NCBI GenBank assembly: GCA_012513605.1
Contig: JAAZBV010000128.1
Coordinates: forward strand, 605-64,604
Direction of reading: 5' to 3'
From: Desulfatiglans sp.
Lineage (GTDB): Bacteria; Desulfobacterota; DSM-4660; Desulfatiglandales; HGW-15
Length of the DNA: 64,000 nucleotides
Part shown: positions 1 to 64,000 of the stretch, one piece after another
How positions within the stretch are numbered: position 1 is the stretch's first letter
How the letters are laid out: every line of letters begins with the position of its first letter
Translations under genes and position numbers: made by a program
Notes under the pieces: model-generated
Database searches by the model: none
What the model was told of the DNA's origin: nothing
What the model saw: the letters and a program-made list of their open reading frames with translations, nothing else

Positions 1-44
1 TAACTTGATAGTTAAAGAATGATCTGTTAGTTAAGTTAGGCATT

Positions 45-173
45 ATGCCAAGACAATCCAGATTAGACGCAACTGGGGTATTACATCATGTAATGATAAG
101 GGTCATAGAACTAAAAAGAATATTCCAAGACGATGCAGACAGGGATAATCTTCTCGAAAGATTGATAACTTAG
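45..173 (+). pseudogene. Truncated N-terminal remnant (42 codons) of a REP-associated / IS200-like Y1 tyrosine transposase (RAYT type)
   Basis: ATG at 45 translates to MPRQSRLDATGVLHHVMIRVIELKRIFQDDADRDNLLERLIT, then TAG at 171-173. From memory this matches the conserved N-terminus (MPR..R.D..G.LHH...RG.ER..IF.DD.DR..F.ERL) of RAYT/IS200-like proteins, which are normally >200 aa. I saw no continuation in the other frames. Confidence 0.45.
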
Positions 174-274
174 AAACTTATGGACGTCATTACTCATTAT
201 ATGTTGCAGGGCGCAAGGATTAAAGCGTAAGGCAAAAGCAATGAACACCGAATGAAAAAACAATAAGAGAAGAA

Positions 275-434
275 GGGCACAGGCGCTGTGCCCCTACAGG
301 TGTAAAATAATTATGGTGCGGGGTGCAGGGGGAAAACCGGGCAGACAGCCGCCTTCGCCAAGGCTATGGCGGGCCATGCGTCAGGCCTGCCCCTACGAAA
401 GACAAATGGATTCCCGATCGAGTAGGGAATGACG
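275..434. repeat. Cluster of GC-rich palindromic intergenic repeats (CCCCTAC-type and GGGAATGAC-type hairpins)
   Basis: gggcacaggcgctgtgcccctacagg (275-300). A long imperfect hairpin gggcag...ctgcccctac (339-397). gattcccgatcgagtagggaatgacg (409-434). Related units recur at 2657-2730, 8107-8134, 15586-15612 and 28327-28404. Confidence 0.6.
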
Positions 435-541
435 GACTAAAATTGAACCGCAGAGTGTAAGTCAAAAAAATTGAGACTGTGGGACATAGATAAAAAGGTA
501 AAAAATTACTTGATTTACCTTTTTACCCACTCCATGTCCTG

Positions 542-1501
542 TTACCAGCCGCTCGGCGTATTGAATGGGGCCATGACCCCTACAGTATCAATCTGGTGTA
601 TCTCTCCTCCCCAGATTTTGTATATATGCATGGCTATCATGTCAAAGGGATCATATTTTCTTTCTACCTTATCCCTGCCAGGGTCATTAAGAAGCCTGTA
701 CTCCTTTTTATCCATCTTATGACGAAAATTGGAAAAGCCTATTGCAAGCCCGGTCTTTGTATCTGCTATTTCAACCCTCCTATCAACAATGTCACTTATA
801 TATTCAAAATTCTGTAGATTGATCTGGCTCCTGCATGTGACCATGCCCAAAAGACCAGCCGGCCGTGGCGCTGTACCGGGGATACCTACTCCGCCCAAAT
901 GCCCGCCTGTCGGTGCGGTTCGATATCCGTTTTCAATCCTGTCGCAGTCGTCTGCAAAGGGGGCGAGATTACCATTGTTCAGATCAACCGCATCATAATA
1001 TGATTTTGCAATATGGATAAGCCTACCGCGCGAATCCGCGTATTCATATGGTATTTCCATGGGGATGGCAGGCCTCACCTTTTTGAGTGTGTCAGGTATT
1101 TCAGTTCCGCGCAGTAACGAGACAAGGTGCTCTGCCTCAACAATTTTGCCATTGGAAAGTTTTAACCGGAATCCGACTTGTGCGGGTTTTCCTTCGGACT
1201 GCATTATAACCATACCTCCTACTTGTTGTGAAAAGGTATCGGGCACTATTATTTTGAATTCAGTGGGGCCCGCAGTTGCTGTTTTCCAGAGCCCTTCGCC
1301 GGGCTTAATCTGTTTTGCATTTTCCACTGTCCTCGCATCCCTGGCAAAGGACATATTTCCAGGTGTATGTGTCACCAGCGCTGAAAGGTAGTCATCTGCC
1401 ATCTTTATCAGGCACTCACGGTCACATTCAGCAGCAAAAATATTTGAAATATTGAAAGCAAACATTACAACTACTGCCAGTAAGAAAAAAAATCGTCTCA
1501 T
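542..1501 (-). CDS. Secreted protein of unknown function, paralog 1 of a three-member family in this window (two-lobed, possibly NTF2/SnoaL-like)
   Basis: 319-aa ORF. AAGGAG RBS upstream of the ATG. Hydrophobic N-terminal signal (MRRFFFLLAVVVMFAF..FAAE). Shares motifs with 1526-2455 and 42131-43162: G.GLW.TA, KL.NGKI.E.E, PF...C.R.ENG, YI..I.DRR, C-terminal PF...SGW. Confidence 0.75.
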   Translation of the reverse strand: MRRFFFLLAVVVMFAFNISNIFAAECDRECLIKMADDYLSALVTHTPGNMSFARDARTVENAKQIKPGEGLWKTATAGPTEFKIIVPDTFSQQVGGMVIMQSEGKPAQVGFRLKLSNGKIVEAEHLVSLLRGTEIPDTLKKVRPAIPMEIPYEYADSRGRLIHIAKSYYDAVDLNNGNLAPFADDCDRIENGYRTAPTGGHLGGVGIPGTAPRPAGLLGMVTCRSQINLQNFEYISDIVDRRVEIADTKTGLAIGFSNFRHKMDKKEYRLLNDPGRDKVERKYDPFDMIAMHIYKIWGGEIHQIDTVGVMAPFNTPSGW

Positions 1502-1525
1502 AAAATCTCCTTGTTTTAAAATATA

Positions 1526-2455
1526 TTACCAGCCGGAAGTGGCTCCAAAGGGCGCATTCACCATTACTGCTTCAATAGAGATGATCTGTCCATTAACAAT
1601 CTTAAACATCTCGGCCAGGAGCAGGGAACGGGGTTTATAAAATCGTGTTGGAAGTTCATCAAAAGGGGTCGGGAAAAATTCAAAGTCTTCTCTTTTACCG
1701 GGCATATCAAAAATAAACATTCCAAAGACCAGACCCCTTTCCTCATCAGCCATCAGAAAGCGGCGGTCTCTGATCTCCGTGATATAGGCGTAGTTCTTAT
1801 TATCAAACTGTTCCTTGCATCCGGTTGCGATTGTTGCCGGGTTATTGGTGGTCTGGGTGCCGTTTTCAAAGCGGTTACACTCCTTGTGAAAGGGTACTAT
1901 ATCGCCTGTGTTTTGTTCTATGCCTTCAAAATAGCTGTTAGCGATTTTTATCAATTTATCGCGGGGAGAACGCTCCGATTCGGAAAGCACCTTTGCATAT
2001 ATTTGCCTTGGCTCTTTGAGCGCTTCCGGGCTGGCGAATGAGGCCTCATCTTTTCTTGCCACGATAGTCTCAATCTCTGTTATTTTATCGTTTGCAACCT
2101 TTAACCGAACCATGAAATTGGCAAGGAGCATTGATTCTTTGACCACGCCAAACACCATAACCTGACCCACCGAAGGATCTGCCATGTATTGTTTATAGTT
2201 TATCTCCTTTGCCGTCTGAAAAAGCCCTTTACCGAGCTTAATGGGGTAACCGTTCTCTGTGATCTTAACATCCTTTGCAACCACCAGACTTTGAGGATTG
2301 TTTTTTACAAGCTGGCCAAGATAGTTATCCATCACCTTTATCAGCCCCTCTGAACCCATTTTACCGGTTGAGGCAGAGGTATTATTGCAGAGCACAAAAA
2401 GGCACAACAATGAAAAAGTGATAAAAATAAGTGCGTTGATAAAATATTTTTTCAT
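1526..2455 (-). CDS. Secreted protein of unknown function, paralog 2 (tandem to paralog 1)
   Basis: Start chosen at MKKYFINALIF (ATG 2455) because AAGGAG lies 7 nt upstream. Signal peptide present. Same conserved motifs (PFHKECNRFENG, YITEIRDRRF, APFGATSGW). Confidence 0.75.
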   Translation of the reverse strand: MKKYFINALIFITFSLLCLFVLCNNTSASTGKMGSEGLIKVMDNYLGQLVKNNPQSLVVAKDVKITENGYPIKLGKGLFQTAKEINYKQYMADPSVGQVMVFGVVKESMLLANFMVRLKVANDKITEIETIVARKDEASFASPEALKEPRQIYAKVLSESERSPRDKLIKIANSYFEGIEQNTGDIVPFHKECNRFENGTQTTNNPATIATGCKEQFDNKNYAYITEIRDRRFLMADEERGLVFGMFIFDMPGKREDFEFFPTPFDELPTRFYKPRSLLLAEMFKIVNGQIISIEAVMVNAPFGATSGW

Positions 2456-2656
2456 AAGATCTTCTCCTTTAATTAATATCAAAATCCACACCCTATCGGG
2501 GTGATAATGTCAAGAGGCAATGCCTGAACATTATGAACCTACAAAGCCTGATAAATACATTATTGCGTGCTATACCTACACGTCATGCCAGACTTGCCTG
2601 CCAGTCTGTAGCTTTTACGAAGGCTGGATCTGGCATCCAGTTGCTTTGAGAAAAAC

Positions 2657-2730
2657 CTGGATTCCCCGATCATGTCGGGGAATGACGATGGGGGTAGGCC
2701 ATCATTCCACGGCTTGACCGTGGAATCCAG
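2657..2730. repeat. Composite nested palindromic repeat (two hairpins bracketed by CTGGATTCC / GGAATCCAG)
   Basis: ctggattccccgatcatgtcggggaatgacga (2657-2688) and catcattccacggcttgaccgtggaatccag (2700-2730). The terminal 9-mers are reverse complements of each other. Confidence 0.55.
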
Positions 2731-2842
2731 CAAAAGAATCTCTAAAAATAACAAAACGTTGCTTACCCCTATATTACATAAAAGATAGCTGCGAAACTTT
2801 ATTTCATAAACTAGTACTGCAACCTAAACATGCCATAATTCA

Positions 2843-5245
2843 TCAGATTTCTACCTCCATACGCCTGATGATATCATCCTGAACCCCTTTGCCAAGATCA
2901 GTAAAATAGGCGCTGTAGCCTGCAACCCTTACAATCAGGTCCCTGTGATTTTCCGGGTGCTGCTGTGCGTCCAGCAGCTCTTCGTTTCCAACGACATTAA
3001 ACTGTACCCACTTGCCTCCCATATCGCCATAAGTTTTTATGAGAATGCCAAGTTTTGCAAGCCCTTCACTGCCTCCAATAAACGACGGGTGCAGCTTGAT
3101 GTTAAGAAGCGCAGACGCGCATGCTGCCTGGTTGATTTTTGCGGCACTCCTCAGCATGGCTGTTGGACCCTTTATGTCCATGCCCTGGGCCGGCGATACT
3201 GTTCCATCAGATAATGTTGTTCCGGCATACCTGCCGTCAGGGGTTGCCCCGATAATCGAGCCCCCTGCAAACATGGATGAAATCGAGGCTCCTCCGATTC
3301 CCCTCACCTTTGCGTTTGCGGGCCTGCCAAAGGAGCGGTAATTTGATTCCACATCGATCAGAAAATTATAGAGGTCTGCTGCAATCGAGTCTGCATAATC
3401 ATTGTCATTTCCATATTTGGGTGCATTCAGGCATAATCTCCTGATATCATCATTGCCTTCCCAGTTTGCATCCAGTGCCTGTTTTAGTTCTTTAAGGGCG
3501 ATCCTCTTTGTTTCAAATACAACCTGTTTGATAGCCGCAAGCGAATCCGCTGTATTGATAGCCCCAACCGGTATCATTACAGCCCTGAAATCATATGGGG
3601 GTATGGCGTCCCTGTTGGAGAGCGCCTTACCCATCCTGACACCATCATGCATAAGAATCGTCTCAACTATTTCAACAATATCGTTATAACCATAAACATC
3701 CCCTGATCTCCCGGACACAAGAAAGCTGTGTTCATGCCATATACCGATAAAATATTTCAGATAATCCTTAAACCCTGCGATGAATTCTTCAAAGGTTTTG
3801 CTGTCCTCAACATCCGGTTTATGCGGCCCCACTTCCAGCCCGGTTCTAGGGTCTGTTCCATTGTTCAGATAAATTTCAAGAACCTTTGGAACCACAAAGA
3901 ACAGGCCGGCTAAGAAACTCTGTTTGCCAGGGACAGCAGGGTCCACACAGCCGGCCAGGTGATAATCACGGGCCTCAATAAGTGGAATGCCGCCGGATGT
4001 CATGTAGTCAATAAAGGAACCATCCAGCGCAAGGGCTGGCATACCGATACCGGTCTTTACCACCTCCAGGGCCTTGAGCATCAGATCTTCCGGTGTGTTC
4101 TTATGCACCCTCAGGGTAATGGTGTGGTGAGGCGTCCTGACACGGGTTGCCGCCTCAAGGACGAGCCAGGTCAGTTCATTGCTGGCGTCTTTGCCATCAG
4201 CCGTGACACCGCCTATGGTCATGTTGCGCCATTTTGCAAACCCTGAGTGCTGGGAGCGTTTTGCTGCTGAAAGCTTTATATTTTCAGGTCGCATGCTCTT
4301 TACACGCAGTTCACACAGAAGGTCCAGCACCTCTTCATCAGTGATCTTTCCCTCATCCCTCTCTTTTTTATAAAAGGGGTACATATACTGGTCAAACCTA
4401 CCGAAATTATGTGTTGAGCTTGGTGTTGAGATGATCTGGTTGAACCATAAGGACTGCATGGCCTGATAAAAATTATCAGGGGAATTGGCAGGAACAATGC
4501 GGCAGGCTGAGGCAATACGTTCAAGATTTTTCCTGCACACAGCATCTGTTTCCTCCGCCGCCATTCGTATAGCCTCTTCAGCATATCTTTCAGCAAGCCG
4601 GATTATTGCCTTGAGCACGATCAATGAAGCGGTCAGGAATTGTTTTTTGTTAACAGCCTCCAGAGAAAAAAACCTGAGATTTTTAAGCTCTTCCTCGATC
4701 TCCTCTATTATAGGGTTAAGCCCTTTCATCCATCGCCCAAAGTCAGTATAACAATCAGTAAAGTTAAAGGAGAGGCAGAGGCCGCTCCCCGCATAGGCGC
4801 CCCTGAATTCATCCCTGTTTTTCATGGGCGGTAATGTAATACCGACCTTAAGATAGTTAAAGAACCTTTCGTCAAAGAGCTTTGACTGCGCATACTCGGA
4901 ACACCTGGTTGACCAGTACCTGCCCAAATCTCTCATAAGGGGCCAGTCCGCATCATCCATCGAGATAATCCCATCTTCTACTGCGACCCTGATTGCATCC
5001 TCTTTCCAAATGCCCAGGAACGGATCAATCTCTGCCCCCCACGGTTTACTGGCTCCTTCACCAACAAACAGTTCATCCCTGTAAATAATCAGCGGGATAT
5101 TTTCCAGTACATTTGCATGGGCCATGGCATATCTGATTATAGCGGGTTCTCCTTCAGTCTGTTTACAGGACTCTGTAATCAGCCGCGCCTTCTCAAAACA
5201 GAGGGGAAATTTTCCCCTGCGAATCTTAATTGCAGGATCTTTCAT
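2843..5245 (-). CDS. Glycyl-radical enzyme, PFL2/glycerol-dehydratase-like family (substrate unknown)
   Basis: About 800 aa. C-terminal glycyl-radical fingerprint RVAGYSAYF (codons 2909-2929; radical Gly at 2918-2920). Thiyl loop HLAGCVDPAVPG (Cys codon 3947-3949). Start moved to MKDPAIK (5245) to avoid overlapping the upstream gene, whose stop is at 5265. Confidence 0.9.
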   Translation of the reverse strand: MKDPAIKIRRGKFPLCFEKARLITESCKQTEGEPAIIRYAMAHANVLENIPLIIYRDELFVGEGASKPWGAEIDPFLGIWKEDAIRVAVEDGIISMDDADWPLMRDLGRYWSTRCSEYAQSKLFDERFFNYLKVGITLPPMKNRDEFRGAYAGSGLCLSFNFTDCYTDFGRWMKGLNPIIEEIEEELKNLRFFSLEAVNKKQFLTASLIVLKAIIRLAERYAEEAIRMAAEETDAVCRKNLERIASACRIVPANSPDNFYQAMQSLWFNQIISTPSSTHNFGRFDQYMYPFYKKERDEGKITDEEVLDLLCELRVKSMRPENIKLSAAKRSQHSGFAKWRNMTIGGVTADGKDASNELTWLVLEAATRVRTPHHTITLRVHKNTPEDLMLKALEVVKTGIGMPALALDGSFIDYMTSGGIPLIEARDYHLAGCVDPAVPGKQSFLAGLFFVVPKVLEIYLNNGTDPRTGLEVGPHKPDVEDSKTFEEFIAGFKDYLKYFIGIWHEHSFLVSGRSGDVYGYNDIVEIVETILMHDGVRMGKALSNRDAIPPYDFRAVMIPVGAINTADSLAAIKQVVFETKRIALKELKQALDANWEGNDDIRRLCLNAPKYGNDNDYADSIAADLYNFLIDVESNYRSFGRPANAKVRGIGGASISSMFAGGSIIGATPDGRYAGTTLSDGTVSPAQGMDIKGPTAMLRSAAKINQAACASALLNIKLHPSFIGGSEGLAKLGILIKTYGDMGGKWVQFNVVGNEELLDAQQHPENHRDLIVRVAGYSAYFTDLGKGVQDDIIRRMEVEI

Positions 5246-5264
5246 TTTTAAAACCTTTTTAAGT

Positions 5265-6974
5265 CTAGTACCTCTCATAAATCGGTACAAGGTTGCCGTA
5301 TTTTGCAACCAGTTTGTTCCAGTCTTTAGGTAATACTATCTTTTTTGTAACAAGGGCATTATTGAAAAATCCCGGCCCTACGCTCTTTAACAGGCCTATA
5401 AAGGAGCCCGGCCCGCCGGCTACCAGGATCATGAGGTTTTCAGTATCCATTTTAGCCGGATTTGTGACCTCTTCAAAACCGGAGATTACAACCGGTTTGC
5501 TGTGTTCTGCTATATAATCCTTGACCTTCTGCTTTGTATACCCTTCACCTGCCAAAACCTTTGCCCAGGATGGAATAAGAATAACGCTCGACATGCTGGT
5601 GGTACCCATGGTTACAAGGGTATTAAGAATCCCTTTTGCATCTGTGCCACCCGGGACTGTCTGAGTAAAGGAGTTGGGAAAGAAGACTGTTACAGTGTTG
5701 TCTTCTTTCGTAAAGCCGCGCTCAACACTCAAGGGCTCCCAGGGGCTATTCTCTTCATCCTCACCTATCACAAGGCTGTACTTGCCGGGGTTGCCTATGA
5801 CACCCATGTCCTCGATAGCCTTTCTTGCCCCGCCGATATTCTTTACGATCAGCCCCACAGCCCTGCCGATTGCGGAATTGGCGATATTGCCCGGGCTCAA
5901 CGATCCGGAACCGGAATTGACATGTATATCTCTTCTGATAGGGCCGTTTATGGTAAGGGATGGGGCCCATGAACCTGTGCTCACCTCAAATGTATCAAAC
6001 CTCGCCTTTGGATCTGAAAATGCCTCCACTGTTGCGATCAAAACAGGCATGTGGGTAGGGAGCGCACCTGCCATAACCGCGTTGATGGCTATCTTTTCGA
6101 TGGTGGCCTTTCCTTTTCGCGGTATGATCTTTCCCATAATATGATCGGGCGGAAGATCAGTCCCTTTGAGCATCTCTGCTACTGCCGCTTCAGTTGGCGG
6201 AATAATAGGCAGACCATCGCCCCACCCCTTGCGGTAAAAGAACTGGTTTATCTCCTGAAGTGTCCCCTTAAAAGCAACCCTTGGGCTCTTGCCTGTCTGC
6301 TGTTTCGGGGATTTCTCTTCGGCCGTAAGAGGTCTGACCAGGGCATCAACAGCATCCTTCATGGCGGCTGCTACACCCTCTTCAATATCAGCAATGATGG
6401 TAGATTCGCAGGGCACTGTTTCTCCTATAACCCTTATCCCGGGCATTCCCTTGCTTGAAGCGGCTGAATGGGCATCATTAACAAAACCTACATTAGCCAG
6501 TAACACGACCGGCTTATTAAAGTCCTCGACTGATATTCCGGTATAGACGAGGTACTTTGTGCAGGAGCCTCAGTCACCTACCAGGAGAATTGCTGCGTCA
6601 ATATCATTTACCCATGCAGTAAATTTCTCTTTATTTTTTGTCTCGATCTCATTCACATTCGGCTCTGTAGATTGAAAAATGGTTGTCTGGATATCGGGGT
6701 ACATCTCCTTCAGTCTCTTATCGACTGATTTTGCCATGGGCATGGCTGCACGTTTAGTGTTGACGTATAACCCGATCTTTTTTCCTTTTAGGCTATCGAG
6801 CCTGGGAGAGATTCCACGCATGGGGATCGGGTCTACATCTGCCCAGGGGCTTAATGCCTCATATTGAATTTGCTTTTCTGTACCGGAATTTCCTGCGTCT
6901 TGAGCCATGGATGACCCCTGAAAAGCGAAAACGGCCAGAAGCCCTGTAAAAAGTGCTGATAATAATCTGTTCAT
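5265..6974 (-). CDS. UGSC-motif selenoprotein: signal peptide, flavodoxin-like domain with a U-G-S-C redox motif, and a C-terminal domain of about 400 aa of unknown function. Requires readthrough of UGA at 6572-6570.
   Basis: ORFs 6570-7028 and 5265-6506 are in the same frame and are separated only by a TGA. Readthrough gives ...DAAILLVGD-U-GSCTKYLVYTGISVEDFNKPVVLLANVGF... The start MNRLLSALFTGLLAVFAFQGSSMAQD (6974) is preceded by AAGGAG. A stem-loop follows the UGA. Confidence 0.7.
6519..6558 (-). promoter_or_regulatory. Candidate bacterial SECIS stem-loop
   Basis: It begins 12 nt 3' of the UGA: AAAGUACCUCGUCUAUACCGGAAUAUCAGUCGAGGACUUU. Hand folding gives about 15 base pairs (AAAGU/ACUUU, CCUCG/CGAGG, CU/AG, AUA/UAU) with one bulged A, a U-U mismatch and an apical loop CCGGAA. 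Confidence 0.45.
6570..6572 (-). other. In-frame UGA, candidate selenocysteine codon
   Basis: The plus strand reads tca at 6570-6572. On the minus strand the context is gta ggt gac TGA ggc tcc tgc (V G D U G S C). Confidence 0.65.
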
Positions 6975-7053
6975 GTCAGTCTCCTTTTCTTTTAAATTTG
7001 TTTTTATTACATGGCTTATAAAAAGCATATATTGAACCTGCTTTTTACGCCTT

Positions 7054-8010
7054 TTAACTTTCTCTTATCACACCATCACGAATAATAAGCTTTGGATGCC
7101 TTTGTTTCTTATATAAAGGTATGCCGCTGCCTTCTTCCTCTGTTATCAGGCTCCTGAAGCGGCGCAGCTCCCCATACTCTTCCATTGGTTCAGCGAGTTT
7201 TTCAAAGATCGATGTCATTGTGTTCATCATATTATCCGCTATATCCCAGTTCACCTCCATGGCGCCTGTTGGGCAGAGCTGTTCACATAACCAGACCATG
7301 CAGGGGCCGCAGGTATTATAGTTTATTTTTGGTGAATCGGCCAGATCAATGCTTTTAGTGGGACAGTTATCCATGCATTTAGTGCATTTGGGATAAAGGC
7401 ATATATCCGCATTATGCACTGGCTTAAGTTTAACCATATCGGCCATTCCCTCTCCGCCGCCAAGGTCCATTACTGCCCCGTAGAGTTTATCGTATTCTTT
7501 CCTGTCAGGTAATTCCGGTATGAGGTGAGTATCTCCCTGTGCTATCCTCAGGCTGCGCTGAGTGATATCCTTTCCGAACTCCCTTGCCTCTTTCAGGTCG
7601 ATTTTATCAGGGTGTCCATCAGTATAATATGGTTTTGGCATGAGCGGTATGAAACCGCTGCCATACCAGTCATTCCAGCCGGTAACTGTGAGCCCCTTTC
7701 TCCTTAGCCCTTTTACCACCCTTTCTATGTAGCCCCCTGCGCATGTGCCGTGTGTGCAAAAGGTAAATCCATATTTGCCTGTCAGATCAGGCATGGCACT
7801 AATAAAATCTGTTACAGGAGCGGGCTCCTGAAAACTCTGCACAAAGGAGCCCAGACCAATCAAGTCATATTTTGATAATTTATTGATATCCACATCCTTC
7901 ATAGGTGCGATATCACATTCATTAAAGAGCTCTTTGATGCCGGAGTGTATTTTCTCAGCTATCTGTTTTGTGTTCCCTGTCCATGAGTGGTAGATTATTA
8001 TACTTCTCAT
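7054..8010 (-). CDS. Flavodoxin-domain / 2x[4Fe-4S] ferredoxin-domain fusion protein
   Basis: N-terminus MRSIIIYHSWTGNTKQIAEKI (flavodoxin-like FMN loop). C-terminal CLYPKCTKCMDNCP and CGPCMVWLCEQLCP cluster motifs. AAGGAG RBS before the ATG at 8010. Confidence 0.8.
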   Translation of the reverse strand: MRSIIIYHSWTGNTKQIAEKIHSGIKELFNECDIAPMKDVDINKLSKYDLIGLGSFVQSFQEPAPVTDFISAMPDLTGKYGFTFCTHGTCAGGYIERVVKGLRRKGLTVTGWNDWYGSGFIPLMPKPYYTDGHPDKIDLKEAREFGKDITQRSLRIAQGDTHLIPELPDRKEYDKLYGAVMDLGGGEGMADMVKLKPVHNADICLYPKCTKCMDNCPTKSIDLADSPKINYNTCGPCMVWLCEQLCPTGAMEVNWDIADNMMNTMTSIFEKLAEPMEEYGELRRFRSLITEEEGSGIPLYKKQRHPKLIIRDGVIRES

Positions 8011-8106
8011 ACAAATATTCTCCTTCTTAATTTTTAACGATACCAAATAGTAGCAGGGAAAATATAATATAGTTGCCCGAAATTATTGTAATCTGCTATC
8101 TTTCAC

Positions 8107-8192
8107 GGGCAGGCACGGGGGCCTGCCCCTACAGATTATAATTATTTCCCTGTACCCTGTGCCCTGAGCCCTGTACCTTGAGCCCTGTCTCA
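8107..8192. repeat. GC-rich repeat block (CCCCTAC-type hairpin plus CCCTGT/GCCCTGA short tandem units)
   Basis: gggcaggcacgggggcctgcccctacag (8107-8134), followed by ccctgtaccctgtgccctgagccctgtaccttgagccctg. It overlaps the 3' end of the MFS gene. Confidence 0.5.
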
Positions 8193-9418
8193 ACCCTATC
8201 CATCTCTTCCAGCGCCCTGCGCCTGCGGTAATATGATGGCAGCAGCAGGATAAATACAACAATGGCCATCAGTATCACCAGTGAAGCTGATTCAAACATA
8301 ATAGAATAATTATACATATCATACACCATACTGCCTAAAACAGGACCGAGAAAAAGGCTTACATCTATGCCGATATACAGGGTATTGCTGGCAACCCCTC
8401 TCTTAAGGGGTGTTTCGGAAAGCATGCACATGGAATACATTGCAGGCTGAAATGCGCCGAATCCTAAAGATGCAACAGCTGCGCCAATGAGCATTGTGCC
8501 GATTGTTTTCGCTGATCCTATTATAATAAATGAGAGGGCCATTATTATCAGGCTTGGGATAAGAATCCTGGTTAATCCGTATCTATCGGTCAGATAACCG
8601 CTTGCCGGTCTTGTAATTACAAGGACTCCTGCCAGTACAGTATAAAATGAGCTTATCCCCGAAATATTGAGCTCTTTTGCATACTCAACAGTATACACAT
8701 TATATAATGACCACCCTAAATAAATAAAAAACATAACCAGTGCCATGGGAATCGCATGAACAGAGGCTATATTTTTATACCATGCCCCTGTGCTTAATAT
8801 ATCTTCCTTTGTTTTTTTATCCGGTAAAAGAAAAAGACCCGGAATGAGCCCCAGAAATGAAATAACCGCTGCAAAAAGAAAAACAGATGTAAATCCAAAG
8901 TTTTCATTTTTTAAATTTGTGCCAAAGTTCAGAATGCTTATTCCCAGGGTTGGCGCCAAAGCCATACTGAGTGATGAACTGAGCCCGTAAATCCCCATCC
9001 CGGAGGCCATTTTTTCTTTGGGAAGGTTATCCCCGGCCAGGGTCATCGTAAGGGTTCCTACAAGTGCATACTGAAGACCATGAAGCAGCCTGAAAGCGAT
9101 AAAGGCAGATATATTATCAAAAAGCGCGTAACCGATATTTGCAACTCCACCGATAAAGAAAACCAGTATCATCAGTTTTCGTTTGTCAAATTTAGTAAGA
9201 ACCGGGCCTGATATTGGCCGCATTGAGAAGGCGACACCAAAAAAGATGCCTGTTAAGAGCCCCATAATATGGGCGCTGGCCCCCAGATGAAGGGCATAGG
9301 AGGCAATAAGAGGATTTATGGCAAAATGTGAAATGGCGAGTATAAAGGATATCAGCAATATACAAATAAAATTACGGTTCCATATTGTGACCGGCACCCC
9401 TGTTTTTGAACTCTTCAA
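8129..9418 (-). CDS. MFS transporter
   Basis: 429-aa polytopic ORF with about 12 hydrophobic segments. TTG start with AAGGAG 7 nt upstream. The last ~20 codons (ETGLKVQGSGHRVQGNNYNL) are encoded by the repeat block. Confidence 0.85.
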   Translation of the reverse strand: MKSSKTGVPVTIWNRNFICILLISFILAISHFAINPLIASYALHLGASAHIMGLLTGIFFGVAFSMRPISGPVLTKFDKRKLMILVFFIGGVANIGYALFDNISAFIAFRLLHGLQYALVGTLTMTLAGDNLPKEKMASGMGIYGLSSSLSMALAPTLGISILNFGTNLKNENFGFTSVFLFAAVISFLGLIPGLFLLPDKKTKEDILSTGAWYKNIASVHAIPMALVMFFIYLGWSLYNVYTVEYAKELNISGISSFYTVLAGVLVITRPASGYLTDRYGLTRILIPSLIIMALSFIIIGSAKTIGTMLIGAAVASLGFGAFQPAMYSMCMLSETPLKRGVASNTLYIGIDVSLFLGPVLGSMVYDMYNYSIMFESASLVILMAIVVFILLLPSYYRRRRALEEMDRVETGLKVQGSGHRVQGNNYNL

Positions 9419-9613
9419 GTAATGACTCCTTTTTGACCTCGGTTAATTATATTGACACAATATGGACTTTTGTATACTTGTATACATTAGTAATGATTTT
9501 GGCAAGAACAGAGTGCTGAAATTTCAAATTCATCTGTGAGCCATCAATATTTTTATCGGGTTTCAATATGCTCGATTAACCATCCTGTAATAAATTACTA
9601 AAGGAGATTTACC

Positions 9614-10960
9614 ATGAATAGATCAATAAAGTTGCGTTATGGATTTCTGGTCAACTGCCTGTTCCTGTCACTGTTAATCCTGACAACAATCGGAAGTCAG
9701 ATAACCTTTGCAGCCATTGCTCTTCCCGGTCACGCGCCGGAGGGCTTTAACAAAATCAGACCGGATATCCCGCAAGGTAAGCTGGAGACCATTACCTATA
9801 ATTCAAAGAGTATAGGCGTAGATCGCAAGGCGGTCGTCTACACCCCTCCAAACTATGATCCGAATAAAAAATATCCGATTCTCTACCTGATGCACGGGAT
9901 AGGAGGAAATGAGACCCATTGGACAACCCTCTGCTCAGCCAATAAGATCCTCGATAACCTGATTGCTGATAAAAAGGCTGTGCCAATGATCATTGTAATG
10001 CCTAACGGACGGGCCACAGCCGAACCGCCTTCAGGTAATTTCATGGCAGACTTTAATTACTACGCCAACCTTGAGCCGGACCTGCTGAATGATTTGATGC
10101 CCTATATTGAATCACATTATTCTGTAAACAAGAGCAGGGACCACCAGGCCCTTACAGGCCTTTCCATGGGAGGAGGTCAGGGGCTTAATTTCGGGATCAA
10201 CAATATCGACAAATTTGCATGGGTAGGCGGCTTTTCTTCTGCACCCAACCTCCAGCCGCCCACTGTTCTCGTACCCAAGATTCAGAATGCCAAGGAAAAA
10301 CTGAGCCTGCTCTGGATAGGCTGCGGGGACAAGGACAACCTGATTACTGGAAGCTGGAACCTGCATAAGGCCCTGGATGAGGCAAAAATTAATCATGTAT
10401 GGTATCTTGATTCAGGGGTGCACGAAGTCCCTGTATGGGATAATAACCTGTACCTGTTCGCCCAGATGCTCTTTAAACCCGCAGGATCAGTTACGCCTCC
10501 GCCCTCTATTGGAACATATGACGGCACCCAGCCGATCAGTATGGGAATGGGGATGCCGGGCATGGGCCGTGGCCCAATGCCGGGGGCCGGTGCACCCGGT
10601 GGCGGGGTCAATTCCGAGTTTACGGCAACAAGAGAGAATGGCGGGAGTTCATCAAAGGGGATCGCAGGGAAATGGATCGCAAAGGATGGTGACAACAATT
10701 TAAAGTATGATTTCAGGGTTGATGGCTCCATACTCACAGGCACCATCGAGAATACGCAAATGCCAGGGGCAATTGAGATTAAGGATGGAACAATACAAGG
10801 AGACAATCTCTCTTTTTCCTATGAACGCAAGATGGGTGAACAAAGTTTTACTATGAAATGGACAGGAACCCTTTCAGGCAATGAACTCAAGCTGAAACGC
10901 AGCCTCGGAGGCGGTATGGGCGGCTTTGGAGGCGGAGGGATGCCGGGAGGTGGACGCTAA
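9614..10960 (+). CDS. Secreted esterase (esterase-D/CE1-like alpha/beta hydrolase, feruloyl/acetyl-xylan esterase type) with Gly/Met-rich linkers and a C-terminal beta-rich domain
   Basis: Signal peptide. YPILYLMHGIGGNETHW and the nucleophile elbow GLSMGG. Low-complexity GMGMPGMGRGPMPGAGAPGGG and a C-terminal GGGMGGFGGGGMPGGGR. AAGGAG RBS. Confidence 0.8.
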   Translation: MNRSIKLRYGFLVNCLFLSLLILTTIGSQITFAAIALPGHAPEGFNKIRPDIPQGKLETITYNSKSIGVDRKAVVYTPPNYDPNKKYPILYLMHGIGGNETHWTTLCSANKILDNLIADKKAVPMIIVMPNGRATAEPPSGNFMADFNYYANLEPDLLNDLMPYIESHYSVNKSRDHQALTGLSMGGGQGLNFGINNIDKFAWVGGFSSAPNLQPPTVLVPKIQNAKEKLSLLWIGCGDKDNLITGSWNLHKALDEAKINHVWYLDSGVHEVPVWDNNLYLFAQMLFKPAGSVTPPPSIGTYDGTQPISMGMGMPGMGRGPMPGAGAPGGGVNSEFTATRENGGSSSKGIAGKWIAKDGDNNLKYDFRVDGSILTGTIENTQMPGAIEIKDGTIQGDNLSFSYERKMGEQSFTMKWTGTLSGNELKLKRSLGGGMGGFGGGGMPGGGR

Positions 10961-11075
10961 CAGAAGCGTTGGGTTTACACAATCCAAAGCTTTAATAGGG
11001 TACGGAGTTAAGTAATATGTGAAAAGATGATTATCTGCTTTTTATTATTGATAGATAAATCAGATACTCTGTAAT

Positions 11076-11123
11076 GCAAAGGCAGTTAAGGTTTTTATCT
11101 TAACTGTCTTTTGCTTTTTATTT
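11076..11123 (+). terminator. Rho-independent terminator downstream of the esterase gene
   Basis: gcaaaggcagttaag / cttaactgtcttttgc imperfect stem, followed by tttttattt. Confidence 0.55.
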
Positions 11124-11206
11124 AGGTGGTTAATGCAAACCAATCTTTAGAGGCTCTGAAGGTTGAATCAATGTGGGTAAATATTCCAAAAAATGATAAT
11201 AAAACG

Positions 11207-11404
11207 TCAAGCCGCATTTTTTGCTAACAGCTCGCGAACTGCAGGAATAAGTTCATTTGGAACTTCAACAAAAGTCTGAGATATATCTTCCCAGGCAGCT
11301 TCATCTTCTGCAACAGCTTCTTCCTCTGTCTGGCTCTCATAATGATCAAGGACACATTTTACACGTTCTTCATCCCACCCTTTTGGAAACCTGTTTTTTT
11401 TCAT
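11207..11404 (-). CDS. Small acidic protein, putative antitoxin partner
   Basis: 65 aa (MKKNRFPKGWDEERVKCVLDHYESQTEEEAVAEDEAAWED...). Its start overlaps the stop of the upstream 94-aa ORF at 11404. Confidence 0.45.
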   Translation of the reverse strand: MKKNRFPKGWDEERVKCVLDHYESQTEEEAVAEDEAAWEDISQTFVEVPNELIPAVRELLAKNAA

Positions 11405-11688
11405 CAGTTTATTCTCCTTTTCCCCCTGCGCTTAAACGCCTTTAGAGGCTTTCCTTTTAATTCATAAGCAGTAATTACGAATATACTATCAGGCTCAGAG
11501 TCCTGAACATAAATAACCCGAAGATATTTGCCACCCCTTGTCTGACCAATTGCGATCCGAGAATTTTCTTTACCTCGTCGATCTTCGCTTGGTTTCTGTA
11601 ACACATCCTTCACTTCATTTTCCTGCACATCATGATTGTAAATATGAGGCAGATTTGTTTCTGGATCTATGTAATAGCGAATTTTCAT
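11404..11688 (-). CDS. Small basic protein, putative toxin of a type II TA-like pair (family not identified with confidence)
   Basis: 94 aa with a basic C-terminus (KAFKRRGKRRIN). Overlapping two-gene cassette flanked by AT-rich non-coding DNA. Confidence 0.45.
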   Translation of the reverse strand: MKIRYYIDPETNLPHIYNHDVQENEVKDVLQKPSEDRRGKENSRIAIGQTRGGKYLRVIYVQDSEPDSIFVITAYELKGKPLKAFKRRGKRRIN

Positions 11689-11989
11689 TTTATTATATCA
11701 GAATACAGTTTTTGGTCAAATTTCCGATGCGAAGCAAATTAAATGATAATTTTTTTGCACACAATATATGAAAATACATGTGTCGGGTCAAGAAAAGAAT
11801 ACGTTGAGCAAGCGGCAGGTAGGCCGATGACTCTTTGCAATTTTATCAGGTGTGGATTCACCTCGCACTAAGTAGAAAAACACATACAATTCCTCACCAA
11901 AAAAATGACATTAGGCACATTCCCCTCCTTAACTTGACATCAGTACACCCGGTACGAAACTGGAAAAAATGTTTATTTAGGAAGGAGTT

Positions 11990-12976
11990 CTATGTTTTAA
12001 CCCTTGATCCTGTTTTTATCTTCCCTAATGAAAGATATCGCTGCAGCAGGATAAAGATACACAAAAGGATGCCGATAAAGACCTTTGTCCACCAGGTGCT
12101 CAGGTTCCCCTGAAACGTGATGATGGTCTGGATCAGCCCCAGGATCATGACACCGATAACTGTTCCCTCCATAAAGCCCACACCGCCTGTTAAAAGGGTT
12201 CCCCCGATAACAACAGCGGTAATTACATCCAGTTCAAGTCCTGTGCCGGCAAGCGGGTATCCAGCAAGGGTATAGAGGGAATAGACCAGCCCCCCTGCTG
12301 CACAGATGGTGCTGTTGAGGGTGTATATGAGGATTTTGCTCCTTCCAACCGGAAGACCCATTAGGATGGCAGATTTTTCATTATCGCCTATGGCATAAAT
12401 ATTTCTGCCGAAACGTGTATAATGCAGGATATATGCGCCAAGCATAGCCATTACAATAAAGGTAACCGCATAGGCAGGTAGCCTGATTCCATTACCCAGT
12501 GGAATAGAAGCCTTTGAGATAGTGAGAAAAAGTTCATTGCGGATGGGCACAGAGTCAAGGCTTATCACGAAGGATAGCCCCCTGGCCAGAAACATCCCGA
12601 CAAGGGTTACAAGAAAAGGGGGCATTTCAAGAAAGTGTATCATGCTTCCCATAGTAAAGCCCAGCACTGCGCCGCAGAGGAGGCAGATGAAGATAACCAT
12701 AAATGGCGATATGCTGGTGCGTGATAGCAGGTTTGCACATAAAACCCCGGTAAATGCGACAAGAGAACCAACAGAGAGATCAATCCCTCCTGAGATGATG
12801 ACAAAGGTCATGCCAATGGCGATGATGCCGACAAAGGCGTTATCTATAAAGAGGTTAATAAAAACACGGAGAGAAAAAAAGCCTTTATAGGCAAATGTAC
12901 CTGAGAGATAGATCAGGATGAATACCAGAAAGGTTGAAAGGATTGGTATATTTTTCTGGCTTAATCGAAATCTCAT
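11990..12976 (-). CDS. yjfF: Sugar ABC transporter permease, YjfF-like (furanose importer)
   Basis: 328 aa. Strong resemblance, recalled from E. coli YjfF, e.g. GIIAIGMTFVIISGGIDLSVGS and LSTWWTKVFIGILLCIFILLQR. 4-nt overlap with the upstream permease gene. Confidence 0.8.
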   Translation of the reverse strand: MRFRLSQKNIPILSTFLVFILIYLSGTFAYKGFFSLRVFINLFIDNAFVGIIAIGMTFVIISGGIDLSVGSLVAFTGVLCANLLSRTSISPFMVIFICLLCGAVLGFTMGSMIHFLEMPPFLVTLVGMFLARGLSFVISLDSVPIRNELFLTISKASIPLGNGIRLPAYAVTFIVMAMLGAYILHYTRFGRNIYAIGDNEKSAILMGLPVGRSKILIYTLNSTICAAGGLVYSLYTLAGYPLAGTGLELDVITAVVIGGTLLTGGVGFMEGTVIGVMILGLIQTIITFQGNLSTWWTKVFIGILLCIFILLQRYLSLGKIKTGSRVKT

Positions 12977-14031
12977 GATGGCCTGTCTCCTGAATGTAAA
13001 ATAAGCGAGAGCTGATCCCGCAGTTTTTTAGACTGGATCAGCGCCACCATGATGATTATTACTGCCTTGAATACCAGCACGACCTGGGGCGGGACACCGC
13101 GCGTAATGATGGTTGTTGTAAGGGACTGGATAATAAGTGCCCCGATGATAGCGCCAGCCATTGAAAAACGTCCTCCGTTTATGGTCCCCCCGATAATAAC
13201 AGCGGCGATTGCATCCAGTTCCATAAATATTCCTGCATTGTTGGCATCTGCTGCCTTTATATCCGCAGTAATGATCAGACCTGCAAGGCCAGCGCAGAAC
13301 CCTGAAAAACCATAGGTTAAGGTTGTTATCATCCTTACCGGTATCCCCATGTAACGGCTTGCAAGGGGATTTGCGCCTGATGCCTCAATGAAAAGCCCGA
13401 GTGTTGTTTTTCTGGTAATGGCCCAGGTGAGAATAAAGAGGAGAATCACCATGATAACAGGGAAGGGCAGCCCCAGGAAGAAACCGCTTCCTATGAACTG
13501 GAAGGGTGCATGCTCAAATACAATGATCTGCCCGTGTGTGATTAACTGTGCAATCCCCCTGCCCACTGTCATGAGTATAAGTGTGGCGATAATAGGCTGG
13601 ACACCTATGTAAGCCACAAGAAAGCCGTTCCATAACCCCAGAATGATTGATAGCACAAGAGGCACAAGAAGCACTATGATCAAAGAGGTCTGGTCACCAT
13701 ATTCCAGGATGCCTTTAACATAATCAGGCCTGATAAGCTGCGCTGCTAAAGCCCCTGAGATGGCAATGATTGCGCCCACTGACAGATCAACGCCCCCGGT
13801 TGCGTAAACCAGGGTCATACCGATTGTGATAAGTATAACCGGCGCACCCCTGTTGAATATATCTATCAATGAGCCGAACAGGTGACCGTTCTTTATCTCA
13901 ATGTGGAAAAATCCATCTGTGAAAATCAGATTGAATAAAAGTATGGCTATAAAGGCGAGCAGGGGATAGATGATGCTCAGGTCTGAAGAGCCAGGGTTCA
14001 AAAGAGATCTCTTTTTCTTAACAATGTTCAT
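12973..14031 (-). CDS. ytfT: Sugar ABC transporter permease, YtfT-like
   Basis: 352-aa polytopic protein of the CUT2 permease family (TIGMTLVYATGGVDLSVGA). Overlaps both neighbouring genes by 4 nt. Confidence 0.8.
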   Translation of the reverse strand: MNIVKKKRSLLNPGSSDLSIIYPLLAFIAILLFNLIFTDGFFHIEIKNGHLFGSLIDIFNRGAPVILITIGMTLVYATGGVDLSVGAIIAISGALAAQLIRPDYVKGILEYGDQTSLIIVLLVPLVLSIILGLWNGFLVAYIGVQPIIATLILMTVGRGIAQLITHGQIIVFEHAPFQFIGSGFFLGLPFPVIMVILLFILTWAITRKTTLGLFIEASGANPLASRYMGIPVRMITTLTYGFSGFCAGLAGLIITADIKAADANNAGIFMELDAIAAVIIGGTINGGRFSMAGAIIGALIIQSLTTTIITRGVPPQVVLVFKAVIIIMVALIQSKKLRDQLSLILHSGDRPS

Positions 14032-15560
14032 AATCTCTCTCCAGTGCCTTCCTGAGCAAGTGTTGTCATGATTGTCTCTTCAGATATATTTTCGCCCGAA
14101 ATCTCCCCTACCTTTTTTCTGTCCTTCAGTATTGCGACACGGCTGCATGTGTGAACGATCTCTTCCAGCTCAGAGGAGATAAAGAGGATGCTGCGGCCTT
14201 CCTCCCTTAACCTGAATATCAGTTTCTCTATCTCTGCCTTGGCGCCCACATCAATACCCCGTGTGGGTTCGTCCAGTATCAGGAGGCGCGGATTCATGGC
14301 CATCCAGCGGGCAAGGATAACCTTCTGCTGGTTTCCACCGCTCAAGGTTCCGGCCTTCTGCTCTCTGCCTGATACCTTTATCTTTAACAACTCTATATAT
14401 TGGTCTGTTATTCTATCCTGTTCCTTCCTTGATATGCTCCTCAAGAAACCTCTGCGGGACTGTAGCGGTAGAACGATATTTTCTCTTACTGTAAGATCCG
14501 GGATAATGCCTTCGGTTTTCCTGTCTTCAGGGCAGAAGGCTATTGAATGAGAGATAGCATGCCTGGGAGAGTGAATGGCAACAGGTTCATTGTCTATTTC
14601 CATTGTTCCGCCTGTGGGCCTGTTAATGCCGAAAAGGAGTTTTGCCACCTCTGTACGCCCTGAGCCAAGCAGCCCGGCCAGGCCAACCACCTCACCTTCG
14701 CATATCCCAAGATCAAACGGAAACAGGACACCCTTTTCTTCTACATTATTGAGGGTCATGAAGGGTTCTTTTTGTGAAGGTGTCTCTTCAGCTCTTTTAC
14801 CTGATGATACCATCTCCTGTTCCAGCTCCTTACCCAGCATCTTTGATATCAACTGAAAACGCGGAAGCTCTGCTGTTTTGTATTCACCGATAAACTGCCC
14901 GTTTCTTAAGACCGTGATTCGGTCTGATGTCTCATATACCTGGTCAAGAAAGTGTGTAATAAAGATGATGCCCATTCCTTCATCCTTAAGCCTCTTCATT
15001 GTCTTGAAGAGGTTTTTGCATTCCGCCATGTCAAGGCTGGAGGTTGGTTCATCCAGGATCAGGATATTTGCCCTGATATCAATGGCCCTTGCTATGGCCA
15101 CCATCTGCTGGATAGCTGTGGAGAAAGAGGAGAGGGGGAGGGTTACATCGATTTCAAGATCGAGTTTGGCAAGGGCATTTTTGGCATTCATGTTAATGGC
15201 CTTCCAGTCAATCCTGATGCCTTTCATGGGCTGGCGGCCTATAAATATATTTTCCGCTACAGAAAGATTGGGGAGCAGATTTATCTCCTGGTATACGGTG
15301 CTGATTCCCTTACTGGCCGCATCCATGGGGGATGAGGCATCGAACTCTTTGCCTTCAAATTTAATGGAACCGCTGCCTTTTTTATGGACTCCTGTAAGCA
15401 CCTTAATCAGGGTGGATTTACCAGCGCCATTTTCACCCATGAGCGCATGGATCTCCCCGCGCCTCAGGGTGAAATCCACAGCGTCAAGGGCCTTAACACC
15501 GGGGAAGCTCCTGGTCAGGCCTCTTATTTCAAGCAAAACATTGCCAATATCTGGCATCAA
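14028..15560 (-). CDS. ytfR: Sugar ABC transporter ATP-binding protein with duplicated ATPase domains, YtfR-like
   Basis: 510 aa. Walker A GENGAGKST. Signature LSGGNQQKV. Two nucleotide-binding domains, typical of CUT2 systems. Confidence 0.85.
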   Translation of the reverse strand: MMPDIGNVLLEIRGLTRSFPGVKALDAVDFTLRRGEIHALMGENGAGKSTLIKVLTGVHKKGSGSIKFEGKEFDASSPMDAASKGISTVYQEINLLPNLSVAENIFIGRQPMKGIRIDWKAINMNAKNALAKLDLEIDVTLPLSSFSTAIQQMVAIARAIDIRANILILDEPTSSLDMAECKNLFKTMKRLKDEGMGIIFITHFLDQVYETSDRITVLRNGQFIGEYKTAELPRFQLISKMLGKELEQEMVSSGKRAEETPSQKEPFMTLNNVEEKGVLFPFDLGICEGEVVGLAGLLGSGRTEVAKLLFGINRPTGGTMEIDNEPVAIHSPRHAISHSIAFCPEDRKTEGIIPDLTVRENIVLPLQSRRGFLRSISRKEQDRITDQYIELLKIKVSGREQKAGTLSGGNQQKVILARWMAMNPRLLILDEPTRGIDVGAKAEIEKLIFRLREEGRSILFISSELEEIVHTCSRVAILKDRKKVGEISGENISEETIMTTLAQEGTGERL

Positions 15561-15585
15561 TATCTCATCTCCTTGTTAAACAACA

Positions 15586-15711
15586 GGGCAGACGCAGGGG
15601 TCCGCCCCTACGTTATTTTTACCTGGCCCCCTATCCTGTCAGGTGCAGCTTCAGAAAAGGCCGAAATTTTATAAGTTCTGGCTGACATCTGAACGCTGAT
15701 TGCTGAAAGCT
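15586..15711. repeat. Intergenic repeats: CCCCTAC-type hairpin plus a GGCTGACATCTGA-CGCTGA-TGCTGAAAGCT unit
   Basis: gggcagacgcaggggtccgcccctacg (15586-15612). ggctgacatctgaacgctgattgctgaaagct (15680-15711) recurs almost identically at 20825-20856. Confidence 0.6.
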
Positions 15712-15717
15712 GCCTTT

Positions 15718-16677
15718 TTAATACTTCCTGCTCCCTATTGCCTCAGCGGCAGTCTCCTGCGGAAACACCCCCTCTTCTGTTACAATCTTTTTAGGTACAG
15801 ATTCACCCTTTGCCAGCGCCTCCACTGCATCAAAGAGCTGCGGCCCAAGGAGCGGGCTGCACTCAATAGTGCAGTTCAGCTTTCCCTCTATCATTGCCTC
15901 AAATGCGCCTCTTACAGCATCAATGGAGACAATGATAATATCTTTGCCAGGCGCCAGTCCATATGCCTCTATCGCCTGTATGGCGCCTATGGCCATGTCA
16001 TCATTATGTGAAAAGAGGACATTTATGTTTTTACCTTCAGTCTTAAGAAATGCCTCCATTATCTCCTTACCGCCTGACCGGGTGAAATTCCCGCTCTGGC
16101 TTTTAATGACCTCCATTCCCGGATGATCTTTTATAACCTCCTCAAAACCCTTCTTTCTGTCAATAGCAGGGGCAGAACCCACAGTACCCTGAAGTTCCAC
16201 TATTTTCACATTCGTGTAGCCATTTTCAACGAGCCAGCGTGCGGCCCTGCGGCCCTCCTCAACAAAGTCTGAGCCCATGAATGTCACCCATAAAGAGTCA
16301 TCCTGCACATCCACCCCGCGGTCAATCAGGATAACAGGTATACCCGCATCCTTGGCTTCCCTCAGAACCGCCTCAAATCCGGTTTCAACAACAGGAGAAA
16401 ATGCGATAACATCCACGCCCTGGGCAATGAAGTTCCTGATAGCCTTGATCTGGTTCTCCTGCTTCTGCTGGGCATCTGAGAAGATCAGCTTTATGTTGGC
16501 CCTTTTTGCCGCCTCGCTCCGGATGGATTCGGTATTGGCGACCCTCCATGCACTTTCAGCCCCTATCTGTGAGAAGCCCACAGTAATGGTGCCGTCATCT
16601 TTGGCTGTCTGTGAACAGCCTGAGATGAATAACAGAGCTGCACAAATTATAGCAGCGATCTTGATTTGCTTTTTCAT
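15718..16677 (-). CDS. ytfQ: Periplasmic sugar-binding lipoprotein, YtfQ-like (galacto-/arabinofuranose-binding type)
   Basis: 319 aa. Lipobox FISGC. Periplasmic-binding-protein type I fold motifs. First gene of the YtfQRT-YjfF-type set. Confidence 0.8.
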   Translation of the reverse strand: MKKQIKIAAIICAALLFISGCSQTAKDDGTITVGFSQIGAESAWRVANTESIRSEAAKRANIKLIFSDAQQKQENQIKAIRNFIAQGVDVIAFSPVVETGFEAVLREAKDAGIPVILIDRGVDVQDDSLWVTFMGSDFVEEGRRAARWLVENGYTNVKIVELQGTVGSAPAIDRKKGFEEVIKDHPGMEVIKSQSGNFTRSGGKEIMEAFLKTEGKNINVLFSHNDDMAIGAIQAIEAYGLAPGKDIIIVSIDAVRGAFEAMIEGKLNCTIECSPLLGPQLFDAVEALAKGESVPKKIVTEEGVFPQETAAEAIGSRKY

Positions 16678-16699
16678 ATTATGATACCTCCAAAAAAAA

Positions 16700-17917
16700 T
16701 TAGATTGTTCCTGTTTGTTTCCATACCCTTATGGCCTTGATATCTCCTGTCGGGCAATATGCCTCACAGGCCCCGCAGCCATTGCATTTTATTGGATTAA
16801 CAGCGGGATATGATTCATAAGCCTCTTCATCCCACGTGATTTTTATCGCCTCAAAGGGGCAGGCGCGTATGCAGGTATTGCAGTCGCTGATGCCCCAGAG
16901 GCAGAGGGACATGTCCACCCTTGCAATCCCGATTACATACCTGTTCTTCTGCTCCAGATTAAGGTGCTGTAAAGACCCGCTGGGGCATGCCTTTGTACAT
17001 GCATTGCAATTTTCATTGCAATATTCTTTGTTAAACCGGATTACCGGTGTGAAAAACCCCAGAACACCTGAGCCTCCAGTATCAGGATGTATGATCCTGG
17101 AGGGACAGGCACGGACGCAGTTGCCGCATCTTAAACAAAGGGCTGTGAATTCAGCCTCCTTAATTGCGCCCGGCGGACGCAGCAGGGAATTCATGGATTC
17201 TGCATGTCCCGCTTTTTTTGCCAGGAGGCCTAATCCCAATCCTGCTGCAATTGCGATAAATACCCTGCGCGTGGATGGAAGCAGCTCTTTATATCCATTT
17301 ATTACCTGTGGCTCTTTTACCGGCCTTTTTATAAATCTCCTGCAAAAAGAGGCTGCATCATCAAGAATATCCTGTGTTGCGCCTAAAGGGCATATGCGGG
17401 CACACCATAGATTACCCGAAGTCAGTGAAAGCAACAGTAAGATTACCATGCCTGAAATAGAAATAATAACAGCGGATAAAGCTGATGCCTTATAGACAGA
17501 AAATGCACTGTTTAATAATGCGAGCGGGTCCATCCACAAAAAAAGAGGGTATCCGACTATTGCGCCTGCAATGGTTAAAAGCACGATGTATCTGCCTATC
17601 GGGGGAGAGCCTTTCCACCAGGGTTTAACAATGGGCCTGATCCTTGAGACATTATCAAGTAACAGGCCGACAGGGCATACATAGCGGCAGAAAAACCTTT
17701 TTCGGAACAGGGCAATAAAAGAAAAAAGGAGGCCCAGAATTGATCCAAGCCATAATGCCCCTCCTGCCAGTATTGTACATATTGTTACAAAGGGGCTTGC
17801 CTGGACTAATATCCTTGAGCTGTGAACCCAGAATGGGAATGGCAATAACAGCAGTATTGTTATCACAAAACATCCCAGCCTTACATAAAGGCGCATATTT
17901 TGCCTTTCTCCAGTCAT
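16700..17917 (-). CDS. Membrane-bound polyferredoxin of the NapH/MauN/NosR type
   Basis: TM segments with two CX3CP motifs (FFCRYVCPVG, LWCARICPLG), followed by four CxxCxxCxxxCP-type clusters. The start may instead be ATG 17896 (MRLYVRLG), which has the better RBS. Confidence 0.8.
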   Translation of the reverse strand: MTGERQNMRLYVRLGCFVITILLLLPFPFWVHSSRILVQASPFVTICTILAGGALWLGSILGLLFSFIALFRKRFFCRYVCPVGLLLDNVSRIRPIVKPWWKGSPPIGRYIVLLTIAGAIVGYPLFLWMDPLALLNSAFSVYKASALSAVIISISGMVILLLLSLTSGNLWCARICPLGATQDILDDAASFCRRFIKRPVKEPQVINGYKELLPSTRRVFIAIAAGLGLGLLAKKAGHAESMNSLLRPPGAIKEAEFTALCLRCGNCVRACPSRIIHPDTGGSGVLGFFTPVIRFNKEYCNENCNACTKACPSGSLQHLNLEQKNRYVIGIARVDMSLCLWGISDCNTCIRACPFEAIKITWDEEAYESYPAVNPIKCNGCGACEAYCPTGDIKAIRVWKQTGTI

Positions 17918-17941
17918 TTATTAAAAACCTCCATTACCATA

Positions 17942-19195
17942 TTAACCTGCAATTCTAAGATAGATATAGTAAGCGGATATCAGGATCTGTATTATAATGG
18001 CTGCACCGCTCCACAACCTCATTACAGAACCTGGCTGATCAGAAGCAGGAACCTCTCCCCTGAACATGCTTCTGTGATTAAGCCATGCTATAAAAGGCCC
18101 CACAAGAAAGGCAATTACTGATGTCATGTCAATAAATGCTTCAAAGCTTTTCATCAGTGTGGCTATAACTGCCAGACTTACAATAACCAGGAACACCATC
18201 ACCCAGTCATAGAAACGCCTGCCCATAAATTTATTGCCTGACCCTGGCAGCATCTCAATAGCAAGCGCCTCTATCACACGGGGATATCCGTCCATCACCG
18301 TGATAAGGGTTGAAAACATGACAGTAATGGCTGCTATACCTATCGGGTAATAGGCCCAGTTCCCCACAAGTTCGGTAAAAAGCCTGATAACCTGATTGGC
18401 AAAACCAATGGAATTCTTTTCCGGGGTTATGCCGTTGCAATACATCACAACCATGCCCAGCAGAACAAAGCATACGGCCAGTAAAAAGGTAGTGATAAAA
18501 CCGATATTAAAATCCAGCTTTGCCTCAGAAACAGTAACCTCACGTCCAAAGTCCCTTGCCTTTGCGCGGGCCCATAAAGACTGAAGCACAGATGCATCCA
18601 TGGGGGTGGGCATATAACCTGCCATTGCAACCACATAGAGCATGGTGGCCCCGTCAAAGCTGACGCACCCAAGTGACATACCATGAAATCTCAGCTTGAA
18701 CAGGGCGCTTATTGTGGTTATTATGATCAGCAGTGTGAATACTGAAACTATCCCTTTAGTCAGCCTCTCCAGTATATGGTAACGCCCTGTTATCAGGATC
18801 ACGGCGCAAATTATAAGGAGGAGGCCGTTGTCAACCAGCATCCCGAATGACACCCCGAGCACAGCATTGATAAGCGCAGTGGTAACAAGCGTTATTGCCG
18901 CTGTAATAAATACCATGCTCAATAACTGGGAAAGCCCGAAAAGCCAGAGGGTCCACCTGCCAAAGCTGATATAGCTGTCCACAAGTGAACGGCCCGTTGC
19001 GGCAGCAAACTCGCTGCCGAAACGAATACCGGGATACTTGACCAGACAGAAAAAGAGGATAAAAGGGATCATTGCCAGACCATACACTGCACCTGAGCGT
19101 GTGGAGTAGACCAGGTGTGATACACCCACTGCTGCGGCAGTGTACAAAATACCCGGGCCAAGTATGGCCCATAGATTGTTGCCGGACTTTCTCAT
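17942..19195 (-). CDS. Nramp-related membrane transporter lacking the canonical metal-binding motifs
   Basis: 417-aa polytopic protein. The N-terminus LGPGILYTAAAVGVSHLV aligns with Nramp TM1, but DPGN is replaced, and the TM6 region reads GYMPTPMD rather than MPHN. Confidence 0.65.
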   Translation of the reverse strand: MRKSGNNLWAILGPGILYTAAAVGVSHLVYSTRSGAVYGLAMIPFILFFCLVKYPGIRFGSEFAAATGRSLVDSYISFGRWTLWLFGLSQLLSMVFITAAITLVTTALINAVLGVSFGMLVDNGLLLIICAVILITGRYHILERLTKGIVSVFTLLIIITTISALFKLRFHGMSLGCVSFDGATMLYVVAMAGYMPTPMDASVLQSLWARAKARDFGREVTVSEAKLDFNIGFITTFLLAVCFVLLGMVVMYCNGITPEKNSIGFANQVIRLFTELVGNWAYYPIGIAAITVMFSTLITVMDGYPRVIEALAIEMLPGSGNKFMGRRFYDWVMVFLVIVSLAVIATLMKSFEAFIDMTSVIAFLVGPFIAWLNHRSMFRGEVPASDQPGSVMRLWSGAAIIIQILISAYYIYLRIAG

Positions 19196-19211
19196 TCCAT
19201 ATTCCTCATGC

Positions 19212-20702
19212 CTATCCAGGAAGGATTACGCCCCTCTTTTTAAGGGTTGCCTGCAATGCCTTTATATCAATCTTTCTTAAGTCTGTATTGCCCGCTATTG
19301 CCTGTGCCGCTGCTACCCCTGCTGCCTCGCCAAGGGCAATACAATGGGGTATAAGGTTAAAATATTCATTTACAATCATCTCAGATGCAAATGCCCTGCA
19401 TGCAACCAGCATATTGTCCACCTTTGCCGGTATCATGCAGCGGTAGGGCATGTATGTTACCGGGTATTTTATAGAATCCTTGCCGCGATCCACATCAGGG
19501 AATACTGCAACAGTATCTGTGAAGGGGGTCTCTGTATTCATGTCCTTTTCACTCACTACATAATCTCCTGTAACGCGTCTTGCGCCGCGGGTGCCGAGCT
19601 GGGGGTTTGAGAGCACAATGAAGCTCTTCTCAAAACCGGGGATATGCTTCTTGAAATAATCGTGAGTTATCAGCATATCCTTACGGCCTTTAAACTCAAC
19701 ACGGGTAAGCTCATCCACATCCACCTGGCTTGTGTTTGCATAGCGCGGGAAACACCATACAACATGCTCCTGGTTTTTCAGGTTGCTTGTGAGGAATCCC
19801 CCGTGCCCTCCAGCCTTTCTGACCTCGCGCATGTGATCTGTCAACTCTTTAGTGTGTGACGCTTTGTAATCGTCATATTTTTTAAGGTCAACATTATCTA
19901 TCCAGTATGAAAATGAGAGGTTGGCAATCCTCATTGTGCGTTCTATATCCATCTTGAAATCGGCCCCTGCATATGGCAGAAGGTCACCATCGCCTGTGGC
20001 GTCTATTACAACCTTTGCAAGCACTGCCTGTCTTCCTGACTTGCTCTCAAAGATGACACCCCTGGCCCTGTTGCCCTCCATTATGGGCTCTGTTCCCCAT
20101 GCATGGAGGTATGTCTTTACCCCTGCCTCTTCAACCATATCCTGTAAAATGCATTTTGATATCTCGGCATCAATATGAGCCGAGTATATTACCCTCTGCT
20201 CACGTATATTAAAAAAGGAGCGGTTCTGGTAATATGCCACAAGCTTTTTATCATCCGAACCCCAGTGCTCTTTTTTCGGGTAATCAGCCGCCTCCCTGCG
20301 GTCGAGCCGGTCTATCCACTCCTGGGTAATGCCTGCTATCTGCTGTTTACCGCTGAAGTCGCTCAGGTTGGGGATAATGGTAACAAGACCACCTGTGCCC
20401 ATACCGCCAAGGTGCTCGTATCTTTCTATAAGGACAGTATCTGCGCCGCTCCTGGCCGCTGCTACGGCCGCGCCTATACCACCGGGGCCTCCGCCTACAA
20501 CCACAACATCGGCTGTTCGGCATACCTTTGTCTCACGGGCTGCCTCCTTGATTGTCTTTCCTGTAATCGCGGCCTGCTGGGCTGAACTGACTGATACAGG
20601 AAGCAGCATGCCTCCTGCCCCGGCAGCAATGGCTGCGCCTGTAATAGTAGTATTTTTGAAAAAATCACGCCGTGTTATGCCCTTTTCTTTTTGCAATTTC
20701 AT
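19212..20702 (-). CDS. Tat-exported FAD-dependent oxidoreductase (FAD_oxidored/PF12831-like), copy 1
   Basis: Start at MKLQKEKGITRRDFFK (GAGGAG RBS). Twin-arginine motif TRRDFFK. Dinucleotide fold VVVVGGGPGGIGAAVAAARSG. Confidence 0.8.
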   Translation of the reverse strand: MKLQKEKGITRRDFFKNTTITGAAIAAGAGGMLLPVSVSSAQQAAITGKTIKEAARETKVCRTADVVVVGGGPGGIGAAVAAARSGADTVLIERYEHLGGMGTGGLVTIIPNLSDFSGKQQIAGITQEWIDRLDRREAADYPKKEHWGSDDKKLVAYYQNRSFFNIREQRVIYSAHIDAEISKCILQDMVEEAGVKTYLHAWGTEPIMEGNRARGVIFESKSGRQAVLAKVVIDATGDGDLLPYAGADFKMDIERTMRIANLSFSYWIDNVDLKKYDDYKASHTKELTDHMREVRKAGGHGGFLTSNLKNQEHVVWCFPRYANTSQVDVDELTRVEFKGRKDMLITHDYFKKHIPGFEKSFIVLSNPQLGTRGARRVTGDYVVSEKDMNTETPFTDTVAVFPDVDRGKDSIKYPVTYMPYRCMIPAKVDNMLVACRAFASEMIVNEYFNLIPHCIALGEAAGVAAAQAIAGNTDLRKIDIKALQATLKKRGVILPG

Positions 20703-20782
20703 GATTAAAACTCCTCTATAAAAAAATAAATATCTTATTTCCATACCTTCATTCAAAACTGTTGTTTTTAGATTCTAGCGGT

Positions 20783-20885
20783 CTGCTATCAGCGTTCAGC
20801 AAAAGGCATTCAAAACAAAGAGTTGGCTGACATCTGATCGCTGACTGCTGAAAGCTCCATCCAGAATTTGTCTTTTTCTGGATGG
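20783..20885. repeat. Intergenic repeat: inverted partial plus full GGCTGACATCTGA...GCTGAAAGCT unit, and an adjacent hairpin
   Basis: ctgctatcagcgttcagc (20783-20800, inverted partial copy). ggctgacatctgatcgctgactgctgaaagct (20825-20856). ccatccaga...tctggatgg hairpin (20857-20885). Confidence 0.55.
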
Positions 20886-20892
20886 ATACCAG

Positions 20893-22368
20893 CTAACCTG
20901 GAAGTACCACCCCCTGTTTCTTTAACGTTGCCTGTAATGCCTTGATATCAACCTTTCTCACATCAATGCCAGAATTAATCGCCTGTGCCGCCGCTGCCCC
21001 TGCAGCCTCTCCAAGGCAGACACAATGGTGAATTAGATTGAATGCATCATTGATAACAGCGTCTGATGAAAAGGCCCTGCATGCAACAAGCATATTATCA
21101 ACATTGCGCGGTATCAGGCAGCGATAGGGCATATACATTAAGGGATTTTTATCATCCAGGTTGGGGAATATGGCAATGGTGTCATTAAATGGGGTTTTTG
21201 CATTCATATCCTCTTTTTTTACAACATAATCTCCAACAACCCGCCTGCCTCCTCTTGTACCGAGCTGCATATTTGTCAGAACTATGAAGCTCTTTTCAAA
21301 ACCTGGAATATGTTTTTTGTAAAAATCATGTGTTATGAGCATCTCTTTACGGCCTAAAAACTCTACCCGTGTAAGCTCCTCTACATCATACTGACATGTA
21401 TTTGCGTAGCGGGGAAAGCACCAGACAACATTCTCCTGGTTTTTCAGGTTGCTTGTAAGAAAACCGGCTTTCCCGCCGAGTTTTTTCAGCTCACCCAGTT
21501 TGGCAGAGAGTTCCTTTGCATTTGATTTTTTATATTCCTCATATTTTTTAAGATCAACATTATCTATCCAGTATGAAAAGGAGAGGTTTGCTATCCTCAT
21601 GGTGCGCTCGATATGGGTTTCAAACTCTGCACCGGCATAAGGCAGTAGGTCACCATCGCCTGTGGAGTCAATGACAACCTTTGCAAGCACCGCCTGCCTG
21701 CCTGACTTGCTCTCAAAGATTACCCCCCTGGCCCTGTTGCCCTCCATTATGGGCTCTGTCCCCCAGGAGTGGAGATAGGTCTTTATTTTAGCCTCTTCCA
21801 TCATGTCCTGAAACAGGCACTTTGATATCTCTGCATCGATGTGTGCGGAATAGCCGACCCTGTTACCTGTCGCATAAAAAAAGGAGCGGTTATTGTAATA
21901 TTCAACAAGCTTTTTATCGGTTGAACCCCAGTGCTCCTTCTTGGGGTAATCTGCCCCATCCCTTTTATCCAGCCTCTCTATCCATTCCTGGGTGATTCCT
22001 GCTATCACCTGTTTACCGGTAATATCGGTCATGGCCGGGATAATGGTAACAAGGCCCCCTGTCCCCATGCCGCCAAGGTGTTCATACCTTTCAATAAGAA
22101 CTGTATCAGCCCCGTTCCTTGCTGCTGACAAGGCCGCACCTATACCGCCTGGTCCTCCGCCAACAACCACAACATCCGCTGTGCGGCAAACCTTTGTCTC
22201 ACGGGCAGCCTCTTTGATCGTCTTACCTGTTATCGAGGCCTGCTGGGCTGAACTGGCTGATACAGGAAGCAGAATGCCTCCTGCCCCGGCAGCAATGGCT
22301 GCTCCTGTGATAGTAGTATTTTTGAAAAAATCACGTCGTGTTAAGCCGATACCTTTTGACGATTTCAT
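20893..22368 (-). CDS. Tat-exported FAD-dependent oxidoreductase, copy 2 (tandem paralog)
   Basis: 491 aa. LTRRDFFKNTTITGAAIAAGAGG Tat signal. GxGxxG motif. Collinear with copy 1 along its whole length. Confidence 0.8.
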   Translation of the reverse strand: MKSSKGIGLTRRDFFKNTTITGAAIAAGAGGILLPVSASSAQQASITGKTIKEAARETKVCRTADVVVVGGGPGGIGAALSAARNGADTVLIERYEHLGGMGTGGLVTIIPAMTDITGKQVIAGITQEWIERLDKRDGADYPKKEHWGSTDKKLVEYYNNRSFFYATGNRVGYSAHIDAEISKCLFQDMMEEAKIKTYLHSWGTEPIMEGNRARGVIFESKSGRQAVLAKVVIDSTGDGDLLPYAGAEFETHIERTMRIANLSFSYWIDNVDLKKYEEYKKSNAKELSAKLGELKKLGGKAGFLTSNLKNQENVVWCFPRYANTCQYDVEELTRVEFLGRKEMLITHDFYKKHIPGFEKSFIVLTNMQLGTRGGRRVVGDYVVKKEDMNAKTPFNDTIAIFPNLDDKNPLMYMPYRCLIPRNVDNMLVACRAFSSDAVINDAFNLIHHCVCLGEAAGAAAAQAINSGIDVRKVDIKALQATLKKQGVVLPG

Positions 22369-22399
22369 GGTTTTTTCTCCTCTATGTAAATGATATTTT

Positions 22400-24025
22400 T
22401 TATTTACTCTTTTCCCTCAACCCTGAAAAATATGTATCAATTACCTTCAATCTCTCCATATTAGGAACATGCCTTGCCCCTGGAGTTGCATCAAATACCA
22501 TTACCTTTTGATCAGTCTCTGTAAAAGCAGGCCATTCAGGCAGACCCTGGCCGTTAGGATTACCGGTTTTTGCAAAGTTAGCCCAGTAGCTGCTTATCAT
22601 GTCAGAGAGTTCCAGATCATCTTCAGGTGTTGTTTCTACTCCACCCAATGTCTGGAATGCATATGGTACGTCGCTTCCATGCCCTGATCCTGTATCAGGT
22701 GGACCGGGGTTGTAGTCAAAATAATACTGGTAGGCACTGTTTTTACCCTTCTGTGTCTGAAGGCGTGACCATGCCCAGGTATTCCATGAGAAGGAGCTGT
22801 CGTTCCTGATATCCCTTGATGCCCTTGTTGCCTCAGCATCTGTTGCGTGGGGGTATGCGCTTAATATCAATTCTGCCTGCGGGCCATACTGCTCCTTGAT
22901 CTGCTTCTCAAAATCTGCCTTGGTTAATTCCTGGTTTCCGCCGAATGAGCCCATTTCATTGGATGTGTGCCCCAGTAATACCGGTGTGTCATTAAAGTTA
23001 CCTGCCATGTACAGTGAGTAAAGGTCATTCGATATGACATAACCGTCTGCCACCGGCCTGAACCTCATACCACCCATCCCGCCTGAAAGTTTATTCTGTA
23101 TATCATCTGCGCTTAATGCACGGGCCGCTTTAATGTCTGCTGCACCCAGCTCCTTTAAAAACTGTTCGCCGTTTGATTCTGCAAGTTTAAGTGCAGGCAG
23201 CCCCAGGCCAATACCTGCCTGATTCTCTGTCATAAGGGGCGTAAATGACCCCCCGCTCATGCAGATGGCCCTGTGAAAAAGTCCCTTTGTAAGGGGGGTG
23301 GCTGCGAGCAGGCTTATGGCTGCGCCTCCGGCAGAATGGCCGAATATGGTTACATTCCCCGGGTCTCCACCGAAATTTGCAATATTATCCTTTACCCATT
23401 TTAATCCTTCAACCATGTCAAGCATCCCATAGCTGCCTGACCCATTACCGCTCTCTATGCTTAATTCGGGGTGTGCAAGAAAACCGAATGGCCCCAGCCT
23501 GTAGGCGACACTCACCATTACAACCCCCTTTCTGGCAAAACCCATTCCATCATACATGGGTGTGCTTGTAGAGCCACCGCTGTAACCGCCGCCATGCACC
23601 CAGTAGATAACCGGCAGTTTTTCATCTGTTTTTTTTGCCGGGGTCCACACGTTAATGTAAAGGCAGTCTTCGCTGACAGGTGAGGTATTACCCATGGCGT
23701 TTGCCGTCTGCATACATGCGTCGCAGAAGACATCGGTTTTTTTTATGCCGCTCCATGGCCGCACAGGTGCAGGGGCCTTCCAGCGCAAATCTCCTATAGG
23801 CGGCGCGGCAAAGGGGATACCTTTATAGGTCAATATCCCATCCTCTTCTATCCCTTCAATTGTTCCACCTGTTACCTCAACCTTTGTTGTTACAGGAGGC
23901 GCCTCCTTTATCTCTGGCGCACTGCTTTTCTTAACCTGATTTTTATCAGGTGTTGAATCGCATGCAAAGGTTATGAAAAACATAAACAGAATGATTGTCA
24001 GCCAGATTGAGTATTTAATTTTCAT
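22400..24025 (-). CDS. Type-B carboxylesterase (secreted, possibly a lipoprotein)
   Basis: 541 aa. EDCLYINVWTP signature and GHSAGG nucleophile elbow. N-terminal hydrophobic signal ending FITFAC. Confidence 0.85.
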   Translation of the reverse strand: MKIKYSIWLTIILFMFFITFACDSTPDKNQVKKSSAPEIKEAPPVTTKVEVTGGTIEGIEEDGILTYKGIPFAAPPIGDLRWKAPAPVRPWSGIKKTDVFCDACMQTANAMGNTSPVSEDCLYINVWTPAKKTDEKLPVIYWVHGGGYSGGSTSTPMYDGMGFARKGVVMVSVAYRLGPFGFLAHPELSIESGNGSGSYGMLDMVEGLKWVKDNIANFGGDPGNVTIFGHSAGGAAISLLAATPLTKGLFHRAICMSGGSFTPLMTENQAGIGLGLPALKLAESNGEQFLKELGAADIKAARALSADDIQNKLSGGMGGMRFRPVADGYVISNDLYSLYMAGNFNDTPVLLGHTSNEMGSFGGNQELTKADFEKQIKEQYGPQAELILSAYPHATDAEATRASRDIRNDSSFSWNTWAWSRLQTQKGKNSAYQYYFDYNPGPPDTGSGHGSDVPYAFQTLGGVETTPEDDLELSDMISSYWANFAKTGNPNGQGLPEWPAFTETDQKVMVFDATPGARHVPNMERLKVIDTYFSGLREKSK

Positions 24026-24052
24026 GTTGAAACCTCCTTTAAAAAAACCGGT

Positions 24053-25141
24053 TTAAAAATTAATCAATCCTTTATTAAAGGTGCAATGCAGGTTTCTCTC
24101 CAGCATTGTTGGTATACATTTGTTGCAGGAGGTACATAAAGATCTCTTTGATGAACCTTCTCTGAACTTCTTTACAATATGCTGATCCATAATAAATGGC
24201 CTGCACATTGATATGGCATCCGCTATCCCATCATCTAATACCTTTTCCATATCAGAAAGGTTTCTCATTCCGCCGACCAGTATTAAGGGCTTAGATATGG
24301 CCTCTCTTGCCCCTTTACATTCCTCAGCATAATAGGGGTCCATCCTGTTCGGCCTGATATGGTTAAAGGGGGTCTCTTCGACACCCTCGCTCACCTCTAT
24401 TGCATCCATTCCTGCATCAATGAACATTTTTGCTGAATTTATCCCCTCTTGTGCGCTCTTGCCCTCAGGGTGGTATTCCTTTATCCCAAGCTTTATCAGT
24501 ATTGGAAAATCAGCCCCTGTAGCCTTTCGCAGCCCTTCAGTAATCTTTATTACAAACCTTGCCCTGTTTGAAGGTGACCCGCCCCATTTATCACTCCTCC
24601 TGTTTGTAACAGGAGAGAGAAATGCGCTTACAAGCCAGCCATGAGCAGCATGGATCTGCACACCGTCAAAGCCAGCCTCGGCTGCCCTTGCTCCCGCCTT
24701 TACGAATTCATCCACCTTTTGTTCAACTTCATCGGAGGATAATTCTCTCACCTTGAGATTGTTTGCAGGATTGACTGTCTCTGAGGGGCCAACCGTCTGG
24801 AATCCGCACAGGTCAGGGTTCCCGAACCAGCCTGCATGCATAAGCTGTGCGACTATCTTTCCGCCATTGGCATGGACAGTGTCTGTTATCTTCTTAAGGG
24901 AGGGGATCATTTCATCAGTATGGATCCCCAGTTGACCAGGGGCAGCCCAGCCGTCAAGGCCGGGGAAGAGCCCGCTTGAAACAATGAGCCCGACCTCACC
25001 CCTTGCAAGTTCCCTGTAAAAATTGAGCTGCGCCTCGGTTACAACCTGGTTTTCACCAAGGTTGTCTACTGTTGCTGACCGGACAAAACGATTCTTTATT
25101 ATCATCCTGTTTATCTGTAACGGTTTAAATATCTCTGACAT
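24053..25141 (-). CDS. NADH:flavin oxidoreductase, Old Yellow Enzyme family (TIM barrel only)
   Basis: 362 aa. FKPLQINRMIIKNRFVRSA, QLMHAGW, HAAHGWL motifs. Lacks the long Fe-S/FAD extension of 2-enoate reductases, but its tail contains CTSCNKC...HC. Confidence 0.85.
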   Translation of the reverse strand: MSEIFKPLQINRMIIKNRFVRSATVDNLGENQVVTEAQLNFYRELARGEVGLIVSSGLFPGLDGWAAPGQLGIHTDEMIPSLKKITDTVHANGGKIVAQLMHAGWFGNPDLCGFQTVGPSETVNPANNLKVRELSSDEVEQKVDEFVKAGARAAEAGFDGVQIHAAHGWLVSAFLSPVTNRRSDKWGGSPSNRARFVIKITEGLRKATGADFPILIKLGIKEYHPEGKSAQEGINSAKMFIDAGMDAIEVSEGVEETPFNHIRPNRMDPYYAEECKGAREAISKPLILVGGMRNLSDMEKVLDDGIADAISMCRPFIMDQHIVKKFREGSSKRSLCTSCNKCIPTMLERNLHCTFNKGLINF

Positions 25142-25175
25142 TTATCTGTTCCTTTCAGGTCTGACTCTGTAACCT

Positions 25176-26702
25176 CTAACACTGTTTATGTTTTTTTAGA
25201 TATTGCCGCATCAGAAATTTCATCAGCTCATCCGGCCCTCTGTTATCCACACAAACCTCATCATAGAAACAGATCCTGTTTGGATCTTCTTCGGTGAACG
25301 GTTTCCAAAAAGGCATGTCTGATCCGTCCGCATCCTTTCCATTCGGGTCGCCGGTGCGTATAAAGTTCGCCCAGTAATTACACATTTTGCGCGCCAGGTC
25401 ATAATGCATACCCACAAAGGGTCTCCAGCACTTGGCAAGGGTCTCAAAAAAGAACCAGAGATCAACAGAATGAAATGCCCCCGGGTTATCCCAGCCTGGT
25501 ATCCCTGCGTTAAAGACCCAGTAATATATGGGAGTTTTATCACCTGTTCGTTTTTTTGCCTTTCCGATAAGCCTGATGGAATATTCCAGGTGGCTAACAG
25601 TGGCCCTGTAGAGCATCTCGGAGATACTGCCTGTATCGGATTTACAGAGATTAAGGAATTCGTCCGCATCCGATCCATAGGCCTCTCTGGCAAAGGCCAC
25701 AAATTCATCGACAGTTTTGACAAGTGGTCTGTCAGGAAATTCTGTGGCAGTGTGGCCGAACATCATGGGGACAAGCTCGCATCTGTTAGCCATAAAACGC
25801 TCATTTGCATCGCCCACATAAAATTTATCATCGATTACAGGCCCCCAGAAGCTCTTGTATTCCACCATTTTGTCCCTTAAGGATACTGTATCCAGTTTGC
25901 GTGCCTCTTGAAGGGTGGATACGCCTATAAATTTAAAGAATTCAACCCCGGCCTGTTCAGCCTCGATAAGATTTTTTTCCTTATGAAAGAGGTTTCCAGG
26001 GTAGGCTGTCATAGCAAGTCCGCTGTCTACAATGGCCTTCTGGAACAGCCCTTTATTTGTGGGTGAGGTGACCTGTGCCATTACACTGCCGCCTCCTGCT
26101 GATTGCCCCCCTATTGTGATGTTGTCAGGGTCTCCGCCAAAGGCTGCTATATTGCGCTTTACCCAGCGTGTCCCGCACTGCTGATCAAGGAAGCCGAAGT
26201 TGGCAGGGGCATCAGGGTTTTCTGCAGTAATCTCCGGGTGACAGAGAAATCCAAATGCATTCAGCCTGTAATTGATTGTGACTACCACGATCCCGCGCCT
26301 TGCAATGCGCTCGCCGTCAAACTCCATCTCAGCGGTATTACCCTCCTGTAATCCTCCTCCGAAATACCAGACAAATACAGGCAGTTTTTCATCAGCCTTT
26401 TTAGCGGGTGTCCAGACGTTTAGATGGAGTGAGTCTTCATCCATCTCAATGGATGTGTCAACGTTCCACTCCCTTGTATAGATGATCTCAGGGTCTTCAC
26501 CAGGGATATGCTGCATGGAGATAGGCGCAAATTTGTATGCATAGAGAACCCCTTCCCAGTCCTTTGCAGGTTGAGGCGCCCTCCAGCGGTTTGTGCCAAC
26601 GGGCGGCGCAGCAAAGGGGATACCCTTAAAGGATGTGATACGCGGATCAGCCGCAGGCAAACCCTCGACCAGACCATTTTCAACCATGACTCTTCTTAGC
26701 AT
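25176..26702 (-). CDS. Type-B carboxylesterase (cytoplasmic, no signal peptide)
   Basis: 508 aa. EDSLHLNVWTP and GQSAGG motifs. Confidence 0.85.
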   Translation of the reverse strand: MLRRVMVENGLVEGLPAADPRITSFKGIPFAAPPVGTNRWRAPQPAKDWEGVLYAYKFAPISMQHIPGEDPEIIYTREWNVDTSIEMDEDSLHLNVWTPAKKADEKLPVFVWYFGGGLQEGNTAEMEFDGERIARRGIVVVTINYRLNAFGFLCHPEITAENPDAPANFGFLDQQCGTRWVKRNIAAFGGDPDNITIGGQSAGGGSVMAQVTSPTNKGLFQKAIVDSGLAMTAYPGNLFHKEKNLIEAEQAGVEFFKFIGVSTLQEARKLDTVSLRDKMVEYKSFWGPVIDDKFYVGDANERFMANRCELVPMMFGHTATEFPDRPLVKTVDEFVAFAREAYGSDADEFLNLCKSDTGSISEMLYRATVSHLEYSIRLIGKAKKRTGDKTPIYYWVFNAGIPGWDNPGAFHSVDLWFFFETLAKCWRPFVGMHYDLARKMCNYWANFIRTGDPNGKDADGSDMPFWKPFTEEDPNRICFYDEVCVDNRGPDELMKFLMRQYLKKHKQC

Positions 26703-26713
26703 AATATTCTCCT

Positions 26714-28252
26714 TTACTTACTGGTTTTCACCTTTATCTGCGTAAACGAATGGGCCGGAAAGGTATATGCCATTTTATTCCCATCAGCTTTTATCTCTCC
26801 TGAAACCGGATAATACTGCTCCTGCTCCTCATACCTGTAGCGTGACTCCATGTCCTTCCTGTTGATTTCGCTTATATGTGCCTTTCCCCTGAATGTGCCA
26901 GCGGTGCTTAAGATATCAGCAGTAATTGCCTTCTCCCTGTGCCTGTTTACAACATTTATAAATAAGGCATCCTGATCATTTGAATAGACCGCTGTTACAT
27001 CAAGATAGGGGATATCTTTATTCATTTCGTCAACATCAAATGTTTCACTCTCCAAAAAGACATCAACCGATTCACCAAGGCAATTATTGGAGAAGAGTTT
27101 AAAGACATGAAAAAACTGTGTCTTGTAAAATCCTTTTTCAGGGTCATAACCCAGCATACTTGTAAACATGGTATAGTTTGCCATCTTAACAACATCTGCA
27201 TGGCGTATGAAGGAGTTGAAGAACTGGGCTGTCGCGAGTGTGGGCAATAGCCCGCTCCCGTGCGGGGCCCATTCATCAAAGGAGATATATATCGGTTTTT
27301 CTATCTTATACCTGGTTCGTACCTCACGAATCTGTGCTGCTGTGATATTGATCTTTTCTTCTATATCCCTTGCCCATTTCCCCATATAGGAGTAGTAATC
27401 CTTATCCTGCTCCCAGTACCTGTGTATGGATATGAAATCTGCAAAATCCCTTAATTCAGTCAGCACAGTCCTGTTCCAGTCTATCCATATCCCTGTTGGT
27501 TCATAGTAGGATGAGCCATTAATGATAAACCGGATCGATTTATCCGTGTATCTCATGACCTTTGCGGCCTCTCTGGCAATCTTGGTGTAATCCTCAGCAT
27601 TTTTATAACCCATTATCCAGGGGGAGCCGTCCACCTCATTACCCAGGCACCAGTATTTTATATTGAAAGGTTTTTCACTGCCGTATCTGGCGCGAAGATC
27701 GGCATAATATGTACCAGCCTCGGAATTGGTATACTCCACCCAGTATCTGGCATCATCCAGGGTTCCTGTCCCAAGGTTGATACAAACAACATTTTCTGTT
27801 CCGAGGGCTTTATTCAATTTAACCCATTCGTCTGTTCCCACCTGGTTCGTGTCCAGTGTGCCCCATGCAAGTTCCTTCCGCACCGGCCTCTTATCCTTTG
27901 GCCCGATACCATCCTGCCAGTTGTAACCCGCAACATAATTACCCCCGGGCCAGCGCATGTTGGTGATCTTAAGCTCCCTGCCTGCCTCTATGAAATTGGT
28001 TTTAAAACCATCCTCATTGGAAAGGGGGGAGTTTGGATCATAGAGTGTGCCATAGAGGGTATTTTCAGGGAACAGTATCTCTCCACCGAATTCCTCCGGG
28101 TTAAAATGGATCGGCTCCATAAATACGCCATATATTTTAGGGTCAATATCACCGATCTTTCGATCCACATCTATTTTGATAACCGCATTTCTGGCATAAA
28201 TGGAAAAAGAGATGTTAATCAAAATAAAAAGCAGTAAGATTGTTCTATTCAT
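26714..28252 (-). CDS. Secreted alpha-L-arabinofuranosidase, GH51
   Basis: 512 aa. Signal peptide. RWPGGNYVAGYNWQDGIGP and WCLGNEVDG (acid/base Glu region), typical of GH51. Confidence 0.85.
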   Translation of the reverse strand: MNRTILLLFILINISFSIYARNAVIKIDVDRKIGDIDPKIYGVFMEPIHFNPEEFGGEILFPENTLYGTLYDPNSPLSNEDGFKTNFIEAGRELKITNMRWPGGNYVAGYNWQDGIGPKDKRPVRKELAWGTLDTNQVGTDEWVKLNKALGTENVVCINLGTGTLDDARYWVEYTNSEAGTYYADLRARYGSEKPFNIKYWCLGNEVDGSPWIMGYKNAEDYTKIAREAAKVMRYTDKSIRFIINGSSYYEPTGIWIDWNRTVLTELRDFADFISIHRYWEQDKDYYSYMGKWARDIEEKINITAAQIREVRTRYKIEKPIYISFDEWAPHGSGLLPTLATAQFFNSFIRHADVVKMANYTMFTSMLGYDPEKGFYKTQFFHVFKLFSNNCLGESVDVFLESETFDVDEMNKDIPYLDVTAVYSNDQDALFINVVNRHREKAITADILSTAGTFRGKAHISEINRKDMESRYRYEEQEQYYPVSGEIKADGNKMAYTFPAHSFTQIKVKTSK

Positions 28253-28326
28253 AATTTCCTCTTATTGGTGTCCAAAATTAAACAAAGGCATATTTTCATA
28301 AATAAATAATAAAATCCTACTACGAC

Positions 28327-28404
28327 GTCATGCCCGTGAAGACGGGCATCCATTTTCTTTGACTTTTTTTAAAAATAGATACCCGCCTTCGCGGGAATGA
28401 CGAA
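28327..28404. repeat. Pair of GGGAATGAC-type hairpin repeats
   Basis: gtcatgcccgtgaagacgggcatccat (28327-28353) and gatacccgccttcgcgggaatgacgaa (28378-28404). Confidence 0.55.
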
Positions 28405-28500
28405 TAAAGGTGTTTAATTCTTGATATTTTTGAATAGTCCATAATTATTGTTTCTATAAGTTAGTGTTTATTGCTTTTGGACAGGAATAATCTCCTCTCG

Positions 28501-30468
28501 TTATTTTACAATATTAATCTCCCACAGGCTTGCGCTTAAAGGGGCGGCCTTAAGTCCTTTATCAATAGACACCTTGCCCCTGCTATGGATATCCACACCC
28601 CGCTTTTTACCAGGTGCATTATATGAGGAATCCTTCTCACCGGTTATAACATACTGTACTGCCTTTGCAGGGAGTTTCAGCCCATCCATCTTTATAACAA
28701 TCTCTTTGTCGGTGGGGTTTACAGCGCTTACTGTGAGTATATCCCCGGTTTCATTCAGGGCTGCCATCACATCGAGCCCTTTAATCTCTCCGGTAAACCT
28801 TAATGGTATTGAACCGAATTGGTTGCGGTAAAGCTTGAGTACAAGCCCGGTAGAATCAAACTCCGCCTTTGTTTTGGTGGTCTTGATGGCCCCTATTACA
28901 TTAACGGTCTGCGCATAATTTGCCGCATGGATATATTCGCTCTGGCGATAAAACTCATGCAGACCCATTGCAATGCCAAGGGCATCCTGCAGGTCATATA
29001 TGCACCCCAGCTCGCCATATACATAGTCACGGTGCCAGTAATTCCATTCATCAAGGGCAATGGGTACAAAACGGTCTTTAAGGCCTTCGATAGATGCCTG
29101 TAAGACCTTGTGTGCCTCCACCCGTTCACGAATGGAATTTTTTACCATGGGGACATGCTCAAGAACAGGTTTGCGTTCATCCTGATTCCACGGCACACGG
29201 CCCACATAAAAATGTTCAGAGAGCATGTTCATATATTCAGCGCTCTCCTCAAGCATACCCCTTGACCATGTCCGGTTCCTCTGCTTTGAATCAGGGTCAA
29301 ATGCCGCGTTAATGGTGTCAAAGCTCCCCACTCCAACCAGAACAAGGTCAGGATCGGCTTTCCACATGGCACTGGCAACCATATTGTGTTTGATAGTGTA
29401 ATGCTTTAGCTGCATAAAACCGAGCTGCCAGTCTCCAAACATCTCATTTCCCACACACCAGTATTTTACATTGAAGGGTTTTTCATGGCCGTTTTCAATG
29501 CGGTATCTGCCGCCGGTGGTATGAACATCTGAATTGCAGTAGTCTACCCATTCAGCAGTAGAATGGGCATCACCAAAACCGGTGTTTGCGGCGATCATAG
29601 GCTCTGTATTGATCTCACTGCAAAAAATAATAAATTCATCTGTTCCAAAGTCGTTATGTTCTACACCGGTCCATGCAGGGTTCTTGCGCGGTGGTCTGCG
29701 GTCCCTCTCCCCAATGCCGTCACGCCACTCATAACCGCTAGTAAAATTTCCGCCTGGCCATCGGTAAAGGGGCGCATTCAGCTCTTTAAGGAGGTTAATT
29801 GTATCCCTGCGCATCCCTTTTATATTATCTCCGGGCATGAGAGAAACTGTCCCTATAAATGCCTCACCCTCAAGCACCTCTATTTTAAGGGATGCCTTGT
29901 CATTATCTTTTTCTGCAACAAATTCAAATTCTGTTTTCGTATAACTGTTACCGGGGGATATAATTCTGGCAGGGATGGCTTTACCATCAATCATGAGCGA
30001 AACGCTGACACGCGTGTTTTTACTGTTATCCGATTTAAGCCAGATATAGCCGACATACTTTTTGCCTGAGACAACCGCAAGGTCATGCTGCTCTATTGCA
30101 GCTCTCTTCTTTATACGCGGTGTATGATCGCCGACAAAAGGCTCTTTTTTATCCATTGTAACCAGAGAAGGATCACCGATAATCTCCCATGGGGATGAGC
30201 CTACTACAGGGTAACTTGTAGCTGTAAGGCTTACATAGGGCGCATAATCAGACGTGATCGGGAAATAGAATTTCCTGTCTTCAAGCATCTCTGCCCATAT
30301 GCCGCCATAGATGCAGCGGCCAAGGTGCTCTATGAACTGACCATAGATAAAGGGGTTGATCGCCTCACCCTGATTTTTAAGGTCAATTTTTATGTTAACG
30401 GTTTCGGCCTTTGCTAAAGGAACTACAAAAAGACTTATAACTAAAAGGCTGATAAATATATTTTTCAT
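28501..30468 (-). CDS. Secreted alpha-L-arabinofuranosidase, GH51, with an N-terminal beta-sandwich (CBM-like) extension
   Basis: Start at MKNIFISLLV (AAAGGAGG RBS). YRWPGGNFTSGYEWRDGIG and WCVGNEMFGDWQLG motifs. Confidence 0.85.
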   Translation of the reverse strand: MKNIFISLLVISLFVVPLAKAETVNIKIDLKNQGEAINPFIYGQFIEHLGRCIYGGIWAEMLEDRKFYFPITSDYAPYVSLTATSYPVVGSSPWEIIGDPSLVTMDKKEPFVGDHTPRIKKRAAIEQHDLAVVSGKKYVGYIWLKSDNSKNTRVSVSLMIDGKAIPARIISPGNSYTKTEFEFVAEKDNDKASLKIEVLEGEAFIGTVSLMPGDNIKGMRRDTINLLKELNAPLYRWPGGNFTSGYEWRDGIGERDRRPPRKNPAWTGVEHNDFGTDEFIIFCSEINTEPMIAANTGFGDAHSTAEWVDYCNSDVHTTGGRYRIENGHEKPFNVKYWCVGNEMFGDWQLGFMQLKHYTIKHNMVASAMWKADPDLVLVGVGSFDTINAAFDPDSKQRNRTWSRGMLEESAEYMNMLSEHFYVGRVPWNQDERKPVLEHVPMVKNSIRERVEAHKVLQASIEGLKDRFVPIALDEWNYWHRDYVYGELGCIYDLQDALGIAMGLHEFYRQSEYIHAANYAQTVNVIGAIKTTKTKAEFDSTGLVLKLYRNQFGSIPLRFTGEIKGLDVMAALNETGDILTVSAVNPTDKEIVIKMDGLKLPAKAVQYVITGEKDSSYNAPGKKRGVDIHSRGKVSIDKGLKAAPLSASLWEINIVK

Positions 30469-30490
30469 GATATCCCTCCTTTGGTTAATT

Positions 30491-31198
30491 CTATTTTTTT
30501 GCCTGACCATAGTATGCATCTTCCCCGTGTTTTCTCTGATAATGTTTATTGATCAGGGTATCCTTCATCCGCCTGATATCAGGATTTATCTGCTCTGTTA
30601 TGCAGGCCATTCTGGCTATCTCTTCGAGTACAACCGCATTGTAGACCGCCTTATCAGGTGTTTCGCCCCAGGTGAATGGCCCATGACATGCGACCAGGAT
30701 CATCTGTACCTCAAGGTGCGAGAGATTATTTTCTTTAATTGCATTTATAATCTGATGGCCGGTCTCTACCTCATACTGCCCCTTTATCATCTCATTACTC
30801 ATCACCTTTGTGACAGGGATGTCGTGGGACATATGGTCAGCGTGTGTTGTCCCGTAAATAGGTATGGGTCGGCATGCCTGCGCCCATGCCACTGCATAGG
30901 CAGAATGCGCGTGTGCGATGCTGTTAATACCCGGTAAAGAGCGGTAAAGCACGGCATGGGTAGGTGTGTCAGAAGATGGGTTCATCTTTCCCTCAACCCT
31001 GTTCCCATCCATATCCACAATAACCATGTCATCGGGTTTCATTTCATCATAGGGGACACCGCTTGGCTTTATAGCAAATATGCCTTTTGATGCATCAAGT
31101 GCGCTTACATTGCCAAAGGTGTAGATCGCCAGTTTATTCTTAGGGATCTCCATATTTGCCCTAAAGCACACCTCTTTCAGATCCTTGTAATTACTCAT
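30491..31198 (-). CDS. araD: L-ribulose-5-phosphate 4-epimerase (class II aldolase fold)
   Basis: 235 aa. N-terminus LKEVCFRANMEIPKNKLAIYTFGNVSALD and metal-binding His residues (HAHSAYA). Sits within an arabinose gene context. Confidence 0.85.
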   Translation of the reverse strand: MSNYKDLKEVCFRANMEIPKNKLAIYTFGNVSALDASKGIFAIKPSGVPYDEMKPDDMVIVDMDGNRVEGKMNPSSDTPTHAVLYRSLPGINSIAHAHSAYAVAWAQACRPIPIYGTTHADHMSHDIPVTKVMSNEMIKGQYEVETGHQIINAIKENNLSHLEVQMILVACHGPFTWGETPDKAVYNAVVLEEIARMACITEQINPDIRRMKDTLINKHYQRKHGEDAYYGQAKK

Positions 31199-31217
31199 TT
31201 TACCTCCTTTGCAATGG

Positions 31218-32285
31218 TCAGCCGTTCATGTAACCCGTAAAGGTATGTATATTTTCCCTTGTTATGATGTTCAGGGGCATGATCACCTCTTTACTCACCT
31301 CTTTTCTGAGCACAATATGGTCATAGAGCATTATGATGCCCCGGTATCCCTGGACTTCGGGCTGCTGTGTGAGGATGAAATCAATAGTCCCTTTCTCAAT
31401 AGCCGACTCCCTGCCAGGTATGATATCGTATCCGACAAGCGGAACGGATCTGTATTCATCCCCCTCTTTTTCAAGAAACGATGCTATGTAGTACACAGAA
31501 GAGTTTGCTGCGAATATCCCGATGGGCAGGGCCTGGTTTTTTATGTGGAATTCTTTAAGCCTGCTGTGAAAGTGCGATTCGTTATCAACCTCTGCCTTTA
31601 GTGTAATTAATCTTATTTCCGGCATGACCGCATCCATATAATAGCGGAACCCCTCGATGCGGTTGTAGAGATGAAAATTACTGCCGGGTGGATCAACAAC
31701 AAGAACATATTGATCCTGCCCTGCTGAGGCCCTGCCTGAAATAAGCAGGCTCATCAGTTTTCCTGCGAGTATACCGCTCTGGCGGGAGTCCTGGCCAATA
31801 TATGCAGTTCTTTGCTTTAGATCAGGGATATTCGTATCAATAAAGATGTATGGTAAATCGGTATCCTCCAGGGGCGCCCTCATATCATCCGGGCGGCAGG
31901 CGGCAATAAGCATACCCTCTGTATCAGAAGAGAGGGCCATGTAAAGGGCATTTATGCAGGATGCAGAGGAGTAGCGGTCAAAGGGAAATATCCTGATATC
32001 GTTTCCAAAGGAGGCCAGTTCATTTGCTGCCTTTAGAATCCCCTCTTCTACCAGACGCCAGTATCCTCCATCCTGTTCCCTTTTGGGAAGAACAACACTG
32101 AAAATATGTTTTTTTGTCTGCTTCAGTCCCCTGGCATGTATGTTGGGGGTATAGTTCAGCTCCTTCATGGCCTTACGCACCAGCTCGGCTGTTTCTTCTG
32201 AATAACGTCCCCTGTTATGGATTATCCTGTCCACTGTGCCGATAGAAATACCTGCGGCCTCGGCGATATCCTTCATGGTTGCCAT
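31218..32285 (-). CDS. LacI-family transcriptional regulator
   Basis: 355 aa. N-terminal HTH MATMKDIAEAAGISIGTVDRIIHNRG and a periplasmic-binding-protein-like effector domain. Confidence 0.9.
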   Translation of the reverse strand: MATMKDIAEAAGISIGTVDRIIHNRGRYSEETAELVRKAMKELNYTPNIHARGLKQTKKHIFSVVLPKREQDGGYWRLVEEGILKAANELASFGNDIRIFPFDRYSSASCINALYMALSSDTEGMLIAACRPDDMRAPLEDTDLPYIFIDTNIPDLKQRTAYIGQDSRQSGILAGKLMSLLISGRASAGQDQYVLVVDPPGSNFHLYNRIEGFRYYMDAVMPEIRLITLKAEVDNESHFHSRLKEFHIKNQALPIGIFAANSSVYYIASFLEKEGDEYRSVPLVGYDIIPGRESAIEKGTIDFILTQQPEVQGYRGIIMLYDHIVLRKEVSKEVIMPLNIITRENIHTFTGYMNG

Positions 32286-32301
32286 GTGACTCTCTACTTA
32301 A

Positions 32302-32319
32302 TGCGTTATCGATAACGCA
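32302..32319. promoter_or_regulatory. Operator 1: perfect 18-bp palindrome TGCGTTATCGATAACGCA
   Basis: Self-complementary. Lies 17-34 nt upstream of the regulator ATG and directly abuts the minus-strand -10 element. Confidence 0.65.
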
Positions 32320-32347
32320 ATATATTATCTCTCATTTTTCATGTCAA
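32319..32347 (-). promoter_or_regulatory. Sigma70-type promoter for the regulator/araD/GH51 array
   Basis: The minus strand reads TTGACA-17 nt-TATATT, followed immediately by operator 1. Confidence 0.55.
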
Positions 32348-32390
32348 TAATTTTTCATAAGGGTCTACCTGATCTATCTAAAAGATATAA

Positions 32391-32419
32391 TTGACAAAAT
32401 TGGCACTGTTTAATAATAT
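32391..32419 (+). promoter_or_regulatory. Sigma70-type promoter for the kinase-HAD-araA operon
   Basis: TTGACA (32391-32396), 17 nt, TAATAT (32414-32419), followed 1 nt later by operator 2. Confidence 0.55.
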
Positions 32420-32420
32420 C

Positions 32421-32436
32421 GCGTTATCGATAACGC
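32421..32436. promoter_or_regulatory. Operator 2: perfect 16-bp palindrome GCGTTATCGATAACGC
   Basis: Identical core to operator 1. Located between the -10 element and the RBS of the kinase gene. Confidence 0.65.
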
Positions 32437-32454
32437 AAAAAAGCAGGATATCAA

Positions 32455-34056
32455 ATGAAAAGAGACAAAACCCTGTCCATGATTGAAGGCGGAGATGCGG
32501 TTCTTGGCATTGAATTTGGCTCAACCCGGATCAAGGCTGTGCTGATCGGTGAAGATCACAATCCCCTGGCTTCAGGAGGATTTAACTGGGAAAATTCTCT
32601 GACAAACGGAATATGGACATATCCCATTGAGCAGATTTGGGCGGGCCTTAAGGCATGTTACGCAGACCTTGCACAGGATGTACTGAATAAATATGGTGTG
32701 ACCTTAACCCGTATCAAGGCCCTTGGGTTCAGCGCCATGATGCATGGTTATATGGTTTTTGACAAGAAGGGCAATCAGCTCACCCTCTTTAGGACATGGC
32801 GTAACAATATAACAGGGGCTGCATCAGAAGAGCTGACTAATCTTTTTAATTATCCCATTCCCCAGCGCTGGAGCATTGCACACCTTTACCAGGCTGTCCT
32901 TAATAATGAGGAGCATGTGAAGGATATTGCCTTTATGACTACCCTGGCAGGTTACATACATTGGAAACTAACCGGACAAAAAGAATTAGGCATAGGGGAC
33001 GCCTCAGGGATGTTTCCGATTGATCTTACAACAAAAGGGTTCAACATGTATATGTGCGCCCTGTTTGATAATCACATAAAGGAAAAAAATTTCAAATGGA
33101 GGATCAGGGGTATCCTTCCTGATGTGCTTTGTGCAGGAGAGGGCAGGGCTGTACTCACAGAAGAAGGCGCTATTCTGCTTGACCCGTCCGGTATGCTTAA
33201 ACCTGGTGTCCCTGTTGCGCCTCCTGAAGGTGATGCAGGCACAGGCATGGCAGCCACAAACAGTGTGGCAAAAAGGACAGGAAACGTATCAGCAGGTACT
33301 TCTGTGTTTGCAATGATCGTACTGGAAAAGGAGCTGAAAAAGGTGCACCATGAGGTGGACCTTGTCACCACCCCGGACGGTAATCTTGTAGGCATGGCCC
33401 ATTCCAACAACTGCAGCACGGATTATGATGCATGGTTGAATCTATTCGGCGAGGCATTTCAGGCACTGGGTAAAGAGATATCCAAACCTCTTCTTTATGA
33501 CACCCTGCTTGAGCAGGCCTTGAAGGGCGATCCTGACTGCGGCGGGCTAATGAGTTATGGTTATGTTTCAGGTGAACACATTACCGGGTTTACCGAAGGC
33601 CGCCCCCTGTTTGTCCGCTCTTCTGAGGCACGATTCAGCCTTGCCAATTTTATACGCACCCATCTGTTCACCTCTCTGTGTGCCTTACAGACAGGGCTTA
33701 ATATACTCTTTAATGAAGAGGGGGTAAGGGTGGATGAGATAAAGGGGCATGGCGGGTTTTTCAAATCAGCGGAGGTAGGCCAGAGGATCATGGCTGCTGC
33801 CACAGGGACGCCTGTCTCCACACTTAAAACCGCAGGGGAGGGCGGGGCATGGGGGATGGCCCTTTTGTCTGCCTTTATGATTCGTAAGGATAAAACAGTT
33901 ATACTGCCTGAATTTCTCTCACTTGTTTTTAAAGGTAGTATACAGGATGCCGTAAAACCTGAACCAGAGGATGTGAAGGGTTTTGAAAAATTCTTTGAAC
34001 GATACCACAAGGGGCTGGCAATAGAAAAGGCTGCTGTACTGCATATGAATGTTTAA
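32455..34056 (+). CDS. FGGY-family pentulose kinase, probable L-ribulokinase
   Basis: 533 aa. N-terminal actin-fold phosphate-1 motif [14 protein letters not shown]. Sits between araD and araA in the locus. Substrate is inferred from context only. Confidence 0.7.
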
Positions 34057-34074
34057 GGAGACACAAAAATAGCG

Positions 34075-34749
34075 ATGAAAGGAAATAGCATGTTGGCCAT
34101 CATCTGGGATATGGACGGTACTATGGTGGATACACGCGAGGCGCACTGGCTTGCCTGGAAAAAAATACTGGCCGATGAAAAGTATGATCTCACATGGGAA
34201 ACCTTTCTTAAAACTTTTGGGCAGAGGAATGATACCATATTACGCAGCCTGTTAGGTGTGAGTCTCCCGGATGCTGAGATAGTAAGGATCGGTGATACAA
34301 AAGAGGAGGCATTCAGGGAGGTGCTGAAAGGAGAGGGGGTCAAGCTCCTGCCGGGCGCAGGGCAGATCATAGATCAGGCTGAAACTAACGGCTGGCCCCA
34401 GGCCGTTGTCTCATCCGCGCCACGTATGAACATAACTGCTATACTTGAAGCGCTCAATCGCCCTGATACATTTACTGTACTGATTTGTGCTGAAGATGTG
34501 AGCCAGGGTAAGCCGCATCCTGAGGGGTGTATTACTGCCTCCCGGAAACTCGGTGTATCTCCAAAAAATTGCATAGTGCTTGAGGATGCCCCCGCAGGGC
34601 TGACAGCAGCCCGCAGGGCAGGCATGGCATGTGTCGGGGTGCTCTCCACACATGACCACCTGAGTAATGCGGACAGGGTCGTGAATACTCTTGAAGAGAT
34701 CACACTGACCGATCTCGAAGCACTTGTTCATGAGCATAAGGCGTTTTGA
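34075..34749 (+). CDS. HAD-IA hydrolase (beta-phosphoglucomutase-like sugar phosphatase)
   Basis: AIIWDMDGTMVDT (DxDGT motif I), SSAPR (motif II), and EDAPAGLTAARRAGM (motifs III/IV). Confidence 0.85.
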   Translation: MKGNSMLAIIWDMDGTMVDTREAHWLAWKKILADEKYDLTWETFLKTFGQRNDTILRSLLGVSLPDAEIVRIGDTKEEAFREVLKGEGVKLLPGAGQIIDQAETNGWPQAVVSSAPRMNITAILEALNRPDTFTVLICAEDVSQGKPHPEGCITASRKLGVSPKNCIVLEDAPAGLTAARRAGMACVGVLSTHDHLSNADRVVNTLEEITLTDLEALVHEHKAF

Positions 34750-34781
34750 TGATGATCAATAATATATTGAAAGGATAGGAT

Positions 34782-36299
34782 ATGAAAGCATACGAGAACA
34801 TCTCTATATGGATGGTTGCAGGGAGTCAGCACCTTTACGGGGAAGAGACACTGAAGCAGGTGCGGTCACACACAGAAGAGATCGCCGGGTATCTGAACGG
34901 GCTGGATAACATTCCAGCGGAGATTCTGTATAAAGGCATTCTGACCACGCTGCAGGAGATCACTGATTTTTGTATAAGGGCGAGCGCTGATGACCAATGC
35001 GCGGGTGTAATCCTCTGGATGCACACATTTTCACCATCCAAGATGTGGATCAACGGGCTCAAGGTGATAACCAAACCGATCCTCCACCTGCACACCCAGT
35101 ATAACAGGGATATACCCTGGGGTGATATTGATATGGATTTCATGAACCTGAACCAGTCTGCCCACGGTGACAGGGAGCATGGATACATCAATACACGCAT
35201 GAAGATAGATCGTAAGGTGGTCACAGGATTTTGGAAGGATGACAGGGTGCATAAAGGGATCAGCTCATGGATACGCGCTGCTGCTGCGCTAAGGGATATA
35301 AGGGGCGCAAAGGTTGCCCGCTTCGGGGATAACATGAGGGATGTGGCTGTTACAGAGGGGGACAAGGTTGCGGCCCAGATCGCCTTTGGTTTTGATGTAT
35401 ATGGCTACGGGGTGGGTGACCTGGTAGCAAGAATAAAAGAGGTAAAAGAAGAGCGGATCGATGCATTGATCAAAGAATACAAAGAGACCTATGTTGTTGA
35501 CAAAGAACTACTTCCCGGAGGCAGCAGGCACGAGAGCCTCAAAGAGGCTGCCCGTTTGGAGGCAGGCATAGAGAACTTTTTAGTTGATGGTAATTTTGTC
35601 GCCTTTACTACCACCTTTGAAGACCTTGAAGGGATGAGGCAGCTTCCCGGTTTTGCATGCCAGAGGCTGATGGAAAAGGGGTATGGGTTTGGTGCAGAAG
35701 GGGACTGGAAGACAGCGCTTCTTGTGCGTGCCATGAAGGTTATGGGTAAAGGGCTTACCGGGGGCACATCATTTATGGAAGATTATACCTATCACCTTGA
35801 CCCGGAAAACTCGATGGTCCTGGGCGCCCACATGCTGGAGGTCTGCCCGACCATATCAGGGGCAGAAAAGGTGCGGCTTGAGATACATCCGCTTGGGATA
35901 GGTGGAAAGGAAGACCCTGTAAGGCTGGTATTTAACGTGCCTGAAGGAGATTCTGTTAATGCATCACTTATTGACATGGGAAACAGGTTCAGGTTGCTGG
36001 TGAATGAGGTCTATACTGTAGACATTACAGAGAAGCTTCCAAGGCTCCCTGTGGCCAGAGTCCTCTGGAAACCCAAACCAGATCTTGAAATAGCATCCCA
36101 TGCATGGATACTGGGGGGTGGCGCTCATCATACCGGGTACAGCAAGCAGGTAACAACAGAGATGCTGACAGATTTCTGTGAGATGTGTGGTATAGAGATG
36201 CTCCTGATCGATGATAAAACAGATCTCAGCTCTTTTAAAAAGGAACTCAAGTGGAATGATCTCTATTACACCCTGAAGGCCTTTTCAGGAGGGGTATAG
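34782..36299 (+). CDS. araA: L-arabinose isomerase
   Basis: 505 aa. N-terminus [19 protein letters not shown] and overall length are typical of AraA. Confidence 0.9.
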
Positions 36300-36432
36300 A
36301 CTGAACCGCGAAGCAGGCGAAAGGCACGAAAAAATACAGGATAAAGGAAAAAATGGCTAAAGTAATTAATGGTATAAAATTTATCATGAGTATATAGTAA
36401 ATATCTATAAAACATTTTCAGGAGGTAAGGAT

Positions 36433-37047
36433 ATGATAAAGATCTATGGTGCAAAGATGGGAAGCGCCTTCAGATGCCATGTGCTCATGCTTGAGATGGG
36501 TATAAAGCATGAAGAGGTAAAGGTGGATTTTGAAAAGGGTGATCAGTTTAAACCCGAATACCTTAAGCTGAACCCGAACGGTAAGATACCATGCATTGTT
36601 GATGGTGATTTTGTGCTGTGGGAATCTATGGCAATCAATAAATATATTGCTACAAAACACAATTCAGACCTCCTTGGGAAAACCATTGAGGAGAATGCCC
36701 TTATTGATCAGTGGAGTTACTGGTCCATACTTGAGGTGCAGGCGAACCTCTATTCAATCGCATTCCAGAAATTCTGGGTGCCAGAGGCAGACAGGGATGA
36801 AAAGGCTATTAAAAAGGCGATGGATGAGCTTCCAAAGGTGTTAAAGATTCTGGATAACCAGCTTGAAGGAAAGGAATATATCCTTGGTAACAGGTTCACC
36901 CTTGCTGATATCAATGTGGCAAGCTGTGTTATGGCGGCTGATTTTGCAAAGTATGATTATTCTGCATATAAAAACATAACACGCTGGATAGCAAAACTTA
37001 ACAAACGCCCGAGTTTTGCACAGATACCTTTTCCTCCGAAGAAGTAG
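36433..37047 (+). CDS. Glutathione S-transferase family protein
   Basis: 204 aa. N-terminal thioredoxin-like domain (KIPCIVDGDFVLWESMAINKYI) plus a helical C-terminal domain. AGGAGG RBS. Confidence 0.8.
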   Translation: MIKIYGAKMGSAFRCHVLMLEMGIKHEEVKVDFEKGDQFKPEYLKLNPNGKIPCIVDGDFVLWESMAINKYIATKHNSDLLGKTIEENALIDQWSYWSILEVQANLYSIAFQKFWVPEADRDEKAIKKAMDELPKVLKILDNQLEGKEYILGNRFTLADINVASCVMAADFAKYDYSAYKNITRWIAKLNKRPSFAQIPFPPKK

Positions 37048-37305
37048 ATATAACGGGGCTGGATAGATTCATCAGCCCCGTCAATCCAAGGTGTTGATTA
37101 ACACTTCTTGTAATGCTACCAAAATATCTACAGTTATCAATCTGTTATATCAAAAAAGATATCAGGAGGGCTTCAAAAAAAGCTTTAAATCATTCAGTAA
37201 GATGTGTATACTGTGCCCCTTATATTTAAAAAAACGCAAGGTCCGGTGATGGGTGTTGCAGGTAAGTATATATACATTGGAATAAATAAAAAAAGCATTT
37301 TTTTT

Positions 37306-37366
37306 ACCACGGAGAGCACGGAGTACACGGGAATAAAATTTAAAAAATCTCCGTATCCTCAATGGT
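37306..37366. repeat. Degenerate copy of the CACGGAG 9-mer inverted-repeat element
   Basis: accacggagagcacggagtacacggg...atctccgtatcctcaatggt. Compare with the intact copy at 52041-52115. Confidence 0.5.
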
Positions 37367-37489
37367 TATAAAGATGTGTTGAGTACGTCAACGAATTTAT
37401 ATCAAAGAGTGCTAAGCCTGAAATGCATCAATAACATATGCACAACCGGGCTTTAAACAGTTTAAACTAAATTATCAGGAGGCTTTATT

Positions 37490-39337
37490 ATGGCGCATGG
37501 AGTTATGGGAAAGATGCTGTTTGTTGATCTCAGCAAAAAACAGCTTAAAGAAGAGGCACTTGATCCAAAGACAGTCCGGGAATATATAGGCGGTTATGGT
37601 CTGGGTGCAAAGATATTATTTGAAAGACAGAAACCAGGGGTTGATCCTCTTGGCCCTGATGCAATGCTTGGTATTGTTACAGGCATGCTTACCGGAACAG
37701 ATGCTATAGGCGGTTCACGTTATGTAATGGTTGGTAAATCGCCCCTTACAGGCGGTTGGGGTGATGCCAATTCAGGCGGTAATGTGGGCCCATTTTTGAA
37801 GTTCGGTGGTTATGATGCTGTATTTTTCTCAGGGATATCTGAAAAACCGGTATACCTTTATATTGATAACGGCAAGGCAGAGCTTAAGGATGCATCTGAC
37901 CTGTGGGGTAAGGACACCTTTGATACAGAAGACATCCTGAGAGACAGGCATGGCAAAAAGCTTGAAGTTGCCTGTATAGGGCCATCCGGAGAAAAATTAT
38001 CACTTATAGCTGCTGTCATGAATAATAAAGGCCGCGCAGCAGGACGTTCAGGTCTTGGCGCTGTAATGGGCTCAAAAAAGCTCAAGGCAATTGCCATAAA
38101 CGGATCTCTAGAAATACCCGTGGCTGATAAAGAGGCTGCAAAGGCAATGCGTAAAAGACACCTGAGTGACATGGGGCCGATGGTGAAATTCATGCAGGAG
38201 TTCGGCACCTGTGGTATGCTTGAGATGTGCGCCAAGGTGGATGATGCCCCATTCAAGAACTGGGCAGGCACCGGTGAGGGTGATATGCCCAACTATGCAG
38301 ATATTGGCGGGCCGCATATAATAGCCCAGCAGGAAAGAAGATATGGCTGCTACCGATGCCCGATAGCCTGCGGCGGTATAATGAAGCCTTCAACAGGCGA
38401 GTATAAATGGGGTGAGCACGCACACAAACCGGAATATGAGACCCAGGCAATGTTTGGCACTAACCTTCTTGTCAATAATGTTGATTCAATAATTATGGCC
38501 AGTGATATCTGTAACCGGTATGGTATGGATACAATAGGGGCAGGCGCAGTGGTGGCCTTTGCAATGGAATGCTATGAAAAGGGTATAATTACCGCAAAGG
38601 ATACAGACGGTATTGAAATGAAGTGGGGAGACCACAAGGCAAGTATTGCTCTCCTTAACAAGATTGTAAGGCGTGAAGGTATCGGCGATATACTTGCTGA
38701 CGGCACAAAGGTGGCGGCTAAAAAATTAGGTAAAGGTTCTGAAAAATTTGCAATGCATGTGGGAGGTCAGGAATTTCCTGCGCATGATTCAAGGGGCGGA
38801 CACGGATTTGCGATAGCCTATTGCTCGGAACCAACACCTGGCCGCCACACAATGAGCGGGGAGATGCCTCATCCTCCGGGAACAATGCCTGAGTATGATC
38901 CTACAACCTTTAAGGGTCGCGGAATACCCCACATGATAGGCTCTGCCTTTTCCAACTACTATAATGCAGCCGGGCTCTGCATGATCTGTTATGGCGATGG
39001 ATATGGAAAGGCGGAATATTTTCTGGAGGCAATAAAAACCATCACAGGATGGGATGTATCCCGTGAAGAGATCATCAAGGCCGGGATGCGTATTAACGCA
39101 ATGCGTCAGGCATTCAATATCCGTGAAGGTATAACAACACCATGGAAATTCCCTGACAGGATGCTCGGAAAACCGGCCAAGACAGTTGGGCCAAGGGCAG
39201 GCATTACCTGGGAACTTCAAGAGATCTATACAGAGTACTACGAGGCAATGGGCTGGGATACAAAGACAGGGAAACCAAAAAAGGAGACCCTTCTTGACCT
39301 GGGCATGGATTTTGTTGCAAGGGAATTATATAAATAA
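37490..39337 (+). CDS. Aldehyde:ferredoxin oxidoreductase (tungsten/molybdopterin AOR family)
   Basis: 615 aa. N-terminus GKMLFVDLSKKQLKEE...GGYGLGAKIL. [4Fe-4S] ligands in GCYRCPIACGG. AGGAGG RBS. Confidence 0.9.
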   Translation: MAHGVMGKMLFVDLSKKQLKEEALDPKTVREYIGGYGLGAKILFERQKPGVDPLGPDAMLGIVTGMLTGTDAIGGSRYVMVGKSPLTGGWGDANSGGNVGPFLKFGGYDAVFFSGISEKPVYLYIDNGKAELKDASDLWGKDTFDTEDILRDRHGKKLEVACIGPSGEKLSLIAAVMNNKGRAAGRSGLGAVMGSKKLKAIAINGSLEIPVADKEAAKAMRKRHLSDMGPMVKFMQEFGTCGMLEMCAKVDDAPFKNWAGTGEGDMPNYADIGGPHIIAQQERRYGCYRCPIACGGIMKPSTGEYKWGEHAHKPEYETQAMFGTNLLVNNVDSIIMASDICNRYGMDTIGAGAVVAFAMECYEKGIITAKDTDGIEMKWGDHKASIALLNKIVRREGIGDILADGTKVAAKKLGKGSEKFAMHVGGQEFPAHDSRGGHGFAIAYCSEPTPGRHTMSGEMPHPPGTMPEYDPTTFKGRGIPHMIGSAFSNYYNAAGLCMICYGDGYGKAEYFLEAIKTITGWDVSREEIIKAGMRINAMRQAFNIREGITTPWKFPDRMLGKPAKTVGPRAGITWELQEIYTEYYEAMGWDTKTGKPKKETLLDLGMDFVARELYK

Positions 39338-39361
39338 ATTAAATCCTTAATATTGACTTAA

Positions 39362-39401
39362 AAGGCCGCATTGGGTAGAAATAATGCGGCCTTTTTCTTT
39401 T
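39362..39401 (+). terminator. Rho-independent terminator after the AOR gene
   Basis: Perfect 11-bp stem aaggccgcatt/aatgcggcctt, followed by tttttctttt. Confidence 0.7.
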
Positions 39402-39436
39402 GACTAAAAAAAAGGGTTTTTATCCGGAGCAAAAAT

Positions 39437-39709
39437 ATGAGCATTGAAGTGGAAATAGCCCATGTTTTCAGGTCTTACTTTAACGGGCAGAAATCAGTAA
39501 CAGTAAAGGGAAAGACTGTGGGCGAATGCCTGAATGATCTTTCTCTAAAATATCCTATGACAAAAAATATGATTGTTGACAGCAATGGAAACATAACAAA
39601 CCGTTTTGAGGTATACCTGAATGGTGAAAGCACCTATGAAACCGGGTTATCCACCCCGGTAAAAGATGGTGACAAGATAGACCTTATTTATATTATACAT
39701 GGGGGGTAA
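39437..39709 (+). CDS. MoaD/ThiS-family ubiquitin-like sulfur-carrier protein (copy 1)
   Basis: 90 aa ending in ...IYIIHGG. Clear paralog of 49009-49281. Confidence 0.7.
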   Translation: MSIEVEIAHVFRSYFNGQKSVTVKGKTVGECLNDLSLKYPMTKNMIVDSNGNITNRFEVYLNGESTYETGLSTPVKDGDKIDLIYIIHGG

Positions 39710-39817
39710 TTTTTAAACCTTATACGCAGTACTTTTTTACATAATAATCCTACTGAGGGACCAATAAAGGCGGAGATGCCGGAGTGGTTATCAATCTGAA
39801 ATCAAGGAGACTTATTT

Positions 39818-41839
39818 ATGGAAAAAAAAGCGCTTTACCCATCATTTACTAATCCTTATCTTATTGAACCTGATTGTCCTATCCCTGATGAAGTCGCTGT
39901 AATAGGCGCCGGGCATATTGGCCCTGATATTGCCTACTACCTGCGTACCGGCTTGACTCACAAAAAATTATATGTGGTTGATGTTGTTGAAGCCCAGCTT
40001 GACAAGGCAAAGGAGCGCTTCAAAGGATATGCTGACAAGGCAGTACAGAAGAAAAAGATAACCCCTGAAGCTGCTGAAAAGATACTCGGGAATATTGTTT
40101 ACACCACTGACTATAACGATATAAAAAACTGCGGGCTTGTTATTGAGGCGGCAACAGAAAACCTTGAACTGAAGCAAAAGATCTTTCAGACGCTTGAGGA
40201 GGTAACCTCACCGGATACTATCCTGACAAGTAATACAAGCGGTATCCCTGCAAATGAGATTTTTTCAGCGATGAAACACCCTGAACGCGCCACCATCACC
40301 CATTTCTTTGCCCCTGCATGGAGAAGCCTCCCTGTTGAGGTGATAAACTGGGAGGGCGCCTCTTCAAAGACACTTGATTATCTGTTATGGTTTTTTGCAA
40401 ATACAGGTAAGGTTCCCATGATGACTGCCAATGTCTTTTCATTTCTCCTTAACAGGATTTTTGAAACATGGTGCAGTGAGGCAGCCTTTCTTATTGACAG
40501 AGCAACAAGCCAGCAGGTTGATCATGTGGCTGAAGAGTTTGTTGCATCAGGCCCGTTCTTTGTTTTAAATTTTACAGGTGGAAATCCCCTGATCCATATT
40601 TCACAGAGCCGCAGGATTAGCGAATCAACCTGTTATAAGCCATCCCTCTCTCTTTTATCTGTTGATACCTGGAAGGTTAACAGGCCCGGAACAAAGGTTG
40701 ATGTGCCTGATGATATTAAAAAATGGATCAAGAAAAGGCTTCTGGGCGCCATATTCTCTCAGTGTTTTGATATCACCGACAGGTCTATTGGCACGCGCTC
40801 TGATCTAAACCTGGGGACTGTTATCGGCCTTGGTTTTAAAAAGGGGGTCTTTGAGGTAATGGCGGATATGGGAAGTCAAGGAGTTAAAGATATAATGGAA
40901 GGCTTTAAAGCAGAACGTCCGGGATTCCCGATTCCAAAGCATGATATTGACAGCTATATAAATTTTCCAAGGGATATCCTTGTGGATGATATAAATGGTA
41001 TCAGGATTATCACGATAAGAAGGCCCCAGGCAGCAAACACCTTAAACATAAGCACCTGTGATGAGATATTATCAGAGTTGAAAAGGGGTGAGGGTGATCC
41101 ATCAGTCAAAGGCATTATTATTACAGGTTACGGCACAAAGGCATTCTGTGCAGGCGCTGACATCAGCGTTCTCTTACCAACCATCGGCAATGCCCCCGCC
41201 GGATCAGCCTTAAGCAGGAAATATGGCAGCATTGTAGAGTATATTAACGAAATGAATAAGCCTGTTGTGGCGGCAGTAAATGGTTTCGCAGTGGGTGGAG
41301 GTTGTGAACTTGCAATGGGCTGCCATTCTATTGTTGCTGATAAAAAGGCCTTTTTTCAGTTCCCTGAGATTACACTGGGTATTTTCCCCGGTATGGGCGG
41401 GGTTGTTATCCCCTATAGAAAATGGCCAAAGACCAATGGTAAGTTTAGTGCCATGTCATCACAGGCAGAACGGCTCAGTAGTCATGATGCTGAAAAACTT
41501 GGTATCGTTACAAAGATAACTGACGGCTATATGAATATGATCAGGGCAGCCATTGACGAAGTAAAGAGATTGTCAGGACAGATTCCCAGAATCCCTGACA
41601 GGGTTGCTGAGATGCCTGTGTTTATGCCCCCTACTGAACCAAAATCAGGTGACATAACGCTAAGCAAAGAGGCTATAGGGATAATAGCCGATGTTATCAG
41701 AGATGCTGCAAAGGCAGAGAGTTTTAAGGATGCAATGGAGGTCTCCTACATGTATTCAGGCAGGATATCCTGTATGGATGCCATAAAAGAGGGGGTAACT
41801 GCATTTATGGAAAAGCGTAAACCGGTTTTTACAAAATAA
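39818..41839 (+). CDS. 3-hydroxyacyl-CoA dehydrogenase (N-terminal) / enoyl-CoA hydratase (C-terminal) fusion protein
   Basis: VAVIGAGHIGPDIAYYL NAD fold at the N-terminus. Crotonase motifs KAFCAGADIS and VAAVNGFAVGGGCELAMGCH in the C-terminal third. Confidence 0.85.
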   Translation: MEKKALYPSFTNPYLIEPDCPIPDEVAVIGAGHIGPDIAYYLRTGLTHKKLYVVDVVEAQLDKAKERFKGYADKAVQKKKITPEAAEKILGNIVYTTDYNDIKNCGLVIEAATENLELKQKIFQTLEEVTSPDTILTSNTSGIPANEIFSAMKHPERATITHFFAPAWRSLPVEVINWEGASSKTLDYLLWFFANTGKVPMMTANVFSFLLNRIFETWCSEAAFLIDRATSQQVDHVAEEFVASGPFFVLNFTGGNPLIHISQSRRISESTCYKPSLSLLSVDTWKVNRPGTKVDVPDDIKKWIKKRLLGAIFSQCFDITDRSIGTRSDLNLGTVIGLGFKKGVFEVMADMGSQGVKDIMEGFKAERPGFPIPKHDIDSYINFPRDILVDDINGIRIITIRRPQAANTLNISTCDEILSELKRGEGDPSVKGIIITGYGTKAFCAGADISVLLPTIGNAPAGSALSRKYGSIVEYINEMNKPVVAAVNGFAVGGGCELAMGCHSIVADKKAFFQFPEITLGIFPGMGGVVIPYRKWPKTNGKFSAMSSQAERLSSHDAEKLGIVTKITDGYMNMIRAAIDEVKRLSGQIPRIPDRVAEMPVFMPPTEPKSGDITLSKEAIGIIADVIRDAAKAESFKDAMEVSYMYSGRISCMDAIKEGVTAFMEKRKPVFTK

Positions 41840-41845
41840 CCGGAA

Positions 41846-41900
41846 ATAGAAGGTTGGGTTAAGAAAATTAACCCAACCTTCTATTTTGATTTATTTTTTT
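41846..41900 (+). terminator. Rho-independent terminator
   Basis: 17-bp stem atagaaggttgggttaa/ttaacccaaccttctat, loop gaaaa, then a T-rich tail tttgatttattttttt. Confidence 0.75.
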
Positions 41901-42030
41901 ATTGGCATATTGCATGCAATAAGCGTGATTAAAAATTCAGGGCTGTGCTGTTGCTTGAAATATAAAACTGAAAGTTCAAAGCTCAAAGGGAAAAAGCAGG
42001 GTTTTTAGTTTTATATACCGAAATTACACG

Positions 42031-42059
42031 TTGACATAAAACTGCTTACTCCATATACT
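42031..42059 (+). promoter_or_regulatory. Sigma70-type promoter for secreted paralog 3
   Basis: TTGACA (42031-42036), 17 nt, TATACT (42054-42059). About 70 nt upstream of the ATG at 42131. Confidence 0.5.
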
Positions 42060-42130
42060 TCTTCCGCTTAAAAAAAGCAAAGATGGTTCTCTTATTATTC
42101 ATATCTATTAGTTTCAATAAAAAGGAGGCT

Positions 42131-43162
42131 GTAATGAAAACGCAACGGTTGTTTGTCACATTATTGTTAATTGTTACTCTTGCCATTATGGGTATTGCTT
42201 GCTCGCAAAAGAGTGTAGAGGATTACGACAGGCAGGGCCTGGTTGACCTTATGCAGAAATATATCGGGGCAATAGTTAAACATACACCCGGTGACCTGCC
42301 ATTTGCCGATAAGGTCAAGTTCACCGAAAACTCGGATAATGGGATTGAATTTCTGGCGGTAGGTAAAGGGCTCTGGGAGACCGCAACTGAAGGCCCTAAG
42401 GGTTTTGAGATTTATGCGGCTGATCCTGTGGCCCAGTCAGCAGCCACTCTTGTTGTTATGAAAGAGAATAATAAGGATATTATTTTCGGGGCACGCATTA
42501 AACTCGAAAACGGCAAGATCACAGAGGCCGAGCATCTTGTTGTGCGCGGAGAGTCAATGAGTAAACAGCCTTACAGCTCGATGCCATCTTTACAGAAGGC
42601 CCGGCCTGGTTTTGCGGAGGATATACCTGCCGCTGAGCAGATGACAAGGGAAGAGCTCCTAAAGATAGGGCTCTCATACTATGACTCACTCACATCCGAG
42701 GATGGCACACGTACGCCATTTGCAAAGGAGTGTGAACGCCATGAAAACGGCATGACAACAGCCGGAGGAAAACCACCCAAACCTGAAGATTTACCCCCCG
42801 GGACTGCTATGCCTACCGGCGGTTTCGGAAACATACCAATGGACTGTGAAGGCCAGCTGAGCGCAGGTGTCTTCTCCTATATCACTGAGATCAGGCCTCA
42901 CATGGTTGTTGCTGATGTTCAGAAGGGGCTCTCTGTCGGTTTTTCAATGTTCAGGCATGACGGCACAAAAAGGCTGCCTAAAGATGCTGCGCCTGGAACC
43001 GATAATAAAACCACTTACGGGCAGTTCAACCTTGCTGCAATGCATATCTACAAGATCAGAAACGGCAAGATGTATGAAATAGAGGCCCCGGGGGCCATGC
43101 TGCCATACGGTATTAAATCCGGTTATGAGTCAGAAGAAAAGATTTTTCCTGTAACGCAATAA
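42131..43162 (+). CDS. Secreted (lipo)protein of unknown function, paralog 3 of the 542/1526 family
   Basis: Start at MKTQRLFVTLLL (AAGGAGG RBS). Lipobox-like AIMGIAC. Motifs GKGLWETATEG, KLENGKITEAEHLV, PFAKECERHENG, YITEIRPH, AMHIYKIRNGKMYEIEA. Confidence 0.75.
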   Translation, partial: VMKTQRLFVTLLLIVTLAIMGIACSQKSVEDYDRQGLVDLMQKYIGAIVKHTPGDLPFADKVKFTENSDNGIEFLAVGKGLWETATEGPKGFEIYAADPVAQSAATLVVMKENNKDIIFGARIKLENGKITEAEHLVVRGESMSKQPYSSMPSLQKARPGFAEDIPAAEQMTREELLKIGLSYYDSLTSEDGTRTPFAKECERHENGMTTAGGKPPKPEDLPPGTAMPTGGFGNIPMDCEGQLSAGVFSYITEIRPHMVVADVQKGLSVGFSMFRHDGTKRLPKDAAPGTDNKTTYGQFNLAAMHIYKIRNGKMYEIEAPGAMLPYGIKSGYESEEKIFPVTQ

Positions 43163-43177
43163 TTTAGTATCCATCTT

Positions 43178-43209
43178 CTGCAGGGGTCGATTAATACTGG
43201 TCCCTGCAG
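43178..43209. terminator. Hairpin between convergent genes (possible bidirectional terminator)
   Basis: ctgcaggg / ccctgcag stem with a 16-nt loop. There is no clear T-run. Confidence 0.35.
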
Positions 43210-43241
43210 CGGATTAACCTGTCTTATAACCAATATACAAT

Positions 43242-44486
43242 TCAGTAAATGATTCCTATAACTGCGCCTGTCATGCAGGTCGCCAGTGTTCCGGCGATAA
43301 TCGATTTCATGCCCAGGCTTACGATCTCATTCCGCCGTTCAGGCGCCATTGCGCCCATACCGCCTATCATTATTCCAAGTGAGCCCAGGTTGGCAAAACC
43401 GCATATGGCATATGTCATTATAATGCGGCTCCTTTCTGAAATCACCCCTTCACCAAGGGAGACCAGGTTCTGGTATGCTATTAATTCATTGAGCACGGTT
43501 TTTACGCCCATGAGAGTCCCGCATACTTTTGCCTCAGCCCATGGTATGCCCATGGCCCATGTAACAGGGGCCATTATATATCCAAGAAGCCTCTGTATTG
43601 TGATCGGTTCTGATCCTGGGAAAGGGATAATACCAAGGATAAGATTTAAGAGGTGAACAAGGGATACCAGCACAACAAGCATTGCTATGATATTGATAAG
43701 CAGGGTCATCCCCTCAATTGTACCTTTTGTGATTGCATCCATTGAACTCTCTGCATGAACGGAAAGGGTTATCTCGCCATCCGATATCCCGCCTGTCTCA
43801 GGTATCAGGAGCTTCGCAACGGTTACGGCTGCTGGCGCGCTTATCAGGGATGCAATCAAAAGGTGGCCAACTACACCGGGAATAACGCTGTTAAGTATTG
43901 TTGCATATAGTACCATGACAGTACCTGCTATTGTTGCCATCCCAGAAGTCATAATAGAAAAGAGCTCACTTCTTGATATTGAACGGATATAGGGTTTCAC
44001 AAGTAACGGGGCCTCAACCATGCCAACAAATATGTTTGCAGAGACACCAAAACCCTCTACTCCCCCTATACCCATGATCTTTGTCAGTACCCGGGTCAAA
44101 CCCTTAACTATTACAGGTATAATTCTCCAGTAAAAGAGCAGGGCAGAAAGTGCGCTTATAAGAAGCACAAGTGGAAGGCTCTGAAAGGCAAGTATAAAGG
44201 TCGAACCGGGGTTGGTTACTGTAAAGGGCGTATCTCCTCCTGCAAGGTATCCGAACACGAAACCTGTGCCCTCTGCTATGGATGCCTGCAGGGCTCCTAC
44301 AATATTGTTCAGCCTCATGAAAAAGGAGTGGCTTAGGGGGAGTTTCACCAGGATAATCGCCACTATCAGCTGAAGTGCAATCCCTGCCCCGACAGTCCTG
44401 TATTTTACCCTGCTTCTGTGCTCTGAAATCGACCATGCAATAAATGCAAGTATAAAGAGCCCTGCAAGGCTCTGTAGTCTCAACAT
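43242..44486 (-). CDS. nupC: NupC/CNT-family nucleoside transporter
   Basis: 414-aa polytopic protein. The motifs GTGFVFG, MGIGGVEGFGVSANIFVGMVEAPL and ICGFANLGSLGI are typical of concentrative nucleoside transporters. Confidence 0.8.
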   Translation of the reverse strand: MLRLQSLAGLFILAFIAWSISEHRSRVKYRTVGAGIALQLIVAIILVKLPLSHSFFMRLNNIVGALQASIAEGTGFVFGYLAGGDTPFTVTNPGSTFILAFQSLPLVLLISALSALLFYWRIIPVIVKGLTRVLTKIMGIGGVEGFGVSANIFVGMVEAPLLVKPYIRSISRSELFSIMTSGMATIAGTVMVLYATILNSVIPGVVGHLLIASLISAPAAVTVAKLLIPETGGISDGEITLSVHAESSMDAITKGTIEGMTLLINIIAMLVVLVSLVHLLNLILGIIPFPGSEPITIQRLLGYIMAPVTWAMGIPWAEAKVCGTLMGVKTVLNELIAYQNLVSLGEGVISERSRIIMTYAICGFANLGSLGIMIGGMGAMAPERRNEIVSLGMKSIIAGTLATCMTGAVIGIIY

Positions 44487-44784
44487 TAGAAGCCTCCTGT
44501 TGAAATAATCAGTTCGAAGGGTTATTTAGCTTTTTAATTATCAAATGTATATCCAAATTTCTATATGAATATTCGATCTGCTGTTTTAATTTTATTACAG
44601 AAAACTCTGGTTGGTGAAGTTTTTTCCCAGGCTTTAAAAGGCAATATATGATACGAAAATGTTATGCAATAAAGATCTAATGACAAAAATGTAGTAATGT
44701 AATTTTTTATCGCCATAACGTTAAATCAGTAAATATAAAATGATATCAATAGGATAATACCTCATAAATGATCTTATAAAAGAG

Positions 44785-44800
44785 TGGCATATCTCTTGCT
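44785..44800 (+). promoter_or_regulatory. Sigma54 (-24/-12) promoter upstream of glnK-amt
   Basis: TGGCATATCTCTTGCT fits TGGCAC-N5-TTGCW with GG and GC at the correct spacing. 65 nt upstream of the glnK ATG. Confidence 0.6.
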
Positions 44801-44846
44801 GTTTCTTAATGTAAAATTTAAATGGACTGGATGAAGGTCTATATAA

Positions 44847-45203
<357 letters not shown>

Positions 45204-45217
45204 AAAGGAGAAATAAG

Positions 45218-46555
45218 ATGAAACCAAAGGCATTTATATATGTTTTTATATTAGCTTTAATTGGCATTGGAAAGGCGTGGGCTGGTGATGAAGGGCCTAC
45301 GCCTCTTACAAATAAGGAGGCCATCGATCTTGTGCAGACCCATGCAGATTATGTATGGACGTTGATTGCAGCAGCGCTTGTATTTTTTATGCAGGCAGGG
45401 TTTGCGATGGTTGAAACCGGTATGACCAGGGCAAAGAATGCAATTAATATCATGATGAAAAATCTCATGGATTTTTCACTCGGTTCACTTGCATATTGGG
45501 CAATAGGTTTTGGACTCATGTTTGGTGTATCTGCTACAGGATGGATAGGCACCTCAGGCTTTTTTCTGAGTGACTATACCTCCGGAGGTGATCCCTGGGT
45601 TCTGGCCTTCTGGATGTTCCAGGTGGTGTTTGCAGCAACTGCAGCAACTATTGTTTCAGGAGCAATGGCAGAGAGGACAAAGTTTTCTTCATATATGATA
45701 TACAGTGTTGCAATAAGCGCGATTATTTATCCGATATTTGGAGGCTGGGCATGGGGTAGCCTGTTTAATGGCAGTGGATGGCTTGAAAAGCTGGGATTTA
45801 TAGATTTTGCAGGTTCAACAGTTGTTCACTCGGTTGGTGGCTGGGCAGCACTTGCTGGTGCCATAGTGCTTGGTCCTAGGCTTGGAAAGTATGATAAAAA
45901 TGGCAATATTAAGCCGATACTTGGTCATAATATGCCGCTTGCGGCGCTCGGTGTTTTCATCCTCTGGCTCGGTTGGTTTGGTTTTAACCCTGGTTCAACA
46001 ACAGCAGCCAATAAGGATATTGCTATGATATTTGTAAATACGAATCTGTCGGCAGCTGCAGGATGTACTGTCGCGATGTTTACCTCATGGATTAAATTTG
46101 GCAAACCTGAGGTTGGCATGAGTCTTAACGGCGCACTCGCAGGTCTTGTGGCAATTACGAGCCCGTGTGCAACTGTAACACCCACAAGTTCAATAATAAT
46201 AGGCGCTGTTGCAGGTGTGCTTGTTGTATTCTCAGTGCTGTTCTTTGACAAGATAAAAATTGATGACCCGGTTGGCGCCATTTCGGTTCATGGAGTAAAC
46301 GGGGCCTGGGGAACTCTTGCAGCAGCTCTTTTCCATATAGATGGATTTTCTTTAAAGGTGGTTGGTGTTCAGCTTTTAGGCATAGGCTCATGTTTTATAT
46401 GGACTTTTGTCCTGGCATTTATACTCTTCAAGATTATATCAAAGACCATTGGTCTGAGGGTAAGTCCGCAGGAAGAGGCAGAGGGCCTGGATTTTGCTGA
46501 GCATGGTGGTAATGCATATCCTGACTTTGAAACCTCATCATACACTCAGCAATAA
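45218..46555 (+). CDS. amt: Ammonium transporter (Amt family)
   Basis: 445 aa. Signal peptide. The motifs FMQAGFAMVETG, VHSVGGWAALAGAIVLGPR and ISVHGVNGAWGTL are typical of AmtB. Confidence 0.95.
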   Translation: MKPKAFIYVFILALIGIGKAWAGDEGPTPLTNKEAIDLVQTHADYVWTLIAAALVFFMQAGFAMVETGMTRAKNAINIMMKNLMDFSLGSLAYWAIGFGLMFGVSATGWIGTSGFFLSDYTSGGDPWVLAFWMFQVVFAATAATIVSGAMAERTKFSSYMIYSVAISAIIYPIFGGWAWGSLFNGSGWLEKLGFIDFAGSTVVHSVGGWAALAGAIVLGPRLGKYDKNGNIKPILGHNMPLAALGVFILWLGWFGFNPGSTTAANKDIAMIFVNTNLSAAAGCTVAMFTSWIKFGKPEVGMSLNGALAGLVAITSPCATVTPTSSIIIGAVAGVLVVFSVLFFDKIKIDDPVGAISVHGVNGAWGTLAAALFHIDGFSLKVVGVQLLGIGSCFIWTFVLAFILFKIISKTIGLRVSPQEEAEGLDFAEHGGNAYPDFETSSYTQQ

Positions 46556-46627
46556 AAGGTAATTGGCTTAAAAATAAAATAAAAGAGTGTGCGAAATGCA
46601 CACTCTAAACTTAAAAAAGGAGAAAAA

Positions 46628-47362
46628 ATGAAAAAGAATTTTGTTAAACAACTGGTTATTATAACGCTCTTTTCGCTTACAGCGGCAGTTTCACCATCAT
46701 GGGCAGGGGAAGAATCACCCGTATCAGCCTCTGCTGATGTTTCTGCACTTTCACAATATGTCTGGCGTGGTTACGCATTAAGCGATGACAGTATCGTGAT
46801 GCAACCCTCTGTGACTGTTTCATATAAGGGCTTCAGTTTTAATCTCTGGGGAAATCTGGATACAGATGATCCGTTTGATGATGATACCTCATTTAATGAG
46901 ACTGACATGACATTATCTTATGATTGGTCATTTGATAAATTCAGTATCAGTACCGGTTACATCTATTATGCCCTTGAAGGAGAGGATACACAGGAAATAT
47001 ACCTGTCATTGGGGCTGGATACCATTTTTTCACCCTCATTAACCGTGTATAAGGTCATTGATGCATTTCCAGGATGGTATTTTAACCTGGGTATAGGCCA
47101 TTCTATTGCCTTTACAGATAATCTGGCACTGGACCTTGGCGCATCCGTGGGCTATTATGATTCAGACGGCTACAGTGAACTGCATGATGGCACAATTTCT
47201 GCGTCAATGACCTTTGCTGTTAATGACTATATCAGCATAACGCCTAATGCAGCATATACTTTTGCTCTAACAAGTGAATCTAAAGACAATATAAGGGGTG
47301 GAAGCTGGGATGGTGATGATAATCATTTTTATGGCGGATTGACATTCTCTATTGCCTTTTAA
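46628..47362 (+). CDS. Outer-membrane beta-barrel protein, TorF/Gcw_chp-like putative porin
   Basis: Start at MKKNFVKQLV (AAGGAG RBS). Signal peptide ending SWAGE. YVWRGYALSDDSIVMQPSVTVSYKGFSFNLWGN, alternating beta pattern, and a C-terminal aromatic residue (SIAF). Confidence 0.6.
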   Translation: MKKNFVKQLVIITLFSLTAAVSPSWAGEESPVSASADVSALSQYVWRGYALSDDSIVMQPSVTVSYKGFSFNLWGNLDTDDPFDDDTSFNETDMTLSYDWSFDKFSISTGYIYYALEGEDTQEIYLSLGLDTIFSPSLTVYKVIDAFPGWYFNLGIGHSIAFTDNLALDLGASVGYYDSDGYSELHDGTISASMTFAVNDYISITPNAAYTFALTSESKDNIRGGSWDGDDNHFYGGLTFSIAF

Positions 47363-47380
47363 AAGGCTGATTTAGTATAT

Positions 47381-47425
47381 AACAACCCCTCCTGATTGTA
47401 TTCAGGAGGGGTTGTTTATTTTTAT
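47381..47425 (+). terminator. Rho-independent terminator ending the glnK-amt-porin operon
   Basis: 15-bp stem aacaacccctcctga/tcaggaggggttgtt, followed by tatttttat. Confidence 0.75.
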
Positions 47426-47540
47426 GATCCCTGGAGTTGAAAAAAAACCTGTTATTGGGTAACCTCAGTATGAGAATCATTTTGTTTCTATACAGGACAG
47501 GGCTTCTGCATTTATAATGGTAAGGAAATTAAAATAGGGT

Positions 47541-48245
47541 ATGGAGGGCATGGATAAGAGGCCGCAAAAAATAAGGGGCATGTTTGGGCGCATCTCAAAG
47601 AGATATGACCTCATGAACAGGCTCATCTCCCTTGGCCTTGATACCATGTGGCGCAGGTTCCTGATCAAAATGGCGCAGCTTCCTGACAGTGGTGCAGTTC
47701 TTGATGCTGGTGCAGGGACAGGTGATATCGCTATTGAGATAAAAAAAAGGAATCCTGTGCTAAAGGTGATTGCCGCTGACTTAACATATGAGATGATTAC
47801 TGTAGGGAAGAAAAGGAAGGCCGGTGACGAAATAGAGTGGTGCCAGGCAGATGCCTTGAAACTACCCTTTCCTGATGCCAGGTTTGATGCTGTTACATCC
47901 GGGTTTCTTGCCAGAAATGTTCCTGATATGGCTCTCATGTTCAGGGAGCAGTTGAGGGTGCTTAAGCCCGGAGGAAGACTTGTATGTCTGGATACAAGCC
48001 CTGTACCAGACAATATTTTTAAGCCGTTTGTGCTTTTATATTACAGGCTTTTAATCCCGCTCGTGGGGTCGCTGATTTCAGGAGAAAGGGATGCCTACAG
48101 ATACCTCCCTGAATCTACTATTAAGTTTATAATGCCTGATGAGCTGGTCATGATACTTGAAGGTGCAGGTCTTACAGATGTCAAATACAGGAAATTCATG
48201 TTTGGGAATATTGCGGTACACTGGGGTAAAAGGCCCTGTAATTGA
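47541..48245 (+). CDS. ubiE: Demethylmenaquinone/ubiquinone C-methyltransferase (UbiE/MenG family)
   Basis: FGRISKRYDLMNRLISLGLDTMWRR signature. SAM motif VLDAGAGTGD. Confidence 0.85.
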   Translation: MEGMDKRPQKIRGMFGRISKRYDLMNRLISLGLDTMWRRFLIKMAQLPDSGAVLDAGAGTGDIAIEIKKRNPVLKVIAADLTYEMITVGKKRKAGDEIEWCQADALKLPFPDARFDAVTSGFLARNVPDMALMFREQLRVLKPGGRLVCLDTSPVPDNIFKPFVLLYYRLLIPLVGSLISGERDAYRYLPESTIKFIMPDELVMILEGAGLTDVKYRKFMFGNIAVHWGKRPCN

Positions 48246-48266
48246 ACTTTTCTAACAGGAGTAAAT

Positions 48267-49004
48267 ATGCTTTCACTGGATGAGTTGAACCGATATGACC
48301 GGCAGATTATGGTGCCTGAGATAGGGCTGGAGGGCCAGGAAAAGATAAAGTCTTCAAGGGTCTTTATAGCGGGCGCTGGCGGGCTTGGTTCTCCTGTATC
48401 CCTGTATCTTGCTGCTGCGGGTGTGGGAACTTTGGTTATTGCTGATAATGACCGTGTTGAGATAACCAATCTCAACAGGCAGATTTTACACTGGCCAAGA
48501 AATATCGGCTCGAAAAAGGTTGAATCAGCCAGGGAAAAGATAAACTCATTCAATGAGCATACAAAGGTTGAGATTTTTGATGAAACAATAGATGATGATA
48601 ATATATCAGGCTTAACTAACGGTTGTGATGTTATTATCGATGCAATGGATAACATCGCGACAAGGTTTGTCCTGAACAGGGCAGCAATAAAAAGAAAAAT
48701 CCCTTTTATTCACGGGGCTGTAAGCGGTCTGGAGGGTAGGGTGACTACCATTATCCCTTTTAAAACCGCGTGTATCGGATGCATGTACAGGGCCGATACA
48801 AAACCAGGAAAATTTCCTGTTCTTGGTGTTACACCTGGAATAATAGGTATAATACAGGCTACAGAGGTTATTAAATACCTCACAGGCATGGGTGAGTTGC
48901 TCACAAACAGGCTCCTGATATATGATGGCATGGATCTCAGTTTCAGAGAATTTAAATTAAGCAGAAACCCTGAGTGCAGGGAATGTAATACTGGTAAGGT
49001 TTAA
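48267..49004 (+). CDS. ThiF/MoeB/HesA-family E1-like adenylyltransferase
   Basis: RYDRQIMVPEIGLEGQEKIKSSRVFIAGAGGLGSPVSLYLAAAGVG. Zn motifs CIGC and CREC. Confidence 0.85.
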   Translation: MLSLDELNRYDRQIMVPEIGLEGQEKIKSSRVFIAGAGGLGSPVSLYLAAAGVGTLVIADNDRVEITNLNRQILHWPRNIGSKKVESAREKINSFNEHTKVEIFDETIDDDNISGLTNGCDVIIDAMDNIATRFVLNRAAIKRKIPFIHGAVSGLEGRVTTIIPFKTACIGCMYRADTKPGKFPVLGVTPGIIGIIQATEVIKYLTGMGELLTNRLLIYDGMDLSFREFKLSRNPECRECNTGKV

Positions 49005-49008
49005 ATAT

Positions 49009-49281
49009 ATGGGTGTCTCAGTTCACCTTCACAGGGTCTTTCAGAAGTATTGCGGCAGTCTGGAAAAAATAGAGGTAAATGGCTCTACTGTGCAGGAATG
49101 CCTTCAGAATATAATTTTATTGTATCCTGAGTTTGAGAAGGCCATTTTTGTAGCAGAGGGTAAGCTGCACCCGCTTATTGAGGTATATGTGAATTCATCA
49201 AGCGCATATCCTGATGCCTTGAAAAAAGAGGTTTATGATGATGACAAAATATATATTATACATACACTCGCAGGCGGCTAA
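49009..49281 (+). CDS. MoaD/ThiS-family ubiquitin-like sulfur-carrier protein (copy 2)
   Basis: 90 aa ending in ...HTLAGG. Begins 4 nt after the E1-like gene. Aligns with 39437-39709 (VF..Y....V.G.TV.ECL....YP....EVY.N..S.Y...V.D.DKI). Confidence 0.7.
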   Translation: MGVSVHLHRVFQKYCGSLEKIEVNGSTVQECLQNIILLYPEFEKAIFVAEGKLHPLIEVYVNSSSAYPDALKKEVYDDDKIYIIHTLAGG

Positions 49282-49301
49282 GCCTGGGTGTTGTCAGAAA
49301 G

Positions 49302-50327
49302 TTGCAGGTTTTAAAAGTGATAAAAGAGTTGATCAGACCGTTTCCGGAAACAAGAAATATTACACCGATCCCGATACCCTTTAATGAGGTGCCTTATCTC
49401 CTTACAGCAAATATTTACGCCCTTGGTAAAGAGGAAATAACGCTTATTGATGCCGGCCCTGACATCCCCGGCGCCCTTCAATTCATAATGGATACCTTTA
49501 AAAGAGAGGGTCTCATATTTAACAACATCAACAGGATAATCCTGACACACGGTCATATGGACCATTTCGGTCTTGCCTCTGAAATTATAAAGCGGCTTGA
49601 TCATACTGTTGAGATATATATCCACCCTGAAGGGGTATGGAAGATATCCAGCGAATTTTTAAAAAATGAAATATGGGCTGATGAGCTTGATCTGCTTCAG
49701 CAGATGGCCGGGATACCTGATGATATCCTAAATGCAATGAAAAGGGGTATCAGAAAATATTACAGTATAGCAAAACCCATTGATGAACCGAAGGAGATGG
49801 CGGATGGCCATATATTTAAAGGTGAAGGCTACAGTCTCAGGGTGATTTTTACCCCGGGACATGATCCTGGTTTATGCTGCCTGTATGAATCTGAACAGAA
49901 GATACTCTTCAGCAGTGACCATATTATAAAAAATCTGACTCCAAAGCCTATACTGGCCTTAAGCCGTGACAGGATGATCGATAAAAACTACAAGGGGTTG
50001 ATTTATTATCTGAAATCCCTTGACCGGGTATCTGGATTGGATGTGAGGCACCTGTTCCCCGGTCATGGTGAGTATATTAGCGATATGAAGCCTGTTATAG
50101 GCATGTACAGGGTTCATTATAAAGAGAGGATGGAGCAGGTATTGAATGCAGTAAAGGATGAAGAGTTACCCGCATACAATATGGTAAGAAAGATATTTCC
50201 TAATGTTGAAAAGGCAGATGTCTTTATTGCACTCTCAGAGATATTCTCACATCTTGAGCTGCTTGAATCTGATAATAAGATTGAAATAAAAGGGCAGGAC
50301 TTTCCAATCATTTACAGGGCATTATAG
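49302..50327 (+). CDS. Metallo-beta-lactamase-fold hydrolase
   Basis: THGHMDHFG (HxHxDH) motif, with downstream TPGHDPG and PGHG. The start is uncertain (TTG at 49302 or GTG at 49316). Confidence 0.75.
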   Translation: MQVLKVIKELIRPFPETRNITPIPIPFNEVPYLLTANIYALGKEEITLIDAGPDIPGALQFIMDTFKREGLIFNNINRIILTHGHMDHFGLASEIIKRLDHTVEIYIHPEGVWKISSEFLKNEIWADELDLLQQMAGIPDDILNAMKRGIRKYYSIAKPIDEPKEMADGHIFKGEGYSLRVIFTPGHDPGLCCLYESEQKILFSSDHIIKNLTPKPILALSRDRMIDKNYKGLIYYLKSLDRVSGLDVRHLFPGHGEYISDMKPVIGMYRVHYKERMEQVLNAVKDEELPAYNMVRKIFPNVEKADVFIALSEIFSHLELLESDNKIEIKGQDFPIIYRAL

Positions 50328-50338
50328 GGTAATTATAA

Positions 50339-50390
50339 TAACTGACCCTCTGTCAGATATTATCTGACAAAGGGTCAGTTATCTTTTTTG
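50339..50390. terminator. Strong hairpin terminator between convergent genes
   Basis: 20-bp stem taactgaccctctgtcagat/atctgacaaagggtcagtta (1 mismatch), 3-nt loop, then tcttttttg on the plus strand. Confidence 0.75.
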
Positions 50391-50399
50391 AGGTACAGG

Positions 50400-51116
50400 T
50401 TATAATGTTAACTCTATTTTAGGATTATCCGAGTCAAGGATTTTATAACTCACCCTGCCCCCGCAGAATCTTTTTATCAGGTCAACCGCCTCAATGCATA
50501 TCCCCTCTGTTTCATCCCTTGTAACAGGAGGAAGGCCGTCAATGTTCATCTCAAAGGCGGTTGTTGCACTCTTTATGGATGTATGCTCTGCCTGTCTCCA
50601 GCTCCACCTCCTGACGAGGCAGTTTTTTCCTTCAGTAAAGATTATCTCACCAGGTTCTGTCTGTTCCGTGATATCGGCGCCAAATGGGGTAAAGGACTCT
50701 TCCCCTGTGGCTATTTTAAGTGAGATATCACCTTTAACAACATCTATTGCATGCGCACCTGCTGTAATAATATACTTAAGGCATAAGATGTTTCCAATAT
50801 CAACAACAGTGTTAATGGAGGGCAGTTCATTGCCGTTCAAGACCCTTCTCACCATCCCCTCAATGGATGACCTGAACTTGGCAGGCTTGGCACCGAAGAG
50901 CCGGTACGCCTCTCTCCAGGAGTTAATTCTCACGTGAGATGCAGGGTCATCAGCATTCACCTTGTTATTAAGTGCCTTTTCAGCATCTCTAAGCATGGAT
51001 ACCAGTTCTGCTGGTGAGCCAGTCACCTTGATATCAAATGCGAGCACCACACCCCGGCAGTATCCCGGAAACATCTCAAAGATACTGTTATCGATTGAAT
51101 AAAAAGGTTTACCCAT
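50400..51116 (-). CDS. B3/B4 tRNA-binding-domain protein (PheRS-beta B3/4-like)
   Basis: 238 aa. The assignment rests on remembered family resemblance (N-terminus ...FPGYCRGVVLA, NSWREAYRLFGAKP..FRSSIE) and is not motif-proof. Confidence 0.5.
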   Translation of the reverse strand: MGKPFYSIDNSIFEMFPGYCRGVVLAFDIKVTGSPAELVSMLRDAEKALNNKVNADDPASHVRINSWREAYRLFGAKPAKFRSSIEGMVRRVLNGNELPSINTVVDIGNILCLKYIITAGAHAIDVVKGDISLKIATGEESFTPFGADITEQTEPGEIIFTEGKNCLVRRWSWRQAEHTSIKSATTAFEMNIDGLPPVTRDETEGICIEAVDLIKRFCGGRVSYKILDSDNPKIELTL

Positions 51117-51910
51117 TATTTACCTCCCAATTTTTTATCAAGATATTCATTCGTAATCCTGTAGACTTGATCGGCCCTGTCAGACACTTCAGGAAGGGCC
51201 TCACGCAGCATCTCAAGGTATTTTCTTTCACGTATAATCTCAAGGCTGCGCCTGTAATTAAGGTCATAGACCCAACCCATCTGGTATAGCTTAAAGTCAT
51301 TTAATGACCTGAGATTATCTACCTGGGCTATTTGCCCGGATGTAAGAGGTTTAAAGACCTCATCAGAAATGGTCTCTGTATCAGGCAGATGCAATTCAAT
51401 TACCCTGTTGCTGCCACTAGCTGATGTCATATAATACTCGGTTACAACATAGAGGATATCAATCTTGTCTGCATCCCGTATCAGCTTTAAAAACTCTATA
51501 CTTTCCGGGCTGAATCCTGAGGGGATCGCAGGCATGTTATGGCACCCTACAGAACGTATGATTACCTCCCTGCATTCGGCTGGAAAATCCCTGAGAACAT
51601 CTTGTTCCCTGATAATCCTAACACCAAGGGCAGCATGGTTTTCCGATATTGAATCGGAAAATGTCCTGTATCTCCTGTATTGTTCAAATCTTCCGATATC
51701 ATGGAGAATAGCGCATGCCTCGGCTACTGACATATCTTCTTCATCAAGGGCAATGCTTTTTGCAATATCAATGATTGCCTCTCTTACACGTATGGTATGG
51801 TTTTTCTTCAGCTCTACATTGATGTCTGATTCCGAGTGACCGCTTATAAAGCCCTTTACATATTTTTCAAACCATGCTGTTAAATTCAGTAATGCTGTTT
51901 TTAAATCCAT
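51116..51910 (-). CDS. HD-domain phosphohydrolase family protein
   Basis: 264 aa. H...HDIGRFEQ metal-binding motif and a downstream DADKID. The stop TAA overlaps the ATG of the downstream gene (TAATG). Confidence 0.75.
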   Translation of the reverse strand: MDLKTALLNLTAWFEKYVKGFISGHSESDINVELKKNHTIRVREAIIDIAKSIALDEEDMSVAEACAILHDIGRFEQYRRYRTFSDSISENHAALGVRIIREQDVLRDFPAECREVIIRSVGCHNMPAIPSGFSPESIEFLKLIRDADKIDILYVVTEYYMTSASGSNRVIELHLPDTETISDEVFKPLTSGQIAQVDNLRSLNDFKLYQMGWVYDLNYRRSLEIIRERKYLEMLREALPEVSDRADQVYRITNEYLDKKLGGK

Positions 51911-52040
51911 TTTAATATTAAAATACCTTCTTCAATTGAGGACATGTATGAACCTGAAATATATTTATGTAATCTGCCATAAAAACAGGCTGCAAGGCAA
52001 GCTTTAGTATAAATTTGTGTAAGTACAAAACACAATTCTC

Positions 52041-52115
52041 ACCACGGAGAGCACGGAGAACACGGAGTAAAAAATTAAAAATTAATATCTCCGTGCTCTC
52101 CGTGTCCTCCGTGGT
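52041..52115. repeat. Inverted-repeat element built from three NNCACGGAG 9-mers per arm
   Basis: accacggagagcacggagaacacggag - 21-nt AT-rich loop - ctccgtgctctccgtgtcctccgtggt. A degenerate second copy lies at 37306-37366. Confidence 0.7.
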
Positions 52116-52192
52116 TAAGTATAACAATATATGTCATATTTCACTTTATTTATAAGAGAGTAATTATAGAGTCCAGGTGCAACTTTATCCTT

Positions 52193-52966
52193 TTATTCCC
52201 TGAGTTTGTAACCGCTTTTAAGAAGCATAAGTCCTGCAATGCTTATCAGGATAAAAAACAGGGTTGTTATGACAAGGCTCAGCAAGGGGTCTGTATCCGA
52301 AACCCCAAGGAACGCATATCTGAAACCATCCACCATGTAAAAGAACGGATTATAATAGGATACCTGTTTCCAGAAGTCAGGCAGTGTGTGTATTGAGAAG
52401 AAAACACCGCTCAAAAAGGATAATGGCAGTATGACAAAATTCTGAAATGCTGCGATGTGATCCCATTTTTCTGAACAGACTGCACCGATAAGCCCTAGTG
52501 CCCCAAGTATGCCGCAACCTAAAAAACTGAATGCAAGAACCAGGGGAATGTCATGTATCCATACTGTTTCAAAAAAGTAGGCTGTTATCCATACACCTGA
52601 GCCAACAAGGATTCCCCTTACAACACATGCTGCAACATAGGCGATATATATCTCCAGATCCGATAAAGGGGCGAGCAGCATAAATACAATATTTCTGTTC
52701 ATCTTTGACTGAAACAGGCTGGATGAGCTGTTTGCAAAGGCATTCTGGAGCATGGACATGATTATAAGCCCCGGAATAAGAAATGTTACATAGTGAACCC
52801 CTTTATACACCTCAAGCCTCTCTGTAAGCACCGAGGAGAATACAAGGAGATAGAGCAGTACTGTTACCACAGGGGTCAGTATGGTCTGTATGGATACCTT
52901 CAGGAACCGCCAGACCTCTTTCCAGAAGAGTGTAAATATCCCTCCCCAGTTAATCATTTTCAGCAC
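52193..52966 (-). CDS. ABC-2 type transporter permease (YadH-like)
   Basis: 257 aa with 6 TM segments. Overlaps the ATPase gene by 17 nt. Confidence 0.85.
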   Translation of the reverse strand: MLKMINWGGIFTLFWKEVWRFLKVSIQTILTPVVTVLLYLLVFSSVLTERLEVYKGVHYVTFLIPGLIIMSMLQNAFANSSSSLFQSKMNRNIVFMLLAPLSDLEIYIAYVAACVVRGILVGSGVWITAYFFETVWIHDIPLVLAFSFLGCGILGALGLIGAVCSEKWDHIAAFQNFVILPLSFLSGVFFSIHTLPDFWKQVSYYNPFFYMVDGFRYAFLGVSDTDPLLSLVITTLFFILISIAGLMLLKSGYKLRE

Positions 52967-53870
52967 CTGTCAGTTCTATGAACACCTCTTCAAGTCCCGG
53001 TTCTTTTGTCTGAAGGTCAATCAGGTTTACGCTGGCCCTGCGCAGTTCCTCAATGATCGCCCCTATTTTATCATTTTCTTTATGCAGCTTCAGACAGATA
53101 TCCCCGTTTTCCGAGGAGATTATCTTTTCCCTGATACCTTCAGGGATTTTTTTTGTACTGCTTTTTGCCAATCTAAGATTAAGGAACCTGTAGGGATATC
53201 GGTTGAGCAATTTCTCTTTCTCCTCTACTGCCTTGAGAATTCCATGGCTGAGTATCCCTATCATGTCACAGTTGGCCTCAGCCTCTTCAAGGTAGTGTGT
53301 TGTAAGAATAATGGTCTGCCCCTGTTTATTCAGTTCGCGAAAATACCTCCAGAGGCTTTTTCTAAGTTCCACATCCACACCTGCTGTGGGTTCATCAAGG
53401 ACTATAACCTCAGGCCTATGGACAAGCGCCTGTGCAATCAGGAGACGTCGTTTCATGCCGCCGGAGAGGTTCCCTATGTTCTCTGTTGCCTTATCTGATA
53501 GATCAAGGTGAAAGATGATCTCCTCTATCCATGCATGGTTAGATGAACCTAGTCCAAAGTAACCTGATTGCAGCCTGAGCATCTCCCGAACCGAAAAGAA
53601 GGGGTCATAGGCAAGCTCCTGTGGAACAACCCCGATGGTCTTTCTGGCCTTTCTCCATCTGCTCCTTACATTATAGCCCTTGACCTCTATATACCCTTTT
53701 GATGCCTTTGTGAGGCCCGCCATAATATTTATCAGGGTAGATTTTCCTGCGCCATTTGGCCCAAGAAGCCCGAAAAAACTGCCCTGTTCTATCTGGAAAT
53801 CTATATTCTCAAGCGCCTTCAGACTCCCGTAGGACTTTGATACACCTGAAACCTTAACAGCTGGTAACAT
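52950..53870 (-). CDS. ABC transporter ATP-binding protein (YadG-like, ABC-2 subfamily)
   Basis: Walker A GPNGAGKST. Signature LSGGMKRRL. Walker B VIVLDEPT. Confidence 0.9.
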   Translation of the reverse strand: MLPAVKVSGVSKSYGSLKALENIDFQIEQGSFFGLLGPNGAGKSTLINIMAGLTKASKGYIEVKGYNVRSRWRKARKTIGVVPQELAYDPFFSVREMLRLQSGYFGLGSSNHAWIEEIIFHLDLSDKATENIGNLSGGMKRRLLIAQALVHRPEVIVLDEPTAGVDVELRKSLWRYFRELNKQGQTIILTTHYLEEAEANCDMIGILSHGILKAVEEKEKLLNRYPYRFLNLRLAKSSTKKIPEGIREKIISSENGDICLKLHKENDKIGAIIEELRRASVNLIDLQTKEPGLEEVFIELTGAEND

Positions 53871-53954
53871 TATTTGAACCTGCTTCCTTAATTTTTTTCA
53901 ACTTTGCGACTCTAATAAAGTAATTAGAATCAGGCAACAGGAATTTAAACAGCA

Positions 53955-54036
53955 GGGTTCCAGAGGTCAAGGGTTCGAGTGAAAAACGTAGTCTAATGAA
54001 AATCTGCTTTCCTTGGACCCTGGACCCCTTGAACCC
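53955..54036. repeat. Inverted GGGTTCAAGG-type repeat pair
   Basis: gggttccagaggtcaagggttcgagtg (53955-53981) and ccttggaccctggaccccttgaaccc (54011-54036) are approximate reverse complements. Confidence 0.45.
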
Positions 54037-54130
54037 TTTATTTTTTTATAATTTCCTTCTTTCATATTTAACATATCTATGTTATTGTGCAGTTTTTATT
54101 TTTAAGGAATTATAATTGCAGGAGATGTAA

Positions 54131-55168
54131 ATGGCTGATATTAAATATAAAAGTGTGCCACTCAATGAAGCGGTAGGTATGATGCTTGGGCATGATCTCA
54201 CCCAGATTATACCCGGGGAATTTAAGGGCCCGGCCTTTAAAAAGGGTCATATTATTAAAGAAGAGGATGTTACCCGGTTACTTGATATGGGTAAAATGAA
54301 TATATATGTGCTTGACCCAAAGGACGGTTTTATCCATGAAAACGAGGCAGCAGGACGCATTGCAAATGCCTCATCAGGAAGGGGCATCAGGCATTCAGAA
54401 CCTGTTGAGGGTAGAATAAATTTCATATCAACCGGCACAGGATTGTTAAAGGTCAATAAAGAAGCACTCCTTAAAATAAATCTGGTGGAGGATATCACCT
54501 TTGCTACCATCCATGGGAACCAGATAGTTAAACCTGATACGGCAATGGCCGGCACAAGGATAATCCCTATTGCCACACATGAAAAGAATATAGGGGAGGT
54601 GGAACGTATATGCAGGGAGAACTATCCTGTAATTGAGGTTAAACCCTTCAGACATCTCAGGGTTGGTGTTATTACAACCGGGAGTGAGGTGTTTTCCGGG
54701 CGCATAAAGGATAAATTTGGGCCTGTGCTAAAAGACAAATTCAAAAAGATGGATTGCGAGGTAATTAAACAGGTATTTGTCTCTGATGATGTGGAAAAGA
54801 CAGTTTCGGCCATACATGAGCTGATAAAGGAGGGGGCAGAACTCATAGCCCTTACAGGGGGCATGTCTGTTGACCCTGATGACCAGACCCCTTTAAGCAT
54901 AAGAAAATCAGGCGCAAGGGTTATTACCTATGGAGCGCCTGTATACCCCGGGGCCATGTTTATGCTTGCATATATCGGTAATATCCCTGTTGTGGGGCTT
55001 CCAGGGTGTGTTATGTATTACAGGGCAAGCATATTTGAGCTTATCCTGCCCCTTGTTATAGCAGATGAACCGGTAACAAAGGAGTATATCTCATCGTTAG
55101 GTCATGGGGGGTACTGCTCTAACTGTAAAGAGTGCAGGTACCCTGTATGCGGATTTGGTAAACAGTAA
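54131..55168 (+). CDS. Molybdopterin-binding (MoeA-N plus MoCF-biosynthesis domain) protein with a Cys-rich C-terminus
   Basis: 345 aa. RVGVITTGSEV..G...D and ALTGGMSVDPDD resemble the MoCF domain. Tail CSNCKECRYPVCGFG. Lacks the MoeA C-terminal domain. Confidence 0.6.
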   Translation: MADIKYKSVPLNEAVGMMLGHDLTQIIPGEFKGPAFKKGHIIKEEDVTRLLDMGKMNIYVLDPKDGFIHENEAAGRIANASSGRGIRHSEPVEGRINFISTGTGLLKVNKEALLKINLVEDITFATIHGNQIVKPDTAMAGTRIIPIATHEKNIGEVERICRENYPVIEVKPFRHLRVGVITTGSEVFSGRIKDKFGPVLKDKFKKMDCEVIKQVFVSDDVEKTVSAIHELIKEGAELIALTGGMSVDPDDQTPLSIRKSGARVITYGAPVYPGAMFMLAYIGNIPVVGLPGCVMYYRASIFELILPLVIADEPVTKEYISSLGHGGYCSNCKECRYPVCGFGKQ

Positions 55169-55175
55169 AAAGAGG

Positions 55176-57392
55176 TCAGGCAGTTCTCATCGGAAAGGAA
55201 ATAATTATTTTAAGTATATTATCGCCGATTTTAATAAGGTTTATCTTCCCGCCATGCCTGTGGATTATAATCTTCGAAAGTGGCAGATCAAGAACGCTCT
55301 CCTCCAGCTTCTGCTCAATATGAGGAAAAAAGAATTGTTCTATATCGGCATTTGACATGTGCTTAAAGGCATTGGTGATTGTAACAACCACCTCATCATC
55401 CCTGAATGCGGTTGAAACCGAGATATTCTCTTCGGGAGGGGATGATATTATTGAGTGCTTTATGATATTGGTTACTGCCTGGCAGAGTATCTTATGATCC
55501 GCCTCTATATCTGGGATATTCGATTCAAGGTCTGAGACAATTTCAAGGTTTCTTGATTCAAGGAGCCTGTCAAGTTCTGCGATAGACTCCAGTATAAGCT
55601 CGTTTATATTCACACTTGAAAGTGTGAGTTCAAACGGGGTTATAGTGGATAAGAGGCCGGTCACGAATATCTCAAGTTTTGCCACCTCTTCAACTATTAT
55701 AATAGAAAGGCGCTTATTGGGGTCATCATCCTTCATGGCATCCCTGAGTCTTCGCGCAAATCCCCCGGCAATACTTAACGGGTTTCTTATCTCATGTGCC
55801 ATTCTTGCAGATATCTCACCAAGTGTCCGCACCTCCTCTGTCTGTATGGCCCGATCCTCCAGTCTTTTGAGCTCGGTTATATCAAGCATAAATCCATCAA
55901 CCCATTTCACCTCACCATTCTCATCGGTAGTTGGTATTGAATGTGTAATAAAATGGAGGAGCCTCCCGTCCTTTGACCTTACCTTGTGATCAAGCCTGCA
56001 CTCTTCACCTTTAATAAAACAGGTATTCCAAACTGTTTTAAATGCCTCAGGCGCCTCACTCGCTATCTTATCCCGCCAGAATCTCTTGTCATCAAGCGCC
56101 TCTTCTACAGTATAACCTATATTTTCTGTCAGGTAAGAGTTTACAAACTCGGTTGTCCCGTCCTTTAATATCCTGTAGACAACAAGCGGGACATTTTCCA
56201 CCATTGTCCGGTATTTTTCTTCAGATTCCAGGAGCTCTGATGTCCTCTCATCAACACGTTTTTCAAGGGTCCTTGCATAGTTTTCTATCTCCATGCGTCT
56301 GGTTTTAAGGGCCTCAAGCATTGTGTTAAGGGTGTTTGTCAGGGAGCCCACCTCGTCTGAGCTCTTGACATCAAGTCCATTCTCCCTTTCCCCTGATGCA
56401 ATCTCGCGGGCCTCTGCCACTATCTCCTTTATAGGTTTTATAAACAGATTAATTACAAGATAGATAAACAGAAAGGATATGAGGATGACCGCAATTCCAG
56501 CTGAAACCATCAGATTCCTGGTGCCTGCCAGTCTTTTAAGTGTTGCTGTCCTGTCAGCGTTGAAGACTATCAGTGCAACAACCTCTCCTGAGCAGTTTAC
56601 AACAGGGCCTATTAAAACAGACATGTCCGGGTGTTTTTCAGGTGATATCATTATATCTGGCTCATGTATATTCCCTTGACCTTTGTATATCCCTGAAATG
56701 TTTTCAAGAGAAAGCTCCCCGGCTGCTGTTATTCTCTCAGGTTTGCCTTCTGCTATAGTGTAAAGTGCGGCATTTATCTTCCAGGTCCTGTGATAATCAT
56801 CCATAAATGCATTCCCTAAGGTAAACAGGGTGCCAACACTCCCAGCGATCTTTCCATCATTATAGACAGCTACAGCACCCCCTGTGACAAGACCTGACCG
56901 CCCCATCTCAAGGCAGACAGAATTTTTTGCCCCTGAAAAAATCTCTGATACGCTCTTTATATCCAAACCCGCAGTATCTCCATTCTCTCCCGGGTTAGAA
57001 AGCCTTAAAAAGGATATGCCCGGAGGTCTGTGAAGATACAGTTGTGAAACCCCCTGGTTGTTTTTAAGGTTCTGGTATATAGGTGCTATATAGTTTTGCA
57101 GGGCGACTTTGTCATCTTCTTTAAGAAGCCTTCCAATATCGGGTATATCTGCAAATGAAGATGCTATAGAGATGGCCTGTTCCTGTTTCTGGTTAAGCCG
57201 GTCCAGAAAGAGCCTGTAATGCTGAAGTAAAAGGTTCCTTTCCTCTTTTTTGATCAGGTTCTGCTGTGAGGTTAAACTGATTAAGGTCAAAATGGTGGTG
57301 CTGGCAAAGGCAAAAAAAAGAAAAGGGATTAAGAGCTTCAGTTTCAGGCTGATTCCTCTCATCCCATGAAAGATATTATGCAGATTTTTCAT
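55176..57392 (-). CDS. Sensor histidine kinase (N-terminal TM, periplasmic double-Cache-like domain, HAMP, PAS, HisKA, HATPase)
   Basis: 738 aa. H-box ARMAHEIRNPL. A PAS-like segment after the coiled coil. No response regulator is adjacent. Confidence 0.9.
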   Translation of the reverse strand: MKNLHNIFHGMRGISLKLKLLIPFLFFAFASTTILTLISLTSQQNLIKKEERNLLLQHYRLFLDRLNQKQEQAISIASSFADIPDIGRLLKEDDKVALQNYIAPIYQNLKNNQGVSQLYLHRPPGISFLRLSNPGENGDTAGLDIKSVSEIFSGAKNSVCLEMGRSGLVTGGAVAVYNDGKIAGSVGTLFTLGNAFMDDYHRTWKINAALYTIAEGKPERITAAGELSLENISGIYKGQGNIHEPDIMISPEKHPDMSVLIGPVVNCSGEVVALIVFNADRTATLKRLAGTRNLMVSAGIAVILISFLFIYLVINLFIKPIKEIVAEAREIASGERENGLDVKSSDEVGSLTNTLNTMLEALKTRRMEIENYARTLEKRVDERTSELLESEEKYRTMVENVPLVVYRILKDGTTEFVNSYLTENIGYTVEEALDDKRFWRDKIASEAPEAFKTVWNTCFIKGEECRLDHKVRSKDGRLLHFITHSIPTTDENGEVKWVDGFMLDITELKRLEDRAIQTEEVRTLGEISARMAHEIRNPLSIAGGFARRLRDAMKDDDPNKRLSIIIVEEVAKLEIFVTGLLSTITPFELTLSSVNINELILESIAELDRLLESRNLEIVSDLESNIPDIEADHKILCQAVTNIIKHSIISSPPEENISVSTAFRDDEVVVTITNAFKHMSNADIEQFFFPHIEQKLEESVLDLPLSKIIIHRHGGKINLIKIGDNILKIIISFPMRTA

Positions 57393-57562
57393 ATACTGTC
57401 ATAGCCATTTATTTCAATCATTATGTTTATATACTTTTTCTTAAATAAAACGAATATTTTTTTGTTTCCTAATGAAAATAATTGCCGATTATTCTTTTTG
57501 GTATTATTAAGGCAAAAGGTATCTTTTGTACCCGGATTTTGAATAATCAGCGGAGGCATTTT

Positions 57563-57862
57563 ATGAGTGTTGAAGGGACATACAGGATTTCTACGGACAC
57601 CCCTATGGGCGTTATGGAGAGCACCCTTACCCTTAAAAAGGCAGGTGATGAGTTGACTGGCACCATGTCATCAGGGCTTATAGGGCAGGTAGATTTTAAT
57701 GGCGGAAAGGTGGAGGGCAGCAGCTTTTCATTTGCGCTTACAGTAAAGAAGTTCTTTAAAAAGATAGATATTTCAGGGCATGGCAGGGTAGAGGGTGACA
57801 GGATATCAGGGAGGATAATAACATCGTATGGCGAATCCTGTTTTGAAGGGGAAAGGGTTTAG
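57563..57862 (+). CDS. Small beta-rich protein of unknown function
   Basis: Start at MSVEGTYRIS (GGAGG RBS). 99 aa. The pattern ELTGT...G.V.F.GG.VEGSSFSF resembles the C-terminal domain of the esterase at 9614-10960. Confidence 0.45.
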   Translation: MSVEGTYRISTDTPMGVMESTLTLKKAGDELTGTMSSGLIGQVDFNGGKVEGSSFSFALTVKKFFKKIDISGHGRVEGDRISGRIITSYGESCFEGERV

Positions 57863-58015
57863 CTTGTTACCGCCTATTTTTATATTGACACAACAGGCTA
57901 ATCTTTTTATCCTTCTTATTAAATTAACATTTCAACACAATCTGTTTCAGACATAAAAGTAAAAGTCTCAGGGCTGCTTTAACCGTTCATTAACATTTTA
58001 AATGGAGGATAAAGA

Positions 58016-58627
58016 ATGCCATCATATTACAACAATATAAGACCAAACCTGGCAGGCGACTTTCCGCAGATTGACCCGACTGCATTAATTGACCCTTCAG
58101 CCCAGATAATTGGCAATGTGAAGATTGATGAAGGCGTTTTTGTCGGGCCTTTAACTGTAATCAGGGCGGATCAGAGGGGGCCCGACGGCAAGGTGGCGCT
58201 CATTCATATTGGCGAAGAGGTCAATATTCAGGATGGTGTTATTATACACACTGATCCCGGTGCCCCCTTTGTTATAGGCCCCAAAACCTCTATAGCCCAT
58301 GGAGTCACCATCCATGGTCCATGTAATATCGCCAATGAGTGTTTTATTGCTATAAGGGCATCTCTGTACAAGGTAACTCTGGAAGAGCATGTATGGATCG
58401 GGCTTGGAGCAATCGTACAAAGGGTTACATTGAATTCATTTACCATGGTTCCAACCGGTGCAGTTATCCTTGAACATGCTGAAACACTCGGGCTAAGGCT
58501 GGTTACGGATGAAGAAAGAAAATTTATGGAAGAGGCCTGGATTGCCAATTCAAGGTTAAGGATGGATTACCTGGAACTAAGGGACAAGGCGGAAGCACTC
58601 AGGTCCAGTATTAATAAAAAGGGGTGA
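58016..58627 (+). CDS. Gamma-class carbonic anhydrase-like left-handed beta-helix protein
   Basis: Hexapeptide repeats. Putative Zn ligands in QDGVIIH and AHGVTIHGP (H-x4-H), as in the Cam-type gamma-CA as I recall it. GGAGG RBS. Confidence 0.75.
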   Translation: MPSYYNNIRPNLAGDFPQIDPTALIDPSAQIIGNVKIDEGVFVGPLTVIRADQRGPDGKVALIHIGEEVNIQDGVIIHTDPGAPFVIGPKTSIAHGVTIHGPCNIANECFIAIRASLYKVTLEEHVWIGLGAIVQRVTLNSFTMVPTGAVILEHAETLGLRLVTDEERKFMEEAWIANSRLRMDYLELRDKAEALRSSINKKG

Positions 58628-58815
58628 CTAGTTTCTCCCGGTATTTTCCCCAGGGTGCCCGAATGAGCTTGAAATTACAGGGGAAACAAACAATATGATC
58701 CTGATGGAACCTGAAACAAGAAAAACTATATTCTGGATTGTAAAACCAACTGTTGACATTAAAGGAGGTATGACGGCCATTTTTCCGGTAAATGTTATCT
58801 CTTCAGAAAAGGTGT

Positions 58816-58855
58816 CTGTTACATGGCCCCTGTATTTTAAAGGGCCATGTAACAG
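58816..58855. terminator. Hairpin terminator between convergent genes
   Basis: 14-bp perfect stem ctgttacatggccc/gggccatgtaacag with a 12-nt loop. Lies 17 nt downstream of the minus-strand lipoprotein stop. Confidence 0.55.
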
Positions 58856-58871
58856 ATTGAATTACTGCAAT

Positions 58872-59291
58872 TTATTTGCTGAGCTTCTCTTTCATTTCCT
58901 TTGCCTGATCACGCCCTGCAAGCACATATATCTTTTCTATAAGGTAATACTGTCTGCCTTTGGCAGTCCTTATGAAAAATTTGTCAAACCCGGCAGTAAT
59001 AGTTGATTTCTGATCAACAATACCAATTACCTGGCTGGCAATATCTGTCTCAAGGGGCCTGTCCAGTACAGCCAGGAAAAACTCTCCTCCATTGGCCGTA
59101 AAAATAAGCGCCTGTTTATCAATCTGATCCCAGTTTGATACATTGATTGCGTTTATCTTCTTGACCGCTTTAAGCTCATTACTGAGGTTGTATTTTTCAG
59201 GCAGGGCAGACGGTGCTGTTGTGGTTGTGGCACATGATGCTGTCATAGCGAGAAGTGCAACAATAGCGAACAATTTAATCATCATTTTCAT
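58872..59291 (-). CDS. Small lipoprotein of unknown function
   Basis: 139 aa. Signal plus lipobox LAMTASC. Confidence 0.6.
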   Translation of the reverse strand: MKMMIKLFAIVALLAMTASCATTTTAPSALPEKYNLSNELKAVKKINAINVSNWDQIDKQALIFTANGGEFFLAVLDRPLETDIASQVIGIVDQKSTITAGFDKFFIRTAKGRQYYLIEKIYVLAGRDQAKEMKEKLSK

Positions 59292-59536
59292 ATTGAAACT
59301 CCTTTCGGTTAATACAAAAAAACTATTTGACTAAAAACGTCAAATTTACAAATTGATGTAATATTAATTTAATCTGCAAAATAAATCAAGTTTTTTACAG
59401 ATATACGGAGTTAATTTTTCAATGAGAGTAAATTGTCCTAGAAAAAATAAGGCTACTGTTTTTTTTGAAAGGAGGAAAATCAATTTAAAGATATCACTAT
59501 TCAGATGTTAGATAACTATCTGATATTAATGAGATA

Positions 59537-60802
59537 TTAGGCCCTTTTTACAGGAATTTTCAATAAATAGAGGATAATTGCGCCAATGATACACCAAATA
59601 GCAAGGGCATAAAACACCCCCTGGTAACCATGCCCGCTGTCATACAGCCTCCCTGCAACATAGGGTATTATAGCCCCAAAGGTGGTATTGATGGCCAGAG
59701 AGAGCCCTATAAGCGATGCAAATGTCTTTACACCGTAATAATTGCTTAATACAGTGGCCACACAGACAACGCCCCCTCCAAAACCGATCCCTATACACGA
59801 TGCCACACACACAAGCAGAAAGGGTGATACTGCCTTAACAGATAGTATCATTCCGATACTGAACAGGGCTATAAACCCGGCCCAGATCTTCCTAGGTTCA
59901 ATCCTGTCGCCTGATGCTGCAATGATAGCCTTTCCTAAAAGGCTTGTAAGTGCAATAAGGCTTATGGCCCATGATGCAGCATCACGGGTATGGCCGATAT
60001 CCATAAGGTGGACTACGCCATGACCTAAAAACAGGGAATAGCCACAGCCCATTCCCATGTGGCAGATCATCATGATCCAGAAGGAGCTGCCGGACAATAC
60101 CTCTGAATAGCCCCAGTTTACCTCTGTCTGATACACCTTTTTTTTAACTTTGCTGGAACCGGATATGTTCATATCTTGTGAAAGAAATGTATCCCCATCG
60201 GGCAGCTGCCCCAGATCCTTTGGGTCTTCTTTTATAAAAATGATGGAGATCAGGAGGGCTAAAATCGCAAGGGCAGTTATAATAAACCAACCCATGCGCC
60301 AGTTTTTATCAGTTAAAACAAGCACCTGATTAAGGAGAGGGGAGGCTATAAACCCGCCAATACCTGAGGCTGAACTGAAAATTGCAAGGGCAAGAGCCCG
60401 TTTTTTGATAAACCATTTTGCGATGCCTGCCTGCGCGCCAATCACGCCACCCACACAAACACCAGCCCCCACTATTATCCCAAAGCTAACCACAGCAGAT
60501 GGGCCGCTCTTTACATAGGTCGCCATGAGAATAGAGCCGATACCCACCAGAATGCTGCCTGTAATCATGGTAAACCTTACGCCGAATCTGCCAACGCACA
60601 TGGCAACAAGGGGACCTGGAAGTCCTGACATTATTGTGTATATGGAAAAGATGCCACCGAGTGACTGACGGTTCAGGTTAAGGTCAACAACCATAACCGC
60701 ATCAAGCACCCTCGCGCCGTAGATGGGAAAGGCAAGGTTTATGGAGACAATCGCCCACAGGGCAGCTAACAGCTTCCAGCCATAGAAACTTCTGTCAGGC
60801 AT
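59537..60802 (-). CDS. MFS transporter (oxalate/formate-antiporter-like subfamily)
   Basis: 421 aa with 12 TM segments. Confidence 0.8.
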   Translation of the reverse strand: MPDRSFYGWKLLAALWAIVSINLAFPIYGARVLDAVMVVDLNLNRQSLGGIFSIYTIMSGLPGPLVAMCVGRFGVRFTMITGSILVGIGSILMATYVKSGPSAVVSFGIIVGAGVCVGGVIGAQAGIAKWFIKKRALALAIFSSASGIGGFIASPLLNQVLVLTDKNWRMGWFIITALAILALLISIIFIKEDPKDLGQLPDGDTFLSQDMNISGSSKVKKKVYQTEVNWGYSEVLSGSSFWIMMICHMGMGCGYSLFLGHGVVHLMDIGHTRDAASWAISLIALTSLLGKAIIAASGDRIEPRKIWAGFIALFSIGMILSVKAVSPFLLVCVASCIGIGFGGGVVCVATVLSNYYGVKTFASLIGLSLAINTTFGAIIPYVAGRLYDSGHGYQGVFYALAIWCIIGAIILYLLKIPVKRA

Positions 60803-60868
60803 GATTACCTCAAGGGTATTGCACCTTATTAAGGCGCAATACCCATTTTTTAGGAACTGCGGGTTGAT

Positions 60869-61855
60869 CTATTTGAAATAAATCTTGTTCTGTTTTCTTA
60901 CTTCATCCATGATGCAGTCATTAACACCAGGGAAGATACTGCCTTCGCCGCCATAGGTGAGGCAGGGGATAAACATGCCGCCTTCATGATATTCCTTGCA
61001 GGCGCGGGCTGTTTCGGCGCGGACGATCTCCTCTTTCCAGTCAGCACGGTCAACAATGGATGCATCAATACCACCCATGAGGGTGAGTTTATAATCAGTA
61101 TCCTTCTTGATCTTCTGGATATTGTTGGAAGGGAGGATCCCTTCCCATATATCAATACCCACCTCTACCATATCCTTTGCAATTGGTTCACAGAAGCTGT
61201 CAGCATGATGCATGGTGATGACACCTTCCTTTTTCATGGCGCCGTAGATCTCTTTGTAGGGCTCTTTCAGGAATTCACGCCATGTATCAGGGCTCATGAA
61301 CATGCTGTATTTTGAACCCCAGTCATCATGAAACATGATAACATCAGGTCGAAGATTTTCTATAAGGAGCCTTACCTGCTGCATCTTTGCCTTTTTAACA
61401 TAGTCGATCAGTTCATGCATTGCGTCAGGTTCTGCCAGAAAGTTCATAAGAGTGTCTTCAAAGCCCATAAGAAAATGGAGCTGCTCAAATACGCCGGTTG
61501 GAACCCAGACCATGGCAAATTTACCCTCTGCCTTTATTCTGGCTGTATCTGCTTTTGCAGCTTTCCAGTCCATGGGCACCTTGTCAAGGTCAGGGGCCTT
61601 GCAGGTCTTGCGCCATTCGGTTATGTCCGGGCAGACCTTGGTCTTTTCATTAACCATGGGCATGATACCCGGTTCATGTTCTCCCCAGTAAATCGTAACT
61701 CCCCAGGGGTTGATGGCTGTCTGGCCTTTTGCTACCGGAAACAGATAGAAAAAAACAGGGTCCCATACCTGCGGAAAGGGTTCCCACTCGTTTACAAATG
61801 CATCCGGTTTGCCGTTTTTCAAAGTTTCATACACATTTTCTTTTAATGTTAACAC
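60869..61855 (-). CDS. Uroporphyrinogen-decarboxylase (URO-D) fold protein, MtaA/CmuA-like methyltransferase family
   Basis: 328 aa. The size and the remembered pattern (..DVIMFHDDWGS.., MHHADSF, GIDIWEG, MGGID) fit URO-D-like methylcobamide methyltransferases. Confidence 0.55.
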   Translation of the reverse strand: MLTLKENVYETLKNGKPDAFVNEWEPFPQVWDPVFFYLFPVAKGQTAINPWGVTIYWGEHEPGIMPMVNEKTKVCPDITEWRKTCKAPDLDKVPMDWKAAKADTARIKAEGKFAMVWVPTGVFEQLHFLMGFEDTLMNFLAEPDAMHELIDYVKKAKMQQVRLLIENLRPDVIMFHDDWGSKYSMFMSPDTWREFLKEPYKEIYGAMKKEGVITMHHADSFCEPIAKDMVEVGIDIWEGILPSNNIQKIKKDTDYKLTLMGGIDASIVDRADWKEEIVRAETARACKEYHEGGMFIPCLTYGGEGSIFPGVNDCIMDEVRKQNKIYFK

Positions 61856-62299
61856 GGATTTTCCTCCTTTATTTAGATATTGCCTTGCTTATATCACCAA
61901 TATAATAAAAAATAACCCTTTTTTATTTGGTGGAGAAATTATCAGTCCCTGTACACTTTCAGGTGAGCATATTGTCTATAATTCCATACAATTTAATATT
62001 TTTTCGAATTTTAAATAGCCTGTGTATATTATATTTTAATGTTTATGAATATAAATTCTGCCTGTATTTTACCATTAAGAGTCCATGCTGTTAAGGCTCT
62101 CATCGCACTCAACAGGGGATGTGGGGTGCAGTTGTATGTGCTCTATGCTTTTTTGTTTGTTGATGGCATGAAAAATGCCTGAAGGTATAATAATTGTATT
62201 TGTTTTCCCGAAAAATATTAAGGCATGTCCGGCAGTTAACCCTGAAACAGGGTCTTGATGCCCGGATGATAAATCAGTATAACTCTCAGACAGGAGAAT

Positions 62300-63253
62300 A
62301 TGAAAATGAGACCGGTAATAATGAGAATTTCCCTTTTAATGCTATTAATGATTTGCCTCTGTGTCACCTTGTCCTGCAACTCTGGAGACTCAGACTCTAA
62401 GGATGCTGCCCCGGTCACACCCGGAAATAATATTCAGCCGCCGGCAGGTAACAATAATGATCCCTCTGATCCGCTGAATGCTGGCGCTATAATTATAGAT
62501 CATGAAAGTACTGATCTCGCGATGGTCCCGCTTGAATGGATAAATGAGGCAAAGGAGAAACTTCACATTGCCTATGGCCACACCTCTCACGGAAGCCAGA
62601 TTACAACAGGCATGAGCGGGCTCACAACCTTTGCAAATGCCCCTTATGGAGGCGCCACATACAGGTGGAACAGCGGTGGTTCAGGCGAAGCCCTTGACCT
62701 GCGTGATTCACCTTTCTCCGGGGCAAGCGATCTTGGAAATCCTAACCGGACAGTCTGGGCTGATGCCACGCGTAACTATCTGAATGCCCACCCCGAGATA
62801 AATGTGATCATGTGGTCATGGTGCGGCCAGGCAGATGGCATTGAGGCGCAGATAGGCCAGTATCTTGACCTTATGGATGATCTTGAGGCAGACTATCCTG
62901 ATGTTATGTTTGTCTATATGACAGGCCATACTAATGGGACAGGGCTTGATGGAAATCTGCATCAGCGGAACCTCCAGATCAGGAATTTTTGTGAGACCAA
63001 TGGAAAAATACTGTTTGATTTTGAAGATATAGAGAGTTATGACCCTGATGGCGAATACTATGGGGATCTGAATGTAACAGACAGCTGTGATTATAATGGC
63101 GGCAACTGGGCAAAGGAGTGGCAACAGAGTCACACTGAAGGGATGGACTGGTATAATTGTTCATCTGCCCACAGTGAGCCCCTGAACGCAAATCAAAAGG
63201 CCTATGCAGCATGGTGGCTCTGGGCAAGGCTCGCGGGCTGGGATGGAAATTAG
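62300..63253 (+). CDS. Lipoprotein of unknown function
   Basis: 317 aa. Lipobox VTLSCNSG. Low-complexity linker. Conserved-looking motifs HIAYGHTSHGSQ, VIMWSWCGQ, VYMTGHTNGTG. Confidence 0.6.
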   Translation: MKMRPVIMRISLLMLLMICLCVTLSCNSGDSDSKDAAPVTPGNNIQPPAGNNNDPSDPLNAGAIIIDHESTDLAMVPLEWINEAKEKLHIAYGHTSHGSQITTGMSGLTTFANAPYGGATYRWNSGGSGEALDLRDSPFSGASDLGNPNRTVWADATRNYLNAHPEINVIMWSWCGQADGIEAQIGQYLDLMDDLEADYPDVMFVYMTGHTNGTGLDGNLHQRNLQIRNFCETNGKILFDFEDIESYDPDGEYYGDLNVTDSCDYNGGNWAKEWQQSHTEGMDWYNCSSAHSEPLNANQKAYAAWWLWARLAGWDGN

Positions 63254-63256
63254 AAG

Positions 63257-64000
63257 GTGTTAAACAATATAAATAAAATATCTTATTTGGATATAGAATC
63301 AGTCACCTGCGGGTACTGTCATTCATGCTGCACTATCCATTATCTGAAACAGGAAGGCGCAAAGGAATACTGCCTTGATCTGATGAGTACCCTTGAACAA
63401 AAGGGCACTATAGATATCCATGCCCCTGAAGGTGAGGCAGACCCGAAATTAACCCTGGGCTATGTAAAAGGAGAGGCAAGGGGACAGATGTTTGGTGTGC
63501 TTGAGTGTCTGGATGCTGATGGAAAATCGCTGTTCTTAAAGGCATTTTCAGGCCAGTATAACGGGGTATGGGATGTAAATGGATGGGCGCCCCCCCTGTT
63601 TGATACTAAAGAGTTTGATTTGATTGTCGATAGTGCTGATAAAGAGATAAAGCGGCTGGGTAACATTATCAATAAACTTTTGAATGAACCAGATAGGCAT
63701 CAATTGATATACAAGCGGAAAAGGTTGTCGCAGGAACTTATGAAAGAGATACACGCGCTCTACCGGGTGAATAATTTCAGGTCAGAGGCGAGGCCCCTTA
63801 CCGATTTTTTTAAAAATGGGATACCGGCAGGCGCGGGTGACTGCTGCGGTCCCAAGCTTTTAAATACAGCCGCTAAAATGGGTCTGCTTCCTGTATCCCT
63901 TGCAGAGATATTCTGGGGTGAAACAAATCTTTCAGGGACACGCATGCAGGGTAATTTTTATGGCCCGTGCAGGGAAAAGTGCCTGCCCTTAATTGGTTTT
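63257..64000 (+). CDS. Partial CDS (the 3' end lies outside the window): N-terminal region resembling long RluA-family pseudouridine-synthase-like proteins
   Basis: Open frame from GTG 63257 (or TTG 63287) to the window end; it is absent from the ORF track because it has no stop. GQMFGVLECLDADGKSLFLKAFSGQYNG...GWAPPLFD and GDCCGPKLLNTAAKMGLLP..EIFWG...FYGPCREKCLPLIGF match my recollection of that N-terminal domain. Confidence 0.45.
   Translation, partial: MLNNINKISYLDIESVTCGYCHSCCTIHYLKQEGAKEYCLDLMSTLEQKGTIDIHAPEGEADPKLTLGYVKGEARGQMFGVLECLDADGKSLFLKAFSGQYNGVWDVNGWAPPLFDTKEFDLIVDSADKEIKRLGNIINKLLNEPDRHQLIYKRKRLSQELMKEIHALYRVNNFRSEARPLTDFFKNGIPAGAGDCCGPKLLNTAAKMGLLPVSLAEIFWGETNLSGTRMQGNFYGPCREKCLPLIGF

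Follow-up and report, generated by a model that had tools for sequence, protein, structure and literature searches.

A glycyl radical enzyme of the GCVDP clade beside a UGSC selenoprotein fusion in a probable ester-utilisation island of a Desulfatiglans-like bacterium

The locus studied here raises the question of how a glycyl radical enzyme (GRE) encoded with no activase at its side is activated, and whether its neighbours, a selenoprotein of the UGSC family and a flavodoxin-ferredoxin fusion, are its partners. The locus lies in a window of 64 kb, the whole stretch of DNA that was analysed. Its features, in window positions, are the following:

542..2491, minus strand: two tandem genes for putative secreted proteins of about 320 aa ("f2" family), with signal-peptide-like N-termini
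2651..2683, minus strand: terminator-like hairpin and T-run 3' of the GRE stop (9-bp stem, 5 GC pairs, then TTTTT), a consensus pattern match alone
2843..5245, minus strand: GRE of the "GCVDP" clade, 800 aa (PF02901 and PF01228)
2903..2929, minus strand: glycyl radical loop of the GRE, R773-VAGYSAYF-781, with Gly776 (alignment of 111 members)
3938..3952, minus strand: thiyl loop of the GRE, G432-C433-V434-D435-P436 (alignment of 111 members)
5265..6974, minus strand: UGSC selenoprotein fusion, 569 codons, a single frame across the TGA (PF24696)
6515..6563, minus strand: SECIS-like hairpin about 12 nt 3' of the UGA (MFE -16.6 kcal/mol, z = -1.9)
6570..6572, minus strand: in-frame TGA taken as selenocysteine, context VGD-U-GSC, kept in 12 orthologs
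6903..6974, minus strand: putative Sec-type signal peptide of the UGSC protein, MNRLLSALFTGLLAVFAFQGSSMA|QD, read from sequence
7054..8010, minus strand: flavodoxin-like domain plus 2x[4Fe-4S] ferredoxin-like domain, 318 aa (Flavodoxin_3/5/1 and Fer4 Pfam matches)
8129..9418, minus strand: MFS transporter, 429 aa, first of the four genes (PF07690 MFS_1, 160 bits)
9614..10960, plus strand: secreted esterase, 448 aa, divergent from the four-gene unit (PF00756, 81 bits)

The four genes were confirmed to be co-directional and closely spaced, as initially annotated, all on the minus strand in the order MFS, flavodoxin fusion, UGSC and GRE, with gaps of 118, 79 and 19 nt, and Pfam and NCBIfam profile searches backed all four family assignments. 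The 19-nt gap between the UGSC and GRE genes suggests co-translation. The UGSC gene has an AAGGAG 7 nt 5' of its ATG, and the GRE gene has its own ribosome-binding site and terminator-like site. The flavodoxin-fusion ORF reaches a TTG at 8046; its homologs begin with MRS or MKS, and the start was taken at 8010. A GRE start at 5308, given by mechanical ORF calling, was rejected because it overlaps the UGSC gene and the 800 aa counted from 5245 equal the homolog length.

The GRE combines a PFL-like domain (PF02901, 474 bits) with a C-terminal glycine-radical domain (PF01228, 100 bits), the domains of the GRE superfamily, and the intact RVAGYSAYF loop (residues 773-781) and the GCVDP loop (residues 432-436) described earlier were both confirmed. 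R773, V774, A775, G776, Y777, S778 and A779, together with C433 and D435, did not vary among the 111 family members, and Asp stands in place of the catalytic Glu of the eliminases in every one of them. Relatives with 64-92% identity, among the 120 matches listed, came from Desulfobacterota, Dehalococcoidia and Bathyarchaeia, and a genome scan added Acidobacteriota loci. The GCVDP clade is also part of a wider "GC[VL]D" set of GREs that includes many gut Clostridia.

CutC, HypD, HpsG/HpfG and IslA share the superfamily and overall length of this GRE. It scored below every NCBIfam equivalog cut-off tested, at less than half of each (score/cut-off in bits: CutC 452/1050, HypD 448/1100, HpsG 488/1000, IAD 444/1100, HPAD 359/1150), and below that of the PFL2-3 subfamily as well (TIGR01774, 516 versus 678 bits). 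The best solved relatives, aligned end to end, were the glycerol dehydratase of C. butyricum (1r8w, 434 bits) and a GRE diol dehydratase (5i2a, 408 bits), with which the glycyl loop, the position of Cys433, the FDQYMYP motif and His281 are held in common. In glycerol/diol dehydratases the catalytic Glu lies at Cys+2, and His164 and Asp447 bind the leaving hydroxyl. In the alignment to 1r8w, Glu435 corresponds to D435 of the window GRE, Asp447 to Ala446 and Ser282 to Asn, and six residues (GLCLSFNFTDCY) are inserted in the His164 region, where an Asp aligns with the His. Among the five solved GREs closest around the Cys loop, Cys+2 is Glu in four and Leu in 7e7l, never Asp. An identity as B12-independent glycerol/diol dehydratase was rejected on account of Asp435, Ala446 and the rebuilt His164 loop; there were no microcompartment or propanediol genes around the GRE either. 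As judged from these profiles and alignments, the GRE sits outside all characterised families, no clade of known substrate takes it in, and the suspicion of an uncharacterised GRE in the initial annotation was well founded.

The lack of an activase in the window, also claimed initially, was verified: a tblastn search of the 64 kb with 44 activases from related loci returned ferredoxin-domain similarity only (≤40 bits). No protein of the four-gene cluster has the N-terminal CxxxCxxC radical-SAM core of the TIGR02494 activases, and the flavodoxin fusion, which has no radical-SAM domain, shares with activases a ferredoxin insert only (E = 7e-5 over about 50 residues). The wider statement that no ORF of the window contains CxxxCxxC was inexact. 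The literal string occurs in one Pfam-confirmed gene (16703..17917, at position 299 of 405) and in three short ORFs of about 100-140 aa; the gene was rejected as a radical-SAM enzyme, being a NapH/NapG-like polyferredoxin.

None of the ten loci of the Desulfatiglans-like lineage (the window and nine sister loci) has an activase within 10 kb. Of the 19 ortholog loci outside this lineage, 14 have an ordinary GRE activase next to the GRE, commonly in the order carboxylesterase-activase-GRE; a cytoplasmic carboxylesterase is placed directly 5' of activase and GRE in seven loci (L007, L008, L009 and L022-L025) and within 3.5 kb of them in L011 and L053. The activase type is that of known eliminases, the L019 protein reaching 357 bits with TIGR02494 (cut-off 174), 341 bits with the HypD-activase model and 325 bits with the HpsH model. 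The metagenome-assembled genome (MAG) JAFGGA01 bears one GRE ortholog with no activase within ±10 kb (L015) and, on another contig, a GRE-activase-GRE arrangement (L029); one activase lies beside two GREs in L053 and in L025. The 14 loci with an adjacent activase and the JAFGGA01 contig pair argue that the GRE is a conventional enzyme, most likely activated in trans. The "orphan" label is thus not sustained: gene-order comparison makes the lack of a neighbouring activase a peculiarity of a single lineage of bacteria, and a GRE without activase is no real puzzle here. Ordinary adjacent activases in close homologs had been named at the outset as one half of what would speak against the idea, and that half was observed. 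TdcE and GrcA of E. coli are GREs activated in trans by PflA. They likewise have no adjacent activase and rely on another GRE locus, a layout repeated in L015/L029, but their trans activase is known, whereas the window GRE belongs to another clade and its trans activase is presumed.

The UGSC protein consists of a predicted signal peptide, a UGSC domain and a C-terminal domain some 350 aa long. PF24696 matched residues 53-213, spanning the TGA, with 76.5 bits (cut-off 25). NF041046, which models the stand-alone proteins (about 150 aa), gave 60 bits against a cut-off of 125, and the protein therefore does not rank as an equivalog of that short form. Between long same-frame ORFs of the window, no in-frame TGA other than that at 6572..6570 is credible; it lies in the U/C-G-S-C motif and is present in 12 orthologs. 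The stem of the SECIS-like hairpin is near-invariant in nucleotides among these orthologs, synonymous sites included, with a variable loop and no covariation. Fifteen orthologs share a basic N-terminal stretch, a hydrophobic core that varies in sequence, and S-[MWGR]-A-Q; the signal peptide was judged by eye from sequence, and the protein is accordingly given as predicted to be exported. Thus, the UGSC domain and the TGA of the "UGSC selenoprotein" annotated at first were corroborated, and its description as a simple UGSC protein was replaced by that of a two-domain protein with a predicted signal peptide.

The C-terminal domain had no sequence match in Pfam or PDB, and an AF2 model of the protein (pLDDT 77) gave no Foldseek match in PDB at E ≤ 0.001. 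The family was described by Zhang and Gladyshev in 2008, with a "UGSC/Unknown_1" fusion in ocean metagenomes (PMC2398784), and a 2026 review lists it as still without assigned function. The window member shares the U-G-S-C motif with the family (PMC2398784; PF24696; NF041046) and differs from it as a 569-aa, predicted-exported fusion. The nearest analogy proposed before, HypD with D-proline reductase in Clostridia, likewise brings a GRE and a selenoprotein together in one organism. It was not borne out: the GRE reached 448 of 1100 bits on HypD, the UGSC protein is predicted to be exported and matched no known reductase family in Pfam or NCBIfam, and no Prd-like gene was found among the window ORFs scanned.

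The surroundings suggest a catabolic island. They include araA, araB, araD, a LacI regulator, two GH51-like arabinofuranosidases and a sugar ABC transporter, as well as two carboxylesterases, an old-yellow-enzyme homolog, FAD oxidoreductases, AFOR and a feruloyl-esterase-like enzyme. The esterase at 9614..10960 resembles the feruloyl-esterase domain of NF041944 (122 bits), and 9 of the 29 loci with GRE orthologs have a member of its family nearby. The f2 family (15/29 loci, 9/10 in the lineage) ties with the UGSC family (15/29) as commonest neighbour; the window f2 proteins had no Pfam or NCBIfam match, and an f2 relative in L083 is called DUF8021. In sister loci the order is MFS, flavodoxin fusion, 643-aa FAD protein, small ferredoxin, UGSC, in some f8 (a Tat-signal cupin-like protein), GRE and f2; the FAD and ferredoxin genes and f8 are missing from the window. 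Proteins of the f2 family, esterases, f8/f17 cupin-like proteins and FAD proteins recur around the GRE, the UGSC gene and the flavodoxin fusion, each traced separately.

The flavodoxin fusion has the architecture of the EFR1-family ferredoxins (flavodoxin-like N-terminus and 4Fe-4S dicluster), at 70.8 bits with NF038196 (cut-off 75), and eight conserved Cys in the motifs Cx4Cx2Cx3CP and Cx2Cx4Cx3CP. Its proposed role as GRE partner was contradicted: neither GRE nor activase occurred in any of 67 metagenomic loci with relatives of the fusion, 11 of which are ≥17 kb long, and in seven loci the relatives adjoin the gene of a 643-aa FAD flavoprotein instead, with f8-like and f2-like genes in some. 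The MFS gene is kept next to the cluster in only four of the ten lineage loci (L001, L002, L020 and the window), and ABC transporters stand in for it in other lineages.

With a likelihood somewhat better than even, the four genes represent a catabolic gene set that recurs elsewhere and is compacted here, within a plant-polymer/ester utilisation island of a Desulfatiglans-like bacterium, with the activase in trans. Secreted esterases, f2 proteins and the exported UGSC selenoprotein would work outside the cytoplasm, and a small ester or hydrolysis product would be imported by the MFS transporter here and by ABC transporters elsewhere. The cytoplasmic GRE would then subject the imported product to radical C-X cleavage or elimination, with the radical on Gly776, the thiyl on Cys433 and Asp435 as acid/base, by analogy with GRE eliminases. 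A conventional GRE would require a radical-SAM activase, whose gene most likely lies at another place in the genome and serves other GREs as well. The flavodoxin-ferredoxin fusion would most likely serve a flavoenzyme of the gene set rather than the GRE, and the UGSC protein would be a co-travelling member of the set, no substitute for an activase.

The alternative that the juxtaposition has no functional meaning, the order being inherited in one lineage and the genes independent in a crowded catabolic island, appears unlikely. The UGSC gene lies directly 5' of the GRE gene, or one gene off, in 10/10 loci of the Desulfatiglans-like lineage; all of these tight loci are from one lineage, with GRE identities of 84-91%, and therefore amount to about one evolutionary event. 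Furthermore, the UGSC fusion family comprises 6719 clusters at 50% identity, and three members (P0156, P0243, P0245) lie on one 7.4-Mb contig, so that chance proximity is raised. On the other hand, at least five other lineages show such proximity too, with the genes arranged differently: UGSC orthologs are found 6-8 kb from the GRE in the Acidobacteriota loci L053 and L081, paralogs are found near GRE orthologs in L009, L014 and L023, and in L157 a paralog lies beside a 32%-identical GRE with its activase. The accessory families shared by the three separately traced genes also speak against it.

The idea that the GRE has dedicated partners in the UGSC protein, which would handle its product or cofactor, and in the flavodoxin fusion, which would pass electrons to a distant activase, all within a new GRE-dependent pathway, is rather improbable. 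The same ten loci, the renewed adjacency (or one gene between) in L088/L089 and the neighbourhoods in L053, L081, L009, L014, L023 and L157 argue for it, as does L055, a Syntrophus MAG in which a 39%-identical flavodoxin fusion shares a locus with two GRE paralogs and no activase. Nevertheless, the UGSC orthologs keep their signal peptide and GREs are cytoplasmic; relatives of 77-84% identity occur in loci with no GRE in view (L084, L085, L086), paralogs do so too (L158, L159), and the Sec/Cys motif is missing from many paralogs, some of them near GREs. The 0/67 result for the fusion and the 14 of 19 outside loci that pair the GRE with an ordinary activase and have no nearby UGSC gene weigh against it too. 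The UGSC-GRE linkage noticed initially is thus conserved within the lineage and echoed in several others, but a dedicated partnership is not supported. A GRE that is a relic no longer activated, or that acts without a glycyl radical, is very improbable: the activase-less lineage loci would suit it, but the full-length 800-aa ORF at 84-92% identity, with invariant Gly776 loop, Cys433 and Asp435, fits purifying selection on a working enzyme, and the gene has its own ribosome-binding site and terminator-like site.

Against the preferred reading of a compacted catabolic gene set stand the lack of an activase within 10 kb in all ten lineage loci and the 10/10 adjacency with its 19-nt gap, tighter than loose co-travellers would have. 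UGSC paralogs beside the unrelated GRE and activase of L157, and flanking a second activase in L009, stand against it as well; these positions hint at a more direct UGSC-GRE link.

The main interest of the locus is a widespread, unstudied GRE clade that accompanies esterases and a large UGSC-fusion family with no fold match in PDB. GREs carry out difficult anaerobic chemistry, and each newly assigned clade has given a new pathway (choline, hydroxyproline, isethionate and sulfoquinovose products). Members of the present clade range over uncultured anaerobes of sediment, peat and soil (Desulfatiglans-like bacteria, Dehalococcoidia, Acidobacteriota and Bathyarchaeia). Only as a tentative suggestion, the GCVDP clade may perform a new radical reaction on a plant or algal compound released by carboxylesterases in anoxic sediments and soils, with the UGSC-fusion family as a true partner that works on the GRE's substrate either ahead of the GRE or after it, and, in Desulfatiglans-like bacteria, with translational coupling between the GRE and the exported, Sec-containing form. 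The UGSC fusion merits attention as a very large family with no detectable structural relative and a function yet to be assigned. The distinct catalytic residue of the GRE and its consistent esterase surroundings point to an as yet undescribed step by which anaerobes break down esterified carbon from plants or algae.

The cluster consisted of four genes, all in the same orientation on the minus strand and separated in order by gaps of 118, 79 and 19 nt.

Features of the four-gene cluster
9418..8129, minus strand: MFS transporter (Pfam and NCBIfam)
8010..7054, minus strand: flavodoxin-2x[4Fe-4S] fusion (Pfam and NCBIfam)
6974..5265, minus strand: UGSC frame of 569 codons, with one TGA at 6572..6570 (Pfam and NCBIfam)
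5245..2843, minus strand: glycyl radical enzyme (GRE), 800 aa (Pfam and NCBIfam)
2683..2661, minus strand: terminator-like hairpin 3' of the GRE (pattern match)

The GRE motifs were RVAGYSAYF (residues 773–781) and GCVDP (residues 432–436). The coordinates and the Pfam and NCBIfam matches confirmed the initial annotation in describing four co-directional genes with intact GRE loops. The nearest relatives in public genomes were MAGs named Desulfatiglans or Desulfatiglandales, with GRE identities of 84–91%, and the window probably belongs to their lineage.

The placement of the GRE was checked against characterised families, and the enzyme fell outside all of them, with every score under the curated family cut-off.

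Scores of the GRE against curated models
PFL2-3 subfamily: 516 bits, cut-off 678
HpsG: 488 bits, cut-off 1000
CutC: 452 bits, cut-off 1050
HypD: 448 bits, cut-off 1100

The closest solved structure was the B12-independent glycerol dehydratase (434 bits). In the alignment with this enzyme, the catalytic base Glu435 was replaced by Asp, Asp447 by Ala and Ser282 by Asn, and the His164 loop of the GRE carried a 6-residue insertion. Both Asp435 and this loop with its insertion were conserved across 111 family members, and none (0/5) of the solved GREs with the closest similarity around the Cys loop has Asp at the corresponding position. The scores below cut-off, together with Asp435 and the altered loop, thus assign the GRE to a clade that is uncharacterised and whose catalytic site is altered. 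A GC[VL]D thiyl loop was present in all sampled GRE paralogs of 40–47% identity (several of loci L027–L080), from gut Clostridia, Acidobacteriota, Spirochaetia and others, which points to a large Asp-type group of GREs, as yet uncharacterised. No paper on the GCVDP clade, that is, the GRE and its orthologs, was found in a literature search. Many of the L027–L080 loci held two or three tandem GREs sharing one activase (radical-SAM GRE-activating enzyme). A second GRE, 30% identical and with a GCVWP thiyl loop, was located in the sister locus L001 (3828–6173), flanked by the MFS gene and the flavodoxin fusion and again without activase.

The scan of related genomes, with one genome per species, recovered 27 orthologous loci with at least 67% GRE identity, after which identity fell sharply to 58% or less. 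ORFs were clustered for these 27 loci, L081 and the window's first 22 kb, a set comprising 10 loci of the Desulfatiglans-like lineage (window included) and 19 others from Dehalococcoidia, other Chloroflexota, Acidobacteriota and other Desulfobacterota.

Genes within the loci of GRE orthologs
UGSC-family gene: lineage 10/10, others 5/19
f2 secreted protein (~320 aa): lineage 9/10, others 6/19
Type-B carboxylesterase: lineage 3/10, others 10/19

A cytoplasmic carboxylesterase was encoded directly upstream of the activase and GRE in seven loci (L007, L008, L009 and L022–L025), and at 3.5 kb or less in L011 and L053. Esterases, f2 proteins and members of the UGSC fusion family accompany the GCVDP clade, and together they form a catabolic gene set that recurs. 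A relative of f2 in L083 is called DUF8021, for which the literature search found no paper. The Bathyarchaeia orthologs L160 and L161 (66% identity) showed repeated pairs of GRE and MmgE/PrpD genes, with no activase in view; a CapA-like (PGA_cap) gene and ABC transporter genes were close by. CapA-like proteins recurred near GRE orthologs or paralogs in L015, L016, L022, L025, L029 and L161 (by Pfam in L161, the others judged from N-terminal sequence). URO-D-like proteins recurred near UGSC genes and GRE orthologs or paralogs in L012, L021, L024, L055, L084 and L085 (by Pfam in L084 and L085, elsewhere judged from N-terminal sequence).

A six-frame CxxxCxxC scan of the window and a tblastn search with 44 GRE activases from related loci returned ferredoxin-domain similarity only, the tblastn matches scoring 40 bits or less. 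The string itself occurred at position 299 of one long Pfam-confirmed gene, a NapH/NapG-like polyferredoxin (16703..17917), and three more times in short ORFs of ~100–140 aa, so that the statement that the 64 kb lack a CxxxCxxC radical-SAM core was right as to the activase and wrong as to the literal string. The idea that the flavodoxin fusion might be a radical-SAM enzyme in disguise was rejected: the protein lacks a radical-SAM domain, and both of its Cys motifs (Cx4Cx2Cx3CP and Cx2Cx4Cx3CP) are of the ferredoxin type.

An activase was encoded within the locus in none of the 10 loci of the Desulfatiglans-like lineage versus 14 of the 19 ortholog loci outside it, where three of the five loci without one were short or truncated contigs. 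The activase of L019 scored 357 bits on the curated GRE-activase model (cut-off 174). L015, with an ortholog that is activase-free within 10 kb, and L029, with a GRE-activase-GRE arrangement, are contigs of the same MAG and hence a direct precedent for an activase encoded elsewhere. The reading of the GRE as an "orphan" was thus not borne out by the orthologs. Most likely, judging from these gene arrangements, it is a conventional, activase-dependent enzyme, with an activase that is non-adjacent in one lineage and would act in trans.

The product of the UGSC frame differs from the short UGSC protein of ~150 aa in having three parts: a signal-peptide-like N-terminal segment, with a pattern conserved in 15 orthologs, the UGSC domain (PF24696) and a C-terminal domain of ~350 aa. 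The TGA lies in the context VGD-U-GSC, the PF24696 profile alignment runs across it, and in 12 orthologs this codon is likewise TGA, the protein sequence being conserved on both flanks; it is the sole credible in-frame TGA of the window. A hairpin starts ~12 nt past the UGA, with a variable loop and a stem that is nucleotide-identical in nearly all 12 orthologs, synonymous positions included. The stem showed no covariation among the 12 sequences, and the hairpin therefore supports a SECIS element but falls short of proof. Rfam and tRNA scans of the window gave no match.

UGSC is an established selenoprotein family for which a literature search found no assigned function; its fusion with an unknown domain was already on record in 2008 (PMC2398784). 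Neither sequence nor profile searches of the PDB gave a match to the UGSC protein, and the C-terminal domain had no match in Pfam, NCBIfam or PDB sequences. The family of this domain comprised 6719 clusters at 50% identity (E ≤ 0.001). Its AlphaFold2 model reached pLDDT 77 and pTM 0.76 with a diverse alignment of 76 sequences (pLDDT 37 with a shallow alignment), and Foldseek of the pLDDT-77 model gave no PDB match at E ≤ 0.001. Among its polar residues, Asp, Thr, Asn, Arg and Glu were conserved; no Cys or His was. A remote relationship to MmgE/PrpD, raised by weak top Foldseek matches of that family and by the MmgE/PrpD genes beside archaeal GRE orthologs, was rejected (hhalign probability 0.1). 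Domain fusions gave no clue to function: ten long relatives showed just UGSC, internal duplication or cell-surface stalk domains. UGSC paralogs varied at the redox motif, some with U-S-S-C and others without any Sec or Cys. A second UGSC-fusion paralog was found 1–2 kb upstream of the first in L003 (4330–6117), L018 (4905–6692) and L006 (5360–6721), with an in-frame stop of its own, read as Sec in the motif VGH-U-SSC, in L003 and L018.

The initial annotation had proposed the UGSC selenoprotein and the flavodoxin fusion as GRE partners; that the two are dedicated partners is unlikely. The proposed linkage to UGSC stood as conserved adjacency, the fusion being immediately 5' of the GRE or one gene off in 10/10 lineage loci and again adjacent in L088/L089, but a dedicated role did not, given a predicted signal peptide and orthologs of 77–84% identity in loci without GRE. 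These GRE-free loci hold esterases, GH43, CocE/NonD hydrolases, FAD proteins, URO-D-like genes and TonB receptors. Although UGSC orthologs occur in other arrangements 6–8 kb from the GRE (L053 and L081), and paralogs near GRE orthologs (L009, L014 and L023) or 2 kb from a 32%-identical GRE and activase (L157), other paralogs adjoin CoA-transferases or a molybdoenzyme, with no GRE. In L009, a second activase gene (16406–17356; region L009:12618-17970), ~5–10 kb from the GRE ortholog, has UGSC-family paralogs without Sec or Cys on both sides; no closer physical link between the UGSC family and GRE activation was seen.

The lineage loci with both the flavodoxin fusion and the GRE numbered 5 of 10, and one Syntrophus locus combines the fusion with GRE paralogs, but neither GRE nor activase was found in any of 67 metagenome loci with its relatives, including 11 of at least 17 kb. 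Neighbours of these relatives were, recurrently, a 643-aa FAD_binding_2 protein (7 loci) and, in some loci, a ~100-aa ferredoxin, a cupin-like protein and an f2-like protein. Two sister loci, L006 and L020, have these FAD and ferredoxin genes separating the flavodoxin fusion from the UGSC gene, and the gene order of the window looks like a deletion derivative. The 643-aa protein (FAD_binding_2/Succ_DH_flav_C), often followed by the ferredoxin, was located beside flavodoxin fusion and UGSC genes (L006, L020, L085, L086, L090, L091, L111 and L114); the pair has a shape like AprAB or fumarate reductase.

Other genes of the window were araA, araB, araD, a LacI regulator, two GH51-like arabinofuranosidases, two type-B carboxylesterases, an old-yellow-enzyme homolog, two PF12831 FAD oxidoreductases, a ribose-type ABC transporter, an aldehyde:ferredoxin oxidoreductase and a secreted esterase resembling feruloyl-esterase domains. 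The block at 26714–36299, for L-arabinose/arabinan utilisation, holds both arabinofuranosidases, an araD-like aldolase, the LacI regulator, an FGGY kinase, a HAD hydrolase and araA. The C-terminal end of the secreted esterase (10500–10960) has Gly/Met/Pro-rich low-complexity stretches (GMGMPGMGRGPMPGAGAPGGG ... GGGMGGFGGGGMPGGGR). Two overlapping small ORFs of 94 and 65 aa (11207–11688, minus strand), between the esterase and ABC transporter genes, look by sequence alone like a toxin-antitoxin pair. The aldehyde:ferredoxin oxidoreductase gene is 32 kb from the GRE in the window (37490–39337) and 6 kb from the ortholog in L081 (18457–20505), a proximity that would fit an aldehyde-forming GRE reaction.

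The favoured scheme, built on the cluster anatomy and the neighbourhood counts, is one in which export and hydrolysis, at a predicted location, would come first, uptake would follow, and the GRE, activated in trans, would then carry out radical cleavage, with both chemistry and substrate putative. The enzyme at its centre represents an uncharacterised GRE clade with a distinct catalytic residue, Asp435.

Follow-up and report, generated by a model that had tools for sequence, protein, structure and literature searches.

Positions 6974–5265 (minus strand) of the window, the 64-kb stretch of Desulfatiglans sp. DNA analysed here, very probably form one gene, encoding a selenoprotein of 569 residues; as a whole, this is the best explanation of the data. 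Aligned homologues give strong comparative evidence that codon 135, a UGA, encodes selenocysteine (Sec). The main points of the first-pass annotation were borne out.

Gene structure and read-through frame

On the minus strand, one frame ran from ATG (6974–6972) to TAG (5267–5265), and its sole interruption was a TGA at 6572–6570. The two called ORFs (6570–7028 and 5265–6506) lay in this same frame, 66 nt apart. As the first-pass annotation had proposed, reading through the TGA joined them into a product (...AAILLVGD-U-GSCTKYLVYTGISVEDFNKPVVLLANVGF...) with a U-x-x-C motif, residue 135 being Sec and residue 138 Cys. The features of the gene were:

5265–6974, minus strand: complete putative selenoprotein coding sequence, 569 codons plus the TAG stop, with the UGA at codon 135 read through and homology on either side of the TGA
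6981–6986, minus strand: ribosome-binding site AAGGAG, with a 6-nt spacer to the ATG at 6974; the same arrangement is found in relatives
6570–6572, minus strand: UGA, predicted Sec135; the aligned codon was TGA in 159 of 176 homologous copies
6561–6563, minus strand: Cys138 (TGC), the partner of Sec in the U-G-S-C motif, conserved across Sec and non-Sec clades

Eleven same-frame TGA junctions were found in the window. Because homology continued across the TGA in only one of them, at 6572–6570, read-through at this site exceeds chance. The other long junction, a TGA at 48243 considered as a second selenoprotein, was an ordinary stop between UbiE-like and ThiF-like genes.

Conservation of the UGA codon

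The TGA copies (from an alignment of 160 related loci) carried the motif GD-U-G-S-C and came from Desulfatiglans, Acidobacteriota, Dehalococcoidia, Chloroflexota, Nitrospirota and Gammaproteobacteria. Homologues that stop at the TGA, with a new gene after it, had been named in the first-pass annotation as evidence against a fusion; instead, protein conservation was continuous on both sides of the TGA. The best 120 N-terminal matches were all fragments broken at the TGA and ending in VGD, and the best 120 C-terminal matches were all fragments broken at the same place.

Every clade member examined in public databases was split into two “hypothetical proteins”. This uniform treatment favours two independent genes, the TGA being a true stop and the second protein starting from GTG 6506. 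Such an arrangement is extremely improbable: a single Pfam domain spans the junction, the 22 codons separating TGA and GTG show protein-level conservation (GSCTK[YF]L..IED[FL]GKPVV), the starts chosen by gene callers are inconsistent (392–427 aa), and uninterrupted ~560-aa homologues exist. The GTG has no ribosome-binding site before it and falls inside the loop of an RNA hairpin (hairpin 2, below).

A nonsense mutation in a once-intact gene, or a sequencing error, is almost certainly not the explanation and is already refuted by the comparative data, as 159 independent copies, spread over several phyla, share this TGA and purifying selection acts on both sides of it, with extra synonymous constraint downstream. 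One relative (L138) appears frameshifted at the TGA site, a point on the side of decay.

The Sec-aligned codon was TGC (Cys) in 1 of the 176 copies. Among 120 proteins of non-Sec forms, this position was occupied by Ala (82), Met (33), Asp (3) or Val (1), and by Cys in none. A lack of Cys-for-Sec orthologues had been listed beforehand as an argument against Sec; in form it nearly holds, with Ala or Met found instead, and is outweighed by the other evidence. Replacement by Ala or Met, and almost never by Cys, is atypical for a catalytic Sec. Cys138 was conserved in 100% of both TK-type Sec clades, 96% of distant Sec forms and 87–98% of non-Sec forms. Alongside Ala or Met at the Sec position, non-Sec orthologues gain a Cys triad in the C-terminal domain, the GSC Cys and the three C-domain Cys being conserved at 98/100/90/93%. 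In the clade of the window gene the triad positions are Ala/Val/Val (0% Cys), which leaves only Sec and one Cys. That non-Sec forms have Ala or Met here, with a Cys triad gained, is a new point. Ser354 of the window protein, which is Cys in 37 of 37 close database homologues, was considered as an anomaly and set aside as natural variation, Cys being present in only 50% of clade loci.

RNA element downstream of the UGA

Two hairpins occupy the 84 nt that follow the UGA (positions counted from the U of the UGA):

6519–6558, minus strand: SECIS candidate hairpin 1, nt +15 to +54, a 10-bp stem with one bulge and a 19-nt variable loop
6495–6514, minus strand: hairpin 2, nt +59 to +78, a 7-bp stem with the loop CGUGUU

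Plain dinucleotide shuffling of the hairpin region gave no significant result (z −0.84), and the element was judged instead by synonymous-constraint, covariation and recoding tests. In two Sec clades, synonymous variation reached its minimum for the whole gene just after the UGA (0.19–0.32 vs 0.55–0.58), and both this constraint and the structure signal were absent after the Sec position in non-Sec homologues. Synonymous sites of hairpin 1 (CTC, GAG, AAG and TTT) were frozen, 93.9% of its cells were paired and its register switched coherently. Hairpin 2 also showed synonymous constraint, with 96.3% of cells paired and its 59–78 pair occurring as AU (12 times), CG (12) and GC (2). For the two-hairpin structure as proposed, 94.9% of cells were paired, against 26–46% in slid controls, and its five double-sided covarying pairs were matched by none of 500 shuffles. 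The folding energy was −23.4 kcal/mol, compared with −15.6 ± 3.1 kcal/mol for synonymous recodings of the same peptide (z −2.5; clade mean z −2.3). The 40-nt stem-loop noticed in the first-pass annotation is real, with an 11-nt spacer, and came through the covariation check proposed there as well as the constraint tests.

RNAalifold favoured a different fold, in which the 3′ arm pairs with nt 3–10, and a scan of the window with Rfam gave zero matches. The exact SelB-binding element is uncertain: the loop of hairpin 1 is variable, and hairpin 2 is farther from the UGA than is usual for canonical bacterial SECIS elements. Two marks of a SelB-dependent selenoprotein, an in-frame UGA conserved among orthologues and a selected stem-loop soon after it, were found in this gene.

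Selenocysteine machinery

None of selA, selB, selD and tRNA-Sec was found in the 64-kb window. In three loci of a leaderless sister clade (L021, L101 and L107), the orthologue adjoins genes for SelB (TIGR00475, 386 bits, above the cut-off), SelA or tRNA-Sec. Reading of the UGA as another amino acid (Trp, Gly or Cys), by an alternative code or near-cognate suppression, would agree with the lack of Sec machinery in the window and the near absence of Cys-for-Sec orthologues. It is nevertheless very improbable, since TGA is a normal stop elsewhere in the window and only one gene in the 64 kb shows read-through. The motif U-x-x-C is that of a known selenoprotein family, the structured element follows the UGA in TGA forms only, and selA, selB and tRNA-Sec stand beside orthologues, all of which argue for Sec.

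UGSC domain

6336–6818, minus strand: UGSC domain (Pfam PF24696), residues 53–213, flavodoxin-like alpha/beta fold from a homologue model and Foldseek

UGSC has been recognised as a family of predicted selenoproteins (PMC2398784, PMC13188914), and its function was still listed as uncharacterised in a 2026 review. The window protein matched PF24696 at 76.5 bits (gathering cut-off 25) over profile positions 15–171 of 172, spanning the TGA. This model was also matched by 37 of 37 diverse relatives. The family motif, U/C-G-S-C after a beta-strand, was present as VGD-U-GSC at residues 132–138. The label “UGSC family (seleno)protein”, named in the first-pass annotation, does exist as NCBIfam NF041046; the protein scored 60.2 bits against it, below the equivalog cut-off of 125, with a match along the full profile (2–146 of 147). 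A score below the cut-off is as expected because the window protein is a fused, diverged member. Nor does it have the single-domain architecture (~150–175 aa) of NF041046, since a leader and a ~345-aa C-domain bring it to 569 aa.

The full-length structure model was that of P0190, an uninterrupted non-Sec homologue 44% identical to the window protein, whose C-terminal part was modelled separately. The P0190 model (pLDDT 94.4) had a parallel beta/alpha, flavodoxin-like N-domain with the Sec-equivalent A107 between strand 99–105 and helix 108–123, in agreement with the strand-loop-helix position of Sec suggested earlier. Foldseek placed this N-domain near SsuE/MsuE/NQO2 in the PDB (E ~1e-3, TM ~0.45–0.5 on target). 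The thioredoxin fold assumed for UGSC (PMC2398784) is not borne out by this model. Sequence-profile searches of the PDB with the full length and with the UGSC domain gave nothing significant, only a sub-threshold similarity to the FtsZ glycine loop.

C-terminal partner domain

5268–6299, minus strand: C-terminal partner domain, residues ~226–569, motifs GWxDGLPIIPPT, ATxEKIAINAVMAG and GEDEENSPW

The large uncharacterised sequence that had been noticed after the Sec domain is a ~345-aa C-domain matched by no Pfam or NCBIfam model. Its family comprised 4,738 clusters at 50% identity. It was fused to UGSC in 121 TGA copies and encoded by a separate but adjacent gene in many loci. Foldseek found no convincing PDB neighbour of the C-domain (best E 2.7e-3, TM 0.26), the top weak matches being three-Cys [4Fe-4S] hydro-lyases (6mso and 9fsl, TM 0.2–0.26).

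Predicted signal peptide and export

6903–6974, minus strand: predicted Sec-type signal peptide, residues 1–24 (MNR, hydrophobic core, S-M-A↓Q), conserved in the clade

Sec-type (SPase I) leaders were called by heuristics (n-region, 10–15-residue core and small residues at −3/−1). By these, the window N-terminus, MNRLLSALFTGLLAVFAFQGSSMA↓QD, was a typical SPase I leader composed of MNR, LLSALFTGLLAVFAF and QGS-S-M-A↓Q, as described in the first-pass annotation. A K/R n-region and hydrophobic core were kept in 118 of 120 clade members, and small-x-small↓Q in 112 of 120. A Tat signal peptide was rejected: the twin-arginine motif S/T-R-R-x-F-L-K was absent, the window having N-R and clade members NR, NK, RR, RK or YK.

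The h-region is strongly hydrophobic (maximum 12-residue Kyte-Doolittle window 2.4–3.3) and the leader call is heuristic, so the N-terminus might be an uncleaved anchor tethering the enzyme to the outer face of the inner membrane. This is unlikely, as small-x-small↓Q lies at a fixed distance from the core and the leader is short (24–30 aa) and evolves as signal peptides do, its character being conserved and its sequence not. By the positive-inside rule, the bulk of the protein would be outside even with the leader uncleaved.

Gene neighbourhood

2843–5248, minus strand (same strand): glycyl radical enzyme gene, 19 nt downstream, context only

The glycyl radical enzyme is a probable operon partner in the closest sub-clade only. 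As a general functional partner it was rejected, being adjacent only in this sub-clade (window, L001, L162/163) and in three distant loci; of the 19 clade loci whose flanks were long enough, one had it next to the gene.

A thioredoxin-reductase (TrxR)-like CxxC flavoprotein gene lay within 4 kb in 12 of 39 leaderless Sec loci, often less than 120 bp away, and in 0 of 21 exported and 0 of 16 non-Sec loci. This FAD protein of the sister clade is ~310 aa long with a CxxC motif and scored 309 bits against TIGR01292 (below the TrxB cut-off of 343). The leaderless sister clade is operonic with a TrxR-like flavoprotein, a likely electron donor in this cytoplasmic clade.

Proposed mechanism

The UGA at codon 135 would be decoded as Sec by SelB and tRNA-Sec, directed by the mRNA structure directly downstream. 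As the conserved leader suggests, the pre-protein would leave the cytoplasm through the Sec pathway and, with cleavage after Ala24 (S-M-A↓Q), become a periplasmic protein of ~545 residues. Sec135 would lie in a strand-helix loop of the flavodoxin-like UGSC domain and Cys138 in the first helical turn, and the pair may act as the redox centre, cycling between selenol/thiol and selenenylsulfide. Fusion, fission and gene context point to the ~345-residue C-domain as an obligate partner, probably binding a small-molecule substrate. The TrxR-like flavoprotein encoded next to the gene in the leaderless sister clade would pass on electrons taken from NAD(P)H; the exported clade is without this partner.

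U-G-S-C might instead be a metal- or cluster-binding site of a selenoprotein whose C-domain is an Fe-S-type, hydro-lyase-like enzyme. The four Cys kept by non-Sec homologues and the hydro-lyases among the weak Foldseek matches speak for this; it is rather improbable, however, given the absence of the triad in the clade of the window gene and the low TM-scores, and Sec-pathway export is hard to square with a pre-assembled cluster. The TrxR-like neighbour in the sister clade also points to dithiol/selenol chemistry, and we prefer the Sec-Cys redox pair.

To a more speculative reading we give a small chance. UGSC and the C-domain would form a widespread two-part enzyme (thousands of clusters) with a redox centre in two interchangeable versions: a four-Cys, possibly Fe-S, domain-bridging site in cytoplasmic non-Sec (Ala/Met) forms, and a cofactor-free Sec-Cys selenenylsulfide. 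The Sec version would permit unfolded export by the Sec pathway and work in the periplasm, and in the clade of the window gene the two hairpins would form one unusual SECIS in which the 40-nt hairpin brings the distal GUG-loop hairpin near the UGA.

Comparison with known systems

Stand-alone UGSC proteins (PF24696, NF041046; Zhang and Gladyshev, PMC1976440, PMC2398784) have the same domain and the same U-G-S-C with UGA-encoded Sec followed by a hairpin, and likewise have Sec far more often than Cys (in GOS, 255 with Sec vs 21 with Cys; PMC2398784). They differ in size (~150–175 aa, NCBIfam profile of 147 positions), whereas the window protein, with its signal peptide and C-domain, reaches 569 aa. 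Their SECIS region is a compact 8-bp hairpin, compared with a long stem plus second hairpin in the window gene, and the fold assumed in the literature was thioredoxin-like, not flavodoxin-like as modelled here. The window protein, predicted to be exported and fused to the C-domain, is a new form within this known family; as early as 2008, UGSC joined to an unknown domain was noted as “UGSC/Unknown_1 fusion” in the GOS metagenome (PMC2398784, Fig. S1A). That fusion resembles the present one by its description, and Unknown_1 may or may not correspond to the C-domain; PMC2398784 describes for it neither a signal peptide nor adjacent partner genes, and neither Ala/Met in place of Sec nor a TrxR-like neighbour.

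The thioredoxin reductase/thioredoxin and AhpF/AhpC dithiol relays resemble the present system in having a redox-active X-x-x-C pair at a helix N-terminus and, for thioredoxin reductase/thioredoxin, in the TrxR-like neighbour of the leaderless sister clade. Unlike thioredoxin, the UGSC acceptor domain is not of thioredoxin fold, and the exported clade has no TrxR-like neighbour. GrdA/GrdB and PrdB (PF07355) also carry Sec in a U-x-x-C-type motif (PrdB UxxC in PMC2398784), and the small selenoprotein plus larger substrate-binding partner of glycine and D-proline reductase may be an analogue of the split UGSC and C-domain. Kinship with GrdB/PrdB was not supported: 0 of 37 diverse UGSC domains matched PF07355 at E ≤ 1, and an NCBIfam “GrdB-related” match was sub-threshold (E 0.016, 14.9 bits vs a cut-off of 175).

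An exported selenoprotein is unusual, as the first-pass annotation remarked, and precedents exist. Geobacter MccSep (bioRxiv 10.1101/2025.11.18.688581) and the SaoB substrate-binding selenoproteins (bioRxiv 10.1101/2022.07.06.499078) share the UGA-split annotation, a SECIS-like hairpin and a signal peptide, that of MccSep being cleaved and the protein periplasmic by experiment. Their folds and chemistry (multihaem cytochrome and ABC-transporter binding proteins, respectively) are unrelated to the window protein.

Significance

UGSC ranks with the most abundant of the selenoprotein families predicted in aquatic metagenomes. It now gains testable handles: a partner domain, obligate and either fused or encoded by a neighbouring gene; a probable electron donor for the cytoplasmic clade; and a clade predicted to be exported. 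A further handle on UGSC is that Ala or Met, together with a Cys triad, takes the place of Sec, and Cys does not. The split annotation of the clade can be corrected, and the C-domain, with its 4,738 clusters, merits a family model of its own.

One reading frame across the TGA

Two mechanically listed ORFs (6570–7028 and 5265–6506) shared a common reading frame broken only by a TGA, as the first-pass annotation had claimed. The features were as follows.

6974 to 5265, minus strand: selenoprotein reading frame, from ATG (6974) to TAG (5267–5265), with the TGA at 6572–6570 as sole interruption
6 nt 5′ of ATG 6974, minus strand: AAGGAG, upstream of the selenoprotein frame

The read-through product was of 569 residues (...LLVGD-U-GSCTKYLVY...), with Sec at residue 135 and Cys at residue 138. 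HMM searches of this protein matched Pfam UGSC (PF24696) at residues 53–213 with 76.5 bits (cut-off 25), indicating that a single domain bridged the TGA. NCBIfam NF041046, which does carry the label "UGSC family (seleno)protein", aligned end to end at 60 bits versus an equivalog cut-off of 125. Homology spanned the TGA at one of 11 same-frame TGA junctions of the window, namely 6572–6570. A second read-through candidate at 48243 was rejected as a normal stop between UbiE-like and ThiF-like genes: on the plus strand (47541–49004), a UbiE-type methyltransferase stops at TGA 48243–48245 and an in-frame ThiF/MoeB-like gene begins 24 nt later. This ordinary stop indicated that TGA terminates normally in this organism.

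Every database entry examined divided the fused, exported UGSC gene in two. A search with the read-through protein gave 3,382 relatives, the best 120 of which were C-terminal fragments of 392–427 aa with inconsistent starts. The best 120 matches to the N-terminal piece were 131–154 aa long, all 120 ending in VGD right before the stop. Of those with a source name, all except one were labeled "hypothetical protein". On three contigs the gene callers gave an identical split of 135 + 412/413 aa.

Conservation of the Sec codon

Loci of relatives (80 genomic and 80 metagenomic) were fetched, and the codon aligned to residue 135 was placed in 176 UGSC-domain copies: TGA 159, Ala 9, Met 5, Val 1, Cys 1 and apparent frameshift 1. 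The proposed U-x-x-C selenoprotein was essentially right; of the two codons looked for in homologues, TGA prevailed and Cys occurred in a single copy. TGA forms came from Desulfatiglans, Acidobacteriota, Dehalococcoidia, other Chloroflexota, Nitrospirota, Gammaproteobacteria and others, the nearest being a Desulfatiglans form with 95% identity across the C-terminal ORF. Protein conservation extended to either side of the TGA, in the motif GD-U-G-[SAG]-C-T-K-[YF]-L. A metagenomic relative (L138:409) had GAG at the Sec position and a disrupted upstream frame, and is probably a frameshift, pseudogene or assembly error. The first 80 loci contained 154 family ORFs in 72 of them, and many loci (L008, L016, L018, L019, L025, L088, L111 and others) held two or three UGSC-fusion paralogues.

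As judged from sequence, this is a true selenoprotein gene belonging to the UGSC domain family, in a fused and predicted exported form. The predicted selenoprotein family is an established one, under the name "UGSC-containing protein"; it is among the most abundant in the GOS metagenome dataset (255 Sec versus 21 Cys sequences, PMC2398784), and its function is still uncharacterised according to a 2026 review. A paper of 2008 (PMC2398784) mentions a "UGSC/Unknown_1 fusion", whose Unknown_1 may or may not be the C-terminal domain described here. The family being already known, the fused, exported form is a new variant of UGSC and not a new kind. Kinship to GrdB was a weak hint that was not upheld on testing.

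RNA element downstream of the UGA

In the exported clade (the leader-bearing Sec forms, including the window's protein) two hairpins lay within 84 nt 3′ of the UGA; positions (+n) are counted from its U.

6558–6519 (+15 to +54), minus strand: hairpin 1, 10-bp stem with one bulge
6514–6495 (+59 to +78), minus strand: hairpin 2, 7-bp stem with loop CGUGNU

Hairpin 1, the stem-loop noticed at first pass, had four extra pairs in most relatives. GTG 6506, taken by the ORF caller as the "start" of the C-terminal ORF, sits inside the hairpin 2 loop (CGUGUU). Four independent tests agreed in pointing to selection on the two-hairpin structure. The synonymous difference rate was 0.53 gene-wide, and the lowest 12-codon windows of the gene (0.16–0.29) all fell within ~30 codons past the UGA; stem codons were fixed (Leu CTC, Glu GAG, Lys AAG, Phe TTT) and loop codons were free to vary. 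A like constraint was seen directly at the UGA of the leaderless, Dehalococcoidia-type Sec clade (0.28–0.32 versus 0.58), and none at the site in the non-Sec clade (0.57–0.65 versus 0.62; rank 82/430). Among 31 sequences, 94.9% of cells were paired versus 26–46% with partners slid, and five pairs had changes on both sides, a number reached by none of 500 shuffles. At pair 59–78 (A-U in 12, C-G in 12, G-C in 2), changes in a Lys/Thr/Arg codon are matched at the silent third base of an Ala codon 19 nt off, which accounts for the three kinds of pair. The window segment folded at −23.4 kcal/mol, and recodings that kept its peptide through synonymous codons gave −15.6 ± 3.1 (z −2.5); mean z was −2.3 for the exported clade and −0.75 for non-Sec homologues. 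A plain dinucleotide shuffle of the hairpin region was not significant.

In the fourth test, stand-alone UGSC genes had a compact hairpin, GUCGUGGA-GUG-UCCACGAC, ~13 nt past the UGA, with compensatory variants; no hairpin was common to the Ala/Met forms. RNAalifold of the RNA alignment (A2) gave an alternative helix pairing columns 3–10, including the UGA, with 47–54, the 3′ arm of hairpin 1, in which G6-C51 was replaced by C-G in three sequences. This helix and hairpin 1 may be two states between which the RNA switches. A Ser codon that never varies, TCC (+7 to +9), would suit the helix with the UGA.

Export signal

The leader, MNRLLSALFTGLLAVFAFQGSSMA followed by QD, had a basic n-region and S-x-A at −3/−1, with a hydrophobic core of 15 residues between them, in line with the Sec-type signal peptide proposed earlier. 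Among 120 independent clade members the leader sequence drifted, despite retention of the n- and h-regions in 118 and of a cleavage motif (small-x-small before Q) in 112. No twin-arginine motif was conserved across the clade leaders. No leader preceded the conserved YEVLSPWAE start in the Dehalococcoidia-type clade (~50% identical) or in any non-Sec form. At L009 (~5530–5640) the leader MKRFIPILAMAVITFMATSSC... ended in a lipobox-like sequence, and this may be a lipoprotein variant within the exported clade. Precedents for an exported bacterial selenoprotein are Geobacter MccSep, with a cleaved 25-aa signal peptide and periplasmic by experiment (bioRxiv 10.1101/2025.11.18.688581), and SaoB, predicted to be exported (bioRxiv 10.1101/2022.07.06.499078); here, export is predicted from the leader.

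Domains and replacement of Sec

The nearest uninterrupted homologue (P0190, 44% identical) was modeled confidently, with pLDDT 94.4 and pTM 0.93. Its N-domain was parallel beta/alpha with weak PDB neighbours SsuE, MsuE and NQO2 (flavodoxin-like FMN reductases). The modeled fold is not the thioredoxin one that the literature had assumed for UGSC. The Sec-equivalent A107 was the final loop residue between strand 99–105 and helix 108–123, and C110, the Cys of the motif, lay in the first turn of this helix; the model thus agrees with the suggested Sec at a strand end in a flavodoxin-like pattern.

The C-terminal ~345 residues (C-domain, residues ~226–569) matched no Pfam or NCBIfam model and no PDB relative by sequence search, and a model of this part (pLDDT 87.4) had no convincing structural neighbour (best E 2.7e-3, TM 0.26). 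The C-domain family is nonetheless very large: at 50% identity it comprised 4,738 clusters with E≤1e-3 (926 with E≤1e-30). It stands by itself in proteins of ~350 aa, is fused in those of ~560 aa and duplicated in those of ~715 aa. A representative search gave proteins of ~710–740 aa with the C-domain twice (P0258, P0264, P0266, P0267 and P0274). At many loci a small TGA-bearing UGSC gene neighboured a stand-alone C-domain gene; fusion together with such neighbouring separate genes argues, as a Rosetta stone, that UGSC and the C-domain work together.

Fused homologues without the interruption (120) had Ala (82), Met (33), Asp (3) or Val (1) at the Sec position and never Cys, and the Cys of GSC was retained in 115. 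Three C-domain Cys of these homologues (the triad, at window-protein positions 304/331/402) were present in 100%/90%/93%, and were Ala/Val/Val in Sec forms of the exported clade. All 29 leader-bearing forms were Sec forms, and none had at least two triad Cys; the counts with at least two were 8 of 57 (leaderless Sec) and 14 of 15 (non-Sec). This pattern, confounded by phylogeny, would fit a Sec-Cys couple standing in for a Cys-ligated (metal?) site and suited to unfolded export.

Sec machinery and gene neighbourhood

No Sec machinery was found within the 64-kb window. In three relatives it adjoined the gene. At L107 (2089–5054) the fused gene came first, then SelB (TIGR00475, 386 bits versus cut-off 242), then a thioredoxin-reductase-like (TrxR-like) gene and tRNA-Sec; at L021 (3535–12745) SelB was directly upstream and SelA directly downstream, with tRNA-Sec ~4 kb beyond; and at L101 (1495–2562) SelB adjoined the fused UGSC gene.

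The loci compared had no universal neighbour of the UGSC-fusion gene. In the window, an MFS transporter was also upstream, and the other neighbours were as follows.

542–1501 and 1526–2491, minus strand: two paralogous ~320-aa proteins, no Pfam or NCBIfam match
2843–5248, minus strand: glycyl radical enzyme (GRE; PFL-like + Gly_radical), 19 nt 3′ of the selenoprotein gene
7054–8046, minus strand: flavodoxin domain joined to 4Fe-4S ferredoxin motifs (EFR1-family, 70.8 bits versus cut-off 75), immediately 5′ of the selenoprotein gene

The best NCBIfam matches of the GRE (PFL2-3 subfamily, sulfopropanediol dehydratase, CutC, HypD) were all far below their own cut-offs, and a radical-SAM activase was absent from the nine other neighbouring ORFs scanned (542–16677). 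GRE adjacency was kept at L001 and L162/163 (an otherwise different contig; GRE 86% identical). Of the 19 clade loci whose flanks were long enough just one had it, as did three distant loci; we read it as local synteny. The EFR1-family gene was conserved at L001 only. A URO-D family protein (PF01208) occupied the place of the GRE at L161:9261–10592, and a 45% identical homologue (L070:3118–4449) lay at a locus where UGSC and a stand-alone C-domain are encoded by separate genes. Relatives of the ~320-aa paralogues (25–86% identity) were near the clade's selenoprotein gene at L001, L003, L005, L062, L087 and L161. The L001 relative begins with a leader that resembles a signal peptide, and in precomputed annotation the L161 copy carries the tag PF26061 DUF8021. 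The paralogues may be a periplasmic partner.

The most telling neighbour, a ~310-aa TrxR-like flavoprotein with CxxC at residue ~134 (TIGR01292, 309 bits versus cut-off 343), was one of the leaderless sister clade. Its gene was within 4 kb at 12 of 39 leaderless Sec loci (L026, L101, L110, L115, L119, L120, L122 and others), six times within 120 bp, and at none of 21 exported-clade or 16 non-Sec loci. This neighbour supports a dithiol/selenol redox role for U-x-x-C, and its distribution also fits an exported clade without an NAD(P)H-linked partner. The partner domain, the TrxR-like donor of the sister clade and the alternative of Ala/Met plus a Cys triad make the chemistry and substrate of UGSC testable.

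Follow-up and report, generated by a model that had tools for sequence, protein, structure and literature searches.

What does a sulfur-cluster protein built for electron traffic at the membrane do beside exported flavoproteins in an arabinofuranoside locus? We addressed this question in a 64,000-nt stretch of Desulfatiglans sp. DNA (GCA_012513605.1, contig JAAZBV010000128.1, 605 to 64,604, forward strand), hereafter the window, where four co-oriented minus-strand genes occupy positions 16700-22368 of an araA/araB/araD locus, with GH51 genes on one side and a YtfQ-like importer on the other (Table 1). The original prediction had placed these four genes between glycoside hydrolase/esterase genes and a furanose ABC importer, with gaps of 16-31 nt and a single repeat-bearing one of 190 nt. 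Pfam and NCBIfam searches recovered these flanks, and the recomputed gaps agree: 31 nt (esterase/FAD-A), 190 nt (FAD-A/FAD-B), 16 nt (FAD-B/Nramp-like), 24 nt (Nramp-like/polyferredoxin) and 22 nt (polyferredoxin/sugar-binding protein gene).

Table 1. Module genes and flanking features, in window coordinates.
Feature	Coordinates	Strand	Size	Basis
FAD-A, Tat-signal PF12831 flavoprotein	20893..22368	-	491 aa	Pfam search and translation
Intercistronic gap FAD-A/FAD-B	20703..20892	-	190 nt	Inverted repeats, RNA fold
FAD-B, Tat-signal PF12831 flavoprotein, FAD-A paralogue	19212..20702	-	496 aa	
Nramp-fold (LeuT/APC) secondary transporter	17942..19195	-	417 aa	AF2 model and Foldseek
Polytopic polyferredoxin	16700..17917	-	405 aa	NCBIfam NapG/NapH, invariant residues, hydropathy
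Lipoprotein-signal type-B carboxylesterase (COesterase/BD-FAE)	22400..24025	-		PF00135 E=5e-110, BD-FAE E=2e-10
OYE-domain flavoprotein	24053-25141	-		PF00724 E=5e-69; enoate/BaiCD/BilR-type N-terminal domain matches
Second COesterase, signal-less	25176-26702	-		PF00135 E=1e-88
Two GH51-type alpha-L-arabinofuranosidases, signal peptides	26714-28252, 28501-30519	-		PF06964, PF22848
YtfQ-like furanose ABC importer, whole	11990..16677	-		NF041827 YtfQ 380 bits; Pfam
Importer binding protein	15718-16677	-		
Importer ATPase	14028-15560	-		
Importer permeases	12973-14031, 11990-12976	-		
CE1-type feruloyl-esterase-like protein	9614..10960	+		PF00756; NF041944 feruloyl-esterase domain, 122 bits

The polyferredoxin is a fusion, in which a NapH-type core of four transmembrane helices (NapH 54 bits, residues 39-187) is followed by a twin-arginine anchor and a NapG-type domain for four [4Fe-4S] clusters (NapG 92 bits, residues 213-398); both NCBIfam scores (subfamilies TIGR00397 and TIGR02163) lie far under the family cutoffs. 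Two CX3CP motifs (C77-x3-C81-P82 and C172-x3-C176-P177) and four Cys4 motifs (C261/264/267/271, C300/304/307/311, C339/346/349/353 and C378/381/384/388) are invariant among 16 homologues, as is the internal twin-arginine motif R217-R218 in the homologue alignment. Thus, of the NapH/NosR-type protein originally proposed, the NapH core and the motifs stand, whereas the remainder is a NapG fusion and not NosR-like. The fifth helix (TM5, about residues 219-237) is the least hydrophobic one (KD 1.62) and is followed by KK, while K/R residues are abundant in the N-terminus and the CX3CP loops. Because the invariant twin-arginine motif and the weakly hydrophobic TM5 precede the Fe-S domain, this domain is predicted to be periplasmic. 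This placement is supported by precedent: insertion of a NapH-NapG fusion polyferredoxin by Sec plus Tat has been shown experimentally, and the weak TM5, the trailing positive charges and the K/R-rich loops are the features that drive its Sec-to-Tat hand-over (PMC5449189). The charge distribution and hydropathy are therefore compatible with a topology in which the CX3CP motifs would face the cytoplasm and the clusters would share the periplasm with the flavoproteins.

Both flavoproteins are matched by PF12831 (FAD-A, E=4e-83 over profile positions 1-416 of 416; FAD-B, E=3e-83) and carry the Tat signals GLTRRDFFK and GITRRDFFK, respectively, read from the translations, in line with the two Tat-exported FAD oxidoreductases with TRRDFFK signals expected at the outset. 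They are paralogues sharing 78-79% identity, and FAD-A orthologues in related cassettes are 80-94% identical. For FAD-B, the open reading frame list gives a TTG start at 20756, but relatives conserve the start at the ATG at 20702, which follows an AGAGGAG ribosome-binding site. Because the flavoprotein structure model is poor (pLDDT 58), the active site is unreadable. The gap between the two genes contains a perfect 11-bp inverted repeat (20856-20866/20876-20886, the stem of a hairpin at 20856-20886) and an imperfect 23-nt one, and folds as RNA at -47.9 kcal/mol (z=-2.1). Its length and sequence vary, neither being conserved in the related loci L006, L008 and L009; positions 20834-20884 form a small repeated element, and RNA contigs contain this 50-nt piece between unrelated flanks.

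Relatives of the polyferredoxin fall into 323 clusters at 50% identity (E<=1e-30), and 426 species-level genomes encode one. Upstream DNA is present at 66 non-redundant loci; at 65 of these, the gene immediately preceding that of the polyferredoxin is a PF12831 gene in the same orientation, and most of these genes carry Tat motifs. At least six bacterial phyla are covered, with loci from Thermodesulfobacteriota, Acidobacteriota, Gammaproteobacteria, Planctomycetota, Verrucomicrobiota and Aegiribacteria. The full four-gene cassette was found in at least 8 independent Desulfatiglandales/Desulfobacterales-type contigs, and because it recurs in many genomes the arrangement is not due to chance. 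Synteny and topology, the two points on which the original prediction could have failed, both support it. Nevertheless, the conserved unit is two genes, the flavoprotein followed by the polyferredoxin; a single lineage has added the Nramp-like gene and another flavoprotein gene, so that the proposed four-gene module recurs in related contigs but has a core of only two genes. Pairwise distances of the two core proteins correlate (r=0.77 overall; r=0.86 within the Planctomycetota/Verrucomicrobiota [PVC-group] loci, L052-L085), a value reached by 0 of 2000 permutations. Acidobacteriota and Thermodesulfobacteriota share 64-67% identity in the polyferredoxin and 79-84% in the flavoprotein, values high enough to suggest that the pair was transferred as a unit. 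No other redox partner, such as a cytochrome c or a molybdoenzyme, recurrently adjoins the pair across the loci inspected. We found no publication describing this pairing, as the original prediction had supposed; the pair appears to be an uncharacterised variant of NapGH-type periplasmic electron delivery with a flavoenzyme as partner.

MauM and MauN, homologues of NapG and NapH, are linked to enzyme biogenesis and share the NCBIfam subfamilies matched here. By analogy with what has been proposed for MauM/MauN or NosR and their partner enzymes, the polyferredoxin could reductively activate or repair the flavoenzyme, which would itself use another acceptor or donor. We regard this as improbable, as the 1:1 adjacency and the lack of an alternative redox partner across phyla better fit a stoichiometric electron-transfer partner.

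The atypical, Nramp-like character of the membrane protein was borne out. Its sequence scores below threshold (PF01566, 25.5 bits against a cutoff of 29.8; NF037982, 39.7 against 50), and a confident AlphaFold model (pLDDT 87.7) has DraNramp (TM 0.76-0.79), EleNRMT and YcsG as best Foldseek matches. The metal-binding DPGN/MPH signature is absent, GVSH replacing DPGN; G24-V25-S26-H27 and M195-P196-T/S are invariant in the family, which has its own invariant TM1 motif, AVGVSH. The gene is confined to the Desulfatiglandales-type cassette, even the close relatives L007 and L011 being devoid of it, and more distant homologues reside in aromatic or organic-acid catabolic clusters. The Nramp-family protein YcsG/PxpT is needed for 5-oxoproline use (PMC13274462), and PF01566 has a non-metal 'outgroup' (PMC9606685). 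The window protein is probably an organic-solute carrier and a lineage-specific accessory. That the genes are merely neighbours, encoding stand-alone flavoprotein oxidases and an ordinary Mn/Fe importer, would agree with the annotation of transporter relatives as 'divalent metal cation transporter'. It is nonetheless extremely improbable given the near-universal adjacency and correlated divergence of the core pair, a transporter family without the DPGN Asp/Asn that is absent from most loci, and the anaerobic habitats.

As for the genomic setting, we considered the close clade (polyferredoxin identity at least 60%; 26 loci, 123 neighbouring proteins). Esterases recur there, alongside MFS transporters and additional flavoproteins; the counts are COesterase (9), PF00756 esterases (8), BD-FAE (8) and Hydrolase_4 (7) matches, CocE/NonD-type (4) and DAPG/phloretin-hydrolase-type (3) proteins, with GH43 accounting for just 2 of the 123. 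The COesterase directly upstream of the cassette keeps its position in loci L002, L005, L006 and L008-L011, and in L002, L005 and L033 the gene next downstream of the polyferredoxin encodes a CE1 feruloyl-esterase-like homologue. Conversely, a furanose importer next to the cassette is restricted to the closest relatives of the window (L006-L009). Sugar utilisation, originally taken as the defining context, thus gives way to esterases as the neighbours consistent across genomes. Oxidation or reduction of arabinofuranose or arabino-oligosaccharides ahead of furanose ABC uptake would suit the position of the cassette in the window, and PVC homologues sometimes adjoin sulfatases, GH2 and GFO/IDH/MocA genes; set against the restricted importer and the close-clade neighbourhood, however, a sugar substrate is quite unlikely. 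Of the two substrate types first envisaged, sugar and phenolic side-chain, the latter is the better fit.

Data from anaerobic digesters, biogas, compost and manure contain the window sequence. Carriers of the pair are mostly anaerobes of sediments and digesters. The operon is transcribed: RNA contigs from anaerobic bioreactor metatranscriptomes (99% identity or more), which carry no strand information and can contain DNA, cover it and span the binding-protein/polyferredoxin, polyferredoxin/Nramp-like and Nramp-like/FAD-B junctions.

NapGH and NosGH systems deliver electrons from quinol to the periplasm (cited in PMC5449189). We give a probability of about one half to the reading that the module is a heme-free quinol:substrate oxidoreductase whose flavoenzymes reduce hydroxycinnamates. 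The polyferredoxin would act as a single-chain NapGH-type membrane quinol dehydrogenase, with four Sec-inserted helices bearing the two cytoplasm-facing CX3CP motifs, and with Tat, through the twin-arginine motif and TM5, carrying the pre-folded NapG-like domain to the periplasmic face. In the periplasm, the cluster chain, which probably links the flavoenzyme to the quinone pool, would exchange electrons with the FAD of the PF12831 enzymes, duplicated in the window's lineage. By analogy, flow from menaquinol through the Fe-S chain and FAD to the substrate is the most likely direction, in which case the flavoenzymes would be periplasmic reductases. Since the cassette sits among secreted arabinofuranosidases and carboxyl/feruloyl esterases, the most likely substrates are plant phenolics released from arabinoxylan in the periplasm, namely hydroxycinnamic acids such as ferulate and p-coumarate or related compounds. 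Reduction of their C=C bond may detoxify them or provide an electron sink. The Nramp-fold protein, its metal-binding residues lost, may carry the organic substrate or product across the inner membrane. Secreted flavin reductases respiring cinnamates exist in gut anaerobes (bioRxiv 10.1101/2022.12.26.521950).

Several observations weigh against this quinol-to-hydroxycinnamate reading. The polyferredoxin is without NapH's cytoplasmic clusters, which bears on quinol handling; similarity of PF12831 proteins to fumarate/urocanate-type reductases is confined to the FAD-binding domain; our literature search found no biochemical characterisation of any PF12831 member; and a pattern search missed the twin-arginine motif in several Phycisphaerae/Sedimentisphaerales flavoprotein genes. 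Hydroxycinnamate reduction could already be explained by the cytoplasmic OYE-type ene-reductase that the operon also encodes. Neighbours are heterogeneous outside the close clade (one acidobacterial clade has housekeeping genes, while PVC loci have sulfatases, GFO/IDH/MocA genes and carbohydrate esterases), and substrates must therefore differ between clades. The same wiring might also run in reverse, the PF12831 proteins being periplasmic dehydrogenases of a phenolic alcohol or aldehyde, or of another esterase product, that pass electrons via the Fe-S chain into the quinone pool. The architecture is symmetric as to direction, periplasmic flavoprotein dehydrogenases feeding the respiratory chain are well known, and the original prediction had allowed both directions; yet all characterised NapGH/NosGH relatives are quinol dehydrogenases (general knowledge; PMC5449189), a high-potential quinone sink would be limiting in sediments and digesters, and low-potential [4Fe-4S] chains suit electron delivery, making reversal rather unlikely.

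Among known systems, the quinol dehydrogenases NapGH (of E. coli and Wolinella succinogenes) and NosGH resemble the window protein in three respects: a NapH-type core of four transmembrane helices carries two CX3CP motifs; a NapG-type ferredoxin with four [4Fe-4S] clusters reaches the periplasm through Tat; and a periplasmic reductase is supplied with electrons from the quinone pool without heme. The window protein differs in fusing both parts in one chain, in missing NapH's cytoplasmic 2x[4Fe-4S] domain and in its PF12831 partner, as opposed to NapC/NapAB or N2O reductase. The dual Sec/Tat substrate Q1NSB0 of delta proteobacterium MLMS-1 (Tooke et al. 2017, PMC5449189) is built alike, being a fusion of NapH and NapG that has five transmembrane helices, four periplasmic clusters and a twin-arginine motif directly before a weakly hydrophobic TM5 with positive charges after it; it has, however, three cytoplasmic clusters where the window protein has none, and its TM5 lies at 338-359. 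That study covered biogenesis alone and named no redox partner (PMC5449189). The Shewanella enzymes FccA and UrdA, fed by CymA, and Crd and Cir of gut anaerobes (bioRxiv 10.1101/2022.12.26.521950) are likewise exported FAD enzymes; they use C=C organic acids (fumarate, urocanate, cinnamates) as respiratory acceptors and receive quinone-pool electrons through a membrane quinol dehydrogenase, both of which we propose for the window module. By contrast, they are FAD_binding_2 enzymes that often have FMN-binding or heme domains, and multiheme cytochromes or other routes supply them, whereas the window conduit is purely iron-sulfur. YcsG/PxpT and the non-metal PF01566 outgroup resemble the window transporter in their Nramp fold, their genes inside organic-substrate catabolic clusters and the loss of the Slc11 metal/proton signature; HMMER nevertheless detected no match between the window protein and PDB sequences, YcsG included, and its TM1 motif is its own. 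Finally, MsrPQ (YedYZ) also pairs two genes, one for a quinol-linked membrane subunit and one for a periplasmic reductase exported by Tat, and fused dual Sec/Tat versions of it exist, but it relies on heme b and molybdopterin chemistry and functions in protein repair.

The conserved entity in this region is a two-gene module, in which a gene for a PF12831 flavoprotein is paired with a gene for a polyferredoxin that fuses a NapH-like core to a NapG-like domain, as revealed by synteny across loci on other contigs carrying relatives of these genes (labelled L followed by a number). In 65 of 66 non-redundant loci with at least 1.5 kb of upstream DNA, a PF12831-type gene lies directly upstream of the polyferredoxin gene on the same strand; in loci of the cassette type, only the gene for an Nramp-like protein is found between the two. 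The conserved synteny sought by the original prediction was thus recovered, whereas its four-gene module stands in part: the cassette (FAD-A, FAD-B, Nramp-like and polyferredoxin genes) recurs, for example on three long contigs with the order FAD, FAD, 417-aa protein, polyferredoxin (polyferredoxin copies 65-66% identical), but the conserved core comprises two genes only. A Desulfatiglandales-type cassette (L002, L003, L005, L006, L008-L010, L013) adds to this core a second flavoprotein paralogue and the Nramp-like gene, the latter missing from L007 and L011 although these are close relatives. Most upstream PF12831 genes encode a twin-arginine motif, the RR motif is kept in all polyferredoxin homologues, and all six Cx3CP strings are present in 76 of 81. 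Synteny in Planctomycetota and Verrucomicrobiota (PVC-group) loci, many of them high-GC, is based on stop-to-stop ORFs. No consistent third partner was found among the distant-clade neighbours.

The polyferredoxin is widespread: a word-indexed search retrieved 1679 matches at E<=1e-10 (the best 120 of which are all ~400 aa long), and an exhaustive search of 50%-identity representatives retrieved 323 clusters at E<=1e-30, mostly matching end-to-end. When one genome per species was scanned, 426 genomes proved to encode a relative; the best 80 of these loci belong exclusively to MAGs or SAGs and are affiliated with Desulfatiglandales/Desulfobacterales, Acidobacteriota, Gammaproteobacteria, Pirellulales, Phycisphaerae, Sedimentisphaerales, Verrucomicrobiota and Ca. 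Aegiribacteria. Pairwise distances between flavoproteins and between polyferredoxins are correlated, both overall (r=0.77) and within the PVC-group loci (L052-L085; r=0.86), and in neither case did any of 2000 permutations reach the observed value. This fits co-inheritance rather than mere adjacency of the two genes, with shared phylogeny contributing to a correlation calculated without a control gene. Identities between Acidobacteriota and Thermodesulfobacteriota (64-67% for the polyferredoxin, 79-84% for the flavoprotein) suggest that both genes are passed between phyla together. Literature searches found no published description of PF12831 proteins or of their pairing with this polyferredoxin, which is absence of evidence only.

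In the window, the four cassette genes occupy 16700-22368 in the same orientation on the minus strand. Both flavoproteins begin with a twin-arginine signal (G[LI]TRRDFFK) followed by a hydrophobic stretch and then ...SAQQ. The true start of FAD-B is the ATG at 20702, which is preceded by AGAGGAG and kept in relatives; with this start, the intergenic gaps of 31, 190, 16, 24 and 22 nt are as first described. So are the flanks, namely two GH51 arabinofuranosidases, two type-B carboxylesterases and an OYE flavoprotein upstream of the cassette and a YtfQ-like furanose ABC importer downstream of it. Farther out, past the arabinofuranosidases, are araA and genes for an FGGY kinase, an araD-like aldolase and a LacI regulator.

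Features of the window discussed in the text
Feature	Position	Strand	Remarks
Glycyl radical enzyme	2843-5308	-	uncharacterised, PFL2/glycerol-dehydratase type; TIGR01774 516 bits, below cutoff of 678
UGSC-family selenoprotein	5265-6974	-	predicted; 569 aa; in-frame TGA 6570-6572 (LLVGD-U-GSCTKY)
EFR1-like protein	7054-8046	-	flavodoxin-ferredoxin fusion
PF00756 protein	9614-10960		122 bits to feruloyl-esterase domain of xylanase/feruloyl esterase model
GC-rich hairpin	15585-15608	-	strong
Polyferredoxin gene	16700-17917	-	405 aa; two CX3CP and four Cys4 motifs
Nramp-like gene	17942-19195	-	417 aa; under threshold of Nramp models
FAD-B	19212-20702	-	496 aa; PF12831 end to end, E=3e-83
FAD-A	20893-22368	-	491 aa; PF12831 end to end, E=4e-83
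OYE flavoprotein	24053-25141	-	362 aa; OYE domain only; Cys-rich C-terminal tail CTSCNKC...C
araD-like class II aldolase	30491-31198	-	L-arabinose set
LacI regulator	31218-32285	-	L-arabinose set
FGGY kinase	32455-34056	+	L-arabinose set
HAD phosphatase	34075-34749	+	L-arabinose set
L-arabinose isomerase	34782-36299	+	L-arabinose set

The region 30491-36299 holds a complete L-arabinose catabolic set around the divergent LacI-type regulator, with an operator-like palindrome (TGCGTTATCGATAACGCA) at 32302-32319 and a near-identical copy at ~32419-32438. The GC-rich hairpin separates the sugar-binding-protein and ABC ATPase genes, the usual arrangement giving excess binding-protein transcript. For the OYE protein, matches (167-218 bits, all below cutoffs) are to N-terminal domains of enzymes of the enoate reductase, BaiCD and bilirubin reductase types; it could be a cytoplasmic ene-reductase for the same phenolic substrates as are considered below for the module. 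An Rfam search of 11000-33000 gave no match, and promoter-like sites are at chance level (29 found versus 30.5 expected).

Data sets from bioreactor, biogas, compost and manure sources, several metatranscriptomes among them, contain sequences near-identical to this region. RNA contigs (>=99% identity) cover the whole operon in four runs and span the binding-protein/polyferredoxin junction (16576-17674) as well as the polyferredoxin/Nramp-like/FAD-B junctions (17584-19400), which is consistent with co-transcription of the operon; these contigs are without strand information and may include DNA. RNA contigs from three runs (depths 21-47) join 14963 to 15247 within the ABC ATPase gene, skipping 283 nt. 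This join, with only 20 nt on its shorter side and long unrelated loose ends, probably stems from a related, highly expressed gene of another organism rather than from a real deletion.

The 190-nt gap between FAD-A and FAD-B contains no terminator-like site and is covered by RNA contigs only in part. As it is not conserved in L006, L008 and L009, where it is much shorter, it is not part of the logic of the module. Its hairpins, not conserved in close relatives, were dropped as a candidate regulatory element. A 50-nt piece bearing a perfect hairpin (20834-20884) is found in RNA/DNA contigs of several bioreactor runs at higher depth and with unrelated sequence on both sides, identifying it as a small repeated element, present in single copy within the window.

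NCBIfam models of NapH align to residues 39-188 of the polyferredoxin and those of NapG/MauM to residues 213-399, in all cases under the curated cutoffs (53.9 bits versus 213 and 51.4 versus 234 for NapH; 92 versus 269 and 83.8 versus 178.85 for NapG/MauM). As in NapH, there are four TM helices, an N-terminus inside and two CX3CP motifs (C77x3C81P and C172x3C176P, in K/R-rich loops after TM2 and TM4), the N-terminus and both loops being predicted to be cytoplasmic from hydropathy and charge. The C-terminal cytoplasmic domain of NapH with its two [4Fe-4S] motifs is absent, and just ~40 residues without a cluster motif separate the second CX3CP from R217-R218. As in NapG/MauM, a twin-arginine signal and a hydrophobic stretch precede 16 invariant cysteines in four [4Fe-4S] motifs; this domain is fused behind the four TM helices instead of forming a separate soluble polypeptide. 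Both CX3CP motifs, R217-R218 and all 16 cluster cysteines are invariant in an alignment of 16 homologues. The two CX3CP and four Fe-S motifs had thus been recognised correctly, whereas the NosR-type label had to be abandoned, since no FMN-binding domain was matched. Identity with NosR/NirI was rejected also because the protein begins directly at TM1, and its ferredoxin domain sits behind a Tat-type helix, not in a C-terminal cytoplasmic position. PDB sequence and profile searches with the polyferredoxin returned generic ferredoxins only.

Judged by its sequence, the polyferredoxin has the features of dual Sec/Tat proteins: five TM segments, an RR pair immediately preceding a TM5 of weak hydrophobicity (KD 1.62, lowest of the five), positive charges (KK) after it and a putative extracytoplasmic four-cluster domain. 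Such features were identified by Tooke et al. (eLife 2017, PMC5449189) for membrane proteins whose insertion involves Sec and Tat together. They tested two proteins, one of them a NapH-NapG fusion polyferredoxin of delta proteobacterium MLMS-1, the TM region of which exported reporters in a Tat-dependent manner. Besides its four periplasmic clusters, the MLMS-1 protein carries three cytoplasmic ones, whereas the window protein is shorter and lacks cytoplasmic cluster motifs. From this layout and precedent, we predict that the four clusters face the periplasm and share that compartment with the Tat-signal flavoproteins, instead of occupying the incompatible compartments that would have spoken against the original prediction.

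The flavoproteins match PF12831 with 280.4 and 280.9 bits (cutoff 27) over profile positions 1-416 of 416. Membership in the fumarate/urocanate/cinnamate reductase type (FAD_binding_2, PF00890) was rejected: only the first 36 profile positions are matched, short of the full domain with capping domain and catalytic residues that defines this type. PDB searches gave FAD-binding-domain matches only, the profile match to flavocytochrome c3 comprising the FAD domain alone. The PF12831 flavoproteins may therefore work like the FAD_binding_2 respiratory reductases, yet are not members of that family. The AlphaFold model of FAD-A, built on a narrow alignment of 32 sequences, has a pLDDT of 58, and Foldseek matched it to generic two-domain FAD folds only (TM ~0.3). 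Another contig of the same JGI sample (L001, 99.7% identical over 10.2 kb) carries a cluster of seven substitutions in a stretch of ~75 nt inside its FAD-B copy (1012-2544). One of them creates a stop codon (FFKIR*ERVIY), so that the copy was split into two gene calls; either a pseudogene at strain level or misassembly of the duplicated genes would explain this.

The Nramp-like protein scores under family thresholds (25.5 versus 29.8 bits and 39.7 versus 50 bits) and has no match in PDB sequence or profile searches even at E<=10. Its AF2 model (90-sequence alignment; pLDDT 87.7, pTM 0.88) is closest to DraNramp (TM 0.76-0.79), EleNRMT (0.74), NRAT and B. subtilis YcsG, ahead of amino-acid carriers; the name given by the original prediction therefore holds for the fold, which in the model is the LeuT-type fold of SLC11/Nramp. 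The SLC11 metal/proton signature is lacking: TM1 has a family-invariant A-V-G-V-S-H (G24-V25-S26-H27) versus D-P-G-N in Slc11, and TM6 keeps M195-P196 with T/S197 replacing the His of M-P-H (motif register taken from Pfam/NCBIfam match coordinates and hand alignment to the known MntH motif). With the Asp and Asn missing, divalent-metal transport is unlikely. A role as Fe/Mn supplier for cluster assembly was likewise rejected, the binding residues being missing and the gene absent from most loci. PF01566 includes non-metal 'outgroup' clades (PMC9606685), and the Nramp-family proteins YcsG and PxpT are needed for 5-oxoproline use (PMC13274462). Two of three sampled homologues at 43-46% identity reside in aromatic or organic-acid catabolic clusters (L086/L087): in an Aliiglaciecola isolate the gene adjoins a Rieske ring-hydroxylating dioxygenase set, and on another contig it adjoins sulfatase and cupin/FAA-hydrolase genes and aminotransferases. 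Such contexts hint that the whole subfamily carries organic solutes. Taken together with the fold and the lost metal residues, they lead us to regard the protein, with low to moderate confidence, as an accessory organic-solute carrier.

Gene neighbourhoods bear on the substrate. The 26 close-clade loci (polyferredoxin >=60% identical, near-identical relatives of the window left out) contain 123 neighbouring proteins, among which are 9 COesterases, 8 PF00756 esterases, 8 BD-FAE matches, 7 Hydrolase_4, 4 CocE/NonD-type, 4 PETase-like, 3 DAPG/phloretin-hydrolase-type proteins and 2 GDSL lipases, in addition to further flavoproteins, MFS transporters and MtaA/URO-D-like proteins. Homologues of the window PF00756 protein adjoin the polyferredoxin in L002, L005 and L033. 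No such pattern is seen in distant clades: in one acidobacterial clade the module adjoins carB and hem genes, and PVC loci have scattered sulfatases, GFO/IDH/MocA proteins, SASA esterases and GH2. These neighbourhoods suggest a portable unit for electron transfer whose flavoenzyme specificity varies by clade and which in the close clade looks tied to plant-phenolic ester hydrolysis. The original prediction had offered a sugar or a phenolic side-chain as substrate. A sugar would suit the arabinofuranosidase and importer genes of the window, but the furanose importer stands beside the cassette only in L006-L009 and GH43 accounts for just 2 of the 123 neighbours; the phenolic alternative gains from the esterases.

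The predicted UGSC selenoprotein has a Sec-type signal peptide and a hairpin directly after its UGA; the ORF listing gives the post-TGA part only. Its homologues recur near the flavoprotein-polyferredoxin pair (L003, L011 with two copies, L016, L028, L029, L032, L038), and it may thus be part of the same wider periplasmic redox neighbourhood. Relatives of the glycyl radical enzyme, for which no activase was recognised, are found near the module in L038 (73% identical) and directly after the polyferredoxin in L003 (31%).

The four [4Fe-4S] clusters of the fused NapH-core/NapG protein would form the connection between the (mena)quinone pool and the FAD bound by the exported PF12831 enzyme. Topology, the exclusive pairing and the lack of any other recurrent redox partner make this wiring the simplest model, and we consider it probable; competing explanations of the pairing are a maturation role and mere adjacency. 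If electron flow resembles that of NapGH and NosGH, it would run from quinol to the periplasm, a reductive direction that we favour slightly over the oxidative one. In the close clade, hydroxycinnamates reduced at the C=C bond are our best single guess at the substrate, a tentative one suggested by the neighbouring esterases, by anaerobic habitats rich in lignocellulose and by the secreted cinnamate-respiring flavin reductases of gut bacteria (bioRxiv 10.1101/2022.12.26.521950). The complete reading, to which we assign a probability of roughly 0.3, is that the pair represents an unrecognised heme-free class of periplasmic respiratory reductases, spread over at least six phyla of mostly uncultured anaerobes, with which the Desulfatiglandales/Acidobacteriota clade would respire esterase-freed hydroxycinnamates or related phenolics, aided by an Nramp-derived aromatic-acid carrier.

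To our knowledge, PF12831 is a large, uncharacterised flavoprotein family, and polytopic polyferredoxins have been known only as curiosities of Sec/Tat biogenesis. If correct, our reading would provide a first functional handle on PF12831, at least for members encoded beside the polyferredoxin, a physiological partner for polytopic polyferredoxins, and a further case of a metal-transporter fold serving an organic solute. Should hydroxycinnamates be reduced, anaerobic lignocellulose degradation in digesters, sediments and soils would gain an added electron sink, and 'cinnamate respiration', so far a matter of gut bacteria, would extend to environmental Thermodesulfobacteriota and Acidobacteriota with different enzymes. 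Each part is similar to a known counterpart (NapH, NapG, the MLMS-1 polyferredoxin or Nramp), yet departs from it in at least one defining family feature. As a whole, the putative system would join NapGH-Nap, CymA-FccA/UrdA and MsrPQ as a periplasmic reductase fed by a quinol dehydrogenase, differing from all of these in the family of its enzyme and in a conduit that is entirely iron-sulfur.
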